In this document: positions 1 to 46,351 of the stretch, piece by piece
Numbering within the stretch: the first letter of the stretch is position 1
Layout of the letters: every line of letters starts with the position of its first letter
Assembly (NCBI GenBank): GCA_030639035.1
Contig: DAOWDM010000191.1
Span: 1-46,351, forward strand
DNA from: Alphaproteobacteria bacterium
GTDB taxonomy: Bacteria > Pseudomonadota > Alphaproteobacteria > DAOWDM01
Direction of reading: 5' to 3'
DNA: 46,351 nucleotides
The notes under the pieces: generated by a model
The model's database searches: none
What the model saw: the letters and a program-made list of their open reading frames with translations, nothing else
What the model was told of the DNA's origin: nothing
Translations under genes and position numbers: made by a program

Positions 1-1505
1 ATAGAGTAAATGTAATTGTTAGCCATAAAGAAAACAGCGGTGCACCTATTATATTCGAGGACAATCCAACTCAGCATAATCTTATAGGCAATATTGAAAG
101 ATCTCAGCATATGGGTGCACTTGTAACAGATTTTTCTTTGATAAATGCTGGTGCTATTCATAAGGCAAATGGAGGGTTTCTGATTATAGAAGCTCGCAAG
201 CTTTTCATGCACCCGTATGTATGGGAATCTTTAAAACGTGCTTTGCGTTCTAAACAAATAAAGCTTGAACGGCAGAGCCGAGAATCTAGTGTATTCAGCA
301 CTATTTCAATCGACCCTGAACCTATACCGCTTAATGTTAAGATAGTTCTTCTTGGAGAGCCTGACTTTTATTATATGCTGAGTGCAAATGACCCTGATTT
401 CAAAGAATTGTTTAAAGTTGAAGCTGATTTCAATTATGAAATGGATAGAACTAAAAAAAATGAGCATGGGCTTGCTGCAATTATTGCAGACTTTGTAAAA
501 AAGGAAAAACTAAGAAACCTTAATTCTCATGCTGTAGCTCGTATAATTGAATATTCTTCAAGACAGGCAGATGATACAGAAAAGCTTTCTTCTCATATCT
601 CTCTTATAACGAATCTTGTTCGTGAGTCTCATTATTACGCTAGATTAAGCAAGTCAAACATCATTGGAAGAACGCATGTAATACAGGCTATCGAGGCACA
701 ACTCTATCGCTCCAGCCGTATTCGTGACAGCATTCACGAGGAAATTATACGTGGAAATGTGATGATTCCAACGTCAGGAGAAGTTATAGGTCAAATAAAC
801 GGACTTGTTGTTTTAAGCTTTGGACGAGTATGTTTTGGCAAGCCCTCACGGATTACCTGTCAAGTTAGAATTGGTAAAGGTGATGTCGTCAACATTGAGC
901 GTGAAGTTCATTTAAGCGGACCTTTGCATTCCAAGGGCGTTCTTATTCTTTCATCTTTCCTTTCTACTCGTTTTGCGACAAATACTCCTTTGTCATTAGA
1001 AGCAAGTCTTGTCTTTGAACAGTCATACGGTGGAATTGATGGAGACTCTGCTTCGTCAACCGAACTTTATGCTATGCTTTCAGCTTTGGCTGAAGCTCCG
1101 ATAAAACAGTCTTTGGCAGTTACAGGCTCGGTAGATCAGTTCGGTCGTGTTCAGCCAATAGGTGGAGTCAACGAGAAAATTGAAGGTTTCTTTGATATTT
1201 GCAAAGAAAGAGGACTTACAGGAGAACATGGCGTTTTAATACCTAAAAGCAATGTCAAAAACTTGATGCTAAGACATGACATTGTTGAAGCTTCAGAAAA
1301 TGGTTTATTCCATGTTTATCCTATTGAAACAATAGACGAGGGAATAGAAATTCTTACTGGAATTCCAGCAGGTGAGCTTGATGAAGAAGGAAAATATCCT
1401 GTTGGTTCTATCAACAGACGTGTCGCCAGCAAACTAAATACCTTTTTCCGTAAAACTATGGCAATTCACTCACAAAGTGAAGGCTATGGAAAAGGAAGGA
1501 AATAG
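1..1505 (+). CDS. Lon-like ATP-dependent serine protease (AAA+/Lon-C family, YcbZ/LonH-like), 5' end outside window
   Basis: The frame of ORF 111..1505 stays open back to base 3 (RVNVIVSHKENSGAPIIFEDNPTQHNLIGNIERSQH-MGALV...), so the N-terminus lies upstream of the window. The C-terminal Lon proteolytic domain shows the Ser context DGDSASS and the Lys context PIGGVNEKIEGF. Confidence 0.8.
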   Translation, partial: RVNVIVSHKENSGAPIIFEDNPTQHNLIGNIERSQHMGALVTDFSLINAGAIHKANGGFLIIEARKLFMHPYVWESLKRALRSKQIKLERQSRESSVFSTISIDPEPIPLNVKIVLLGEPDFYYMLSANDPDFKELFKVEADFNYEMDRTKKNEHGLAAIIADFVKKEKLRNLNSHAVARIIEYSSRQADDTEKLSSHISLITNLVRESHYYARLSKSNIIGRTHVIQAIEAQLYRSSRIRDSIHEEIIRGNVMIPTSGEVIGQINGLVVLSFGRVCFGKPSRITCQVRIGKGDVVNIEREVHLSGPLHSKGVLILSSFLSTRFATNTPLSLEASLVFEQSYGGIDGDSASSTELYAMLSALAEAPIKQSLAVTGSVDQFGRVQPIGGVNEKIEGFFDICKERGLTGEHGVLIPKSNVKNLMLRHDIVEASENGLFHVYPIETIDEGIEILTGIPAGELDEEGKYPVGSINRRVASKLNTFFRKTMAIHSQSEGYGKGRK

Positions 1506-1507
1506 CT

Positions 1508-2455
1508 ATGGCTCAAAAACAAGATAAGTTTGTTATTAATCGTGTTATGCTTGCTTTGGACGCATCTCCGCTTAGTTCTATGGCAATTATGCAGTCCGTA
1601 GACCTTGCATCACGGCTTCTTGCAGAGTTGGCTGTAGTTTGTGTAGAAGATATAAATCTCGTACAATTAGCACGTTCTCCGTTTGCAAGAACTATCAGTT
1701 CGTTTTCCAAAGGAGCAAAACCTTTGGATAAAGAAGCTATTGGTCGAATGATACGTCTTCAAGTGGAAGAAGCTAAGGAAACTCTGGCTCTTGCCGTTGG
1801 TAATAAGCCTATAAAAAATTCACTGTTAGTAAGGCAGGGCAAAGTTGAAAAAGAAGTTGTAGAAGCATCTAAAGATACAGACCTTTTGATTATTGGCTGT
1901 TCCTCTGGCTGGGGTGCACCTGACAAGCTTAGAAGCGAGCAGGAAAACATACCAAATGCGGAAATAAGCCAAAGAGGTCATTATATTCTTAAACATGCTG
2001 AAACTTCAGTGCTTGTTTTGCGTAGTTCTATTGGGGAAGATGTTCCGCTAATCGTGCCGTTTGACGGTTCTATAAATTCTGAAAAAGCACTTAATGCAGC
2101 CGCCGATTTTGTTTCTCGTATATCAGAAGAAAAGCATGTTCTTGAAAACACCGCAGATGTAAAAACAAGAATCGCTGTTCTGCTTATTTCCCAAAGTCCT
2201 GAAGAGGCTATGCAACTTAGGGAAAAAGCTTCACAAATACTTGATAACGATAATATAAGCGGAAGCTATACAGCCGTTCCGAAAACATCAGATACAGAAA
2301 CAATGACTCGTACTTTGATTCGTACTGTAAACAATTTTTCAGGGGGCGTTATTGTTCTTGAAAAAGAATCTTTATTACTTGGAAATGTTAGACCTTGTGA
2401 GTTTCCAAGAGAATTGCTAAACGAATTATACGGCTCAATTCTGCAAGTTTGCTAA
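1508..2455 (+). CDS. tandem universal-stress-protein-like (adenine nucleotide alpha-hydrolase fold) protein
   Basis: The ATG lies 2 nt after the Lon-like stop (TAG 1503-1505). There are two alpha/beta halves with Usp-type strand endings (DLLIIGCSSGWG...SVLVLR, then IVPFDGSINSEKAL...GGVIVLEKE). The call rests on motif resemblance only. Confidence 0.5.
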   Translation: MAQKQDKFVINRVMLALDASPLSSMAIMQSVDLASRLLAELAVVCVEDINLVQLARSPFARTISSFSKGAKPLDKEAIGRMIRLQVEEAKETLALAVGNKPIKNSLLVRQGKVEKEVVEASKDTDLLIIGCSSGWGAPDKLRSEQENIPNAEISQRGHYILKHAETSVLVLRSSIGEDVPLIVPFDGSINSEKALNAAADFVSRISEEKHVLENTADVKTRIAVLLISQSPEEAMQLREKASQILDNDNISGSYTAVPKTSDTETMTRTLIRTVNNFSGGVIVLEKESLLLGNVRPCEFPRELLNELYGSILQVC

Positions 2456-2466
2456 GAGGAAAGTTT

Positions 2467-2943
2467 ATGTATAAAGTTTTATTTGTTTGCACAGGAAACA
2501 TATGCCGTTCACCAACAGCAGAAAGCGTGTTTCGCCATTTTGTAGAAAAAGCTGGGCTAAGTGATAAAATAGCAGTGGAATCTGCTGGAGTTATTGCTTA
2601 TCACCTTGGAGAACCACCAGACAGCCGAGCTTCTGATACTGCTGAAAAAAGAGGCTACAGCATGGCAGGGCAGACCGCTAGCCAAGTAAAAGCTTCAGAT
2701 TTTAATGAATTTGATATTATTTTAGCAATGGATCATACACATTTAAACAGCCTTTTCGGCATGAATCCTCAAAAAGACTCAAAAGCACGGCTAGAACTGT
2801 TTCTAGAATTTGCCGATAATTTCAGCGAACATGACGTCCCCGACCCATATTATGGAGGACTCGCAGGTTTCGACATAGTGCTTGATATGGTAGAAGATGG
2901 CTCTAAAGGGCTGTTAGATTATATCCGAACTGAATATTTATAA
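2467..2943 (+). CDS. low-molecular-weight protein-tyrosine phosphatase
   Basis: It has the CX5R(S) P-loop VLFVCTGNICRSPTAE and the Asp loop VPDPYYGG. I moved the start to ATG 2467 (MYKVLF), which has GAGGA at 2456-2460, instead of the overlapping Met at 2449. Confidence 0.9.
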   Translation: MYKVLFVCTGNICRSPTAESVFRHFVEKAGLSDKIAVESAGVIAYHLGEPPDSRASDTAEKRGYSMAGQTASQVKASDFNEFDIILAMDHTHLNSLFGMNPQKDSKARLELFLEFADNFSEHDVPDPYYGGLAGFDIVLDMVEDGSKGLLDYIRTEYL

Positions 2944-2953
2944 GTGAACTCGC

Positions 2954-3115
2954 TGTCATGCTGAACTTGTTTGTGAGGGTCTTTCGCTTACGCTCAAGCT
3001 TCCCTATACCTTCGGTTTCAGTATCAATTCTGATTTAAGTTGATATGCAAAACGCAAATGTTGTCATTCTCAGCCCGAAAAACTGGATTCCCGAACTGTT
3101 GGTTCGAAAATGACA
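2954..3115. repeat. composite palindromic MITE-like repeat (interrupted type A plus shortened type B)
   Basis: 2954-2972 (TGTCATGCTGAACTTGTT) matches the 5' end of the type-A element (cf. 42175 and 43668). The expected continuation TTTCAGTATC resumes at 3016-3025 after a 43-nt insert (2973-3015). The insert contains TCGCTTACGC (2984-2993), the reverse complement of GCGTAAGCGA at 21031-21040. 3062-3115 (TGTCATTCTCAGCCC..CTGGATTCCC..AAAATGACA) is a shortened type-B copy (cf. 41346-41430). Confidence 0.75.
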
Positions 3116-3191
3116 GCATAGGCATATGAAAGATAAAGTGATTCCATAAAATGGAAAGAGTTTAAAAGAAACGGCTTCATGAAGAAGGAGG

Positions 3192-4343
3192 CTAATCCAG
3201 CATTCCGCCGAGAAGTCCGCCGCCTTTTTTTCTTGATGAGCCACGCATGCTGCGTTGGCGTTTTTTCTGACTAGCTCGCCAATCCCACGGCATGTAAAAA
3301 CGACCTGCCCAAAGTCCTGCCTTTTTTGCTTGTGCCTGATTTTCATATGGAACATAGATTTGTGAGAATTTTCTATAAGCAACCGCCCACCCAGAAGCAA
3401 CCATGGCTACTCCAAGGTCATACTGTCCGTTTGAACAGGCTGCGATAACGTTGCCTTCTGCATCTTGTTCCTTGATTTTGCATTCAAGTACACTGTTGCC
3501 AATTATCTTTTTAAGATTGCGAGTTGCAATTTGTCCGCAACGATAAGATGCTCCAGTTTTAGAAGCACAAAGCTGATCCATATCAGGGGCTTCTATTCCA
3601 AAAAGACGCACACGACGACCGTTTATTTTAAGAGTATCTCCATTGACAACCGTAGCCCTGCCTTTAATTACAGGAGGCGGGCGAGGTGCTGTTTGCTGAG
3701 GAGCAAGCTGTTGAGACTTTTTCTGTTCTTCTTCGAGCAAGGAAGAAAAAGCCGTTTCAAACTTATCTATTAGATTTACGCTAGCTTTAGTTTTTTGAAC
3801 AATAGGTCTCGGTTGTTGCGGAGCAGGTCTATTAGAAGGAAGCATTACCAATGATGGAGCTGTGTTTTCATCTTGATTCGATGTTTCTGGCTTAAAAGCT
3901 TGAACATCATGCTGATTTTGCAGGTTTTCAAGACGTTTCTGCAATTCATTTATCTGTAGCTGTACTTCATCAGGAGGGGTTTCTTTATCGGTTTCTTTAT
4001 CGGTTTCTTGCTGTTCTGAAGTTTCGTCCGTATCCTTTTCTTCAGCAGTTTCACTTGAACCAAGCATGTCTGTTACTTTTGAAATGTCAAAACCGCTACC
4101 ACTAATAACAAAAATCACTCCTCCTGCTATTAGTGCAAAAAGAACAGCAGAAAATAAACACCCAAGCATTTTCCATATATATTTCATAACAAAAAAGGCA
4201 ACAAGCAGACCAACAATTATAATAACAATAGTTGTAGGATTTAACGCATTGCTGTCAGCGACGCTGTTTTTGATTCCAACTCCTGCTCCTGCACCAGCAA
4301 TGGCAAGAAAAAGGAGTATGGTTTTAATAGAAAAAAATGGCAT
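3192..4343 (-). CDS. membrane-anchored thermonuclease (staphylococcal nuclease/SNc-like) protein
   Basis: The N-terminus has about 3 hydrophobic helices. A long acidic then Pro/Gln-rich low-complexity linker follows. The C-terminal SNase-type blocks are GDTLKINGRRVRLFGIEAPD, YRCGQ, LGVAMVASGWAVAY and AKKAGLWAG. A basic tail ends the protein. Confidence 0.75.
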   Translation of the reverse strand: MPFFSIKTILLFLAIAGAGAGVGIKNSVADSNALNPTTIVIIIVGLLVAFFVMKYIWKMLGCLFSAVLFALIAGGVIFVISGSGFDISKVTDMLGSSETAEEKDTDETSEQQETDKETDKETPPDEVQLQINELQKRLENLQNQHDVQAFKPETSNQDENTAPSLVMLPSNRPAPQQPRPIVQKTKASVNLIDKFETAFSSLLEEEQKKSQQLAPQQTAPRPPPVIKGRATVVNGDTLKINGRRVRLFGIEAPDMDQLCASKTGASYRCGQIATRNLKKIIGNSVLECKIKEQDAEGNVIAACSNGQYDLGVAMVASGWAVAYRKFSQIYVPYENQAQAKKAGLWAGRFYMPWDWRASQKKRQRSMRGSSRKKGGGLLGGMLD

Positions 4344-4474
4344 TAGATACTTATCCTGCTTTTCAGGAGGTTGTTAATATAGAAATAATATATACAGTAA
4401 AGACAGTTAATTAAAGCTATTCTTTTGTTTTGTAAGTTGATGCAATATCTTTCTAATCTGTAATACAAGCAATT

Positions 4475-4840
4475 TTATCTTCCGCCTTTTTCTATAGCTT
4501 TATTTGCAAAATTATTTATGTCTTTTTTTACAGAATTCTTTATGTTTTTTGGAGTGCTTACAAGTTTTTTCAGCAAAGCTTTGTTTATATGAGTTTCTTC
4601 AAGAGCTTTGAAAAGTGCCCTAGTGCCTTCTATAGCAAGTATTGGAGGTAAAACAGGAGACAAAGCAACGACAGCAACAACTACCGCAATTTTTTCTTTA
4701 ATAGCACCACTTTCAACTTTATATTTAATTTCTTCTTCTAGCATTTTAGCTGCACCGCACATAAAAGCCTTAACTTTACCTTTTTTAGCAAAATTATTTA
4801 TTGCCTGATTTGCTTCTGCTTCTTTTTTTACTTTTGACAT
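4475..4840 (-). CDS. hypothetical small protein with central hydrophobic hairpin
   Basis: This is a 121-aa ORF. A Lys-rich N-terminal motif (AINNFAKKGK) and a C-terminal motif (DINNFANKAIEKGG) flank a Pro-containing hydrophobic stretch (IAVVVAVVALSPVLPPILAI). I recognise no family. Confidence 0.45.
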   Translation of the reverse strand: MSKVKKEAEANQAINNFAKKGKVKAFMCGAAKMLEEEIKYKVESGAIKEKIAVVVAVVALSPVLPPILAIEGTRALFKALEETHINKALLKKLVSTPKNIKNSVKKDINNFANKAIEKGGR

Positions 4841-4887
4841 TTTTATTTTCCTAAAGTTTGGCTAGTACTTAAATATAATCGTATTAC

Positions 4888-4919
4888 AAAAAAATTCACT
4901 TGTCTAGTTTTTTAGACAA
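4888..4919 (-). terminator. possible intrinsic terminator downstream of ORF 4933..5736
   Basis: The stem is TTGTCTA (4900-4906) with TAGACAA (4913-4919) and a 6-nt loop. On the minus strand it is followed, after 5 nt, by a U7 run (A7 at 4888-4894 on plus). The stem is short and AT-rich. Confidence 0.35.
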
Positions 4920-4932
4920 AACGTCGAGTTGT

Positions 4933-5736
4933 TTACCGTGAAGCAGCACGTTTTTGCGATAGCCTTGTAGATGCAATATTTTGTTGTTGAGAAGAGCGGT
5001 TGTTGTGCAGAACTTTTTCACGACCTGCAGAACGTCTTTTTTTGCTTTTTGATGATGTTCCTCTTAGCCTTTGAAGCTTTTCTTCAGAAGTTTCTTCTTT
5101 TTCTATGCCGTTTTTAATTTCTTCTTCAATGCTTCCCTTTTCGGAATCTGCTTTTATAGATATTTCTTTGCCATCACCATTTTTTACTTTTATTTCAAGT
5201 TTAGCATCACCGTCTTCAGACATGCTTTTTGCAACTTTTTTAGAATTTGGAGTAGAGATTTTTCTGCCCTTAAATTCTTTCTCAAGCTTTTTCTGTAGTG
5301 ATTTAGTGGCTTTTTCTACATTTTTTCTGGTTTCTTTTTCAAAATTAGGATTGTCCCCAGTTGCAGATGCCCCATCACGACCTTTTGCGTTAAGATTATT
5401 CTTTTCTTTTTTGCTAAGACCTTTATCAAAAACATTTTGTTTTGATTTGTTTTTTCGTTCTTTGGCTTCAAACTCTTGTGTTTTTTGTGCTTTTATAGAA
5501 ATTTCTGTTGCCTGTTTTTCAGCAGATTTTATGCCTACAGCTTCGTTGCCTTTTCCTTGGTTAACAACGTTTGATACATCGTTTACACCAGCTGACATCG
5601 CATTTAATGTATCTTCAACAAGCTTTTTAGCCTGATCAGACATAGCTGAAGACATATTAATGTCGTCTTTTTGAGAACGTGATGTGCGGTCTTTATATCT
5701 AGCCATGTTAGTTTTCCATTTAAACTCAAAATACAA
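4933..5736 (-). CDS. hypothetical Lys/Glu-rich, probably disordered protein
   Basis: This is the longest ORF at the locus, and its composition is strongly charged (K, E, S, N). The likely true start is Met11 (MARYKDRT, ATG at 5706). The 176-aa plus-strand ORF 5105..5635 is its Phe/Leu/Ser-rich antisense shadow. Confidence 0.5.
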   Translation of the reverse strand: MYFEFKWKTNMARYKDRTSRSQKDDINMSSAMSDQAKKLVEDTLNAMSAGVNDVSNVVNQGKGNEAVGIKSAEKQATEISIKAQKTQEFEAKERKNKSKQNVFDKGLSKKEKNNLNAKGRDGASATGDNPNFEKETRKNVEKATKSLQKKLEKEFKGRKISTPNSKKVAKSMSEDGDAKLEIKVKNGDGKEISIKADSEKGSIEEEIKNGIEKEETSEEKLQRLRGTSSKSKKRRSAGREKVLHNNRSSQQQNIASTRLSQKRAASR

Positions 5737-5814
5737 ACAAACTTTTCATACTCTTAAAGTATCAACTTATTAACAAATTTTGTCAAGTTTTTCGACATGT
5801 CAAAATAGAAGCGC

Positions 5815-7635
5815 TTATTTTTCAGAGGCAATCCACCAGTTTGTGAAAGAAACTCCTTTTATTGGAGTTTTTTTAGGGATTCCGAACTTGTCCCAATAAG
5901 CTATACGAGTGTATGGAATATGCCAATGAGGTATTACATAATGATTCCATAAAAGCACTCTATCTAAGGCTTTAACTGCCGTTGCAAGCTCTTCTTTATC
6001 AGTAGAAGCGACTATTTTTTTGATAATAGAATCTACTATAGGGCTTTTAATTCCAATATAATTACGGCTTCCGCTATTATCAGCAGATTTTGTTCCCCAA
6101 TAATTATTTTGCTCATTACCTGGAGAAAGAGACTGCCCCCAAACGTTGACTATCATGTCATAATCAAATGAATCGAGTCTGTTTTTATATTGGTTCGTGT
6201 CAACAGCTCTTACCGTTGCTTCTATGCCAAGTTTTTTTAGATTTTTTGCAAAAGGCAGAGCTATGCGTTCCCAAGCCGCAGCACTTGCTGAATTAAGCAT
6301 TATTTCAAATTTGAAAATCTCACCAGTTTTATTGTTTGTAAGTTTTTGGTCTTTTACTTCCCAGCCAGCTTCTTTTAACAGCTTGAAAGCGTTACGTAGG
6401 TTTTTTCTGATATTGCCAGAGCCATTTGATGATGGCGGATTGTATTCTTTTGTAAAAATTTCTTCAGGGAGTTTATCTTTATATTGATTTAATAACTCTA
6501 GTTCTTTTCCTTTTGGCAAACCTGTTGAAGCAAGGTATGAATTGTCAAAATAGCTACGAGTTCGTTTATACTGCCCATAGAAAAGATTTTTGTTCGACCA
6601 TTCAAAATCAAAAGCATAGCCCAAAGCTTCACGGACTTTTCTGTTTTGAAATAGCGGACGGCGGATATTTATTGCAAAGCCCTGCATACCGCTTGGCATT
6701 TGATGAGAGAAAGTAGCTTTTTTAACTCTGCCGTCATTTATTGCAGGAAAGTCGTATGCTGTAGCCCATTTTTTTGATTCAGATTCTATTCTAACGTCAT
6801 AATTTCCAGCTTTGAATGATTCCAAAGCAACGGTTGTGTCTCGATAGTAATCAAAGCGGATATAGTCGAAATTGTTTGCACCTTTGTTTACGACAAGGTC
6901 TTTCCCCCAATAATTTTTATCTCGTTTGTAAGTGATGTATCTGCCAGTCTCGAATTTATCAACAATATAAGCTCCGCTTCCTAAAATTGGCTCAAGTGTT
7001 GTGGTGTCAAACTTTTTTCCTTTCCAATAATGTTTAGGCAATATTGGCATTTGTCCAACAATAAGAGGAAGCTCTCGATTCCCAGTTTTTTTGAAAATGA
7101 ACTTTACATGTTTTGTATCGAGTTTTTCTACTTTTTCAACATCAGCATAATAAGAACGGTAAAATGGAGAGCCTTTTTCTTTTAATATGTTAAAGCTAAA
7201 AATAACATCATCTGCTGTTATAGATTTGCCGTCTTGGAATTTTGCTTCCTGTCTTAGATGAAAAGCTACCCAGCTTCTGTCTTTTGGCATTTCTATGCTT
7301 TCAGCGATTAGCCCATATTCTGTAAAAGCTTCATCATCGGAGCTTACTAGAAGAGTCTCAAAAACAGCCCCAATTCCAGCAGGAGCAATACCTTTGATAA
7401 TAAAAGGATTAAAACTGTCGAATGTTCCGATAGCGTAACGTTTTAAAGTTCCGCCTTTTGAAGCATTAGGGTTTACATAATCAAAATGAGTAAAATCCGC
7501 AGTATATTTAGGAGTTCCATGCATGGCTATTGCGTGAACAGGTTTTATTTCTTCGGCAATTGCTTGACTGCAAAAAAGAAAAATAACAGCAAATAATTTT
7601 AATAATCTCATTTTCATCTCATAAATTTTTGACAC
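5815..7635 (-). CDS. yejA: ABC transporter substrate-binding protein, family 5 (YejA-like)
   Basis: It has a signal peptide, MKMRLLKLFAVIFLFCSQAIA (the start may be Met7 at 7617). The N-terminal block HAIAMHGTPKYTADFTHFDYVNPNASKGGTLKRYAIGTFDSFNPF resembles E. coli YejA as I recall it. The size of about 600 aa is typical. No cognate permease or ATPase genes are adjacent. Confidence 0.8.
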   Translation of the reverse strand: MSKIYEMKMRLLKLFAVIFLFCSQAIAEEIKPVHAIAMHGTPKYTADFTHFDYVNPNASKGGTLKRYAIGTFDSFNPFIIKGIAPAGIGAVFETLLVSSDDEAFTEYGLIAESIEMPKDRSWVAFHLRQEAKFQDGKSITADDVIFSFNILKEKGSPFYRSYYADVEKVEKLDTKHVKFIFKKTGNRELPLIVGQMPILPKHYWKGKKFDTTTLEPILGSGAYIVDKFETGRYITYKRDKNYWGKDLVVNKGANNFDYIRFDYYRDTTVALESFKAGNYDVRIESESKKWATAYDFPAINDGRVKKATFSHQMPSGMQGFAINIRRPLFQNRKVREALGYAFDFEWSNKNLFYGQYKRTRSYFDNSYLASTGLPKGKELELLNQYKDKLPEEIFTKEYNPPSSNGSGNIRKNLRNAFKLLKEAGWEVKDQKLTNNKTGEIFKFEIMLNSASAAAWERIALPFAKNLKKLGIEATVRAVDTNQYKNRLDSFDYDMIVNVWGQSLSPGNEQNNYWGTKSADNSGSRNYIGIKSPIVDSIIKKIVASTDKEELATAVKALDRVLLWNHYVIPHWHIPYTRIAYWDKFGIPKKTPIKGVSFTNWWIASEK

Positions 7636-7696
7636 CTTAATATACTAGCAAGAGTTATCTTGTAAGGACATATAAAATAAAGTAAAAAACATCTGT

Positions 7697-7772
7697 GCCG
7701 CCTTAGCTCAGCTGGTAGAGCAACACATTCGTAATGTGTGGGTCGTGTGTTCGAGTCACATAGGCGGCACCA
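7697..7772 (+). tRNA. tRNA-Thr (anticodon CGU), CCA encoded
   Basis: I folded the cloverleaf by hand. The acceptor stem is GCCGCCT/AGGCGGC. The D arm is GCTC-AGCTGGTA-GAGC. The anticodon arm is ACACA-TTCGTAA-TGTGT with CGT at positions 34-36. The variable loop is GGGTC. The T arm is GTGTG-TTCGAGT-CACAT. The discriminator is A, followed by CCA at 7770-7772. Confidence 0.95.
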
Positions 7773-8598
7773 CTGTTCTTGCTAAAGAACAAAATTCTTC
7801 TATTGTTGTATTGTCGGCTCTTTGTTGTGGGTTAACGCCTGCTTTTTCGCATAGTTCTGTTGCGTTTCCGAACGATTTTAAGGAAGAGCGGAGCATTTTT
7901 CTTCTTTGACCAAAAGCTGCTGCTACAACTTTTTCAAGTATGTCAAAATCTGCCTCTGCTAATGGCTTTTTTCGTGGAATTATTTGAACAACAGTAGAGG
8001 TAACCTTGGGCGGAGGAGTAAAAGCACTTGGATTTACATTAAACAGAGGTTTTACCTCACACAGCCATTGCGTCATTATTGACAGTCTGCCGTATGTTTT
8101 ATTTCCTGACGGAGAAACCAAACGGTCTGCGACTTCTTTTTGAAACATCAATGTAAGGCTCTCGAAAGCATCAATGTTTCGCAGCCATTTAACAAGAAGC
8201 ACAGTTGAAATATTATAAGGAAGATTGGCAACTATTCGCCTTGGCTCTACGCCCATAGAGGCAATATCAACTTTTAAAGCATCGTCTTTTAATATTTCCA
8301 AAGCAGGATAAACAGCAATGACTTCCTGCAAAGCATCATAACAGCGAGGGTCTTTTTCTATAGCTATAAGCTGTTTTGTTCCAAGCTCTAGCAAGGCTCG
8401 TGTAAGCCCGCCAGGTCCAGAACCTATTTCTATAACCGTTCCTGTAGAAAAATCACTTTTAATATTGATACTTTCTTGAGCTTCACGTGCAATGCGTCTT
8501 GTCAGGTTCATATCAAGTAAAAAATTCTGCCCCAGCTTTTTTCTCGCAGACAATCCAAAGCGAGCAATAACGTCTCGTAACGGAGGAAGATTATCCAT
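7756..8598 (-). CDS. rsmA: 16S rRNA (adenine1518/1519-N6)-dimethyltransferase RsmA/KsgA
   Basis: It has the KKLGQNFLLD motif and the SAM-binding motif VIEIGSGPGGLT. I prefer the start at ATG 8598 (MDNLPP), 4 nt after the surA stop, although the ORF also allows 8619. The 3' end (stop TGA at 7756-7758) overlaps the 3' 17 nt of the tRNA-Thr on the opposite strand. Confidence 0.9.
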   Translation of the reverse strand: MDNLPPLRDVIARFGLSARKKLGQNFLLDMNLTRRIAREAQESINIKSDFSTGTVIEIGSGPGGLTRALLELGTKQLIAIEKDPRCYDALQEVIAVYPALEILKDDALKVDIASMGVEPRRIVANLPYNISTVLLVKWLRNIDAFESLTLMFQKEVADRLVSPSGNKTYGRLSIMTQWLCEVKPLFNVNPSAFTPPPKVTSTVVQIIPRKKPLAEADFDILEKVVAAAFGQRRKMLRSSLKSFGNATELCEKAGVNPQQRADNTTIEEFCSLARTVVPPM

Positions 8599-8602
8599 GC
8601 TT

Positions 8603-9838
8603 TTACTGCCTGATGTCAATTACGGCTGCTCGGCGTAATTCTCTGAGATGTCGACGTGCTAGTAATTCTAGTCTTTCTGCGGTAATGCGGTTTTTTATTT
8701 GTTCTTTTGAGGGAAGCCCTGATGTTTTTGTTTTTCCACAAACCATAAATATTGCGTCTCCATGCTCCATTGGAACTATTTTACTGGAAACCTCAAGAGG
8801 AAGGTCTTTAATAGCCTCCATAATTACAGGAGGAAGATTTCTTTGTTTAATATCACCTATAGCCCCTGAATTCGGTAAGTTAAATTCTTTTGCCAATCCA
8901 TTGAATTTTTCACATGAGCCGTTTGTAGTAGCAGATTTTTGCATCAAAGCATTTCTATCAACAGAAATTTCAGCTTTGTTTGAAAGGAAAAGCTGGCTTA
9001 AAGTGTATATTGTGTCTCCTTGAGTGCTGGCAGCATCACGGCGTTTCCGTAAATACAGGATATAATATCCGTCTAGCATACGCACAGGTTTTGAAACATC
9101 TCCTGCTTTCATAAGAGCTAGAGTCTCGTCTAGTTCTTCTTCAAGCTGTCCTTGAAATACCCATTCTAAATCACCGCTTTTAGCTGCTGTAGCACTTTGT
9201 GAAAACTGACGAGCAAGCATTCTGAAAGATGCACCTTCTCGAATTTGTTCTATTAGTCTTTTAGACGATTCATATACTTCTTTGTCTCGGGATATATCTT
9301 CTACAGGCAAAAATATTTCCGAGACGAGCATTTTAGGCTTGCCTTGGCTTGCTTTTAGCTTTTCAAGCCGTTCTTCTATCTCGTCATTTCCTACCTGCAC
9401 AGAACGTTTTAAGGTGCGGTTTACAACTTTCCTCCATGCAATATCTGATTTTATTTGAGCTTCAAGAGTTTCTTGTTTAAGCCCTATTTGCTTGACGATT
9501 TGCCGTAATCTTCCTGCTGGTATTCTATTTTGCTTTTCAATAAGTGAGATTGTGCCTTCAATTTCAGCTTTGGAAATATCAAGATTTAGCCGTTCCATTT
9601 CCTGCATTTTAAGCTTTTCATCAATTAAAGCATTAAGAACCTGTATTTTAAGGCGTTTCCGTACTGCTGGCGTATCTTTCAAACCAGAAGTATTAATCAT
9701 TAAATGTATGCGGGCGTTTACATCATAACGTGAAATGACCTCGTCATTAACAATTGATGCTATGCTTAGCACTTGCTGTGCCGTTGCAGGAACAGCAAAA
9801 ACAATAATAAAAATAAATGTAAATAAAAATTTTCGCAT
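8603..9838 (-). CDS. surA: periplasmic chaperone / parvulin-type peptidyl-prolyl isomerase SurA
   Basis: A signal peptide starts at Met20 (MRKFLFTFIFIIVFAVPATA, ATG 9838). A SurA N-domain-like helical region is followed by a parvulin block (GDLEWVFQGQL...DVSKPVRMLDGYYILYL). It lies between lptD and rsmA, as in the canonical proteobacterial cluster. Confidence 0.8.
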   Translation of the reverse strand: MRKFLFTFIFIIVFAVPATAQQVLSIASIVNDEVISRYDVNARIHLMINTSGLKDTPAVRKRLKIQVLNALIDEKLKMQEMERLNLDISKAEIEGTISLIEKQNRIPAGRLRQIVKQIGLKQETLEAQIKSDIAWRKVVNRTLKRSVQVGNDEIEERLEKLKASQGKPKMLVSEIFLPVEDISRDKEVYESSKRLIEQIREGASFRMLARQFSQSATAAKSGDLEWVFQGQLEEELDETLALMKAGDVSKPVRMLDGYYILYLRKRRDAASTQGDTIYTLSQLFLSNKAEISVDRNALMQKSATTNGSCEKFNGLAKEFNLPNSGAIGDIKQRNLPPVIMEAIKDLPLEVSSKIVPMEHGDAIFMVCGKTKTSGLPSKEQIKNRITAERLELLARRHLRELRRAAVIDIRQ

Positions 9839-9894
9839 AGGTACTTCTTTAATTAAGGGAGATCCAATTTTTTCAAGATTCATACTATAGTGCA

Positions 9895-12030
9895 TTACAT
9901 CTTTTGTCTTCCTGTTTTGATTTGCCCAAGAGGTTTAAGAGTAATAGAGAACATTATTGAATAGCCTCCATTGTAATTACGGTCATGGGTATAATCTCTG
10001 TCAAGCGTTGTATCGAAACGGAAACATTCATTTTCATAAGCTGCAAAACCGCCCCAATTTATATTGCCTCCTCCGTTTGTGAGGTCATGTCGATTATATA
10101 TTCCTGTTGACCAATAACGAGAAACTTTTGAATTAATAGAAATTCCCAGCTCTTCTCTATCATCAAAATCTGTGTACTCTCTGTCGCTTGCATTAACAAA
10201 CATATAGTCGGAAGAAAGCTGAAAAACAGGAGGTCCTGCTGTGAGCATTACTTCGTTTCTTCTTGATTCAAGAGTAGTTCTATCAAGTCTGAATCTATAC
10301 ATTAATTCAAGTTCTTCGCTTGGGGAAGCAAAAATACGTCCTACATAATCAGAGGAACGTTTTTCAAGACCAGATTCATCAGGAAAAATACTGTCTTTCA
10401 AGAAACGGTAGCTTTGCCCAAGAAAAGCAGATGCTTGACCAAGTTTATGCCCGTAAACGCTCCATTTTAAGCCGTAATTTATTCTAGATCCTGCTTCAAT
10501 TCTATCAAATCCGACGAAATGGTTTTCACTTAAAACATTTGTGTCGTCAAACTCTAAATCACGGCTGTCTTCATTTGGTATTTTTTCAGAATTATTACCG
10601 TTTGGAGCAATAACTCCCATTATTATTGGTTCTATAACTTGACGGCTTGCTTCTTCTCTTCTAGCAAGGGGATATCTCCATTCCAATGAAAGCTGAGGGT
10701 GAACACGACCTATAAAACCGTCATATGTTGTCCCTTCTTCTCTTGATACGTTGTTTACGTAATAAGTATCTCCACGTACAGATGACGAAAGAGAATAAAC
10801 CTCACCATTAGGGCTTGTATAAGGTAAATGCCAGCCTGCTTTTATTGATGCTCTTTGGCTTCCGACCCCTTCTTTGCGTGTTAAAGCTGAACCGTTAGCA
10901 TCAAACGTCCAGTATCCGCCATGCTTTTGTGGCTCTCCAACAAAATTATAATCAATAATTGGAACAATCAAAGGAGTGTTTTCATCATCTACATCTTCTC
11001 GTAAGTCCTGAAAAGAATACCCTTGCATAACAGCATAGCTTCGTTTGTCAAAGCCTTCTATTTCACCATGAATAGTCAACCATGGAGAATCATCAGTATC
11101 TAAGTTATAACGTTTTAAGTATGTATCGTCAGAGCTTCTTTGAATTTGAGTTTTTACTCGCCATGTATTGTCTATGTCAAAATTTATGTTTGAGTTTATA
11201 TGGCTTTTAACTATGTCCTTGCTGTCTTTTGTAAGGCTGGTTTCAATATTTATTTCACCTTTATCGTATCTTCCCCTGTATTCACCAACGAAAACAGCAC
11301 CTTCATCAGAAGATATTATAGGGGATATAGTTATGTCTTTTTCAGGGGAAATATCCCAGAAATATGGTATTTGAGCAGAAGCTCCAAGGTTTTTTGTTCC
11401 GCCAAATTTAGGTGTTAAAAAACCGCTTCTGCGTTTGACGCTAGGGTCAGGGTGAGAAAGATAAGGCGTATAAAGGACAGGAATTCCCTTCATCTCAATC
11501 CATGCGTTACGGTAAATAATGTCTTTCGTTTCCTGATTATGAACTACATGAAAGGCCTTTATTTGCCACAAAGGTTCTTTTCCACAGCAAATATCACAGG
11601 TAGTATAAACAGCATTTTCCAGCTCGTTTTTATTGCCATTTTCTCTGATAGCAGAAGCCGCAGCCATTTTTGATTTATCGGTAAAAATAGTTCGAATGTT
11701 TTTTATTATGCCGTTTTTTAAATCATCGCTAAGTTCTAAATAATCAGCAAACATTACAAAGCCGTCTGGTTGAACAAGAATAACATTTCCAGAAGCAGTA
11801 ACCATATTTTCTTTCATATTATAGCTTATAGCATCAGATTTTAGAATGTTTCCTGACTGTATTATTTCTACCTTGCCACTAGCAGTAACTATGCTCAAAT
11901 CTCTGTTGTAAACCATTTCATCAGCAGTAAAAGCTACAGGTTCGTCCATTTCAGGCAGTAGGCTGTCTTTAGCAAAACAAGGCTGAACAATAAAACAACA
12001 AAGAATCGCAAGTAAAATCAAACGCATCAT
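9895..12030 (-). CDS. lptD: LPS-assembly outer membrane protein LptD (OstA)
   Basis: The start is placed at MMRLILLAILCCFIVQPCFA (ATG 12030), 5 nt after the upstream gene's stop. The longer ORF start at 12138 would overlap that gene. An OstA-type N-domain (ADEMVYNRDLSIVTASGKVEI..SGNILKSDAISYN) is followed by a large beta-barrel C-terminal region. Confidence 0.9.
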   Translation of the reverse strand: MMRLILLAILCCFIVQPCFAKDSLLPEMDEPVAFTADEMVYNRDLSIVTASGKVEIIQSGNILKSDAISYNMKENMVTASGNVILVQPDGFVMFADYLELSDDLKNGIIKNIRTIFTDKSKMAAASAIRENGNKNELENAVYTTCDICCGKEPLWQIKAFHVVHNQETKDIIYRNAWIEMKGIPVLYTPYLSHPDPSVKRRSGFLTPKFGGTKNLGASAQIPYFWDISPEKDITISPIISSDEGAVFVGEYRGRYDKGEINIETSLTKDSKDIVKSHINSNINFDIDNTWRVKTQIQRSSDDTYLKRYNLDTDDSPWLTIHGEIEGFDKRSYAVMQGYSFQDLREDVDDENTPLIVPIIDYNFVGEPQKHGGYWTFDANGSALTRKEGVGSQRASIKAGWHLPYTSPNGEVYSLSSSVRGDTYYVNNVSREEGTTYDGFIGRVHPQLSLEWRYPLARREEASRQVIEPIIMGVIAPNGNNSEKIPNEDSRDLEFDDTNVLSENHFVGFDRIEAGSRINYGLKWSVYGHKLGQASAFLGQSYRFLKDSIFPDESGLEKRSSDYVGRIFASPSEELELMYRFRLDRTTLESRRNEVMLTAGPPVFQLSSDYMFVNASDREYTDFDDREELGISINSKVSRYWSTGIYNRHDLTNGGGNINWGGFAAYENECFRFDTTLDRDYTHDRNYNGGYSIMFSITLKPLGQIKTGRQKM

Positions 12031-12034
12031 TTTT

Positions 12035-13183
12035 TCAGCATTTTCCTTTATTGCGAATAATTGAACGCCTTTGTGCTGAGGATAAATGCTCATCTTTTTT
12101 CCATTGAAAAGGTCGGAAAAGATACAAAAACGCAGCAATCAAAGGAATGAAAACGTTAATGTAAATCAAAGGTATCATAGAAAGATTTTTTGTAGCAATA
12201 TTTTCTGCACCAAGAGAGGCGGCCTGAACTATTACAACGGCTGCTATCGTGCCTATTACTCTTAACGTCTGCCCTTGCCTATTAAACGTGCCACTGAGAA
12301 GCCCTGCGATTCCTATCATGGCAAATACAATATTATAAAGCGGTAAAGTCAAACGTTTATGGGCTTCGACTCTAAAACGCCTGATGTCTACATCAAGAAA
12401 TTCAGGAGTTTTTTCCATTGTAAGTAAATTATTTAAAGTTCTTTCTCTGGCATCTTTAAATCGGTTTCCGCCAGAGTCCAATGTTCCAAAATCCATTGTA
12501 TAGCTGTCAAAATATAGAATCGAAAACTTGGAATCTTCGCCAGAAATTTCCTGACGGTTTCCGTTTGTCATATTAACGTGAGGTCCTTTGATTGTATAAA
12601 CGAGCCTTCCCCGCTCTGCCATCATTGTTACTTTTTTCTTAATATCACGACTGTCATGCACTAGAATTCCCAGCAATGTGCCGTCGCTTTCTCTTTTACG
12701 AATATAAACGGTAAGACCTTTGGCGACATGATTAAACTCGCCTTCCTGAAGAAGAAGATGGGATACATCGTGCTGTATAGTCCAACGCATTTCCCTGAAT
12801 TTTAAGACCGATTTAGGAACGATATCCAACGTAAATGCAAAGTTAAGCACCGTTAAAAGAACAGCCAGTAAAATCGCAGGAAAAGCTATATTCAATTGGC
12901 TCATTCCTGTGGCACGCATTACAACCAGCTCACGGTCGGTTATAAGCTTGTTATATACAAAAAGAACCACAGCAAAAATTGCAATCGGCATTATGATTAC
13001 AAGAAAACTAGGCAGTAAAAGCATAGTTAAGCTTATAAATGAAGTTACAGAAAGCCCTTTGTTGAGGATAAGCTCAACAAAACGCAACGACTGTGTCAGC
13101 CATATAAGCATAGACAGTGATGCTGTTACAATTACAACACCAAGCACAAGCTGTTTTAATATATATCGTGTTATTCCTAGCAT
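12035..13183 (-). CDS. LPS export ABC transporter permease, LptF/LptG family
   Basis: It has six-TM YjgP/YjgQ-type architecture with a periplasmic beta-jellyroll insert. The motif TDRELVVMRATGMS is present. It lies directly upstream of lptD. I cannot distinguish LptF from LptG without an alignment. Confidence 0.85.
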   Translation of the reverse strand: MLGITRYILKQLVLGVVIVTASLSMLIWLTQSLRFVELILNKGLSVTSFISLTMLLLPSFLVIIMPIAIFAVVLFVYNKLITDRELVVMRATGMSQLNIAFPAILLAVLLTVLNFAFTLDIVPKSVLKFREMRWTIQHDVSHLLLQEGEFNHVAKGLTVYIRKRESDGTLLGILVHDSRDIKKKVTMMAERGRLVYTIKGPHVNMTNGNRQEISGEDSKFSILYFDSYTMDFGTLDSGGNRFKDARERTLNNLLTMEKTPEFLDVDIRRFRVEAHKRLTLPLYNIVFAMIGIAGLLSGTFNRQGQTLRVIGTIAAVVIVQAASLGAENIATKNLSMIPLIYINVFIPLIAAFLYLFRPFQWKKDEHLSSAQRRSIIRNKGKC

Positions 13184-13260
13184 AAGGCAGATTATAAGGT
13201 TATGTGCAGGATAAAATACAGATAAATTTAATAAAATATAATATTAGAGTCTTTTTCTTT

Positions 13261-13343
13261 CGTCATGCCTGTAAATGTTACTTAATTCGATGACAGTTTT
13301 TATTAAAAGAGTCATCGAATTAAGTAACATCTACAAGAATGAC
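13261..13343. repeat. palindromic MITE-like element, type D (long perfect hairpin core)
   Basis: The termini are CGTCATGCCTG and CAAGAATGAC. The core is a perfect 20-bp stem, 13275-13294 (ATGTTACTTAATTCGATGAC) pairing with 13311-13330, around a 16-nt loop. It is followed by the GGTGGTGGTG tail also seen next to other copies. Confidence 0.7.
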
Positions 13344-13393
13344 ATGGTGGTGGTGCATGGAAATCGGTCAGACAGCAACACTATTGTATAACA

Positions 13394-14314
13394 TTACGGC
13401 TTTTTGTCTTCATTGTTTTTTTTTGATAAAGGGTGATGTTCTTTAATAAGATTTCTAAGTTTTTCATCTTGAATATGAGTGTAAATTTCTGTTGATGAAA
13501 TATCTGCATGTCCAAGCATTTGCTGAATGATTCGTAAATCTGCTCCACGTTCAAGAATATGGCTTGCGAAAGAGTGTCTGAAAACATGCGGTGAGATTTT
13601 ATCTACATCGATTTCTGTTTTAAACGCCAGTTTTTTCAGCATTTTGAAAAAACCGTCTCTAGTTAGGTGTCCTGTTTTTCCACGAGAAGGAAAAAGCCAG
13701 CGTGATTTTCTGCCTTTTTTTAAATATGTATTTCTGGTTGAAATATATTCTTTTATTGCGGTTCGTGCTGGAATACTTAGAGGTACGATTCTTTCTTTGT
13801 TGCCTTTGCCTCGTACTATTATTATAGATTTATCGCTTGCAACAGCTGACAAAGGAAGCCCTACAAGTTCAGATACTCTTATTCCGCTTGCGTAAAGAAG
13901 TTCTAAAATAGCGACCATTCTGATGCTTTTTTTCCCAGAGATTTCTTTTGCTATACCAATTAACTTCTGAACTTCGTCTACAGTTAGATATTTAGGCAGA
14001 GGCTTGTTAAAACTAGGGCTTTCTATCCCAGCAACAGGATTATCCTCTCTAATTCCTTCCGAGAAAAGAAATAAAAAGAACTCCCGAATCGCCGATAATC
14101 GTCTTAATTGTGTTTTAGAGGCTAAGTCTCGCTTTTTAAGATGAACTATATAGGAGCGAATATTTATATTTTCTGCATTTTCCAGTTTTTTTTTATTGGC
14201 AGCAAGAAAAGAGGAAAGGTCTTCTAAGTCGTGCTTGTATGCTTCTATTGTTCTTGGGCTTGAACCTCTTTCAGCTTCCATCATTTCTAGGAAACTATCT
14301 ATATATTTTTCCAT
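13394..14314 (-). CDS. xerD: site-specific tyrosine recombinase XerD
   Basis: The N-terminal SAM-like block is RTIEAYKHDLEDL. The catalytic residues are in context: ASGIRVSELVGL (Arg), HVFRHSFASH (HxxR) and LGHADISSTEIYTH (His, Tyr). Its placement next to aroK-aroB is a common alphaproteobacterial arrangement. Confidence 0.85.
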   Translation of the reverse strand: MEKYIDSFLEMMEAERGSSPRTIEAYKHDLEDLSSFLAANKKKLENAENINIRSYIVHLKKRDLASKTQLRRLSAIREFFLFLFSEGIREDNPVAGIESPSFNKPLPKYLTVDEVQKLIGIAKEISGKKSIRMVAILELLYASGIRVSELVGLPLSAVASDKSIIIVRGKGNKERIVPLSIPARTAIKEYISTRNTYLKKGRKSRWLFPSRGKTGHLTRDGFFKMLKKLAFKTEIDVDKISPHVFRHSFASHILERGADLRIIQQMLGHADISSTEIYTHIQDEKLRNLIKEHHPLSKKNNEDKKP

Positions 14315-14319
14315 GAAAA

Positions 14320-16101
14320 CTACAACTGTTTTGCTAAAATCAACTCTATAGCTAAAGCTCTTGCTTCTTTGTCAAACCCTGCTAAACGTAGGCTTTCCAA
14401 TGCTTGATGTGCCACTAAAGGAGCTACATTATGAGGAAAGTCATTTCCTAGAGTTATAAGAGAAAGAAGTGCCGTTTCTGCTTCTCTGCCTTCTTCTGAT
14501 GCAAGTTTTAACATATTCCAAATATTCGCAGATGGAACTTCTGTCTTATAGCGAATAGGAGTATCGGAAGTTTTAAGCCAGTCTTGATATCTAACTTTTG
14601 TGCCAAGAGCAGAAAATATATTAAGATAATTAGCTATAACAGTGTCTATTCTGCTTTTTGATATTTTTGATTTCATAAATATTTTTCTAAAATCATCAAA
14701 AGAATCTGAAGTAAGAAAGACTCTCCCCTCAGGTTCGCTTATTCTTAGCATTGCCCACTGTGTAGCAACGGCTATTCTTGCTTCTGCATTCAATCCGCTA
14801 TATCGCTGTGCAAGTTTATACCATTCTATTGCTTTATTGTATTCTCCTGTGTTTAGAAGGGCTTTTATTGCCCATTTGGAAAACCATACGACTTCACCAG
14901 AGACAGGCATTTGCATAATTTGCTCAGCATAAACTCTAGCTTGGGCAGCAAAAACATTATCTTCTTTTGCATATTTTAAAGCTCGGGAAATTATTTCAGC
15001 TTTAACAGATAACTCTTCTCTGGAGTTGGTTGTTTGGAACAGCAAAGCTCGTCCTTTATGGTCTCGATTTTCTTTTGCCCATGAAAGAGGTTTTTCTTTT
15101 TCTTCTATAGAAAAAGGGACGCTTTCATATAGCTTTTTTAAAATTGACGTATCCAAAGCTCCCATTGATTCGGCTTTTTCGGCTGCTATCAATTTCGCAT
15201 CTATATCATCAGTATTGCTTAAAGCTATTGAGCTTGAAATCCAAGGAATCCTAGAAGAAGTAACGTCCGCTGGGTATCTTTTGCCAGTTTTGTGCAGCAT
15301 TGAAATATGCAGAGCAGAAGGTCTTGACAAGCTTGCAGGAGAAAGTGTTTTTTGCCCTAGAATTAAATCAGCTAAATTGAGGAATTTTTTGTCTTTATCG
15401 TTTTGTTCATGTAGCAGAGTTACTCCAAAAGCAGCCTTTTCTTTGTCCTCTTCATTTAAATAGCAGAAAATGCGTAATTTTTGCCAGTATGAGTCATCAT
15501 AAACCCTGACATATTCAGATGCTTCGCTACATGCAGAAGCTTCATTTCCAGAAAGAAGCAGGCTGTTCATTTGTATCTGAACTTGTTTTTCAGATACTGC
15601 ATAAGATGGAATGAGTTTTAGTAAATCAAGAACCGCCTTATGCTCACCCATAGCAACAAGCAGTTTTATTCTTAACGGTAAAAGTTTGTTCTGTTGTGCA
15701 TCACTGCCTTTGGGAGATGTCGCAGACGTTACAAGTAAATTGTACATAAGTTTTCGCATTGCAAAAGAGCGAACAGAAATAGGAAGCTTTGGCAAAAGCT
15801 TGAGAACTAAATCTTTGTCCGAACCTTCCCACATATCGTCATTAAAGCCGTTAGCGTTTCTTTGTAGCCCTATTGTATCGAAATCAACAGGTTCAAGCTC
15901 ATCAACTTGAATCAAAGATATGGTGCTTTGTTTATCTAAGCTTTTTCTGCCAGATTTTTTTTTCGTAGCAGATATATTGTCAGGAATCAGCGACCTTGGG
16001 CTTGAATTTGCAAAGGCTTGTCCCATAATCTGAGAAATTAAACAGGCTGAAAAAACAACCGCAGTAAGCAGCTTAAAACAGATATTATTTAAATCTGCCA
16101 T
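14320..16101 (-). CDS. hypothetical exported helical-repeat protein
   Basis: This is a long ORF. The preferred start is MADLNNICFKLLTAVVFSACLISQIMGQAFA (ATG 16101), which gives a signal peptide. The rest is alpha-helical and repeat-like. I recognise no family. Confidence 0.6.
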   Translation of the reverse strand: MADLNNICFKLLTAVVFSACLISQIMGQAFANSSPRSLIPDNISATKKKSGRKSLDKQSTISLIQVDELEPVDFDTIGLQRNANGFNDDMWEGSDKDLVLKLLPKLPISVRSFAMRKLMYNLLVTSATSPKGSDAQQNKLLPLRIKLLVAMGEHKAVLDLLKLIPSYAVSEKQVQIQMNSLLLSGNEASACSEASEYVRVYDDSYWQKLRIFCYLNEEDKEKAAFGVTLLHEQNDKDKKFLNLADLILGQKTLSPASLSRPSALHISMLHKTGKRYPADVTSSRIPWISSSIALSNTDDIDAKLIAAEKAESMGALDTSILKKLYESVPFSIEEKEKPLSWAKENRDHKGRALLFQTTNSREELSVKAEIISRALKYAKEDNVFAAQARVYAEQIMQMPVSGEVVWFSKWAIKALLNTGEYNKAIEWYKLAQRYSGLNAEARIAVATQWAMLRISEPEGRVFLTSDSFDDFRKIFMKSKISKSRIDTVIANYLNIFSALGTKVRYQDWLKTSDTPIRYKTEVPSANIWNMLKLASEEGREAETALLSLITLGNDFPHNVAPLVAHQALESLRLAGFDKEARALAIELILAKQL

Positions 16102-16222
16102 TTGGAATGACCTCTTCATAAGTTGAAGAAGGAGCTGGCATATCCCAAGCAGCAAGGAAAAAACCAAGCCCTGCGATAATTAAAAGAGCAAAATACAGAA
16201 AAAAACGTGTTAGGGCTTTCAT
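16085..16222 (-). CDS. possible 45-aa single-pass membrane peptide (not in the ORF track)
   Basis: My hand translation gives MKALTRFFLYFALLIIAGLGFFLAAWDMPAPSSTYEEVIPNGRFK*. AAGGA lies 8 nt upstream of ATG 16222. The 3' end overlaps the ATG (16101) of the downstream exported protein by 17 nt in another frame. Confidence 0.3.
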   Translation of the reverse strand: MKALTRFFLYFALLIIAGLGFFLAAWDMPAPSSTYEEVIPNGRFK

Positions 16223-16373
16223 ATAAATATCCTTAAATGGTAGAAAAATATCCTATTATGATTAAAGAGTTGTTTGCAATGAATAGACCACAGTCTATAA
16301 TTTTTATTTATAGCTTTCAACTATGCTACTTGCATAAAGCTTCATAAATTATGAACAACAAGCGGAAAATCCA

Positions 16374-16898
16374 GTGCAAACAAATAAAATTATTCTTATC
16401 GGCTTAATGGGATGTGGAAAAACAAGCATAGGTCGCGTGTTGTCAAAAAGACTTGGGCTAACGTTTATTGATGCAGATAGTGAGATTGAAGCTGCAGCTG
16501 GCTGCTCAATTAGTGATATTTTTTCTTTATATGGAGAAAAAGCGTTTCGTGATGGAGAAAAACGTGTAATGGAACGCTTGCTTAAAGGTGATTCTTACGT
16601 TCTTGCGACAGGCGGAGGAGCTTTTCTTGACCAGAAAATCAGAGAACTCTGTAAAACAAATAGTATTTCTATATGGCTTAAAGCTGACATTGACCTTTTG
16701 GTTAAACGCACTTCAAGCTGGAAAGTTCGTCCTCTTTTAAAAAACGGAAATCCTCGTGAAATTATAGAGAATCTGATGGAAAAACGTTATCCTATATATT
16801 CAGAAGCAGATATTATAGTTGATACTTTTGATGAAACTTTGGAAAAAACAACAAATCGTATTCTTGATGCTTTGAAAAAACACATTGACGAATCTTGA
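16374..16898 (+). CDS. aroK: shikimate kinase
   Basis: It has the Walker A motif LIGLMGCGKTSIGR and the typical block FIDADSEIE, and the length is about 170 aa. The start is GTG. The aroB start abuts its stop. Confidence 0.9.
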   Translation: MQTNKIILIGLMGCGKTSIGRVLSKRLGLTFIDADSEIEAAAGCSISDIFSLYGEKAFRDGEKRVMERLLKGDSYVLATGGGAFLDQKIRELCKTNSISIWLKADIDLLVKRTSSWKVRPLLKNGNPREIIENLMEKRYPIYSEADIIVDTFDETLEKTTNRILDALKKHIDES

Positions 16899-18050
16899 GT
16901 GATTGATATGCCGAACTCTGATGATTTTGATTCTCTTTTAGTAAATCTTGACAGTCGAAGCTATGAAATCTTTGTCGGAATGGGGCTTGTTGACCAAGCA
17001 GGGAAAGTAATCCTGCCTGTTTTAAGGCAAAAAAGAGTTTTTATTGTTACAGATGAAAATGTTGCCAAATTATATCTTGAAAGATTCGAAAAATCTCTCG
17101 ATAAAGAAAACATAGCTCATAACAGCATTATTCTTCCAGCGGGTGAAAAAACAAAGTCATTTGATTTTTTAAATAAAATTCTTGATGCAATGTTTGAATC
17201 TCATTGTGAAAGAAGTACAACTGTAATAGCTCTTGGCGGTGGAGTTATCGGTGATATAACAGGCTTTGCGGCTTCTATTTTTATGCGTGGAATAGATTTT
17301 ATTCAAGTTCCGACTACTCTTTTATCTCAAGTTGACAGCTCTGTAGGAGGAAAAACAGGCATCAATACAAGGCATGGAAAAAACCTTGTTGGAAGTTTTT
17401 ATCAGCCTAAAATGGTGCTGACGGACATAGAAACCCTTGATACGCTTGATAAAAGACAGCTTCTTGCAGGTTTTGCAGAGGCTGCTAAATATGGGCTGAT
17501 AGATAACTTAAAGTTCTGGAGCTGGCTTGAAAAAAACGGTAAAAATGCACTTAACAGCGACAATGCTGAAAGGCATTCTTTAAGACGCTATATTGTTATG
17601 AAAAGCTGTACTGCAAAAGCAAAGATTGTAGAAAAAGACGAGCAGGAAAACGGAATTCGTGCTTTGCTTAACCTTGGACATACTTTTTCTCATGCTATAG
17701 AAATAGAAGCAGATTACAAAATTCTGCACGGAGAAGGCGTTGCCATAGGAATGGTTATGGCGTTTTCTCTTTCTGAAAAACTAGGCTATTGCTCAAGCGA
17801 TGACGTTATCAGAGTGAAAAAATTACTGGAATCTGTAGGACTACCAACAACCTTTCAAGATTTTGAGAAAAAAGACTGGAACGCAGACAATCTTTGTTAT
17901 CATATGAATCGAGACAAAAAAGTCAAAAATAGTAAAATAACGTTTGTTTTAGCAAAGGGAATCGGTCAAGCTTTTCTTAATTCTGAAGTGTCTTCTAATG
18001 ATGTTTTTGAAACTATTACAGCTTGTTCGGCAAAACTGAACAAACACTAA
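16899..18050 (+). CDS. aroB: 3-dehydroquinate synthase
   Basis: It has GGGVIGDITGFAAS, the nucleotide/metal-site blocks VPTTLLSQVDSSVGGKTGIN and HGEGVAIGM. The start is GTG 16899, immediately after the aroK TGA, or ATG 16908. Confidence 0.9.
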   Translation: MIDMPNSDDFDSLLVNLDSRSYEIFVGMGLVDQAGKVILPVLRQKRVFIVTDENVAKLYLERFEKSLDKENIAHNSIILPAGEKTKSFDFLNKILDAMFESHCERSTTVIALGGGVIGDITGFAASIFMRGIDFIQVPTTLLSQVDSSVGGKTGINTRHGKNLVGSFYQPKMVLTDIETLDTLDKRQLLAGFAEAAKYGLIDNLKFWSWLEKNGKNALNSDNAERHSLRRYIVMKSCTAKAKIVEKDEQENGIRALLNLGHTFSHAIEIEADYKILHGEGVAIGMVMAFSLSEKLGYCSSDDVIRVKKLLESVGLPTTFQDFEKKDWNADNLCYHMNRDKKVKNSKITFVLAKGIGQAFLNSEVSSNDVFETITACSAKLNKH

Positions 18051-18065
18051 CGGAAAGAACTAGCT

Positions 18066-19349
18066 ATGATACCAATTATAATTGCAATTATTGTTCTTCT
18101 TTTTCTGTCAGGTTTTTTTTCTGGCTCTGAAACTGCATTAACAGCAGCTTCTCAAGCTTTGATGCACGAAAAAGAAAAAGAAAACGACCCTCGTGCTGCA
18201 ACGGTTAACAAGCTTTTTTCTAAAAGAGAAAAACTTATTGGCTCAATTCTTCTTGGAAACAATCTTGTTAATATTCTTGCTTCATCTTTGGCAACAAGCA
18301 TGTTTATTACAATGGCTGGAGAAGCTGGAGTTGCTTATGCTACTATTTCGATGACATTGCTTGTTCTAGTTTTTGCTGAAATACTGCCAAAAACATACGC
18401 TATCCGCCACCCTAACCGCACAGCTCTTGCAGTAGCTCCTATTATGCAAGTTTTAGTGATAACACTGTCGCCAATTATTATTTTTCTACAATGGATAGTC
18501 GATAAGACATTAAATCTTTTCGGTGTTACCAGTAAAAAAGAAACTAATGATGACGAGACAGCTAAAACTGAACTTCGAGGTGCAATAAATCTTCAGCATG
18601 ACAAGGAAGGCAAACAGGAACGAGCTATGCTAAAAAGCGTACTTGACCTTGCAGATGTTGAAGTAAGCGATATCATGACTCATCGTAGAAATATGGTTAT
18701 GGTAAATGCAGACAAGCCAGTAAAAGAAATCATTGAAGATGTTTTAAGCAGTCATTACACAAGGCTTCCTGTATGGCGTGAAAAACGTGAAAATATTATA
18801 GGGGTTTTACATTCTAGAGCTCTTTTTAATGCTGTTCAGATTCACAAAGACGACCTAGAAAATCTGGATATTACACAGCATGTTTCAAAACCATGGTTTA
18901 TTCTTGAAACAACAAGACTTCTTGATCAGCTTCAGTCTTTCCGCAATCGTCGTGAGCATTTTACTATTGTTGTCGATGAATATGGTGCAGTTCAAGGTGT
19001 TGTTACTCTTGAAGATGTATTAGAAGAAATTGTTGGAGAAATAGATGATGAACATGATGAAACTGTTTTAGAAGTTAAAAAACAGCGAGACGGTTCTTTT
19101 TTGGCTAAAGGAAACACTACGATTCGAGACTTAAACCGTCAGTTCGAATGGAATATTCCTGACGAAAATGCGGCTACAATTGCAGGCTTTTTGTTACATG
19201 AAACAGAGCGGATACCTGAAGAGGGGCATGTTTATTCTTTCAATGGTTTTCGCTTTACTATTGAAAAAAGATGCCGCAATCAGATAATGGATATTAAAAT
19301 TACTCCTCCGTCTTCATCATGGAACAAGTCTTATGATAATAGGAAATAG
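18066..19349 (+). CDS. CNNM/HlyC-CorC family transporter (DUF21 TM domain + CBS pair + CorC_HlyC domain)
   Basis: The N-terminal 4-TM DUF21-type region (SGSETALTA motif) is followed by a CBS pair and a C-terminal transporter-associated domain (GNTTIRDLNRQFEW..PDENAATIAGFLL). Confidence 0.85.
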   Translation: MIPIIIAIIVLLFLSGFFSGSETALTAASQALMHEKEKENDPRAATVNKLFSKREKLIGSILLGNNLVNILASSLATSMFITMAGEAGVAYATISMTLLVLVFAEILPKTYAIRHPNRTALAVAPIMQVLVITLSPIIIFLQWIVDKTLNLFGVTSKKETNDDETAKTELRGAINLQHDKEGKQERAMLKSVLDLADVEVSDIMTHRRNMVMVNADKPVKEIIEDVLSSHYTRLPVWREKRENIIGVLHSRALFNAVQIHKDDLENLDITQHVSKPWFILETTRLLDQLQSFRNRREHFTIVVDEYGAVQGVVTLEDVLEEIVGEIDDEHDETVLEVKKQRDGSFLAKGNTTIRDLNRQFEWNIPDENAATIAGFLLHETERIPEEGHVYSFNGFRFTIEKRCRNQIMDIKITPPSSSWNKSYDNRK

Positions 19350-19351
19350 CG

Positions 19352-19903
19352 ATGCCTCTTTCAAAACCAACGCCACGAACACAAAGATATAATCGCAAAG
19401 TAGAATGCAACGGCTATTTGCGAGATGATGGATTGTGGGATATTGAGGCGTGTATGAAAGATGTAAGGTCTTTATCTTTTCCGTGCTTGGATAAAGATGG
19501 GGAAATGAAAGCAGGTGAAACTTTTCACGAGTTTTGGGTTCGTTTAACTATTGACAAAGATTTTCTAATCCATGACATAGAAGTTTCAGTGGATTGCTCT
19601 CCAGCTGAATTGTGTGCAGGTGTAGTTCCTGCTTTTCAAGCTCTCAAAGGTCTTAAAATAACCAGAGGATTCAAACGTGAGCTTAAAAACCGCATTATGG
19701 GAGTTACAGGCTGTACGCATTTATACGAACTTATCTGGTATATGGGAGGTGTAGCTTTTCAGACACTTTCCGAAGTGCGTCATAAGCAGACGGAAGAAGA
19801 AAAAAGTCAGCCTAACCCATTGATAAACGCTTGCTACGGCATGTCAAGCGACAGGGAAGTTGTAAAAAGAAACTGGCCAGAACATTATACAGGCACTAAA
19901 TAA
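19352..19903 (+). CDS. DUF2889 family protein
   Basis: The size is about 180 aa. The layout is R..V.C.GYLRDDGLWDIE..., then a Cys before the GL.G...RGF block, then the GCTHLYEL motif, as I recall for DUF2889. The ATG lies 2 nt after the preceding stop. Confidence 0.55.
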   Translation: MPLSKPTPRTQRYNRKVECNGYLRDDGLWDIEACMKDVRSLSFPCLDKDGEMKAGETFHEFWVRLTIDKDFLIHDIEVSVDCSPAELCAGVVPAFQALKGLKITRGFKRELKNRIMGVTGCTHLYELIWYMGGVAFQTLSEVRHKQTEEEKSQPNPLINACYGMSSDREVVKRNWPEHYTGTK

Positions 19904-19925
19904 GCTTGTTTCTAATACAAATCCG

Positions 19926-20210
19926 CTACGCTGAAATAAACCTAGAAGCAATATCGTCTCTAAAATCAGGGATTCTTTTTGATTTTACATGGTTTATATT
20001 AGAAGCTGCAGCTCTGAAATAGGCGACAATAAAGACACGTGTTGCAGCAGAAAGATTAAAATCATCTCTCATATTATCTATTTGCGAACACAGTTCATTG
20101 ATTGTGAGGTTTTCTCTTTCAGAGATTTCTTCTAAAGCTTCCCAGATTTCGCCTTCAAGACGCATACTGGTTCTTCTACCGTTGACTTTTACATTACGAC
20201 TAAACAACAT
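19926..20210 (-). CDS. ribbon-helix-helix domain protein (RHH_4-like)
   Basis: VKVNGRRTSMRLEGEIWEALEEISERENLTINELCSQID matches the conserved alphaproteobacterial RHH_4 pattern (R.V...GR.TS.RLE..FW.AL.EIA). Confidence 0.6.
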   Translation of the reverse strand: MLFSRNVKVNGRRTSMRLEGEIWEALEEISERENLTINELCSQIDNMRDDFNLSAATRVFIVAYFRAAASNINHVKSKRIPDFRDDIASRFISA

Positions 20211-20396
20211 GAGGCAACTCCATTAAAAAAAAAGATTAATTACCTTCAGTACTTTCATTAATTGGAACATAAAAGAGTATGTAAGTAAACTTGTTTTTCT
20301 AACGTATAGGTTACATTTTTTTTACAACGAATCATCTTAGGGTAGTTTTGTTTTTTTATCCTTGTAAGAATGATGTTTTTTAATCATATTTGAAAT

Positions 20397-20969
20397 ATGG
20401 TACGTAAAAGAAAATCAAAATATTTTGAACCGCAAACGAATTCACAAGAAAAGAAATGTGAACACCCTGATTGCGACAAAGCTGGCTTATACAGAGCTCC
20501 AAAATCAAAGTCTCTTGATGGCTATTACTGGTTTTGTCTTGAGCATGTGCGAGAGTATAATGCAAGCTGGAACTATTATGGGGATATGTCGGAAAAAGAA
20601 ATAGAACAGCAATTGCGAAATGATACCGTATGGCAGCGTCCGACATGGAAACAAGGGGAGCAAGGAAATTTTCATTCCGATATTTCAGGAATGTTTGATG
20701 CTTTTGGTATTTTTAATGATACAGCTAAGAATAGCGAATCCTCTGATAAAAAACTACGCATCAGTGCCAAAGAATTAGAAGCTATGCTAATTATGGAGCT
20801 GGATTTTCCATTAACAAAAGAAAAGCTAAAAGAAAAGTATAAAAAGCTTGTAAAAATATATCACCCAGATGTATCTGACGAAGACAAAAAATCCGATGAA
20901 CAATTTAAGCAAATTTCAATTGCTTATAATTTATTATTAAATAGCTTGAGCAAAAACACTGATAATTAG
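20397..20969 (+). CDS. J-domain protein with N-terminal Cys-rich region
   Basis: The C-terminal J domain carries HPD (LKEKYKKLVKIYHPDVSDED...FKQISIAYNLL). The N-terminal region is CEHPDCDKAGLYRAP...YYWFCLEHVREYNASWNYY, which is typical of a conserved alphaproteobacterial DnaJ-like protein. Confidence 0.7.
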   Translation: MVRKRKSKYFEPQTNSQEKKCEHPDCDKAGLYRAPKSKSLDGYYWFCLEHVREYNASWNYYGDMSEKEIEQQLRNDTVWQRPTWKQGEQGNFHSDISGMFDAFGIFNDTAKNSESSDKKLRISAKELEAMLIMELDFPLTKEKLKEKYKKLVKIYHPDVSDEDKKSDEQFKQISIAYNLLLNSLSKNTDN

Positions 20970-20983
20970 AACCGTTGCTTTTT

Positions 20984-21304
20984 AGCTGTGTTATACAATG
21001 ATGTTGCTAGAGCATTTCGGCACTGTTATTGCGTAAGCGACTCCTCCGCCAAAGGCTGGGAATCCAGAATCTTTCTAAGAAAGACTGGATACCCGAAATT
21101 AAATTTTCGAGTATGACGAGTAGGGAGGAAGACGACAACAGAAACGACTCCAGTGTTTGAAAAGGCTAAAAGAAGAAAGACTGGATTCCCAACCATGATG
21201 GCTGAGAATGACAGGCGATGGTTATAATTACTACGTCGCTAACATTTCTTGCAAGGGCAGTAAAAACTGCTACGATTTTAGCAGTACTCTTGTATAACAC
21301 AGCT
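20984..21304. repeat. composite repeat nest bracketed by a 15-bp perfect inverted repeat
   Basis: AGCTGTGTTATACAA (20984-20998) and TTGTATAACACAGCT (21290-21304) bracket the whole convergent intergenic region. Inside, 21025-21119 is a type-B/C hybrid (GTTATTGCGTAAGCGAC..GGCTGGGAATCCAGA..GACTGGATACCC..GAGTATGACGA). 21179-21213 is a type-B right half (GACTGGATTCCCAACCATGATGGCTGAGAATGACA). Confidence 0.75.
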
Positions 21305-21329
21305 TACTTTTTTAATCAGTATTTGACAT

Positions 21330-22460
21330 TTAATTAGTTTCTAGTGTCGCAGGAAGCTCTCCCATTTTAGTGATTAGATATTCTATGTCGTCGTTTTCAA
21401 AAACGATACCCATAGAGTCATATTGTGTCAAAATACGTTCTATCATGCGGCGTGAATAGCGTTCACGATCCATATCTCCGCCGTCATATTGCATTTCTTT
21501 AATGGAATCGATAGCAACACGTACGGCTGGGTAAAGAGACATAGGCTGTTGTGCTGTTTGATAAATTCTCTTTAATCCTAAAGCACCAGAATCATGTATC
21601 AGTACTCTAGCGTTTTCTATGGAAACTTCTGCAAACACTGCCATTGCATATTCAAAAAACATCAAATCACCCATACATAATGCACGTAAAATTATTGATG
21701 GTGTAAGACGATTATGTTTGCTGAGTTGAGCAACCAGTTTGCTAACATCATTTTCAGATGATTCTGTTGAAAGAGCTATAGTTGCACGTTCTCTGGTTTG
21801 TAAAATTATGTCTGTAGCTATATTTGAAGGCAGTTCGTGTCTGGAAAGAAGTCTTTTCTGAAGCTCTTCTGAAACTTTGGTTACAAGACGTTCTGCAACC
21901 GTTATAGGCAGTTTGTTGCGATTAATCATAGGTTTCTGGATTGCTTCGCTGTTCCCGAATCTGCTTAATACTTTATTGAAAGAGTTTTCAGCAATATTAG
22001 CACTTTTATTTGAAACAAGAGCAACAACAACGTCTTCTGTTCCCTTGTCAACAAGGGCATCAGATATGTTGCTTTCAAGGTGTTCTCTTGAAGCGACTGC
22101 TTTTTGTTTTTCTTCGTCCATGCTGTTTACGATTTGAATTAAATCTTTGTTTGTAAGTACTTCTGAGCATTGAATCATCGGTAGAGAAACGGCATCTATA
22201 TCGTTAGCAAGAGAAACGGCGATATCATGAGGAATATTTGGGTTCTCTTTGAGATTTTGTGATAAAGCTTCACGTACTCGCTCTTCTGCATCTTTGACCA
22301 TAATGCGGAAAATATCTTTGGCAAGATTATTCTGTTCTTCTGAAAGTTCCCCATGGCTAAACTGATGTGAAAGTTTTTCTGCCGTTTTAATGCGAGCTTT
22401 TCCATCGATATCACTTTTCAAAAGTTCGATGTCTTTTTTTGTAAAATGTTCTTCTGTCAT
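21330..22460 (-). CDS. DUF2336 family protein (HEAT-like helical repeats)
   Basis: The size is about 376 aa and the protein is all-helical. The block ERVREALSQNLKENPNIPHDIAVSLANDIDAVSLPMIQCSEVLTNKDLIQIV fits my recollection of the DUF2336 signature. Confidence 0.55.
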   Translation of the reverse strand: MTEEHFTKKDIELLKSDIDGKARIKTAEKLSHQFSHGELSEEQNNLAKDIFRIMVKDAEERVREALSQNLKENPNIPHDIAVSLANDIDAVSLPMIQCSEVLTNKDLIQIVNSMDEEKQKAVASREHLESNISDALVDKGTEDVVVALVSNKSANIAENSFNKVLSRFGNSEAIQKPMINRNKLPITVAERLVTKVSEELQKRLLSRHELPSNIATDIILQTRERATIALSTESSENDVSKLVAQLSKHNRLTPSIILRALCMGDLMFFEYAMAVFAEVSIENARVLIHDSGALGLKRIYQTAQQPMSLYPAVRVAIDSIKEMQYDGGDMDRERYSRRMIERILTQYDSMGIVFENDDIEYLITKMGELPATLETN

Positions 22461-22605
22461 AAGAAGCAGCCTCTTTAACCTTTATTCACACGATAATATA
22501 TCATTTCATTTTATACTATAATACATAGATTTTATAATTAAATTACATAATTATGTTATAAACTATTAAGAGTCTTTCTTAAAAGTTTTTCCAAAGAATA
22601 CATAG

Positions 22606-23274
22606 CTAAAGCCTGTCTAATATTTTTTTCAGCTTTTCAATAGGAATTTGCCACCAAGAGATAGTTTTTTGGTTGGATTCTTTTTTTAAAACTGGCGATG
22701 GCAGTGCAGTAACGACTGTTTTTATAAACTTTGTCTCATGTTTCTTTTGAGTGTCTGCAGGAAGAATTGATTTTTCTAAAGGAATTGCTGCATGCAAAAG
22801 TGCTTTTTGTGAGCATTTTACAGGAGAGTGGCTTGCTAGAAAAGAGTTTCTCCATGCAAAATCTGCAAAATCTTCTTTATTCAACATTAGAAGAGACTGA
22901 AGCAGATGAGATGAATAGGAGCAGAATTCATCACGGTTGCTTATACTGCGTGATGAGGCTTCATTAGCTAAAATAGTAACAAAATCATCTAATTTGCTTT
23001 GAGAATTATACTTATAAGTGCGTTTGAAGTAATCAATCAGCACTCTGCCATTGCTGGCAAGCTCATTCTTATGTTTAATCACAAATGCATTATACTGGTT
23101 ACGTTTGCCGCAACTCAAAGCTGCCACCATAAGCTGACTTTGCAAAGACCTTAAATGAAGAGCAGTAAGTTCATTTTCTCTAGCACAATTAAAAGTCAAA
23201 GCATCAGCCGTATTCACCTTAAAAATAATGCAAACGGCTAAGAGAAAGATTGCGTTAAGTTTCATATGCTTCAA
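22606..23274 (-). CDS. hypothetical exported Cys-containing protein
   Basis: It has a signal peptide (MKLNAIFLLAVCIIFKVNTADA) and several spaced Cys residues. I recognise no family. Confidence 0.5.
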   Translation of the reverse strand: MKHMKLNAIFLLAVCIIFKVNTADALTFNCARENELTALHLRSLQSQLMVAALSCGKRNQYNAFVIKHKNELASNGRVLIDYFKRTYKYNSQSKLDDFVTILANEASSRSISNRDEFCSYSSHLLQSLLMLNKEDFADFAWRNSFLASHSPVKCSQKALLHAAIPLEKSILPADTQKKHETKFIKTVVTALPSPVLKKESNQKTISWWQIPIEKLKKILDRL

Positions 23275-23283
23275 AGGTTATTT

Positions 23284-23958
23284 TTACTTCCGTTTTTCAA
23301 TAACTTTATACATAGCAATTATAGCATCGACAATGCTTTCGTAGTCATTTTCGGTCATTCGGTCGGTGTTGATTGTTATGTCGAACTGGGTTGGGTCGTT
23401 TAGTCTTGAGCCGAACATTTTCCACAAGAACTTGCCTCGTTGTTTTTTCGCATTTTTGACTTTTTCTTTAGCTTCTTCCTTGCCGATATCAAGTTCTTTC
23501 ATTAAGCGTTCGACACAGCATGATTCAGAAGATGTAATACGCACACGCAATGCGGCACTATTAGAAAGAACAACATGACTGCCTCGTCCAACGATTATGC
23601 AGCTTCCGAGTCGAGCTAAAGAGAAAACTACATTTATCAAATGCCGCTTGAAAGAAACATGAGAGAAACTTTTTTTATTGATAATGCGGTAGAGCCAGAA
23701 ATCACTCATTTGATCGATTCCATCATCAACCATTTTTACTGCTTCACGGTCAGCTTCGGTAAGCTTTGCAATGCCAGTGATTATATCTTCATCATAAATT
23801 GCAAGGTCTAACCGTTCAGCAAGAAGCTTTGATATTTTCTCTCCGCCAGAACCATAACAGCCTGACATTGCAAATACTTTGCTTCCAATGCTTCCCTCAA
23901 AATTTGCAGCACTGATTTTTTTAATAGCTTCTAAAGCATCGTTAATATTTGATTCCAT
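23284..23958 (-). CDS. cytidylate kinase-like family protein (Cytidylate_kin2-type)
   Basis: The P-loop-like block AMSGCYGSGGEKISKLLAERLDLAIYDEDII resembles the PF13189 N-terminus. The start is set at MESNINDAL (ATG 23958), although the ORF allows 24003. Confidence 0.5.
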   Translation of the reverse strand: MESNINDALEAIKKISAANFEGSIGSKVFAMSGCYGSGGEKISKLLAERLDLAIYDEDIITGIAKLTEADREAVKMVDDGIDQMSDFWLYRIINKKSFSHVSFKRHLINVVFSLARLGSCIIVGRGSHVVLSNSAALRVRITSSESCCVERLMKELDIGKEEAKEKVKNAKKQRGKFLWKMFGSRLNDPTQFDITINTDRMTENDYESIVDAIIAMYKVIEKRK

Positions 23959-24020
23959 AATTTTCGGCTTTCCTATTGTTCTAATAATATTATAGCAAAT
24001 CATTGCCTTTTACAAAATAG

Positions 24021-25505
24021 CTACGTTTCATAATTATCAGTTATAAACTTGTTTAAAAGCTGAACACCGAACGCTGTCGCACCTTTTGGAACTGTTGGAG
24101 CAGCTTTTTTTGACCATGACACACCAGCAATATCTATATGAGCCCATGCCGTATCCTTTACGAATCGCTTTAGAAACTGTGCGGCAGTAATGCTTCCTGC
24201 TGTTCTTCCGCCAATATTTTTCATATCAGCAACATCTGACTTTATAAGTTTGTCGTATTCCTTATCAAGAGGAAATCGCCACAGCTTTTCTTTTGTATAA
24301 TTTCCAGCATCATATAATTGTTTTGCAAGATTATTGTCATTCGAGAAAAGCCCTGCTTTCTCATTTCCCAAAGAAACAATAATTGCACCTGTAAGAGTCG
24401 CAATATCAATCATAGCTGTTGGCTTAAATCTTTCTTGGACGTACCACATTGCATCACCTAAAACTAAGCGACCCTCTGCATCTGTGTTGACAATCTCGAC
24501 CGTTTTTCCAGACATGGAGGTTATAATATCGCTTGGTTTCAAAGCATATCCTGAAGGCATATTTTCGACTAGCCCTATAACTCCGACAACATTTGCTTTC
24601 GCTTTGCGTCTAGCAAGAGCTTTCATAAGTCCTGTAACTACGCCTGCTCCTGCCATATCACACTTCATATCTTCCATTCCGCCAGAAGGTTTTATGGAAA
24701 TACCGCCTGAGTCAAAGCACACTCCCTTGCCTACAAAAGCAACTGGAGGAGTTTCTTTATTCTCAGCTCCTTTCCAATGCATGACGACAAGTTTTGGCTC
24801 GTGCATCGAGCCTTGACCAACAGCTAGAAGCATATTCATTCCAAGCTTGTTCATTTTGTTTTTATCAAGGATTTCAACCTCTACCCCAAGCTCTACAAGT
24901 TTTTCAGCTTCGGCAGCAAAGCTTGTCGGGTAAATTACATTAGGCGGTTCAGATACTAAATCACGAGATAAAAAGACTCCATCAGCAACAGCATTTAGAG
25001 ATTTAAAGGCTTTTCTTGCTATAGCTTCAGAGTCGGTCAAAATTTTAAGCTTTTTAAGCTTGCTGTCTTTATTTTCGGTTTGATATTTATCAAACTTGTA
25101 AGAGGCAAGCTTTGCACCAAAAGCAGCGTTGGAAGACATTTCTGCTTGGCTCATTTCGCAGTCCGAGATTCCATCTACAGCAATTATTCCAGTTTTTTCT
25201 TTTGAGAAAGAAGCAAAGGCTCTTCCACCAAAATCCTGCATTTTTAGAACATTGATTTTTTCAAGGCTTCCGAGTCCTATACAGATAATTTTTGTAAAGT
25301 TCGTTCCAGCAGGTGCAATTATAGTCATAACCTGTTCGATTTTGCCCTCGAACATGCTGGTTTTAATGGCTCTAGTTATAGCTCCGCCTGTTTTTTCATC
25401 AAGTTTTTTAGCTGTATCTGAAAGAATGTTTCCTTTGAATACGCTTACAGCAATAGCTCCTGTGTCGTTCAGTTCTTTGTTTTTGTTAACGAATGAGATT
25501 TTCAT
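24021..25505 (-). CDS. pepA: leucyl aminopeptidase (M17)
   Basis: It has the M17 signatures VGKGVCFDSGGISIKP and NTDAEGRLVLGDA. The length is about 494 aa. Confidence 0.92.
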   Translation of the reverse strand: MKISFVNKNKELNDTGAIAVSVFKGNILSDTAKKLDEKTGGAITRAIKTSMFEGKIEQVMTIIAPAGTNFTKIICIGLGSLEKINVLKMQDFGGRAFASFSKEKTGIIAVDGISDCEMSQAEMSSNAAFGAKLASYKFDKYQTENKDSKLKKLKILTDSEAIARKAFKSLNAVADGVFLSRDLVSEPPNVIYPTSFAAEAEKLVELGVEVEILDKNKMNKLGMNMLLAVGQGSMHEPKLVVMHWKGAENKETPPVAFVGKGVCFDSGGISIKPSGGMEDMKCDMAGAGVVTGLMKALARRKAKANVVGVIGLVENMPSGYALKPSDIITSMSGKTVEIVNTDAEGRLVLGDAMWYVQERFKPTAMIDIATLTGAIIVSLGNEKAGLFSNDNNLAKQLYDAGNYTKEKLWRFPLDKEYDKLIKSDVADMKNIGGRTAGSITAAQFLKRFVKDTAWAHIDIAGVSWSKKAAPTVPKGATAFGVQLLNKFITDNYET

Positions 25506-25518
25506 TTTTTAAAGCCTT

Positions 25519-26544
25519 TTATATTGTTCCTTCAAACACTCCGACGCATTTTGTTCCGCACTTTTTGCATTTTCCGTCATTTGTGATGTTAGTTTTTCCT
25601 ATCTTGTACAAGACACGTTCTATAAGCAGTTCACCGCATTTATGGCAGTATGTTGAGGCGTTTTTTGTGTCGTAAACGTTGCCTGTATAAACGTGCCTGA
25701 TTCCGTTGTTTTTTGCGATTTCTCGTGCTTTTGTAAGTGTAGAAGCTGGAGTTCTGGGCTTATCCATAACTTTATAGGCTGGGTGGAAAGCTGAAAAATG
25801 GACAGGAACATCTTGCCCTAGTTCTTTTACTATCCATTTTGTCATCTCATCAATTTCTGTTTCTGAGTCGTTTTCATCAGGAATTATCAGATTAGTTATT
25901 TCTAGCCAAACATCGGTTTCATTCTTTACATACTTTAAGGTGTCTAATACAGGTTCAAGATTTATAGAACACATTCGGACGTAAAAATCATCGGTAAAAG
26001 CTTTTAAGTCTATGTTAGCTGCGTCCATATAAGAAAAGAACTCTCTGCATGGTTCAGGCTGAATATAACCAGCAGTTACAGCTACCGTTTTTATTCCTAA
26101 TTTATGACATTCTTTTGCTGTATCAACAGCATATTCAAGAAAAATAACTGGCTCGTTATAAGTAAATGCTACAGAGCGGCAGCCTGCTTTTTTTGCCATT
26201 TCAGCGATGTCTTTTGGAGAAGCAATATTATTTAAACGGTCAGTTTCTTTTGCTTTTGAAATATCCCAATTCTGGCAGAATTTACAGGTAAGATTGCAGC
26301 CTGCTGTTCCAAAAGAAAGAATTGAAGTATTAGGCAGGAAATGATTTAGTGGTTTTTTCTCTATCGGGTCAATGCAGAAACCTGATGATTTGCCATAAGT
26401 ATCAAGAATCAGCTTTCCGTCTTCGCATTTTCTTACAAAACATAAACCTCGCTGCCCTTCTTTTATTTTGCATTTACGAGGGCAAAGATTGCATTCAACC
26501 TCACCATTATCCAGCTTTTTCCAATAACGTGCAGTAAAACTCAT
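25519..26544 (-). CDS. AmmeMemoRadiSam system radical SAM enzyme
   Basis: The radical SAM motif is CNLTCKFCQNW (CX3CX2C). There is an N-terminal auxiliary Cys cluster (CNLCPRKCKIKEGQRGLCFVRK) and a C-terminal Cys4 ribbon (CHKCGE...CKKCGTKC). The start is set at MSFTARYWKK (ATG 26544). The 82-codon upstream extension in the ORF track would overlap the divergent Memo gene. Confidence 0.85.
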   Translation of the reverse strand: MSFTARYWKKLDNGEVECNLCPRKCKIKEGQRGLCFVRKCEDGKLILDTYGKSSGFCIDPIEKKPLNHFLPNTSILSFGTAGCNLTCKFCQNWDISKAKETDRLNNIASPKDIAEMAKKAGCRSVAFTYNEPVIFLEYAVDTAKECHKLGIKTVAVTAGYIQPEPCREFFSYMDAANIDLKAFTDDFYVRMCSINLEPVLDTLKYVKNETDVWLEITNLIIPDENDSETEIDEMTKWIVKELGQDVPVHFSAFHPAYKVMDKPRTPASTLTKAREIAKNNGIRHVYTGNVYDTKNASTYCHKCGELLIERVLYKIGKTNITNDGKCKKCGTKCVGVFEGTI

Positions 26545-26649
26545 AACTCTTATCCAAAAAAAATCATTAAAAAACAGTTTAAGGCTTTCTAAATCAACTA
26601 TTACAGGTACAGTGTATAAAGACCATAAAAAAATATTGGAGCAAACATT

Positions 26650-27444
26650 ATGGAATTTGTAAGAACGACTGCAGTTGCAGGAGCGTTTTATCCATCTGAG
26701 CCAGAAATACTTAGCAAAGATATACAAAGGTATATTGAAGAAACTCCTTCTGTGTCTTTGCCTGTTCCTAAAGCTATAATAGTTCCTCATGCAGGATATG
26801 AGTATTCAGCAGGAGTGGCGGCTAGTGCTTATAAGCTTTTGAAATCAGGGCGTAAATCTATTAAGAAAGTAGTGATTCTTGCTCCTTCTCATAAAATTGG
26901 TTTTAATGGAATGGCTTTGACAAAAGCATCTGCATATGAAACTCCACTTGGTAATGTTGAAATAGATAAAGAAATGAATGAGCAATTACTTGCTTTGCCA
27001 TTAGTAGACTATCTTGAAGAGGCTCATAAAAGCGAGCATTCACTAGAAGTGCAGCTGCCTTTTCTCAAAGAAGCACTAGATGATTTCAAGCTTATTCCTG
27101 TTATAACGGGAAACGCTTCACCGACAGATGTTGAGACTTTACTGGAAACTGTATGGGGGAAAAAAGATACACTTATTGTAATTAGTACAGACTTGTCTCA
27201 TTATCTTCCATACAATGAAGCCTGCATTCTGGATAACAAAACAAAGACAGCAATTGAAAATCTTGATATAGATTCAATCGAGCAAGAACAAGCATGCGGT
27301 TATGTTCCGCTTAAAGGAATGTTGACTATAGCAAAGGCTAAAAAAATGCAGGTTGAAACTCTGGAGGTAAAAAACTCAGGAGATACTTCAGGTTCAAAAA
27401 ATCGTGTGGTAGGTTACGGTGCATGGGCTTTCTTAGAAAAATAA
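26650..27444 (+). CDS. AmmeMemoRadiSam system protein B (Memo-like)
   Basis: It has Memo family blocks: AGAFYP near the N-terminus, IVPHAGYEYSG-like (IVPHAGYEYSAGVAA), EHSLEVQLPFL and STDLSHY. Confidence 0.85.
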   Translation: MEFVRTTAVAGAFYPSEPEILSKDIQRYIEETPSVSLPVPKAIIVPHAGYEYSAGVAASAYKLLKSGRKSIKKVVILAPSHKIGFNGMALTKASAYETPLGNVEIDKEMNEQLLALPLVDYLEEAHKSEHSLEVQLPFLKEALDDFKLIPVITGNASPTDVETLLETVWGKKDTLIVISTDLSHYLPYNEACILDNKTKTAIENLDIDSIEQEQACGYVPLKGMLTIAKAKKMQVETLEVKNSGDTSGSKNRVVGYGAWAFLEK

Positions 27445-27459
27445 CGGATAAATAAAAAG

Positions 27460-28050
27460 ATGAATAACAAACTAACTGTTTCATTTGGAGAAACATTATT
27501 AAAGCTTGCTGCTGCATCTGTTCTGCATGGTTTGAAAAATGGAACACCATTGCCAGTTAAGGCAGAAGATTATACTAAAGAACTTCAGGAAAACGGAGCT
27601 TCTTTTGTAACTCTTAAATTAAATGGTGAATTGCGAGGCTGTATTGGTACAGTCGAAGCATGGAGAAGTCTTGTCGAAGATATAGCTGAAAACGCATATA
27701 ATGCAGCGTTTAGAGACCCTAGATTTAGCCCTCTTACAGAAAATGAACTTGATGGGCTAGAACTGTCAATTTCCATTCTGACAAAACCAGAACCAATGAC
27801 TTTCACAGATGAAGCTAATCTCTTGGAGCAGATAAAACCTGAGATTGACGGACTTGTTATAGAAGACAAAGGCAAACGAGGGCTGTTTTTACCTATAGTA
27901 TGGGAGCAGCTTCCAGAAAAAAGAGACTTCCTCGCTCATCTTAAATTAAAAGCTGGTTTCCCTTCTGATTATTGGTCATCAACGTTAAAAATATACAGGT
28001 TCAGAGCAGACGCAGTGAAGCAAAAAGAAAACTCAATCTGGTCTGCATAA
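27460..28050 (+). CDS. AmmeMemoRadiSam system protein A (AMMECR1 domain)
   Basis: It has the AMMECR1 signature GASFVTLKLNGELRGCIGT and the later blocks RDPRF.PL and GLFLP.VW. Confidence 0.85.
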   Translation: MNNKLTVSFGETLLKLAAASVLHGLKNGTPLPVKAEDYTKELQENGASFVTLKLNGELRGCIGTVEAWRSLVEDIAENAYNAAFRDPRFSPLTENELDGLELSISILTKPEPMTFTDEANLLEQIKPEIDGLVIEDKGKRGLFLPIVWEQLPEKRDFLAHLKLKAGFPSDYWSSTLKIYRFRADAVKQKENSIWSA

Positions 28051-28062
28051 CAGTTGACTGAA

Positions 28063-28623
28063 ATGGCTGAACAACAAAAAAAACCTAAAAAGATTACTCC
28101 GAAAAGACTTTATAATATTGCTGTTTATTATCTTCAAAGATATGAAAGTTCGGTCGAAAGCCTAAGGCGTGTTTTAATCAGGCGTATAGATAAATCAGCA
28201 TTAGTGCATGAAATAGATAAAGATGAAGCTGTTGAATGGGCAGAAGACGTCATTAAAAAAATGATGCAGTTTGATTTTGTAAATGATGAGAGATACTCGG
28301 AAAATCAAATAAGAAGCATGTTTCAAAAAGGAACTTCTATTTATAAAATGAAAGCCAAGCTGAAAAGCAAAGGAGTTCCTGACGAAACTATTGAAACAGC
28401 ATTAAGCCTTTTCGTTAGTGTAACAGATAATGTAGATATGAGAGTCGCAGTGAAATATGCAAAACGCCGTCGTTTTGGAGCTTTTCGCCAGTCAAAAGAA
28501 GTAAGAAAAGAAAAAAGAAACAAAGATATGGCCGCTATGAGCAGAGCAGGCTTTGACTTTGGCTCTTCAAAAACAGTAATAGATGCAGAAACCTTGGAAG
28601 AGCTAGAAGAATTTTTAACTTAA
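28063..28623 (+). CDS. recX: RecX-like regulatory protein
   Basis: The layout is three helical repeats. The N-terminal block LYNIAVYYLQRYESSVESLRRVL and the C-terminal YAKRRRFGAFR resemble alphaproteobacterial RecX. The start is ATG 28063, or TTG 28054 as in the track. Confidence 0.55.
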   Translation: MAEQQKKPKKITPKRLYNIAVYYLQRYESSVESLRRVLIRRIDKSALVHEIDKDEAVEWAEDVIKKMMQFDFVNDERYSENQIRSMFQKGTSIYKMKAKLKSKGVPDETIETALSLFVSVTDNVDMRVAVKYAKRRRFGAFRQSKEVRKEKRNKDMAAMSRAGFDFGSSKTVIDAETLEELEEFLT

Positions 28624-29055
28624 AGACTGTTTCTTAAAAAGAAATGGAGGCAACACAGGGATTAGTGGAGCTTTTTCATCAATTGTAAAATCAACAGAAC
28701 AGCTTTCCACTTCAGGTTTCAGCTCGTCTCGCAGAAAAAGAACGACTCCGCTCCAGTATTCCTTTTTAAATGGAGCCCACATCATATAAAGACCGCCACG
28801 TCTTTCGTAATCTGTGATTTCTAGGTTGTCTTTGATTTCTTCAATAGTATCGCCAACATCTTCGGCAGCTCCTATGTAGACCCAGTTTGGCTGAACTCCA
28901 AGATGCCAGATGAGAAAAACACCGCCAACACCATCAAGTCCTGCCTTTTTCGTTCTTACATGCAAGAGTCGCAATGGATTGCCCTTTGCACTCCCTTTCC
29001 ATTTTACAGGAATTGGTTTTGGTGGTTTTTTGCCACTAAAGTCCAGCAATCCCAT
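28615..29055 (-). CDS. hypothetical protein
   Basis: This is a 146-aa ORF convergent with recX, and the 3' ends overlap by 9 nt. I cannot assign a family with confidence. Confidence 0.45.
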   Translation of the reverse strand: MGLLDFSGKKPPKPIPVKWKGSAKGNPLRLLHVRTKKAGLDGVGGVFLIWHLGVQPNWVYIGAAEDVGDTIEEIKDNLEITDYERRGGLYMMWAPFKKEYWSGVVLFLRDELKPEVESCSVDFTIDEKAPLIPVLPPFLFKKQSLS

Positions 29056-29119
29056 ATCAAAGCCCTTTCTTCGCCATCGTGTTATTATCTATATTATAAA
29101 TTAAAGGTATAAAATATTA

Positions 29120-30199
29120 TTAACATATTGTTCCGCCTGCAACTATTCTTTCAAAGTCATCATATAAAACAAGATGTTGTCCTGAAGCAGGAGCAAAAAC
29201 TGGTTCTAAAAATTCAACTAATAAATTTTCCTCATCAGCAGTTTTAATACGGCATAGCTGCGTGTTTCCTGTTGAACGAATTTTGCCATGTAAGACTGTT
29301 TCAGGCTTGTAGGCTTTTGGCTGTAAGATATTTATTTTATAAGCTGAAACATTTGTGCAGTAAGCCTGCGACCTAGAACCCGCTATAATTATATTTTTCT
29401 CAGGAATAATAGAAAGAACAAATAGCGGTTCTGGTGCTGAGATTCCTAAGCCTTTTCTTTGACCAATAGTATAATTCCATATGCCGTTATGCTGACCTAT
29501 TACATTTCCTTCTGTATCTAGAATCGAACCTGATGATTTGTCTGAACATGATAAGGCTTTTCTGTAATCTCCTTCTTCTGCAAAGCACAGCTCCATACTT
29601 TCAGGGCGATTTGACGAGGAAAAATTTTCTTTGCGAGCTATTTCACGAACCTCATCTTTAGATAAGTCTCCAAGCGGAAAATAAAGATTATTTAGATGCT
29701 CTTTGTTGATGCAGTAAAGAAAATAGCTTTGATCTTTTGCATGATTAACAGCTTTTGCAAGATAAGTATTATCGCCCTCATGTATAATGCGGATATAATG
29801 ACCTGTAGCTATATTATCAATACCAAAATGATTTTTAATGTATTCTTTAACAATGCCAAACTTTATAGCTTTGTTGCAGTCAACACATGGGCTTGGAGTC
29901 TTTCCTTCCATGTAGTCTTTTTCAAAAGGGCGGATTACATTGTTTTTAAAAAATTCTGCTACATCAAGAAAATAGTGCGGTATATCCAATGTTTTGCAAA
30001 TAGATACAGGTTCTTGTTCCTCAGATGAAGACATTGGAAGCAGCATTGTAAGCCCTAGAACATTCCAGCCTGCTTTTTTCAGCAGAAAAGCAGCAACACT
30101 GCTGTCAACACCTCCACTCATAAGCATACAAAGGCTTTTTCGTGAATGGTCTGGTTTCCATGGTTTTAATGATGGAGCTTTTAAATACACTTCGTTCAT
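29120..30199 (-). CDS. mnmA: tRNA 2-thiouridine(34) synthase MnmA
   Basis: It has the PP-loop LMSGGVDSSVAA and a conserved Cys context (SPCVDCNKAIKF). The length is about 359 aa. Confidence 0.92.
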   Translation of the reverse strand: MNEVYLKAPSLKPWKPDHSRKSLCMLMSGGVDSSVAAFLLKKAGWNVLGLTMLLPMSSSEEQEPVSICKTLDIPHYFLDVAEFFKNNVIRPFEKDYMEGKTPSPCVDCNKAIKFGIVKEYIKNHFGIDNIATGHYIRIIHEGDNTYLAKAVNHAKDQSYFLYCINKEHLNNLYFPLGDLSKDEVREIARKENFSSSNRPESMELCFAEEGDYRKALSCSDKSSGSILDTEGNVIGQHNGIWNYTIGQRKGLGISAPEPLFVLSIIPEKNIIIAGSRSQAYCTNVSAYKINILQPKAYKPETVLHGKIRSTGNTQLCRIKTADEENLLVEFLEPVFAPASGQHLVLYDDFERIVAGGTIC

Positions 30200-30328
30200 G
30201 ATTTTTCCATATCTTGAATTTTGACATTTATTAGAACATTATTCAGTTTATAAATAAACTTATCCTTTAATGTTAACTTTTTATCTTTATAATTAATTCA
30301 TTAATTTAAAAAACAGTTGAGCGTACAT

Positions 30329-30601
30329 ATGTCTGAAAATAATACAGCAATTGAAGAGAATTTTGGAAACCCTGCAATTTACGATATAGGAATAGAGGTT
30401 TCTGTTGTGCTTGGTACAGCAGAATTAAAGGTACATCAGCTTTTAAAGCTTGGGCGTGGTGCAGTTGTAGAGCTGAACCGTAAAACAGATGAACCTGTTG
30501 AAATGTTTGTCAACGATATTTTAATCGCTCGTGGCGATGTAGTAGTTACAGAAAAAGATAAAATAGGCGTTACTTTGACCGAGATTGTCAAAGGAGTCTA
30601 A
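30329..30601 (+). CDS. fliN: flagellar motor switch protein FliN (SpoA domain)
   Basis: The SpoA/FliN C-terminal domain is VSVVLGTAELKVHQLLKLGRGAVVELNRKTDEPVEMFVNDILIARGDVVV. ATG 30329 is preferred over TTG 30317. No other flagellar gene is in the window. Confidence 0.8.
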   Translation: MSENNTAIEENFGNPAIYDIGIEVSVVLGTAELKVHQLLKLGRGAVVELNRKTDEPVEMFVNDILIARGDVVVTEKDKIGVTLTEIVKGV

Positions 30602-32217
30602 TCAACAATAATAGACGCTCCTCCTCGGCGAGGGTCTCCGACGCCACAGAACTCGCCTGTGTTCATGTTCATAGATACGGAATGAACTCCGCCAAAAAAC
30701 ATAGAATGTTCAGTCCACAATGTATGTTTGGGGAAAGTTTCTGACAGACGATTGATAATTTCTTCATTAAATCCACGTTCAATATCTAAAGAAGCATCAA
30801 AAGAAACGTCTCGTTCTTTATGAACACGTGGAGCATTTACAGCATCATGAAGACTCATATTAAACCACACAACATTAAGCATGACTTGAAGAACGGCACT
30901 GCGGATACGGTTTGCCCCTCCTGTTCCAAGAGCTATGCGAATGCCGTCTTCGCTTGTTACAATAGTTGGGGACATCATAGATGTAAGTCGTGTGTCTGGT
31001 TTCCATTGGAAAAAACCACGAGGGCTTAGGTCTTCTTCTCCAAGCATATTGTTAAGCATCATATCAGTATTTGGAACGATATGACCACAGCCTTCACCAT
31101 TAGAATGAGTCATGGAAGCAGCTGAACCATTAGCATCAATAACGCTTATATGAGTTGTTCCGCCTATTTTTTTTGCTCGCCCATGCATTTGACTGTAATA
31201 TTCGCTCAAAAGTTCTTTTGACAGCAGTTTTGCTACTTGTTCTTCAGAGCAGTCATCAACAAAACCTGTCTCCATACGAGCCCTGTTAGTTAGTTCCATA
31301 ACAGTTGAAAGTTTTTTCATCCAAGATATGTTTTTGATGTTTTTATCTTCTTCAGAAAGGCTTTTTTTCAACAGTTCAAGACTAAAAGAAATCAGAGTTC
31401 CTCCAGATGAAGGAACTGGATTAGTCAAAAATGTTGAGTTTAAAAAGCTTCCTTCCAAAGGTTTTCTGGATATTACTTGATAATCTGCAAGGTCTTCATG
31501 CGTAATAGAGCCACCAAATTCTTTCGAGCATTTAACAATACTGTCTGCAATTTCACCTTTATAAAAAAGGTCTGCTCCTTCACGAGACAAAGCTTCCAGC
31601 ATATCAGCATATTTTGACATACGAAGAATCTCTCCTGCTTGAAGACACTTATCTTGCTTTTCTCTGCTATTGAAGAGCTTTCTTGCTCCATCTGTCCATA
31701 GATAGATAGGTTTTAGTAGGTCAAGAAAATGTGATGTAAGCTCGGCTGTTTGCACGCCTTTTCTTGCGTGCCGTATAGCAGGCTCGAAAATGCGGGACAA
31801 AGGCATAGAACAAAGGTCTTTATGAATAGCGAATATTCCTGCGACTATTCCTGGAACAGCTACAGATCCCATGCCTATATGGAATTCTTGAAATTTTACG
31901 CCAAAGTCAACATTAATTGATTTGAACTCAAGTTCATCTATAGAACGTGGATATTTAGGAGTTTGGCAAAAAAAGTCAAAAAGCTTTGCTTTTCCATCTG
32001 ATGGAGATGCAAGAAGAAAACCTCCGCCACCAGGAGAGCATACAGAAGGTTCAGCAACATACGCAGCTGTAAGTCCAGCAAGAACAGCATCAAAAGCATT
32101 TCCACCGTCTTCTAATATTTCTGCTGCAGCTTCTGTTGTTATTTTATTTCCTGCCGCTACACAGCCCTTGCCTTTTCTTGACATCTTTGTTCCATTCATA
32201 AAAATATTTTTTGTCAT
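30598..32217 (-). CDS. ggt: gamma-glutamyltransferase family protein
   Basis: The autoprocessing and nucleophile context is GGTTHISVIDANGSAASMTHSNGEG. An N-terminal GGNAFDAV block is present. Its stop overlaps the fliN stop by 4 nt (convergent). Confidence 0.88.
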   Translation of the reverse strand: MTKNIFMNGTKMSRKGKGCVAAGNKITTEAAAEILEDGGNAFDAVLAGLTAAYVAEPSVCSPGGGGFLLASPSDGKAKLFDFFCQTPKYPRSIDELEFKSINVDFGVKFQEFHIGMGSVAVPGIVAGIFAIHKDLCSMPLSRIFEPAIRHARKGVQTAELTSHFLDLLKPIYLWTDGARKLFNSREKQDKCLQAGEILRMSKYADMLEALSREGADLFYKGEIADSIVKCSKEFGGSITHEDLADYQVISRKPLEGSFLNSTFLTNPVPSSGGTLISFSLELLKKSLSEEDKNIKNISWMKKLSTVMELTNRARMETGFVDDCSEEQVAKLLSKELLSEYYSQMHGRAKKIGGTTHISVIDANGSAASMTHSNGEGCGHIVPNTDMMLNNMLGEEDLSPRGFFQWKPDTRLTSMMSPTIVTSEDGIRIALGTGGANRIRSAVLQVMLNVVWFNMSLHDAVNAPRVHKERDVSFDASLDIERGFNEEIINRLSETFPKHTLWTEHSMFFGGVHSVSMNMNTGEFCGVGDPRRGGASIIVD

Positions 32218-32278
32218 TGCCTGATATGGCTTAACAAGTGTTTAATGCTATCAATAACAGATTACGAGTTTTCAAGCT

Positions 32279-32932
32279 ATGAGTAATACACAAAAAAAAT
32301 CATATACCATTACATGTTCATCATATTTTAGAGATGCAGTTCTGGAATTAGCAAGCAGACGAAAAGTTAATGCAGGGGATATTGCTCGTTCTGTAATGCT
32401 GCTAGTTCACCCAAAAACAATTGAAAACAGCCATGATTCAGGAGAACCAGAGGCAGGCGACAGAGAAAAAGTTATGCTGAAATCTGGTGCTGCAAAGGGG
32501 CGTTACTGGAAACGCAAGCCACGGCTTCAGTTAAGAATGGCAGCAGGTTTCGATGTTTCATTTATCAGGCGGACTCTGGCTTTGGCGTTGGAAATAGACA
32601 GGGGAGAGCTTATCCTTGAAGTAAAAGATAAAAATGTTCCGCCTCTTGAACTGCCTCCTCCTGAACCTGTAATTTCAGAAGAAGTAATAGAAGAAATCAA
32701 ACGCCTGAAAAGCATTATTTCAGTGTTGTCATTCAAGCATTTAACTGGAGGAGTTAAAAATCGGCGTGATGCTATGTATATAATGGGATTCCCATCAGGA
32801 ACGGTTATAGATAAAAAGACTCTGCGTTCTCGTTATAGAGTGCTTGCAATGATATATCACCCAGACAGCGGATACGGCGGACATCTTCATATGAGTCAGC
32901 TTAATGCTGCCATGGACATACTTCGCCGATAA
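32279..32932 (+). CDS. hypothetical protein with C-terminal J domain
   Basis: The C-terminal block is LRSRYRVLAMIYHPDSGYGG...LNAAMDILR, with the HPD tripeptide. The N-terminal two thirds are unassigned. Confidence 0.55.
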   Translation: MSNTQKKSYTITCSSYFRDAVLELASRRKVNAGDIARSVMLLVHPKTIENSHDSGEPEAGDREKVMLKSGAAKGRYWKRKPRLQLRMAAGFDVSFIRRTLALALEIDRGELILEVKDKNVPPLELPPPEPVISEEVIEEIKRLKSIISVLSFKHLTGGVKNRRDAMYIMGFPSGTVIDKKTLRSRYRVLAMIYHPDSGYGGHLHMSQLNAAMDILRR

Positions 32933-32960
32933 AAAACCGTTCTTTTGCTTGAGTTATGCT

Positions 32961-33521
32961 TTATGACATAGCCGAAACTATATCATTAAATAGGGCATGG
33001 ACTAGAATGTTTAGGAAAACTATGCTAGCGGCTACTGCAGGTGTTGTTTTTAATGCTGTTTTGGTTATAAACCACTCATAAAAAACAAAAAAGAGGCTGA
33101 CAACAACTCCGCATAAAATAATGAAATTGCTGTTTTGTGCCATAAAGCTGATTAGTATAGGAATAATCACTATGTTTTCCAGCAGACGCAGCCAATTATA
33201 AGAAACTACATACCTGAAAAAACATTTTTCAGCATCAATTTTCCGCACTAGATAAATCATAATTACTGGCCACAGAGTCCAGCCGATTATATAGGAAACA
33301 AGATGTAAAATAAGAAAGTTTAAATTATCAAAATCAATGGATTGTTTTTCATAAATAAAACTTATTTGCAGCAAATATATAGGAAAAACAAATACAGCTG
33401 CAAAAAAGGACTTAGCAAAGCCTTTTCTTGAGGTGTCCATATAATCAATACCGTCAGTTTTCAGACGAAGCAATCGAAACAGACCGTAAATAATGCCAGC
33501 AGTTTCCCTGCGTGTTAGCAT
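32961..33521 (-). CDS. hypothetical integral membrane protein
   Basis: It has about 5 hydrophobic helices. Its ATG overlaps the dapE stop (TAATG at 33519-33523 on the minus strand), which suggests co-translation with dapD-dapE. Confidence 0.55.
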   Translation of the reverse strand: MLTRRETAGIIYGLFRLLRLKTDGIDYMDTSRKGFAKSFFAAVFVFPIYLLQISFIYEKQSIDFDNLNFLILHLVSYIIGWTLWPVIMIYLVRKIDAEKCFFRYVVSYNWLRLLENIVIIPILISFMAQNSNFIILCGVVVSLFFVFYEWFITKTALKTTPAVAASIVFLNILVHALFNDIVSAMS

Positions 33522-34684
33522 TATTTTTTCTCCTTAAAATATTTTTCCAGTATTAGCTTATATATTTTTGTTAAATTTTCAATGTCTTTAAGAGGAACGT
33601 TCTCATCAGCTTTGTGCATGGTAAGTGCAACCAGTCCAAACTCCAGAACTTCCTTGCAGTAATTCTTTATAAAACGAGCATCGGAAATGCCTCCTGATGT
33701 ATCGGATTGAGGAGGTTTGCCCATAATTTCATTAACTGCTTCAGATACTATTTTATGAAAAGCACCTACATGAGATAAAAACGCATCACCGCTTGAAATT
33801 AACTCAAGGTCATATTTCCCCTGATTATTATTGGCTTTATTAATTATATTTTTTATCAATTGTTTTAAGGTTTCAGAGGTATGAACATCACAAAAACGAA
33901 TGTTAAATTTTGCACTTGCCTGTGCTGGAATAAGATTTTCTGTAGCATTGCCTACATCAATAGTCGTTATTTCAAGATTGGAAGGCTGAAAATGTTCTGT
34001 TCCATTATCAAGAGTCTTTTTATCAAGAGCAGACAAAATATTTAACAAACGAGGAATAGGATTATCAGCAAGATGAGGTTTTGCTACATGCCCTTGAGTT
34101 CCATATACAGTTAAACTGCCGTTTAAGCTTCCTCGTCTTCCAATTTTTATCTCTTGTCCCATAAAATCGGGATTGCTTGGCTCGCCTACAATACAAACGT
34201 CTAATTTTTCATCTTTTTCATCAAGCCATTCCAAGACTTTTTTTGTGCCGTTTATAGCCACACCTTCTTCGTCTCCAGTTATAAGAAAGCTTATAGAACC
34301 GTCAAAGTTTTTGTGTTCTTTTAGAAAAGCTGATACGGCAGCTGCAAAACAGGCAACGCCGCCTTTCATGTCTTCTGTACCTCTGCCGTATATTTTGCCG
34401 TCTTTTATTTCTCCAGCAAACGGCTCAACCGTCCAGCCATCACCAACAGGAACAACGTCCGTATGCCCTGCAAAGCAAAAATTCGGGGATTTTGTTCCAA
34501 GACGAGCATAAAGATTGCTTACATCAGGAGTTCCTTCATCAGAAAATACCAGCTTATGACAAGTAAAGCCTAAAGAAGAAAGAACATCACCAAGGACGTC
34601 CAAAGCTCCGCAGTCCTTTGGAGTAACACTTGGACACTGAACTAGCTTTTGTAAAAGCTCTATTGTATTTATTTGTTGAGTCAT
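33521..34684 (-). CDS. dapE: succinyl-diaminopimelate desuccinylase
   Basis: It has M20 peptidase blocks: CFAGHTDVVP, GRGTEDMKGG and ITGDEEG. It lies directly downstream of dapD. Confidence 0.9.
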   Translation of the reverse strand: MTQQINTIELLQKLVQCPSVTPKDCGALDVLGDVLSSLGFTCHKLVFSDEGTPDVSNLYARLGTKSPNFCFAGHTDVVPVGDGWTVEPFAGEIKDGKIYGRGTEDMKGGVACFAAAVSAFLKEHKNFDGSISFLITGDEEGVAINGTKKVLEWLDEKDEKLDVCIVGEPSNPDFMGQEIKIGRRGSLNGSLTVYGTQGHVAKPHLADNPIPRLLNILSALDKKTLDNGTEHFQPSNLEITTIDVGNATENLIPAQASAKFNIRFCDVHTSETLKQLIKNIINKANNNQGKYDLELISSGDAFLSHVGAFHKIVSEAVNEIMGKPPQSDTSGGISDARFIKNYCKEVLEFGLVALTMHKADENVPLKDIENLTKIYKLILEKYFKEKK

Positions 34685-34693
34685 TGAGATAGC

Positions 34694-35542
34694 CTATTCA
34701 CGCAAAAGGTCATTGATTGAGACTTTAGAACGTGTTTGCTTGTCAACACGTTTTACAATAACAGCACAATATGTTGAAGGGCTAGGGCTACCGTTTGGTA
34801 AAGGTTTGCCTGCAATGTTTCCAGAAACAACAACAGAATATGGCGGAACTCTTCCTATAAAAACTTCACCTGTATTACGGTCGATTATTTTAGTAGAAGC
34901 TCCGATGCTTGTTCCCATGGAAATGACCGAGCCTTTTTCTATGATAACGCCCTCGACAACTTGTGAGCCTGTGCCGATAAAGCAGTTGTCCTCGATTATT
35001 ACGGGGTCGGCTTGCAGAGGTTCAAGAACTCCGCCTATGCAGACATTGCTGGAAATATGGACATTTTTGCCGATTTGAGCACATGAACCAAGAGTTACCC
35101 ATGAATCAATCATCGTTCCGCTATCGATATAAGCACCAAGATTTACAAAACTCGGCATTATAACTACATTAGGAGCAATAAAAGCAGAATAGCGGACGGT
35201 GCAGTTTGGAACAGCCCTGAAACCTTTGCTTTTAAAGTCCTGTTCAGTCCAGCCAGAGAATTTAGATGGTATTTTATCAAACCAAAAAGATTCTTTTCCA
35301 CCGTCTTTTTGACCTCCACCTATAAGAGCCATGTCATTTAGTCTGAACCACAGCAGAACAGCTTTTTTAGCCCATTGATTGACAGTCCATGAAGAACCTG
35401 ATTTTTCAGCGACTCGCAGTTTTCCACAATCAAGCAAAGACAAAGTCTGTTCAATAGATTCTCGGATTTCACCTTTTGTGCTAGTAGTAATACTCTCACG
35501 GTTTTCCCATGCTTTATCAATTATTTGCTGTAATTCAGTCAT
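34694..35542 (-). CDS. dapD: 2,3,4,5-tetrahydropyridine-2,6-dicarboxylate N-succinyltransferase
   Basis: The C-terminal half carries left-handed beta-helix hexapeptide repeats. The N-terminal block is IDKAWENRE...LLD.G.LRVAEK, as is typical of DapD. Confidence 0.92.
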
Positions 35543-35570
35543 AAAATTTTAATTCCTTATTATTATTTCA

Positions 35571-35653
35571 CCGTCATTCTGAATTTAGTTCAGGATCTCC
35601 TTTTTTGGTGGTAAAAGAAGAAAGTAGATTCTGAAACAAGTTCAGAATGACGG
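35571..35653. repeat. palindromic MITE-like element, type A (reverse orientation)
   Basis: The sequence is CCGTCATTCTGAATTTAGTTCAGGATCTCCTTTTTTGGTGG...GATTCTGAAACAAGTTCAGAATGACGG. It has 13-bp terminal inverted repeats (CCGTCATTCTGAA/TTCAGAATGACGG). It is the reverse complement of the 42173 and 43667 copies, with a few substitutions. Confidence 0.8.
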
Positions 35654-35666
35654 CTTTTTTTCTCTT

Positions 35667-36629
35667 CTAATTAACTGGAGTTAACAGGGGGTTTCCTGCA
35701 AAAAAAGCGTCGAAATTATCGGCTATGAGGAAACCCATTGCATTTCTGGTTTCTGTTGAGGCACTGCCAATATGAGGCAGTAGAAAACAGTTCAAAAGTT
35801 TTCTGTACTCAGGATTTAAATTAGGTTCTCCGTCATAAACATCAAGCCCAGCAGCAGCTAATTTTCCTGATTTTAATGCAGCTATCAAATCATCATCTTT
35901 GACGACTGTTCCACGAGATGTATTTATTACAACAGCCCTGTCAGGCAGCATAGAGATATGTTTTTCATCAAGGAAACCAACCGTTTCAGGTGTAGCAGGA
36001 CAATGCAGAGACAAGAAATCGCTTTTATACAAAAGACTTTCTGCTGTCTCATGCCATACTGCTCCAAGCTCTAATTCAGGAGGCAAACGGTGGCGGTTGT
36101 GATAGTGAATTGTCATGTCAAAAGCTCTTGCTCGTTTTGCAACAGCCTGTCCTATGCTTCCCATGCCAAGAATACCAAGGCGTTTTCCTGTAACTTGAAC
36201 TCCCAATAACTGAGTCGGATTCCAGCCTGTCCATTCTCCGCTTCTAACCATTTTATCGCCTTCAACAGCACGGCGGGCAGCTCCTAGTAAAAGCAACATA
36301 GCTATGTCTGCTGTAGCATTTGTAAGAATTTCAGGGGTGTTTGTAACAGCAATTTTTCTCATTGATGCAGCTTTAATATCAATATGTTCAAAGCCTGCCG
36401 AAAAAGCAGAAATAATATGTACACTTTCAGGCAGTCTTTCAATAAAATCAGCGTCTATTTTATCTCCAATAGAAACAGCTATACCGTCTGCACCTTTGCA
36501 TAATTGTAAAAGTTTTTCTTTATCATACAATTTGATACTTGGGTTGAGTCTTGCATCATAATCACGCATAAAACGTGCTTCTACTATTTCTGGGAGTTGT
36601 TGAGATATAACAATAACAGGTTTTTTCAT
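35667..36629 (-). CDS. D-isomer-specific 2-hydroxyacid dehydrogenase (glyoxylate/hydroxypyruvate reductase-like)
   Basis: The NAD-binding block is GILGMGSIGQAVAKRA. The catalytic-region blocks are NTSRGTVV.DDDLIAAL and PHIGSAS. Confidence 0.88.
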   Translation of the reverse strand: MKKPVIVISQQLPEIVEARFMRDYDARLNPSIKLYDKEKLLQLCKGADGIAVSIGDKIDADFIERLPESVHIISAFSAGFEHIDIKAASMRKIAVTNTPEILTNATADIAMLLLLGAARRAVEGDKMVRSGEWTGWNPTQLLGVQVTGKRLGILGMGSIGQAVAKRARAFDMTIHYHNRHRLPPELELGAVWHETAESLLYKSDFLSLHCPATPETVGFLDEKHISMLPDRAVVINTSRGTVVKDDDLIAALKSGKLAAAGLDVYDGEPNLNPEYRKLLNCFLLPHIGSASTETRNAMGFLIADNFDAFFAGNPLLTPVN

Positions 36630-36644
36630 AATATTTTCTCGATA

Positions 36645-37391
36645 TTAAATAATTTCCTTGAAAATCTTAACCATTTGCCTAAGCCAGCCAGTTAAATCTT
36701 CAATAACATAATGACAATATTTAGGATTAACTGTTTCCAGTGGAGTTTTATCGTCTTTGTGCCTAAGCCATATTGTAACCATTCCCATGCCTGCCGCTAT
36801 TGGAAGATTTTCATAACTATCTTCAAAAAAAGCAGCCTTTTCAGGGTCGATTTTTAAGTGCTCAAGCATAAGTCTGTATGATTCTAAAGAAGGTTTTGAC
36901 ATATAATTACAAGCATGAATATCAAAAATATCATCAAAATGATGCTTGATGCCTAAAGCTTCGGTAGCACGAGCAGCGTGTCTGGAAGTGCCGTTTGTAA
37001 AAATTACCTTACGACATGGAATTTTTCCTAAAACATCGTCCAAAGCTACATTCTTTTTCAAGCTGCTATAATCTATATCGTGGACGTATCTTAAAAAATC
37101 ATCAGGAATTAAGCCGTTTCTTTCCAGCTCCCCAGTTTCAATAAGACCTTTTAGAGTCGTTCCATATTCAAGATAGCATTTTTTTTGTAAGCTCCATGCT
37201 TCTTCACGCTCCATATGACACATTGTCATTATAAAAGCACACATACGCTGTTCAATCTGTGCAAACAAATCAGATTCCGCTGAATATAGAGTCCTATCTA
37301 AATCAAAAATCCAAGTGTTTACATGATGAAGGCTTCGCCTGTTAAGTATTGGCTTATTTTCTTTTGGTAAAATGCTTATTCTTTTTCTCAT
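36645..37391 (-). CDS. HAD-superfamily pyrimidine 5'-nucleotidase-like hydrolase
   Basis: HAD motif I is WIFDLDRTLY. Motif II-like is IFTNG. A late acidic motif (FFEDS) is present. Confidence 0.8.
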   Translation of the reverse strand: MRKRISILPKENKPILNRRSLHHVNTWIFDLDRTLYSAESDLFAQIEQRMCAFIMTMCHMEREEAWSLQKKCYLEYGTTLKGLIETGELERNGLIPDDFLRYVHDIDYSSLKKNVALDDVLGKIPCRKVIFTNGTSRHAARATEALGIKHHFDDIFDIHACNYMSKPSLESYRLMLEHLKIDPEKAAFFEDSYENLPIAAGMGMVTIWLRHKDDKTPLETVNPKYCHYVIEDLTGWLRQMVKIFKEII

Positions 37392-37503
37392 GTTTTTTAT
37401 TTCACAGATAATTTAGTTTTAATTTTAGCTTATAATATAAACTGTTTCTAACTGCTCTGGTCAAGTTTGTTTTTCGTGTTATGAGGCTAAAAATGTAAAA
37501 ACC

Positions 37504-37758
37504 TCATTTATGCCAGAAAATACCTTGATTTCTGTAGCTTTTAAGACGAGAAGAAAGCTTTTTCAAGCGGAGGCTTTGCAATGCTTCTAAGCTGGAAAGT
37601 TTTTCTCGCAAAATAGCTGTTTCATTTCTAGTTTCTTCCGAAAGTTTGCAGAAAAAAGAGCTTAAACCACTGGTGTTGTGTAGCAATGAAGAATTGAAAA
37701 AAGTCCGTTTAGCCCATTTGCTGCAATACACTGTATGTTTTTGATTTTTTTCTATCAT
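37504..37758 (-). CDS. hypothetical small protein downstream of the repressor
   Basis: This is an 84-aa ORF. Its ATG lies 1 nt after the repressor stop. The C-terminal half is helical (LREKLSSLEALQSLRLKKLSSRLK). I recognise no family, and it may not be expressed. Confidence 0.3.
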   Translation of the reverse strand: MIEKNQKHTVYCSKWAKRTFFNSSLLHNTSGLSSFFCKLSEETRNETAILREKLSSLEALQSLRLKKLSSRLKSYRNQGIFWHK

Positions 37759-37759
37759 T

Positions 37760-38392
37760 TTACTGGCTCACCCATAGAACTCTTGCAATCCACATGACTT
37801 TTTCTTTTGGAATAGTGCGGTCAGGGTGTTCAGGATTTAAGGATTTTAATTCTATTTGCATAGCTGTTTCACGCCGCAGTTCTTTGACCATAACTTCGCC
37901 TTCAGAAGTTCTAACCACAACTCTATCGCCACGTCTTATGGAGCTTTCAGGGGAAATAAGAAGCCTGTCTCCGTCTCGATATGCAGGTTCCATACTGCTT
38001 CCGCTTACTTCAAGGGCGTAAGCATTCGGGTCTTTGACATCAGGAAAATCTATGCCGTCCCAGCCTTCACTTCCTGCAGGATAACCAGCGTCATCAAAAT
38101 ACCCATCGTTTCCAGCCTGAGCGAAACCAATCAGCGGAATAGTATGAGCTGGTCCTGTATATTGTCCTTCTTCAGCATAACTTGCGAATTCAAATATTGA
38201 CATTTCAGCCGAACGTAGAAGCTTGTTAATGCTTTCCATGGACGGCCACCGTTTACGCCCCTCGGAACTGAATCGCTTGCTTTTATTAAATGCAGTTGGG
38301 TCAAGCCCAGCTTTTTTTGCAAGAGAAGAGGGGGAAACTCCCTTGATTTCAGCGAGTTTGTCAATGGCTTTCCATATCTCAGAATGTTTCAT
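37760..38392 (-). CDS. HTH + S24 peptidase repressor (CI/LexA-like, COG2932-type)
   Basis: The N-terminal HTH is VSPSSLAKKAGLDPTAFNKSKR. The C-terminal S24 autoprotease has the Ser context VSGSSMEPAYRDGDRLLISP and the Lys context VMVKEL. It is divergent from the phage-like genes. Confidence 0.85.
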   Translation of the reverse strand: MKHSEIWKAIDKLAEIKGVSPSSLAKKAGLDPTAFNKSKRFSSEGRKRWPSMESINKLLRSAEMSIFEFASYAEEGQYTGPAHTIPLIGFAQAGNDGYFDDAGYPAGSEGWDGIDFPDVKDPNAYALEVSGSSMEPAYRDGDRLLISPESSIRRGDRVVVRTSEGEVMVKELRRETAMQIELKSLNPEHPDRTIPKEKVMWIARVLWVSQ

Positions 38393-38431
38393 TGGTAAAT
38401 TCCTTTATTAAGATTTTCTACCTTAACTAGT

Positions 38432-38523
38432 ATAATACATAGGAAGTAAAATTATGCAATAGGAAAATATACTTAAATAAAGGTTGACATTCCTTGCTAC
38501 CAAGCATAGAACGTTGTTTCTAT
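38432..38523. promoter_or_regulatory. putative divergent promoter/operator region (genetic-switch-like)
   Basis: The rightward promoter has TTGACA (38484-38489), a 17-nt spacer and TAGAAC (38507-38512). The leftward promoter has TTGCAT (complement of 38454-38459), a 16-nt spacer and TATTAT (complement of 38432-38437). The half-site-like motif ATAGGAA occurs at 38439 and 38459, exactly 20 bp apart. The imperfect palindrome ATAGAA-N6-TTCTAT (38506-38523) overlaps the rightward -10. Confidence 0.4.
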
Positions 38524-38549
38524 TATTCGTTTAGATTGAAAGGTGAAAA

Positions 38550-38915
38550 ATGTCAGGTAGAAAAATATGTCCTCGTCCAATAGCAGAAACTCAAGTTGCT
38601 TTGTTCGAAAATTCAGAAGAAGCGTGGTTTTGGTATTGTCGTTCTCAAATACTTCGTGATTCAGGAGCAAGGCTTTCAGGAAATGATAATATTGCAGCAC
38701 GTCCTTGTGATGCAGATGATATATACAAAGCTGTAAAGTCTTTGCTTATAGCTGGTCGTTTGCGGAAATATCATTTAAAAACACTGTTGAAATTTGGCTA
38801 TTTATCGACTCCGCCAGATGATAGAGTTTCAGAGCAGAAAAAAGAATCGGGCTGGTGGAAAGAAGCACTGAACTTGCTTTCAACCATACTCCGACAAAAA
38901 AGAATGTTGCTGTAA
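38550..38915 (+). CDS. hypothetical phage-associated early protein
   Basis: This is a 121-aa ORF and the first gene transcribed away from the repressor. Its stop overlaps the next ATG (TAATG at 38913-38917). A possible helix-turn-helix-like segment is DDIYKAVKSLLIAGRLRKYHLKTLLKFG. I recognise no family. Confidence 0.5.
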   Translation: MSGRKICPRPIAETQVALFENSEEAWFWYCRSQILRDSGARLSGNDNIAARPCDADDIYKAVKSLLIAGRLRKYHLKTLLKFGYLSTPPDDRVSEQKKESGWWKEALNLLSTILRQKRMLL

Positions 38916-39337
38916 TGGATAATATCGCAACATATAAAGGCTGGCAGAAAGTATTTGTTGTTTTTAGCGGAGAAACAAATCTGTGGTGGTTGAAAATGCT
39001 AAAATCTGGTTTCAAACATTGCTTTGTTTCTTTGTATGATAATGGGCAGTGGGTGATTGTTGATCCAATGGCTCACCGCACAGAAATTGCGATTCTATCC
39101 GTTTCAGAGGGGTTTGATTTGATTTCTTGGTATAAATCTAAAGGAATGACTGTAGTGGAAACAGAAATTAAAACAGCTGTTTATTATTCTGCTCCATTTG
39201 GCTTTTTTTCTTGCGTAGAAGCAGTTAAGAGAGTTCTTGGTATCCACAAGAGAGGCATATATTCCCCGTATAAGTTGTATTTATTCCTAAAAAAGAAAGA
39301 AAACGGAAAAAAGTCCTTGACATTTGGAAATAAATGA
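38915..39337 (+). CDS. hypothetical protein, possible permuted NlpC/P60-LRAT-like thiol hydrolase
   Basis: The start is set at ATG 38915 (MDNIATYKGW), coupled to the upstream stop. The His block KHCFVSLYDNGQWVIVDP resembles the LRAT/H-Rev107 block HWAIYVGDGYVVHLAP as I recall it. A later Cys block, FFSCVEAVKRVLG, resembles the NCEHFV position. Confidence 0.5.
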   Translation: MDNIATYKGWQKVFVVFSGETNLWWLKMLKSGFKHCFVSLYDNGQWVIVDPMAHRTEIAILSVSEGFDLISWYKSKGMTVVETEIKTAVYYSAPFGFFSCVEAVKRVLGIHKRGIYSPYKLYLFLKKKENGKKSLTFGNK

Positions 39338-39410
39338 GATACTAATAATTCATCGAACGGGACAATTGCGTCTAAAACGTTTTTTGTTTTTACTTTTGCT
39401 CTTTCCTTCA

Positions 39411-39511
39411 CTGTCATTCTGAATTTAATTCAGAATCTATCTTTTTTAGATGTGAGTGAAAATGGATCCTGAATCAAGTTCAGGATGACAGTGGAGTTTG
39501 ACAGAATGACG
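39411..39511. repeat. palindromic MITE-like element, type A variant plus extra terminus fragment
   Basis: 39411-39491 is CTGTCATTCTGAATTTAATTCAGAATC...GGATCCTGAATCAAGTTCAGGATGACAG. It is in the same orientation as the 35571 copy. A GTGGAGTT tail follows, then a second terminus fragment, ACAGAATGACG (39501-39511). Confidence 0.75.
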
Positions 39512-39536
39512 TAAGTGGAGTTCGCAACAACAATAG

Positions 39537-39568
39537 AAAGCTGGGAGGGAAACCTTTCAGCTTTTTTT
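39537..39568 (+). terminator. strong rho-independent terminator 31 nt upstream of the portal ATG
   Basis: AAAGCTGGGAGG-GAAA-CCTTTCAGCTTT forms a 12-bp stem (two G-U pairs) with a GAAA tetraloop (39537-39564). It runs directly into a T7 tract (39562-39568). Confidence 0.7.
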
Positions 39569-39599
39569 ATGGAAATTTTTTATTTGGAGAATCTGTCGT

Positions 39600-41066
39600 A
39601 TGGACGAGAAAATTGAAGTCCTTATCAGAAGATATAACAAAGCCAAAGAAAGACGCTCATCATGGGAAAGTCATTGGCGTGAATGTTATGAATACGCTCT
39701 GCCACAAAGGGGTGGTGTTCTTTCGTCTGAATCAATCGGAGGAAAAAAGACCGATAAATTATTTGACGGTACTGCTCCTGATGCGGTTGATCAGCTTTCG
39801 GCAAGCCTTTTGTCTCAGTTGACACCGCCTTGGGCTAGGTGGTTTGGGCTGACGGCTGGCTCTGATTTATCTCCTGAAGAGCGAGATGAAGCAGGTGAAA
39901 TGCTGGACAAGGCAGGGGATATTTTACGCTCTAATTTTGACCGTTCAAATTTTGCGGTTGAGATGCACCAGTGTTTTTTAGACTTGGTAACGGTAGGAAC
40001 TGCTTCATTGCTTTTTGAAGAGTCTCCTTTGGGTGAGTCTAGTGCTTTTCGTTTTACGGCAGTTCCTTTGTCAGAATTAGCTGTTGAAGAAGGTGCTGGA
40101 GGGCGGATTGATACGACTTTTAGGCGTACAGAAATAACTTTGGAAATATTAAAAGTTCGTTTTCCAGCAGCAGAACTTCCGCCAGAACTTCTAGCGAGAA
40201 TGAAAAAAGAACCTGATTACAGGGTTGTTGTTATTGAAGCTGTTGTTCCTAGAATGACAGAAACAGGGCAGAACGGCTTTTCATATACGGCTTTTATTGA
40301 AGAAGATGCGGTAATTTTGAAAGAGGGAGTTTTTGACAACTCACCGTTTATAAATTTCCGCTGGCTTAAAGCTCCCGGTGAGATTTACGGCAGGTCGCCT
40401 GTAATGAAGTCTCTGCCTGATATAAAAACTGCCAACAAAGTTGTAGAGCTTGTTTTGAAGAATGCAACTATTGCAGTAACTGGAATTTGGCAGGCGGACG
40501 ATGACGGAGTGCTGAATCCTGCAAATATTAAGCTTGTTCCAGGTTCGATAATTCCAAAGGCTGTTGGTTCAAAAGGACTTACTCCTCTTGAAGCTCCAGG
40601 GCGTTTTGATATTTCTGAAATTGTGCTTGATGATTTAAGAAGCCGTATCCGTCATGCAATGCTTGTTGACCGTCTTGCACAGACAAATGCTCCTGCAATG
40701 TCTGCAACGGAAGTTTTAGAACGTTCTGCGGAAGTCGGGCGGATTCTGGGGGCTACTTACGGACGGCTTCAGTCAGAACTGCTTACTCCTCTGGTGTTGA
40801 GGGCGGTTGCTATTTTGCGGAGGCGTGGTGAAATTCCTGATTTAATAGTCGATGGTCGAATGGTTGAACTTCAGTACAAGTCACCTCTTGCATTGCAGCA
40901 GTCAAGACAGGACGCAAATAATATTGTCATGTGGCTTGATACGGTATCGAAAATGGGGGAGGAAGCTGCAAAAACCATAAATTCAGGTGCTGCTGCTCGT
41001 TGGCTAGGGCGGATTTTAGGAGTTCCTTCCGAACTCATAAACGAAACAGGAGGTGAAAATGTTTGA
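39600..41066 (+). CDS. phage portal (head-to-tail connector) protein, T7 gp8-like
   Basis: The N-terminal block is RRSSWESHWRECYEYALPQR. The blocks GEIYGRSPV and RLQSELLTPLVLR parallel T7 gp8 GESYGRSYI and ILSQELQLPLVRV, recalled from memory. The size is 488 aa. It is the first gene of the virion module. Confidence 0.88.
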   Translation: MDEKIEVLIRRYNKAKERRSSWESHWRECYEYALPQRGGVLSSESIGGKKTDKLFDGTAPDAVDQLSASLLSQLTPPWARWFGLTAGSDLSPEERDEAGEMLDKAGDILRSNFDRSNFAVEMHQCFLDLVTVGTASLLFEESPLGESSAFRFTAVPLSELAVEEGAGGRIDTTFRRTEITLEILKVRFPAAELPPELLARMKKEPDYRVVVIEAVVPRMTETGQNGFSYTAFIEEDAVILKEGVFDNSPFINFRWLKAPGEIYGRSPVMKSLPDIKTANKVVELVLKNATIAVTGIWQADDDGVLNPANIKLVPGSIIPKAVGSKGLTPLEAPGRFDISEIVLDDLRSRIRHAMLVDRLAQTNAPAMSATEVLERSAEVGRILGATYGRLQSELLTPLVLRAVAILRRRGEIPDLIVDGRMVELQYKSPLALQQSRQDANNIVMWLDTVSKMGEEAAKTINSGAAARWLGRILGVPSELINETGGENV

Positions 41067-41313
41067 ATCAGGCTGGTCGTGGATAAATGGAACTTCTGAG
41101 GAGGAAAAAAATCCTGATGAGAAAGATGTAACTGTCAGTTTTGCAAGGTGTTTTTCCAGCAGAGACGGCGAGAAAGCTCTTTCATACTTAAAGTCTATAA
41201 CGTCAGGGCGTTGCTTATCACCTGAAGTCAATGCAGAAGTCCTACGGCATTTAGAAGGACAGCGATGCCTTGTTTCCCATATTTCAATGCTGATTGAAAA
41301 AGGGAAAAGTTAA
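41059..41313 (+). CDS. hypothetical small phage protein
   Basis: The ATG at 41059 has AGGAGG 5 nt upstream and overlaps the portal stop (ATGTTTGA). The product is about 84 aa. I recognise no family. Confidence 0.45.
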   Translation: MFESGWSWINGTSEEEKNPDEKDVTVSFARCFSSRDGEKALSYLKSITSGRCLSPEVNAEVLRHLEGQRCLVSHISMLIEKGKS

Positions 41314-41345
41314 GGTGAAACGTTAGTGTCTGAATTCACTTCGTT

Positions 41346-41430
41346 GTCATTCTCAGCCCAAAGGGCTGGGAATCCAGACTTACTAAACAGAAAAAGGACT
41401 GGATTCCCAAGCCTACGGCTTGAGAATGAC
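41346..41430. repeat. palindromic MITE-like element, type B (full length)
   Basis: The sequence is GTCATTCTCAGCC-CAAAGGGCTGGGAATCCAGAC...GGACTGGATTCCCAAGCCTACGGCTTGAGAATGAC. It has nested inverted repeats: outer GTCATTCTCA/TGAGAATGAC and inner GGGAATCCAG/CTGGATTCCC. Confidence 0.8.
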
Positions 41431-41482
41431 GATTTGTGGTAGTCATTAAAAAACAAAAAATAACCAAAAGGAGAAAAAACTT

Positions 41483-42136
41483 ATGAATAACGAAAATATT
41501 ACTCAGAAACCTGAGAACGTACCTGAAAAATTTTGGGATAATGAGGTCGGTTCAGTTCGGATTGAATCATTGCTTAAATCATATCAAGAACTTGAAAAGA
41601 AATTAGGTTCTATGGTTTCTATGCCTAAAGTGCCTGAAAAGGCTGAAGATTACTCTATTGAAATAAGCCATGAGAAGCTTGAGGAAGATAAAGAAGTAAA
41701 TGAAATGCTTCACAAAGCAGGTTTTACTCCTGAACAGGTACAGCTTGTTTATGACTTGGCGGCTGAAAAACTTATGCCTGTAATTGAAAATATTGCAGCT
41801 GAATATGACACTAATAATCAGATTGAAAAACTTGTAAATCATTTCGGCAGTAAAGAAAAATGGGAGCAGGTTTCAAGACAGCTTAATGCTTGGGGACAGA
41901 AGAACCTGTCGGAAAACATTTTAGAAGCTCTTAGTTCTTCATATGAAGGAGTAATAACGCTTCACAAAATGATGACCTCAGAAGAACCAAGCATTAACGG
42001 AGGAAGTCAGCCAACAGACGGGCTGTTAAATGAACAACAGCTTAAAGGCATGATGAAAGATGCCAAATACTGGAGAGACGGCGACCCTGCTTATGTTGCG
42101 AAGGTAACGGCAGGATTTAAACGGCTTTATAAGTAG
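41483..42136 (+). CDS. probable capsid scaffolding protein
   Basis: This is an acidic, helical 217-aa protein located between the portal and major capsid genes, which is the gp9 position in T7-type modules. The assignment is positional and compositional. Confidence 0.6.
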   Translation: MNNENITQKPENVPEKFWDNEVGSVRIESLLKSYQELEKKLGSMVSMPKVPEKAEDYSIEISHEKLEEDKEVNEMLHKAGFTPEQVQLVYDLAAEKLMPVIENIAAEYDTNNQIEKLVNHFGSKEKWEQVSRQLNAWGQKNLSENILEALSSSYEGVITLHKMMTSEEPSINGGSQPTDGLLNEQQLKGMMKDAKYWRDGDPAYVAKVTAGFKRLYK

Positions 42137-42172
42137 AAAAAATCGTTTAACTCCGCTGTTACCACACCACTA

Positions 42173-42362
42173 CCGTCATGCTGAACTTGTTTCAGTATCC
42201 ACTTTTCTTCTTTTTCCACCAAAAAAGGAGATCCTGAAATGAATTCAGGATGACAGCGTGGTTGGTGGAGACAACAAACTCTCTGCCGTCATATTGAGGA
42301 GCAAAGCGACGTGAATATCTCGCATAAGAGATTCTCACGGGCTAAAGCCCTCAGAATGACGG
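42173..42362. repeat. two adjacent palindromic MITE-like elements (type A 42173-42257, type C 42286-42362)
   Basis: Type A is CCGTCATGCTGAACTTGTTTCAGTATCC...AAAAAAGGAGATCCTGAAATGAATTCAGGATGACAGC. Type C is CCGTCATATTGAGGAGCAAAGCGACG...CACGGGCTAAAGCCCTCAGAATGACGG. Both are followed by GTGG-rich tails (GTGGTTGGTGGAG and TGGAGTTGGTGGAGGGG) and preceded by CCACACCAC. Confidence 0.8.
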
Positions 42363-42513
42363 TGGAGTTGGTGGAGGGGTAATTTAAGGACAATCGGAAA
42401 ATCCGACCCTTTGTATATGCACATTGTTTGTGGCGGATATGACCTTATCCACAACTACAGGCAATGTTTTTTCAAAAACTATAAATTTTTAACAAACAAA
42501 GGGAGGGGACATA

Positions 42514-43347
42514 ATGTCCACTACAGTAGATCAATCATTTGTAAAACAGTTTGAAGCAGAAGTTCATATTGCATATCAGCAGATGGGCTCAAAACTAAGA
42601 GGAACAGTTCGTTCTAAAAACAACGTAAAAGGCTCTTCAACTACTTTTCAGAAAGTAGGCAAAGGAACTGCAAGCGTTAAGGCAAGGCATGGTCTTGTGC
42701 CTGTGATGAGTATTGACCACACTCCTGTTGAGTGTTCGCTATATGATTATTATGCAGGCGATTGGGTTGATGCTTTGGACGAGTTAAAAGTCAGCCTTGA
42801 TGAACGCCGTGTAATTGCAAGTGCTGGAGCTTATGCTTTGGGCAGAAAAACGGACGACCTGATTATTGACGGTCTAGCAGATGCTACAGAGACAGTTGGC
42901 GACTATTCTACAGGTCTTACAAAAGGCTTGATTCTTTCAGCTTTTGAGAAACTCAACAATGTAGATGTTCCTGATGACGGACAGCGTTTTGGTATTGTTG
43001 GAGCTCATCAATGGAATGAACTTCTTAACATTTCTGAGTTTTCAGATTCTGGCTTTATCGGGGAAGAATACCCATGGCTCAAAGGTACTGAAAGCCGTAA
43101 ATGGCTTGGTATAGTATGGATTTTACATACTGGTTTGCCTTTGGCTGATACGGATAATCGAGACTGTTTCATCTATCACAAAACGGCTGTAGGTCATGCT
43201 TCAGGGCAGGACGTGAAAACTGATGTTACATGGCATGGTGATCACGCAGCTCATTTCGTTAACAATTCAATGAGTCAAGGTGCTTCTCTTATCGATGCAA
43301 CAGGTATCGTTAAGATTAAAGTCGATGATGACGCAGCTATTAGCTAA
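42514..43347 (+). CDS. major capsid protein, T7 gp10-like (short form)
   Basis: It has a strong RBS (AAAGGGAGGGG). The N-terminal block FVKQFEAEVHIAYQ..RGTVRSKNNVKGSSTTFQKVGKGTA parallels T7 gp10 FLKVFGGEVLTAFAR..RHMVRSISSGKSAQFPVLGRTQA. The later block IYHKTAVGHA parallels FMHRSAVGTV. Both T7 sequences are from memory. Confidence 0.85.
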   Translation: MSTTVDQSFVKQFEAEVHIAYQQMGSKLRGTVRSKNNVKGSSTTFQKVGKGTASVKARHGLVPVMSIDHTPVECSLYDYYAGDWVDALDELKVSLDERRVIASAGAYALGRKTDDLIIDGLADATETVGDYSTGLTKGLILSAFEKLNNVDVPDDGQRFGIVGAHQWNELLNISEFSDSGFIGEEYPWLKGTESRKWLGIVWILHTGLPLADTDNRDCFIYHKTAVGHASGQDVKTDVTWHGDHAAHFVNNSMSQGASLIDATGIVKIKVDDDAAIS

Positions 43348-43362
43348 TAGGAGAATAAAAAT

Positions 43363-43632
43363 ATGGCTTTTTCAAACAATAATTTGAGTGTGCTTAGTTA
43401 CGCAAACGGTTTCACTCTATGGCATTACGTTACAACCGATACTGCTGCAACCGTTGATACCTCAGGGTATTTCAACAACGCATCAGACGTTGTCCGAGTT
43501 GGGGATATTGTTATCGCTAATGCAGACACAGCAGGAACTCCTGCAACAGGACTAATGCTGATTTCAAGCAACGACAACGGTGTTGTTGATGTGGACGATA
43601 TGACAGGTATTGGCGGAACTGATACGGATTAA
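43363..43632 (+). CDS. hypothetical small virion-module protein
   Basis: This is an 89-aa Thr/Asp/Gly-rich ORF 15 nt after the capsid stop. It shares its 15-nt translation initiation region with the gp11-like gene. Confidence 0.5.
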   Translation: MAFSNNNLSVLSYANGFTLWHYVTTDTAATVDTSGYFNNASDVVRVGDIVIANADTAGTPATGLMLISSNDNGVVDVDDMTGIGGTDTD

Positions 43633-43666
43633 TTGTATTGTTCCTACCACTACTAGTCCCCCTCTT

Positions 43667-43757
43667 CGTCATGCTGAACTTGTTTCAGTATCTACTTTCT
43701 TCGTTTTATACCAAAAAGGAGATCCTGAACTAAATTCAGGATGACGGTGGGGGGGGG
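43667..43757. repeat. palindromic MITE-like element, type A, with G9 tail
   Basis: 43667-43692 (CGTCATGCTGAACTTGTTTCAGTATC) is identical to 42174-42199. The element ends at ...GGAGATCCTGAACTAAATTCAGGATGACGG (43747). It is flanked by CCCCC (43657-43661) on the left and by a G9 homopolymer (43749-43757) on the right. Confidence 0.8.
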
Positions 43758-43820
43758 TAATGACGTGTGTGTGGTGTGAGGACAGTAATAAAAATTTCAA
43801 TACAATAGGAGAATAAAAGC

Positions 43821-44390
43821 ATGGCACTTAGCAGTATTGCGTTGTGTTCTCGGGCTTTGTTGAAGGTTGGGGCTAATACTATATCATCTTTTGATGAGGG
43901 AACGGCAGAGGCTGAAATTGCGGTTAATTTGTATCCGTCAGTCAGAGATGCTTTGATTTCTTCTCACCCTTGGAGCTTTGCTCTTGCACAGGCTTCATTG
44001 CCTAGATTAACGGCAGAACCTGTTGCAGATTTTGACTTTGCGTTTCAGCTTCCAACTGATTTCTTGCGTGTAATGTCAGCAGGAATAGCAGGGCGGGGAC
44101 GTGGAGCAAATTATCGGCTTGCTGAAAATAAGCTACATACAAACGTATCGCAGGTAGTTCTTACATACGTTTTCAGACCTGATGAGATGATTTTTCCTGC
44201 ATTTTTTGATCAGGTGCTTATTTCAAGACTGGCAGCGGAATTCTGCCTGCCTTTGACTGAAAGCACCAGCAGGGCTGAATTTCTTATCAAAATTTCAGAA
44301 GAAGAATTTAGAAGGGCAAAACTCATTGATGCTCAACAGGGAATCCCTGAGGCTATTGATGACTTTCCATTGATAGAGGTGCGTTCATGA
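43821..44390 (+). CDS. tail tubular protein A, T7 gp11-like
   Basis: The size is 189 aa. The N-terminal pattern ALLKVGANTISSFDEGTAEAEIAVNLYPSVRDALISSHPWSFA parallels T7 gp11 [43 protein letters not shown], recalled from memory. It sits in the gp11 position after the capsid gene. Confidence 0.72.
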   Translation: MALSSIALCSRALLKVGANTISSFDEGTAEAEIAVNLYPSVRDALISSHPWSFALAQASLPRLTAEPVADFDFAFQLPTDFLRVMSAGIAGRGRGANYRLAENKLHTNVSQVVLTYVFRPDEMIFPAFFDQVLISRLAAEFCLPLTESTSRAEFLIKISEEEFRRAKLIDAQQGIPEAIDDFPLIEVRS

Positions 44391-46291
44391 GCAGACTTTT
44401 TAGTGCTAAAACCAATTTTTCAGCTGGAGAATTAGCACCTGAAATGCTTGGGCGTGGAGATTTGCAAGCCTATGCAAACGGAGCTATGAAGCTAAAAAAC
44501 GTCTTTATTCACCCGACAGGAGGAGTTTCCAGACGGTCAGGGCTTCGTTATATAGGTGCCGCTCAGGGAAAAGGGCGTTTAATAGCTTTTGAATTCAACA
44601 CAGAACAGGCTTATTTGCTGGTATTTACAAATCAGCGAGTTGATGTTTTCAAAGACGGTGAAAATGTTGCAAACTTTGCTGTTCCATGGACGGAAGAGCA
44701 AATAAAGCAGATTAATTGGGCTCAAAGTGCGGACTCTTTGCTTGTAGTTCACCCTGACGTAAGCCCTAGGAAAATAACTAGAACTTCTCACACAGACTGG
44801 TCAATAAGCGAATGGCAGTTTTTTGAAAAAGACAACTGCATCAATCAGCCTTATTACAAGTTTGCAGGTGTGGACGTTACGATTCAAACGAGTGCTACAA
44901 CTGGAACTGTAACGCTTACCTCTTCGGCTTCGGTTTTTACATCTAATCATGTAGGGGTGCGAGTTCGGTTTTTAGGTGGAGAGGCGGAAATAACTTCTTA
45001 TTCTTCAGGAACTTCAGTTCAGGCTTCTGTGAAAAAGACTTTTTCTGGCACAGGCACAACTAAAGACTGGAAAGAGCAGAGTTTTTCAGATGTTCATGGT
45101 TTTGCAGCTTCGGTTACTCATCATCAGGATAGGCTTGTAATAGGCGGTTCAAGAGATTTGCCTAACCATTTATGGTTTTCTAAAACTTCGGATTTGATGA
45201 ATTTCGATTTAGGGGAAGGCTTGGACGATGAGTCTATAGAGTTCTCTATTCTATCTGACCAAGTGAACGCTATTCGAGCGGTTTTCTCAGGAAGACATTT
45301 GCAGGTGTTTACATCTGGTGCGGAATGGATGGTTTCAGGCGACCCTTTGACTCCTTCGGCTATTCAGTTGAAGCGTCAAACTAGGGTAGGCTCTGCTGTA
45401 AATAAGTATATTCCGCCAGTTGATGTAGACGGAGCGACTTTGTTTATATCAGGAAACGGCTTGGAGCTTCGTGAATTTCTGTTCACTGATGTAGAGCAGG
45501 CATATCAGGCTAATGACTTGGCTATGCTCTCTAGGCATTTGATGAATAGCCCTGTTGATCAGGATTATGATTCACAACGCAGACTGCTAACAATTGTTAT
45601 GGAAAACGGTAATATCGCAACCGTAACGAATTATAGAGCTGAACAAGTTACAGCTTGGACAGGACATTCTACTGATGGAAAATTCCTTTCCGTCGCAACA
45701 ATAGGCAGTGACACTTATGTTCTGGTTGAACGTGGGGAGAATGTTTTTGTTGAAATTTTCGATGATGACTTTGGAACAGACTGCGGAATAACTGGAGAAG
45801 ATGAAACTCCAAAAGACGTATGGTCGGGGCTTTCTCATCTTGAAGGAAAGACTGTAAAAGTGCTGGCTGATGGGGCGGTTGTACCTAATCAGACTGTTAC
45901 AGATGGAATTATTACGCTTCCGTATCCAGTTAGCAATATACAAGTTGGTTTGGCTTATACACATATAATATCACCGCTTCCGCCAATGATTACGGCGGCA
46001 GGCAGTGTTAGACCTCCTAAAAGCGTACGTCTTGTAGAGGCCTCTTTCAGAGTGCTTAAAACTTCATCTATGGAAGTTGATACGGGTCGAGGAATTAAGC
46101 CTGTGCTTTTGAAAAGATTGGGAGTTGAAGGCGTGCTTGATTCTGCTCCGTCAGAATATTCTGGCGATGTTCGTATTAGAGCTTTTGGGTGGATAAGAGA
46201 TTTTATGCAGCCGTCATGGAAAATAGAGGGAGATAAACCTCTTTCCTGCACGGTTCTTTCGGTAACAACAGAAATGAAGGTGAATGACTGA
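44387..46291 (+). CDS. tail tubular protein B, T7 gp12-like
   Basis: It overlaps the gp11-like stop (ATGA at 44387-44390). The 634-aa protein is beta-rich. The N-terminal pattern is NFSAGELAPEMLGRGDLQAYANGAMKLKNVFIHPTGGVSRRSGL. Its position and size are consistent with a nozzle/tubular B protein. Confidence 0.68.
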   Translation: MSRLFSAKTNFSAGELAPEMLGRGDLQAYANGAMKLKNVFIHPTGGVSRRSGLRYIGAAQGKGRLIAFEFNTEQAYLLVFTNQRVDVFKDGENVANFAVPWTEEQIKQINWAQSADSLLVVHPDVSPRKITRTSHTDWSISEWQFFEKDNCINQPYYKFAGVDVTIQTSATTGTVTLTSSASVFTSNHVGVRVRFLGGEAEITSYSSGTSVQASVKKTFSGTGTTKDWKEQSFSDVHGFAASVTHHQDRLVIGGSRDLPNHLWFSKTSDLMNFDLGEGLDDESIEFSILSDQVNAIRAVFSGRHLQVFTSGAEWMVSGDPLTPSAIQLKRQTRVGSAVNKYIPPVDVDGATLFISGNGLELREFLFTDVEQAYQANDLAMLSRHLMNSPVDQDYDSQRRLLTIVMENGNIATVTNYRAEQVTAWTGHSTDGKFLSVATIGSDTYVLVERGENVFVEIFDDDFGTDCGITGEDETPKDVWSGLSHLEGKTVKVLADGAVVPNQTVTDGIITLPYPVSNIQVGLAYTHIISPLPPMITAAGSVRPPKSVRLVEASFRVLKTSSMEVDTGRGIKPVLLKRLGVEGVLDSAPSEYSGDVRIRAFGWIRDFMQPSWKIEGDKPLSCTVLSVTTEMKVND

Positions 46292-46351
46292 TGGGAGTAG
46301 TACCAATAATAACAGTAGCAGTTGCGGCTTTTACCGCAAATGAAACTATAA
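46291..46351 (+). CDS. start of next virion-module ORF (3' end outside window)
   Basis: The ATG overlaps the preceding stop (TGATG at 46289-46293). Translation gives MGVVPIITVAVAAFTANETI..., which is hydrophobic. Only 20 codons are visible. Confidence 0.3.
   Translation, partial: MGVVPIITVAVAAFTANETI

Follow-up and report, generated by a model that had tools for sequence, protein, structure and literature searches.

A T7-type phage particle gene set beside a divergent repressor in an alphaproteobacterium that looks like a gene-transfer-agent-like system

Genes and control region of the locus

The window, i.e., the whole 46,351-nucleotide stretch of DNA analyzed here, ends in the left two-thirds of a T7-type phage head, tail and packaging gene set. 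All open reading frames (ORFs) of a preliminary description were found in place, and its order of repressor, portal, scaffold, capsid, gp11-like and gp12-like genes was confirmed. The second small operon ORF is real as well, but its start is most likely the ATG at 38915 (TAATG coupling), giving 140 rather than 160 aa. The features are as follows.

37504-37758, minus strand: orphan ORF of 84 aa that starts 1 nt past the repressor stop, in translational coupling with that gene
37760-38392, minus strand: autocleaving repressor of CI/LexA type (HTH plus S24 peptidase), transcribed away from the structural operon
38393-38549: divergent control region between repressor and operon
38550-38915, plus strand: family-specific 121-aa protein, first operon gene, conserved beside the repressor in 41 loci
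38915-39337, plus strand: family-specific 140-aa protein, start overlapping the preceding ORF
39412-39496: copy 1 of a double-hairpin REP/MITE-like repeat of host type, within the operon
39600-41066, plus strand: portal, T7 gp8 type (PF12236, E = 2e-141)
41053-41313, plus strand: Bbp19-like small phage protein (PF25181, E = 4.6e-11)
41483-42136, plus strand: scaffolding protein, T7 gp9 type (PF05396, T7 capsid assembly protein, E = 9.6e-20)
42174-42261: REP/MITE-like repeat, copy 2, scaffold/capsid junction
42514-43347, plus strand: major capsid protein (PF19821, E = 1.2e-69; phrog_3437, E = 8e-77)
43363-43632, plus strand: 89-aa conserved protein (phrog_18004, E = 6e-24)
43667-43752: REP/MITE-like repeat, copy 3, operon intergenic gap
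43821-44390, plus strand: adaptor/tail tubular protein A, T7 gp11 type (phrog_394 'tail protein', E = 1e-46)
44387-46291, plus strand: nozzle/tail tubular protein B, T7 gp12 type (phrog_376, E = 1e-148)
46291-46351, plus strand: beginning of the ORF for a small internal-virion-like protein (184 aa, gp14 size), overlapping the nozzle gene (TGATG) and running off the window

By profiles and solved structures, T7-type identity holds for the portal, scaffold, capsid, adaptor, nozzle, fiber N-terminus and large terminase. The T7-type assignment proposed earlier is thus sound for virion architecture, although the nearest cultured-phage relatives are HTVC010P-type pelagiphages, whose portals are 31-38% identical, and not T7. 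When compared to PDB entries, the portal matched those of LME-1 (E = 1e-30) and T7 (6r21, 2e-13), the capsid protein matched the T=7 capsid protein of LME-1 (9eg4, 7.5e-26), the adaptor matched the Carin-1 connector (1e-4) and LME-1 adaptor (9e-4), and the nozzle profile matched the Carin-1 'Tail Nozzle' (8ck1, 3e-93) and the LME-1 nozzle (7e-51). The nozzle has 3591 homologues, the best 120 of which are 627-643 aa long and 56-63% identical, bar one partial sequence. The Bbp19-like protein follows the portal in 57 loci. The 89-aa protein gave no PDB sequence match; by position only, which corresponds to that of the LME-1 decoration gene, it is possibly a head decoration protein.

The repressor matched PF00717 (E = 6.6e-26) and phrog_4 'transcriptional repressor' (E = 6e-30), and its self-cleavage residues, Ala93-Gly94, Ser133 and Lys170, are kept in 30-31 of 31 orthologues, in line with the SOS-cleavable HTH/S24 type first suggested for it. 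It occupies the same place in 42 of 86 sequences (85 fetched loci and the window), several of which end short upstream. The protein is not LexA itself: it scored 35.8 bits for the LexA equivalog, for which the cut-off is 110.95. For the 84-aa ORF that follows, neither Pfam nor PHROG gave a match, nor did tblastn in 80 related genome loci, and its membership in the element is uncertain.

The control region contains TAGGAA boxes at 38440-38445 and 38460-38465, a -35 TTGACA at 38484-38489 that is conserved across the family, and an imperfect palindrome, TAGAAC-GTTG-TTTCTA, at 38507-38522. The repressor-operon intergenic region (122-195 nt) can be aligned over 38 loci, whose GC ranges from 38 to 72%. 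An exact LexA box, GTTC-N7-GTTC or GAAC-N7-GAAC, is present in the promoters of 28 of 38 relatives (mean in shuffles, 0.11), where it sits 28-43 nt after TTGAC, over the predicted -10/start region; the identity of this alphaproteobacterial motif was taken from PMC9578287. No exact LexA box was found in the window's own operon promoter. Downstream, the 121-aa protein (313 representatives at E ≤ 1e-3, no Pfam match) is predicted to form a four-helix bundle (AF2 pLDDT 88) with weak resemblance to the antiterminator Q21 (E = 0.8; TM 0.42-0.44), and is possibly a regulator. The 140-aa protein, with His35-Cys36 and Cys100 invariant in family alignments (AF2 pLDDT 84.5), gave no Pfam match and no significant PDB fold match.

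The REP/MITE-like repeat has 12 pattern matches in the window versus 0.01 expected, and a copy at 35573-35651 lies between host genes. The preliminary observation that host-type repeats interrupt the operon is therefore real, in three intergenic gaps; the scaffold/capsid junction is an insertion hot spot family-wide, where relatives hold whole inserted genes. To the left, a HAD hydrolase gene (36645-37391) ends 112 nt from the 84-aa ORF, close to the roughly 100 nt first estimated, and is preceded leftward by a 2-hydroxyacid dehydrogenase gene, dapD and dapE. As also described earlier, no integrase or tRNA marks this boundary: the sole tRNA in the window is tRNA-Thr at 7697, and the sole tyrosine recombinase is XerD (13394-14314), 23 kb from the element.

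Complete relatives and inheritance

Extension of the locus downstream, a check proposed with the preliminary description, was achieved with a second assembly (L001), which continues with the small internal protein, tail fiber, small terminase and T7-type large terminase. The small internal protein, a full ORF at 3948-4502 of L001, gave weak matches to phrog_805 and phrog_418 'internal virion protein', and its family sits after the nozzle in 35 loci. Every assembly of this organism breaks at the large terminase, and the element's right end is known from relatives alone, in which the large terminase is followed by a protein of about 100 aa, a Hydrolase_2 endolysin and a 3-TM holin. Because the right end lies beyond the recovered assemblies, downstream phage modules are possible in this organism.

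The 32 complete loci span 13.3-20.4 kb with housekeeping genes on both sides. In the related loci, neither an integrase nor replication genes, an RNA polymerase or terminal repeats came to light. The flanks contributed 150 ORFs, which are housekeeping genes or holins; of the 88 families found there, the 25 listed include no integrase or replication family, a coverage that a lone integrase in one locus could escape. Assorted cargo genes make up the 77 non-core ORFs inside the clusters, likewise with no such family among 25 listed of 42. Pfam-annotated gene contexts of relatives agree with this, and 61 whole IMG/VR contigs showed no terminal repeats. In the 34-kb pelagiphage Hodr, the one phage genome compared here, the nozzle is followed by gp15/gp16-size proteins of 784 and 1248 aa, which have no counterpart in the element. 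In the favored reading, the module lost, or did not retain, genes for integration, replication and transcription as well as the large ejection proteins.

The same gene set is present in hundreds of alphaproteobacterial species. At least 577 stretches of GTDB species-representative genomes encode a nozzle relative; in IMG/VR, at least 594 contigs labeled proviruses do so as well. The repressor-to-holin gene order recurs across 160 fetched loci, in which no integrase or replication module was seen. Hosts include Magnetospirillum, P. magneticum AMB-1, Caenispirillum, Terasakiella and Micavibrio; in AMB-1, an integrase lies 2.6 kb beyond the holin, past three host-type genes.

Synteny and dN/dS had both been suggested earlier as checks. 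Flank gene families are conserved within clades, with the window's own flank genes (HAD, dapD) common to no other fetched locus. Nozzle identity tracks that of a flanking host gene, F22 (r = 0.89), the nozzle being more conserved (72% versus 59%), and is higher within named genera (minimum, 0.63) than between them (maximum, 0.58). GC of the element follows that of its flanks (r = 0.979; flank GC, 0.44-0.69). Median dN/dS values fall in the range 0.11-0.21, and dS exceeds 1 in many pairs; these values indicate purifying selection, under which real phage genes likewise stand. Some clusters are interrupted, rearranged or split, with genes still intact.

Reading of the locus and its alternatives

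The preliminary description had left two readings unranked, a prophage with further modules downstream and a podovirus-derived particle locus that is SOS-inducible and maintained in the chromosome. The recurrent architecture, flanks, GC, host clustering, purifying selection and splits favor the latter. We consider it highly probable that the locus is a domesticated, host-maintained particle locus, and probable, judging from sequence comparisons, that it is an ancient, vertically inherited, SOS-controlled, podovirus-derived particle system of GTA-like type. That it transfers host DNA as a GTA is a more tentative proposal, with somewhat less than an even chance. The gene set looks like an undescribed gene-transfer-agent-like system and not a working prophage, and no published account of such an alphaproteobacterial T7-type particle locus was found.

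The repressor, with its self-cleavage residues intact, is transcribed divergently from one long operon. Upon DNA damage, activated RecA would promote repressor self-cleavage, with host LexA also taking part in relatives, and the operon would be transcribed in a subpopulation of cells. T7-like particles would then assemble, the terminase would fill them with DNA, and the cell would lyse. The element has no replication or excision function, and its clusters withstand both inserted genes and division into parts; any DNA packaged would therefore most likely be host chromosomal, and the system would act like a gene transfer agent. A T=7 head, as in the closest solved capsid, would, unlike the RcGTA head, exceed the locus in DNA capacity, so self-packaging is possible. 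T7-type terminases normally use replicated concatemers as substrate, which weighs against this reading.

The evidence for domestication would apply equally to a particle selected for something other than DNA transfer, e.g., SOS-triggered or bacteriocin-like killing, altruistic lysis, or the release of cargo such as DNA or protein. SOS/LexA control is typical of tailocins and colicins, and the missing gp15/gp16-size ejection proteins may impair DNA delivery; however, a complete head, scaffold, portal and both terminases, needless for a tail-only killer, are kept under purifying selection, and no toxin module is conserved among the internal non-core ORFs, making this alternative unlikely. We regard it as improbable that the locus is a now functionless prophage remnant, cryptic or defective, that recurs because one temperate podovirus family often infects these hosts. 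Such a remnant would account for a structural module left beside a CI-like repressor without other modules, and IMG/VR tools do label such regions proviruses. Against it stand the absence of stops in those ORFs of the fetched loci that could be analyzed, the low dN/dS even at dS > 1, the loss of an identical gene set everywhere, within-clade flank conservation, fully ameliorated GC, protein clustering by host genus, and a conserved regulatory region with its LexA box.

Temperate podophages with T7-like virions exist, e.g., Legionella LME-1, and the unassembled right end here leaves room for a functional prophage of this kind, with integrase and replication genes beyond the window and contig ends. 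This first reading of the preliminary description is contradicted by the 32 two-ended relatives, which have housekeeping genes after the holin and before the repressor; the left end here, with XerD the sole recombinase, the host REP repeats within the operon and the lack of gp15/gp16-size proteins also weigh against it, and we consider it similarly improbable. The small size (13-20 kb) and own capsid and terminase genes would fit a capsid-forming, PICI-like satellite dependent on a helper for spread, but integrase, primase/Rep and att are lacking, the position is fixed within clades, and the adaptor, nozzle, fiber and lysis genes are absent from cf-PICIs; a satellite thus has barely any likelihood.

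Comparison with known systems

The putatively domesticated locus resembles RcGTA-type elements (Rhodogtaviriformidae) of Alphaproteobacteria in being a chromosomally fixed, phage-derived head-tail-packaging cluster with no integration or replication genes, vertically inherited under purifying selection with host-matched GC, and in having a PF11351 'GTA_holin_3TM' holin, an endolysin and SOS/LexA input. In contrast to the HK97-type siphovirus ancestry of RcGTA, it derives from a T7-type podovirus, as marked by the PF12236 portal, gp9-type scaffold with no prohead protease, adaptor and nozzle, and T7-type large terminase. The element encodes a CI-like S24 repressor of its own next to the operon, whereas RcGTA is under CtrA/GafA; the RcGTA capsid is T=3 oblate, while the element, known from genes alone, has a T=7 capsid as its nearest solved relative.

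The element has the portal, scaffold, capsid, decoration, adaptor, nozzle, fiber order of LME-1, the marine phage Carin-1, HTVC010P-type pelagiphages and BPP-1-like phages, and its proteins are homologous to those of T7-like-virion podophages (PDB 9efk, 9eg4, 8ck0 and 8ck1). These phages have replicating genomes of 30-40 kb, unlike the element; they carry replication genes, and the temperate ones also integrases. On the evidence here, the element does not move between hosts.

BaGTA (Bartonella) and FpGTA (Faecalibacterium) are likewise independent domestications of other phage lineages, but they belong to other phyla or genera and other gene families, and BaGTA is tied to a run-off replication origin, of which none was seen at the element. 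FpGTA, podovirus-like and split over two loci, was called the first podovirus-like GTA-like element (PMC12946183), implying that none was known in Alphaproteobacteria. R/F-type pyocins (tailocins) also consist of domesticated phage structural and lysis genes induced by RecA-mediated repressor cleavage, as would be the case for the element; tailocins lack head, portal and terminase, whereas the element keeps all three.

T7-type virion genes beside an S24 repressor

The order of genes that the preliminary description had read from the sequence was borne out by ORF listing and profile searches, with a rightward operon of virion genes starting opposite an S24 repressor gene.

Features of the element in the window, left to right
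37504-37758 (-): orphan 84-aa ORF after the repressor gene, no family match
37760-38392 (-): S24 repressor, 210 aa (PF00717, E = 6.6e-26; phrog_4, "transcriptional repressor")
Between the repressor and the 121-aa ORF (unstranded): divergent intergenic region, 157 nt
38550-38915 (+): 121-aa ORF, first of the operon, family-specific
Best start ATG at 38915 (+): 140-aa ORF, in TAATG overlap with the preceding ORF
After the 140-aa ORF (+): portal (PF12236, E = 2e-141)
After the portal (+): Bbp19-like protein (PF25181)
After the Bbp19-like protein (+): scaffold, gp9-type (PF05396)
After the scaffold (+): capsid protein, HK97-fold (PF19821)
After the capsid (+): 89-aa protein (phrog_18004)
After the 89-aa protein (+): adaptor, gp11 (phrog_394)
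Ending at 46291 (+): nozzle, gp12 (phrog_376, E = 1e-148)
Starting at 46291 (+): coupled ORF leaving the window, its start overlapping the nozzle end

Translationally coupled to the repressor gene, the 84-aa ORF had no homologue in any of the 80 related loci from genomes; it could be specific to this lineage or spurious. The proposed T7-type assignment likewise held, with a gp8-type portal, gp9-type scaffold, capsid and gp11 and gp12 tail tube recovered by profiles and PDB comparison. In PDB sequence matches, the portal, of the gp8 / Head-tail_con family, hit the portals of the Legionella podophage LME-1 (1e-30) and T7 (6r21, 2e-13), and the capsid hit the LME-1 capsid protein (7.5e-26), which forms a T=7 head (PMC12407071). 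The nozzle profile matched the nozzles of the marine podophage Carin-1 (8ck1, 3e-93) and LME-1 (7e-51), and the adaptor matched its Carin-1 and LME-1 counterparts (including 9efk) weakly. Through these matches to solved structures, the virion set is tied to T7-like virions. The 89-aa protein had no sequence match in the PDB; as for a prohead protease, Pfam and PHROG profiles detected no protease in the operon, and none is among the families listed for internal ORFs of relatives. Membership of the Autographiviridae, the strict T7 group, was rejected on the absence of RNA polymerase and DNA-metabolism genes: the window has no phage single-subunit RNA polymerase or DNA-metabolism module, and the families listed for flanking and internal ORFs of the related loci include none either.

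To the left of the element lie genes for a HAD hydrolase, a 2-hydroxyacid dehydrogenase, dapD and dapE, and the rest of the window (33 kb) consists of housekeeping genes, with the sole tRNA at 7697. As had been noted, the left boundary bears no integrase or att repeats within the window. The sole tyrosine recombinase, at 13394-14314 (-), scored 332 bits against TIGR02225, above the cut-off, and was rejected as the element's integrase because it is a housekeeping XerD 23 kb away. The upstream 33 kb also includes shikimate kinase and 3-dehydroquinate synthase genes, and a LonB-like AAA+ protease (PF13654, PF20436, Lon_C), unrelated to the element, is encoded at 111-1505.

Host-type MITE-like repeats had been reported to interrupt the operon, and a double-hairpin REP/MITE-like repeat of approximately 85 nt, of the ATCCTGAA-N5-TTCAGGATGAC type, was indeed found in three operon gaps and one host gap, with 12 pattern hits in the window versus 0.01 expected.

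Repeats in and near the element (unstranded)
35573-35651: REP/MITE-like repeat, host intergenic copy (pattern match)
39412-39496: REP/MITE-like repeat, intergenic gap within the operon (pattern match)
42174-42261: REP/MITE-like repeat, intergenic gap within the operon (pattern match)
43667-43752: REP/MITE-like repeat, intergenic gap within the operon (pattern match)
41346-41430: inverted repeat, noted beside the REP/MITE-like repeats

The exact nozzle protein recurs on L001, a locus from another assembly of the same organism that continues the element past the window's end.

Features of the element on L001, downstream of the window
After the nozzle: 184-aa protein, weak "internal virion protein" matches
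After the 184-aa protein: tail fibre, 441 aa (fibre N-terminal domain, phrog_1640)
After the fibre: 115-aa protein
After the 115-aa protein: 106-aa protein in the small-terminase position (phrog_31793)
After the 106-aa protein: large terminase (gp19, DNA maturase B type), 493 aa (phrog_38, E = 1e-84; T7 terminase 4bij, 5.5e-21)

The downstream modules suggested by the preliminary description were recovered in part, as a terminase, a tail fibre and a gp14-size protein, and the contigs end at the terminase. The right boundary in this organism was not recovered, exact-protein look-ups with the nozzle and large terminase giving only contigs that end in or 150 bp past the terminase. Between nozzle and fibre, L001 encodes the single gp14-size protein of 184 aa; no gp15/gp16-type ejection protein was found there, and no such family among those listed for internal ORFs of relatives. 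In the pelagiphage Hodr, one of the nearest cultured phages, the nozzle is followed by proteins of 160, 784 and 1248 aa, which correspond in size to T7 gp14, gp15 and gp16.

Distribution and residence in alphaproteobacterial chromosomes

With an E-value limit of 1e-10, the nozzle has 3591 homologues, and those ranked in the top 120 are 627-643 aa long (one partial excepted) and 56-63% identical; many homologues are carried on chromosomal contigs of 0.2-3.3 Mb. When one genome per GTDB species was scanned, at least 577 stretches encoded a nozzle relative, with hosts including Magnetospirillum molischianum, M. fulvum, Magnetospirillum sp. LM-5, Paramagnetospirillum caucaseum, Caenispirillum salinarum (complete chromosome), C. 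bisanense, Terasakiella, and numerous Micavibrio, Thalassospiraceae and Rhodospirillales MAGs; P. magneticum AMB-1, Magnetospira QH-2 and Telmatospirillum were added through large-terminase homologues. At least 594 IMG/VR contigs also carry a nozzle relative, many of them 12-13 kb "proviruses" spanning only the 121-aa gene to the gene past the terminase.

Mapping by tblastn over 80 loci from genomes and 80 from IMG/VR revealed a recurring order: repressor (-), then 121-aa, 140-aa, (67-aa), portal, Bbp19, scaffold, capsid, 89-aa, adaptor, nozzle, (small internal protein), fibre(s), small terminase, large terminase, ~100-aa protein, Hydrolase_2 endolysin and PF11351 3-TM holin, the last two by their Pfam labels. 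The nearest cultured phages have portals 31-38% identical, and no near-identical DNA was found among cultured phages. MT838907.1, a human faecal sequence of 5 kb catalogued as "Bacteriophage sp.", has a portal 61.5% identical to that of the window; it probably represents a piece of a chromosomal element of this kind, not a phage genome. The AMB-1 locus (L088; AP007255, 4679067-4700551) encodes nozzle, fibres, both terminases (small and large), a 99-aa protein and holin. At a distance of 2.6 kb from the holin, past rubrerythrin and thioredoxin genes, there is a tyrosine integrase that probably belongs to a separate island.

Thirty-two loci have both ends, spanning 13.3-20.4 kb from repressor to endolysin. 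Their flanks (150 ORFs) are housekeeping or holin genes, encoding NAD kinase (eight times), SAICAR synthetase (six times), isocitrate dehydrogenase, methylmalonyl-CoA mutase, SRP54, LysRS and others, and the 25 flank families listed, of 88, include neither an integrase nor a replication family. The 77 internal non-core ORFs of the fetched loci are mixed cargo, including peptidoglycan-binding and MCP-signal proteins, metallo-beta-lactamase fold, Sel1, methyltransferases and SocA antitoxin among the top 25 of 42 families, which likewise contain no integrase or replication family. Terminal direct repeats were found in none of 61 whole IMG/VR contigs.

Comparison of related genomes for synteny and dN/dS, a check named in the preliminary description, revealed clade-conserved flanks and purifying selection. 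Flank gene families are common within clades: in ten Micavibrio-like species the repressor has the same pair of genes on its left, another left flank is common to Terasakiella and two further lineages, and a right-flank gene of ~720 aa is common to eight lineages. Pairwise identity of the nozzle correlates with that of F22, a family of a flanking host gene (r=0.89, 45 pairs), the nozzle being the more conserved (72% vs 59%), and with that of portal (0.81), scaffold (0.84), capsid (0.74) and repressor (0.82). Within named genera, nozzle identity has a minimum of 0.63, above the maximum of 0.58 between genera. Median dN/dS values are 0.11-0.21 for seven genes including the repressor, with many species pairs at dS>1; three Terasakiella loci (L042, L057, L085) have one left flank and capsid genes at dS 1.1-1.8. 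The GC content of the element varies with that of its flanks (r=0.979; flank range 0.44-0.69), exceeding it by 1.1% on average, the window values being 0.415 for the element versus 0.374.

Structural genes are intact also where the cluster is disrupted. It is rearranged in three related loci (L040, L047, L075; terminase ... capsid-nozzle, small terminase, portal-scaffold) and split into separate loci in two (L005, L171). Unrelated genes are inserted in Magnetospirillum-like genomes: in L170, a gene for a 1352-aa HTH_3 protein, at 2828-6886 (-), stands between the 89-aa gene and the adaptor, and in L003, MCP-signal-like and radical SAM genes are inserted at 5886-6632 (-) and 8374-9408 (+). A conserved minus-strand gene of ~130 aa lies between scaffold and capsid in L076 (7061-7471) and 15 other Micavibrio-group loci; an RxxxR...DxSxxG PilZ-like motif was seen in it by eye and would suggest a putative c-di-GMP input, with no confirmation of PilZ identity by profile and an uninformative PDB search.

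Repressor, promoter and small upstream genes

The S24 repressor combines an N-terminal DNA-binding domain with an S24 domain, as in the LexA/CI-type self-cleaving class, and the Ala93-Gly94 cleavage site and Ser133/Lys170 dyad are kept in 30-31 of 31 orthologues. Its identification as host lexA was rejected, with a score of 35.8 bits against a TIGR00498 cut-off of 110.95.

Across 38 loci, the divergent intergenic region is 122-195 nt long and alignable over a GC range of 38-72%, exhibiting TAGGA-type palindromes and a conserved TTGAC(-35). An exact GTTC-N7-GTTC or GAAC-N7-GAAC box lies 28-43 nt past TTGAC in 28 of these loci, and in 5 more with one mismatch, compared to 0.11 on average and at most 2 in shuffles. 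This motif is the SOS box of Caulobacter (PMC9578287). We infer a dual SOS control, in which host LexA would act at the box, while the palindromes would be the target of the repressor that the element encodes. An exact-palindrome operator scan was weak (AAATA-N12-TATTT in 6 of 39 loci), and the multiple alignment told more. The window's own promoter lacks the LexA box and has TAGAAC-GTTG-TTTCTA at 38507-38522; from its sequence, control of this operon thus probably rests on the S24 repressor alone.

The 121-aa protein has a confident AF2 four-helix model with a weak likeness to the phage 21 Q antiterminator, Q21 (Foldseek E 0.8, TM 0.42-0.44), which, if true, would account for read-through of a long operon dotted with hairpin repeats. 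For both this and the 140-aa protein, Pfam searches at E<=1 gave nothing in more than one member, and PDB profile searches nothing better than E 0.58. Also family-specific, the 140-aa protein shows an invariant His-Cys pair; its AF2 model is confident and has no significant Foldseek match, the best being weakly cysteine-hydrolase-like (E 0.35).

A possible T7-derived gene transfer agent and its alternatives

Only a few GTA lineages have been described, and apart from Brachyspira those that are well studied derive from long-tailed phages; the 10-kb particles of Azospirillum are reportedly siphovirus-like. Those particles were tied to RcGTA-like gene stretches in their paper, and a Faecalibacterium element was called the first podovirus-like one in January 2026 (PMC12946183). 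Full-text literature searches found no description of the element studied here.

The element comprises T7-type virion, packaging and lysis genes with its own SOS-type repressor, lacks integration, replication, RNA polymerase and large ejection protein genes, and is fixed in place within clades and intact over long divergence. Chromosomal structural, packaging and lysis genes without those for replication, excision or integration, the complement expected of a GTA or viriform, are found in the relatives and, for its left end, in the window. Vertical inheritance and co-divergence are indicated by the flanks, the F22 and GC correlations, and clustering by genus. As to whether packaged DNA is smaller than the locus, the latter measures 13-20 kb, and LME-1, the nearest solved capsid relative, has T=7 heads. 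We tentatively propose, at slightly less than an even chance, that the element is a new and ancient GTA (viriform) lineage from a T7-type podovirus, independent of RcGTA, BaGTA and VSH-1, present by descent in Rhodospirillales-like and Micavibrio-like Alphaproteobacteria, including magnetotactic model strains, and wired to SOS by its own self-cleaving repressor and host LexA. SOS induction would lead to production of T7-like particles, which would package host DNA. In this reading the phage ejection proteins have been shed, so that uptake of DNA would rely on the recipient, as is the case for RcGTA. We class the locus with the GTA/viriform-like domesticated phages, as a candidate GTA.

Several rivals bear on this proposal. 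A true prophage in the window's organism is one, against which stands the lack of integrase, att repeats and replication module, the very features named in the preliminary description as contradicting domestication, at the window's left end and among the listed families of relatives; in the relatives, a functional temperate prophage was rejected on the same grounds. A phage satellite or capsid-forming PICI is at odds with the absence of integrase and Rep and with the presence of adaptor, nozzle, fibre and lysis genes. The particle locus may instead serve a non-transfer function, or be a functionless remnant, a reading to be weighed beside the purifying selection and intact genes.

If the GTA proposal is true, the element would add another independent case of phage domestication, with a T7-type particle system that is fixed across hundreds of alphaproteobacterial species, a wider set of bacteria would be expected to exchange host DNA by capsids, and the dedicated repressor with a LexA box would offer a clean case of SOS-coupled control. 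Hundreds of these loci are listed as viruses in IMG/VR by provirus-calling pipelines and may inflate prophage counts in these taxa. The hypothesis is directly testable, as the element is present in cultivable, genetically tractable carriers, namely P. magneticum AMB-1, M. molischianum DSM 120, Caenispirillum salinarum and Terasakiella pusilla.

Follow-up and report, generated by a model that had tools for sequence, protein, structure and literature searches.

Head-to-head REP dimers of host type in the spacers of a chromosomal T7-like virion gene cluster

The REP/BIME elements of E. coli, as in the malE-malF and hisJ-hisQ intercistronic spacers, are paired inverted palindromic units that lie within operons just past stop codons and serve as mRNA 3' stabilisers and attenuators. 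The elements described here share this arrangement, whereas the E. coli elements carry a GTAG tag, are associated with a RAYT transposase and have a different unit sequence. Long intercistronic RNA hairpins in polycistronic transcripts are also known from the Neisseria Correia/NEMIS elements and from phage T7, where cleavage by RNase III sets differential mRNA stability; the predicted hairpins of the present locus are of similar form. Unlike the present elements, those of the Correia type are TIR MITEs and have a TA duplication, and the T7 sites are unique, phage-encoded sequences rather than repeats of a genome-wide type. In the Pseudomonas REPIN-RAYT system (Bertels & Rainey), an inverted REP doublet likewise folds into a single long hairpin and acts as the replicative unit; REPINs differ in their GTAG-type heads and in having a cognate RAYT gene, whereas the present sequence shows neither a RAYT nor any other HUH gene.

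The CGTC-tagged REP superfamily (Di Nocera, De Gregorio & Rocco, 2013, BMC Genomics 14:522; PMC3733652) includes the dRS3 units of Neisseria and the RPE units of Rickettsia. These REPs occur chiefly in Alphaproteobacteria, between unidirectional or convergent ORFs, as head-to-head (HH) dimers, defined by their outward-facing tags, and no cognate transposase, RAYT or HUH gene is known for them (Di Nocera et al, 2013). That study mentions neither phages nor prophages, and a phage-derived virion operon is a new context for the superfamily. Host REP-like repeats are as a rule missing from prophages and from islands of recent acquisition, and the repeat deserts of Pseudomonas fluorescens have been read in this way, host intergenic repeat density gauging how long a segment has been resident (Silby et al, 2009; PMC2718517). 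The present locus applies the same gauge with the opposite outcome, the phage-derived cluster carrying repeats at about fourfold the local host density.

Palindromic elements in the virion operon and in host DNA

The window, i.e. the whole stretch of 46,351 nucleotides that was analysed, shows the flank of the cluster on the left side only. The part of the cluster inside it has the following features (strand given where there is one).

37760-38392, reverse strand: S24 (LexA/CI-like) repressor gene, left edge of the cluster
38550-39337, forward strand: two small conserved genes (121 and 160 aa), with the late promoter downstream of them
39317-39345, forward strand: promoter-like site TTGACA-17-TACTAA where the o160 gene ends, conserved and common to the related loci L006, L008, L009 and L376
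39535-39569, forward strand: canonical terminator (hairpin and T-run) in the leader directly upstream of the portal gene; fold −19 kcal/mol, z −5.6
39600-41313, forward strand: portal gene (PF12236) and Bbp19-like gene
41483-42136, forward strand: scaffold gene, T7-type
42514-43632, forward strand: major capsid gene (PF19821) and 89-aa gene
43821-46291, forward strand: tail tubular A and B genes

The virion module has four gaps longer than 100 nt, at 39338-39599 (262 nt), 41314-41482 (169 nt), 42137-42513 (377 nt) and 43633-43820 (188 nt), all other junctions being overlaps or 15 nt. Five GTCAT...ATGAC palindromes are spread over these four gaps, at 39413-39489, 41346-41430, 42175-42254, 42288-42360 and 43668-43745, and both gaps and elements lie where a preliminary description had placed them. 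The contig L001, which continues past the window and ends 150 nt past TerL, adds two further gaps longer than 100 nt (223 and 126 nt), with one element in each. Since the window is matched by contigs from other samples (L001 and L002 at 100%, L004 at 99.8%, L003 at 100% over the aligned 2716 nt), the arrangement is genuine and not an assembly artefact. The copies inside the operon are:

39412-39490: type-A REP HH dimer with TGTC tags; fold −46.6 kcal/mol, z −6.2
39502-39510, forward strand: orphan REP 3' end (CAGAATGAC), remnant of another unit
41345-41431: type-B REP HH dimer between the Bbp19-like and scaffold genes; fold −51.6 kcal/mol, z −8.0
42174-42255: type-A REP HH heterodimer, the scaffold stop codon 38 nt before it
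42287-42361: type-C palindrome with CGTC tags; fold −48.9 kcal/mol, z −6.1
43667-43746: type-A REP HH heterodimer, the stop codon of the 89-aa gene 35 nt before it; fold −58.9 kcal/mol with flanks

In the host DNA of the window we found four further loci:

3063-3114: shortened type-B copy in a convergent gap
13262-13343: type-D near-perfect palindrome of 82 nt with GTCAT/ATGAC ends, a xerC/D-like gene upstream; fold −46.9 kcal/mol, z −11.7
21040-21213: type-B cluster of one degenerate dimer and one single unit in a convergent gap
35572-35652 (35573-35651 in the locus count): type-A dimer in the opposite orientation, between a 2-hydroxyacid dehydrogenase gene and dapD, with 92% complementarity to the copy at 42204-42254

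The earlier count of four of the eight repeat loci in the module was correct. All eight occupy gaps between unidirectional or convergent ORFs, and none of the six divergent gaps of the window holds an element locus. The host gaps with types A and B adjoin dapD, lptF/G-xerC/D and other housekeeping genes. Type D resembles the other elements at its termini only, and type C has a single other copy (L001 6410-6488, in the cluster continuation). Inside the operon, type A is present in both orientations; the first dimer sits in the transcribed leader, past the conserved late promoter and ahead of the leader terminator, and the 43667-43746 dimer is nested within outer C-rich/G-rich flanks.

Elements occupy 4/8 junctions of the module versus 4/38 in host DNA, a density about fourfold higher (Fisher p = 0.02; 6/13 and p = 0.011 with L001 included; p 0.02-0.05 by conditional binomial), the host sample for this enrichment and for genome-wide copy number being small, 37 kb of the same genome. 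Preliminary doubts that the elements might be confined to this locus and its relatives, or be no denser here than in average intergenic DNA, are answered by the copies outside the locus and by the comparison with this adjacent host DNA.

Unit architecture and membership of the CGTC-tagged REPs

We identify the elements as CGTC-tagged REPs arranged in head-to-head dimers. The ends of 12 units read CGTC in eight cases and TGTC in four. A type-A unit has an AT-first stem of 8-9 bp, a loop of 5 nt (or 3 nt) and a CCA, CTA or CTC tail, and a dimer consists of two inverted units, tags outward; the spacer between them measures 21-30 nt and has a T-rich and an A-rich side. The type-A end pattern has 8 matches in the window versus 0.00 expected, and CTGGATNCCC (type B) has 6 versus 0.08; over the fetched loci we counted 655 well-formed units versus 0-1 in shuffles, with covarying stems. 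Folding, as had been proposed, gave −34 to −59 kcal/mol for the plus-strand RNAs, with z-scores of −5 to −12.

These properties are those of the published superfamily: a (C/T)GTC tag, an AT-first stem of 8-9 bp, a loop of 4-5 nt and a CCA-like tail; HH dimers with 20-100 nt spacers and a bias to Alphaproteobacteria; placement after ORFs where the neighbouring genes are unidirectional or convergent, enclosure within outer palindromes and no linked transposase. Type B departs from the published CGTC families in its 11-bp stems and 3-nt loops, although its units at 41345-41431 have ATTC...GGGAAT CCAG as in dRS3/CGTC-1. The left unit of type C, a poor hairpin, and the whole of type D also fall outside the four published families.

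Empty sites in relatives and probable long residence of the cluster

The orthologous clusters of ~72 of 74 related loci, among them relatives with 73-80% capsid identity, lack the elements and therefore provide the empty sites that the preliminary description had suggested seeking. The two exceptions belong to independent lineages with GC-rich REP HH dimers, in the scaffold-capsid gap of L393 and 25 nt past the stop codon of the 89-aa gene in L437. From this comparison, the elements appear to have been inserted after the lineage diverged from its relatives.

It had been proposed that the elements make up much of the spacer and that the operon would otherwise be packed as tightly as in a podovirus. 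There are indeed one or two per gap, but subtracting their cores still leaves 185, 84, 224 and 110 nt in the four gaps. Tight packing holds for the Bbp19-scaffold junction (24-40 nt in relatives) and for the two junctions beyond the window (9-26 and 16-37 nt); it does not hold for the pre-portal, scaffold-capsid and post-capsid spacers, which are ancestral and measure 61-242 nt in relatives (61-242 nt between scaffold and capsid, 67-101 nt after the capsid block). The relatives' pre-portal leader has a conserved promoter and terminator, and a hairpin and T-run terminator is found in the post-capsid spacer of all of them and the scaffold-capsid spacer of most. Part of what remains after core removal is ancestral regulatory sequence that does not derive from the elements.

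The cluster family spans ~13 kb and comprises the S24 repressor, T7-like head and tail genes, lysis genes and terminase; the capsid of the closest cultured phage is only 44% identical. In L006, L008 and L376, the ~13-kb cluster contains no integrase or replication genes and is flanked on both sides by housekeeping genes, while in L005 and L377 it is split or decayed. Because the right end of the window's own cluster lies beyond L001, the absence of these genes there is inferred from the relatives. The cluster is probably a gene-transfer-agent (GTA)-like domesticated podovirus; the minimum reading is a defective prophage of long residence. Its gene content and its setting in relatives fit the long residence or domestication suggested earlier, and the REP-filled spacers point to an operon long settled in the chromosome rather than to a recent prophage.

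We therefore consider it likely, given the host copies, the element-free relatives and the ~4-fold density, that host REP dimers spread after divergence into the spacers of a chromosomally fixed, probably GTA-like cluster of T7-like head, tail, lysis and terminase genes. What is observed directly is the identity of the repeats, the host copies in the window, the empty sites in relatives and the enrichment in the module. Of the preliminary interpretation, the host type of the repeats, with the same families at four host gaps and missing from the cluster's relatives, and the colonisation both stand; the MITE label and the phage as vector do not. Insertion would be tolerated at this site as the operon would normally be repressed, its spacers lying past stop codons. 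Upon late-operon transcription, each dimer would fold into an RNA hairpin of 25-35 bp, most plausibly a barrier to 3'→5' exonucleases, or else an RNase III or attenuation site, and mRNA stability would consequently be segmented around the scaffold and capsid genes. Such an RNA effect would be a side-effect of insertion, recruited or not.

Possible co-option and other proposed origins

Recruitment of the dimers as late-operon RNA elements (stabilisers, processing sites or attenuators) that replaced the relatives' capsid-side terminators is compatible with colonisation by host REPs, and we regard it as possible but rather unlikely. The scaffold-capsid and post-capsid spacers of the window contain REP dimers and lack a convincing canonical terminator, at the junctions where relatives have terminators and where L393 and L437 independently carry REP HH dimers; the hairpins are very stable, and the ribosome-binding sites of the genes downstream are intact. 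However, at three of the six occupied junctions there was no function to replace, since the relatives' counterparts are only 9-40 nt long and terminator-free. The type-A copies, moreover, face both ways within the operon; the hairpins are not canonical terminators, since no U-run lies directly 3' of them; such dimers occur in only 2 of ~74 other loci; and the capsid-flanking gaps are simply the largest and most permissive.

The term MITE-like, used in the preliminary description, is inaccurate for REP HH dimers that have neither target-site duplications nor a known transposase. Classical MITEs, deletion derivatives of IS elements that are moved via terminal inverted repeats and leave target-site duplications, would match the size (73-85 nt), inverted termini, multiple copies and intergenic location; yet no copy is flanked by direct target duplications, the flanks being mutually inverted-complementary instead (CACY|GTCAT...ATGAC|RGTG), and the window contains no transposase. 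Every end is an autonomous hairpin whose stem covaries between subtypes while tag, loop and tail are constant, which is REP behaviour, and a MITE origin is very unlikely.

Spread of the repeat family into genomes by the phage or a GTA-like particle, as its vector or source, is likewise unsupported and highly improbable. A GTA would package host DNA, REPs included, and IMG/VR contigs contain many superfamily units (>120 stretches), but many of these matches are prophage predictions with host flanks, or REP arrays. Neither integrase nor replication genes are part of the cluster family, the elements are missing from ~72 of 74 related loci, and the superfamily occurs in several phyla without this cluster; we found paired units in Sphingomonadales, Elusimicrobiota, Gammaproteobacteria and Ignavibacterium genomes.

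Phage-specific regulatory repeats native to the virion module (operators or late-gene control hairpins) would account for the highest density in the module, for the restriction of type C to the cluster (2 copies) and for the G...T stem variant and G-rich/C-rich flanks common to the type-A cluster copies, but are rejected as extremely improbable, contradicted by the host copies of types A and B beside housekeeping genes, by the element-free orthologous modules and by the metagenome spread, the exact 25-mer GTCATGCTGAACTTGTTTCAGTATC of a unit being matched in >120 metagenome stretches from unrelated contigs.

Repeat elements in the gaps of the virion operon

The window is one complete contig (46,351 nt) from the MAG of an uncultured alphaproteobacterium. 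From position 1 to ~37.4 kb, it consists of ordinary chromosomal genes (Lon-like protease, LptD, LptF/G, a XerC/D-like recombinase, MnmA, gamma-glutamyltranspeptidase, DapE, DapD and a tRNA), followed by the T7-like virion cluster:

37.76 kb onward, minus strand, S24 (LexA/CI-like) repressor, the left start of the cluster
Plus strand, in order: two small genes, portal, Bbp19-like protein, T7-type scaffold, major capsid, 89-aa protein, tail tubular A and B

NCBIfam gave the cluster proteins a weak LexA-like match and otherwise no names. The G+C content of the cluster (39001-46351) is 0.39-0.44 vs 0.33-0.42 in 1-37000, and its GC skew is consistently positive compared with the flanking host DNA.

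The preliminary description had placed five GTCAT...ATGAC palindromes in the four large gaps of this operon, and we found both the gaps and the elements where it had put them, the remaining junctions being overlaps or 15 nt. The type-A terminus pattern (GATNCTGAANNNNNTTCAGNATGAC) has 8 matches in the window for 0.00 expected and the type-B core has 6 for 0.08 expected; folding of the elements as plus-strand RNA, which had been proposed as a check, yielded -34 to -59 kcal/mol with z-scores of -5 to -12. The arrangement is real, because contigs assembled from separate samples agree with the window: identity is 100% for L001 and L002, 99.8% for L004 and, over the aligned 2716 nt, 100% for L003. 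The ends of L003 (1-159 and 2876-2932), which comes from the same species, have no match to the window while its interior is 100% identical, and this contig is probably a chimeric metagenome scaffold, not a rearranged strain. Beyond 46351, L001 continues the window with two more gaps longer than 100 nt (223 and 126 nt), occupied by a type A and a type C element, which brings the cluster to seven elements with all six large gaps occupied. The repeat loci number 8 within the 46 kb of the window, plus 2 in L001. Copies outside the cluster are:

3063-3114, host copy, type B
13262-13343, type D palindrome, its likeness to the other elements limited to the termini
21040-21213, host copies, type B
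35573-35651, host copy, type A, 92% complementary to the copy at 42204-42254

The type D palindrome, 50 nt downstream of the xerC/D-like gene, is near-perfect over 82 nt, with 39-nt arms and an RNA fold of -46.9 kcal/mol; it carries GTCAT/ATGAC at the outer and inner arm ends alike, a misfit to the dimer pattern of repetitive extragenic palindromes (REPs).

Elements occupy 4 of the 8 junctions that the module has in the window and 4 of the 38 in host DNA (Fisher p=0.02); with L001 included the module has 6 of 13 occupied (p=0.011). Colonisation had been said to require a density here above that of host intergenic DNA, and the module indeed displays a ~4-fold excess per kb (conditional binomial p 0.02-0.05). 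The host sample was the host part of the window; a flanking host protein, used for extension, gained ~1 kb of further host DNA. The excess of elements in the module is real, though the host sample is small.

Each element end is an autonomous hairpin unit, reading inward as (C/T)GTC, a stem that begins A-T then T-A, a short loop, the return stem and a C(C/T)(A/C) tail; in types A and B, two units are opposed across a 21-30 nt spacer. A superfamily of REPs described by Di Nocera et al (2013; PMC3733652) carries an unpaired CGTC tag (often TGTC; variants TGTC/CCTC) at one end, stems of 8-9 bp with A-T and T-A in positions 1 and 2, loops of 4-5 nt and a short unpaired tail of consensus CCA. Most such units belong to Alphaproteobacteria and lie downstream of genes, in gaps flanked by unidirectional or convergent ORFs. 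They mostly form head-to-head dimers (tags outside) with spacers of 20-100 nt, are sometimes nested in outer palindromes and have no associated transposase. In the five module elements and the host copy at 35573, the tag is CGTC at 8 of the 12 unit ends and TGTC at the other 4. Type A stems (ATNCTGAA/TTCAGNAT) are 8-9 bp long, with loops of 5 nt (CTTGT, TTTAG, ACAAG and others), or of 3 nt where the stem is one pair longer. The type B stem also starts with AT, but at 11 bp it falls outside the published range, as does its 3-nt loop. Tails read CCA (42200), CTA (43693, 39438), CTC (35598) and, in type B, CCAG. The dimer scan picked up four dimers in the module and the host copy 35573; in these five, as in type C, the tags lie outside. 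All 8 loci are in unidirectional or convergent gaps, none of the 6 divergent gaps being occupied, and 32-38 nt separate a stop codon from the first element in 3 of the 4 module gaps. Judged from their sequence, the elements have the anatomy of the CGTC-tagged REP superfamily: type A is a good fit, types C and D are a partial one, and type B is similar to the dRS3/CGTC-1 unit (ATTCCC...GGGAAT CCAG) but with 11-bp stems. The elements add a further case to a known repeat superfamily, at an unusual location.

Related clusters and the residence of the module

A search with the capsid protein returned 4,592 homologues at E<=1e-20, the best being 62-80% identical. We fetched the clusters of seven homologues chosen by protein identity, together with 64 IMG/VR loci; synteny between the relatives and the window is clear. 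The comparison for empty sites, also proposed earlier, showed the orthologous virion modules fetched by protein identity to be without elements: no REP unit occurs in any of them.

Junction lengths in related clusters and in the window or its continuation L001
Bbp19 to scaffold: relatives 24-40 nt; window 169 nt
Scaffold to capsid: relatives 61-242 nt; window 377 nt
After the capsid/89-aa block: relatives 67-101 nt; window 188 nt
184-aa to 441-aa gene: relatives 9-26 nt; L001 223 nt
Before TerS: relatives 16-37 nt; L001 126 nt

In the relatives, canonical terminators made of a hairpin and a T-run are present in most scaffold-to-capsid spacers and in all post-capsid spacers. Since the relatives fetched by protein identity are REP-free and their junctions shorter, the elements were inserted in the window's lineage, where three of the six large gaps arose from them and three ancestral regulatory spacers became longer. 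We also considered the outer flanks of the elements as remnants of the relatives' terminators and rejected this idea, the flanks having the opposite polarity (C-rich 5', G-rich 3') and no T-run; similar flanks around REP dimers in unrelated genomes also oppose it.

The gap ahead of the portal gene is a conserved leader. A promoter-like site, TCCTTGACA-N17-TACNNN, lies at the 3' end of the o160-family gene (160 aa in the window) in five loci:

Window, 39317-39345
L006, ~3865
L008, ~6718
L009, ~427
L376, ~7145

In the window, the site is followed by a strong terminator at 39535-39569, ahead of the first structural gene, and the REP dimer at 39413 is located within this leader. The succession of a promoter and a leader terminator suggests that the late operon may be under antitermination control. 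In relatives, a protein of 66-74 aa is encoded directly upstream of the portal (L008 6900-7124, L006 7176-7376, L376 7260-7463), ending in ...LLGE in L006 and L008; the window has no detectable homologue of these two small proteins in 39338-39599, where the REP dimer and the terminator are found instead.

The whole unit measures ~13 kb in L006/L007, L008 and L376, and comprises the S24 repressor, two small genes, head, tail and lysis genes, TerS and TerL. The extents are:

Window, 37760-46351, continuing in L001
L006, 2328-15981
L008, 4773-18883
L376, 5568-18609

The lysis genes encode a GTA-type holin domain (GTA_holin_3TM) and a Hydrolase_2 or lysozyme. In L006, L008 and L376 (alphaproteobacterial MAGs), the cluster sits between housekeeping genes and is without integrase or replication genes. 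Gene content and flanks there are compatible with a gene transfer agent (GTA), by definition a vertically conserved chromosomal cluster for head, tail, lysis and packaging that carries host DNA in its particles and has no replication or integration functions. The capsid of the nearest cultured phage, Pelagibacter phage Hodr, is 44% identical, vs 70-80% for chromosomal homologues. Overall, the cluster looks like a podovirus-type GTA or a long-fixed defective prophage or element.

As a rule, prophages and newly acquired islands lack host REP-like repeats (Silby et al, 2009; PMC2718517), and a REP density at or above the host level therefore points to long residence. Colonisation of a long-resident module, one of the readings offered earlier, is the best supported, by the host-type repeats, the empty sites and a density at or above that of the host. 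REPs at host density or higher in a phage-derived virion operon are simple sequence evidence of long residence, and here they support a domesticated (GTA-like) ~13-kb cluster. The element-free orthologues show each insertion point, and the insertions could help to define the target preference of CGTC REPs, namely GTCAT...ATGAC bordered by CACY and RGTG inside C-rich/G-rich outer palindromes, and their spread.

Some relatives depart from this organisation. The cluster is split or decayed in L377 (8053-20768), with TerL in two ORFs, dnaB and HTH genes between them and a shortened portal, and in L005 (10001-20525), where a 7-kb stretch encoding a 1352-aa HTH protein separates the capsid and 89-aa genes from the tail tubular genes. 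In the closest relative (L009, positions 2-442; capsid 80% identical), the capsid gene is preceded by an o160 homologue carrying the late promoter instead of by the scaffold gene, so the order of the module is rearranged in this lineage. In L006, the terminase/lysis block stands ahead of the portal, not after the tail genes.

Possible RNA functions of the dimers

The unit hairpins are A+T-rich and stand 3-5 nt from a T-rich spacer, and the full dimer hairpins have no U-run directly after them; the dimers are for this reason not canonical rho-independent terminators. Type-A copies are present in both orientations, and convincing canonical terminators are few in host gaps with REPs and without. 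The likeliest effect of the dimers' RNA hairpins, judged by analogy to E. coli REP/BIMEs, Correia elements and T7 RNase III sites, would be protection of upstream 3' ends, or the hairpins would themselves be processed.

Across ~74 other loci (~950 kb), head-to-head REP dimers were found in two, both at capsid-flanking junctions and built of GTCATGCCCGGACTTGTTCCGGGCATC-type units:

L393, 5334-5451, CGTC REP head-to-head dimer in the scaffold-to-capsid gap
L437, 907-1004, CGTC REP head-to-head dimer, 25 nt past the stop codon of the 89-aa gene

These dimers have GC-rich host-type stems and C-rich/G-rich outer flanks or palindromes like those of the window, whose CTTGT loop is shared in L437. That two GC-rich lineages independently have dimers at capsid-flanking junctions favours a possible co-option as functional RNA elements; however, these gaps are also the largest and most permissive ones, and we consider co-option rather unlikely. 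It is doubtful that host REP dimers were recruited, here and independently in at least two GC-rich lineages (L393 and L437), as hairpins bracketing the capsid gene of a domesticated T7-like, GTA-type cluster in replacement of the relatives' terminators; if true, a selfish genome-wide repeat would have turned into a stoichiometry-setting signal of the virion operon. To judge from their anatomy, the repeats themselves are of a known kind, and any function they may have in the operon is putative.

Flanks and distribution of the repeat family

The immediate flanks of the elements are inverted-complementary, CACY preceding GTCAT and RGTG following ATGAC. We looked for a larger conserved element around the type-A copies and rejected it, as the flanks align poorly beyond CACY/RGTG. 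The earlier label 'MITE-like' is imprecise: no direct repeats or target-site duplications surround any copy, the flanks being inverted, and a classical MITE, with termini matching an IS and direct target-site duplications, is not supported. A REPIN-RAYT system, with GTAG-type heads and a cognate IS200/IS605-like Y1 transposase gene flanked by the repeats, does not fit the window either: the tags are CGTC, and a scan of its 30 larger ORFs revealed no Y1 or HUH transposase. In Rfam, no family matches the elements, the tRNA being the single gathering-threshold match and the sub-threshold matches being spurious miRNA hairpin models; literature searches with element sequence strings and spurious-peptide strings gave no match.

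Among the matches listed, inverted pairs with matching tag, loop and tail but other stems occur in Sphingomonas, Novosphingobium and Sandarakinorhabdus, and also in an Elusimicrobiota SAG, a gammaproteobacterial MAG and an Ignavibacterium MAG. The exact 25-mer GTCATGCTGAACTTGTTTCAGTATC, the module's left unit, is found in >120 metagenome stretches from gut, marine and other sources (loci L253-L332), where its partner is often, indeed usually, a REP unit with another stem. In 3.7 Mb of fetched loci, 655 well-formed 25-nt units were counted vs 0-1 in shuffles, with covarying stems (CTGAA/TTCAG, CCGAA/TTCGG, CCGGA/TCCGG, GCGGG/CCCGC). Because of the units in other genomes and in >120 metagenome stretches, the family is specific neither to this locus nor to phages. 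Confinement to the locus, which had been named as fatal to the colonisation reading, does not hold, as host gaps of the window and other genomes and metagenomes carry the family; repeats peculiar to the phage are not supported, nor is the suggestion that the virion module acted as vector of the family.

The conservation of tag, loop and tail across environments is striking for a repeat without a known transposase. Two viral-labelled contigs, IMGVR_UViG_3300028845_000195 (L176/L154) and IMGVR_UViG_3300010223_000008 (L169/L198), each carry 8-9 same-strand REP-like units embedded in long mixed palindrome arrays like NIME-type mosaics; possible explanations are host DNA misclassified as viral and phage genomes rich in REPs.
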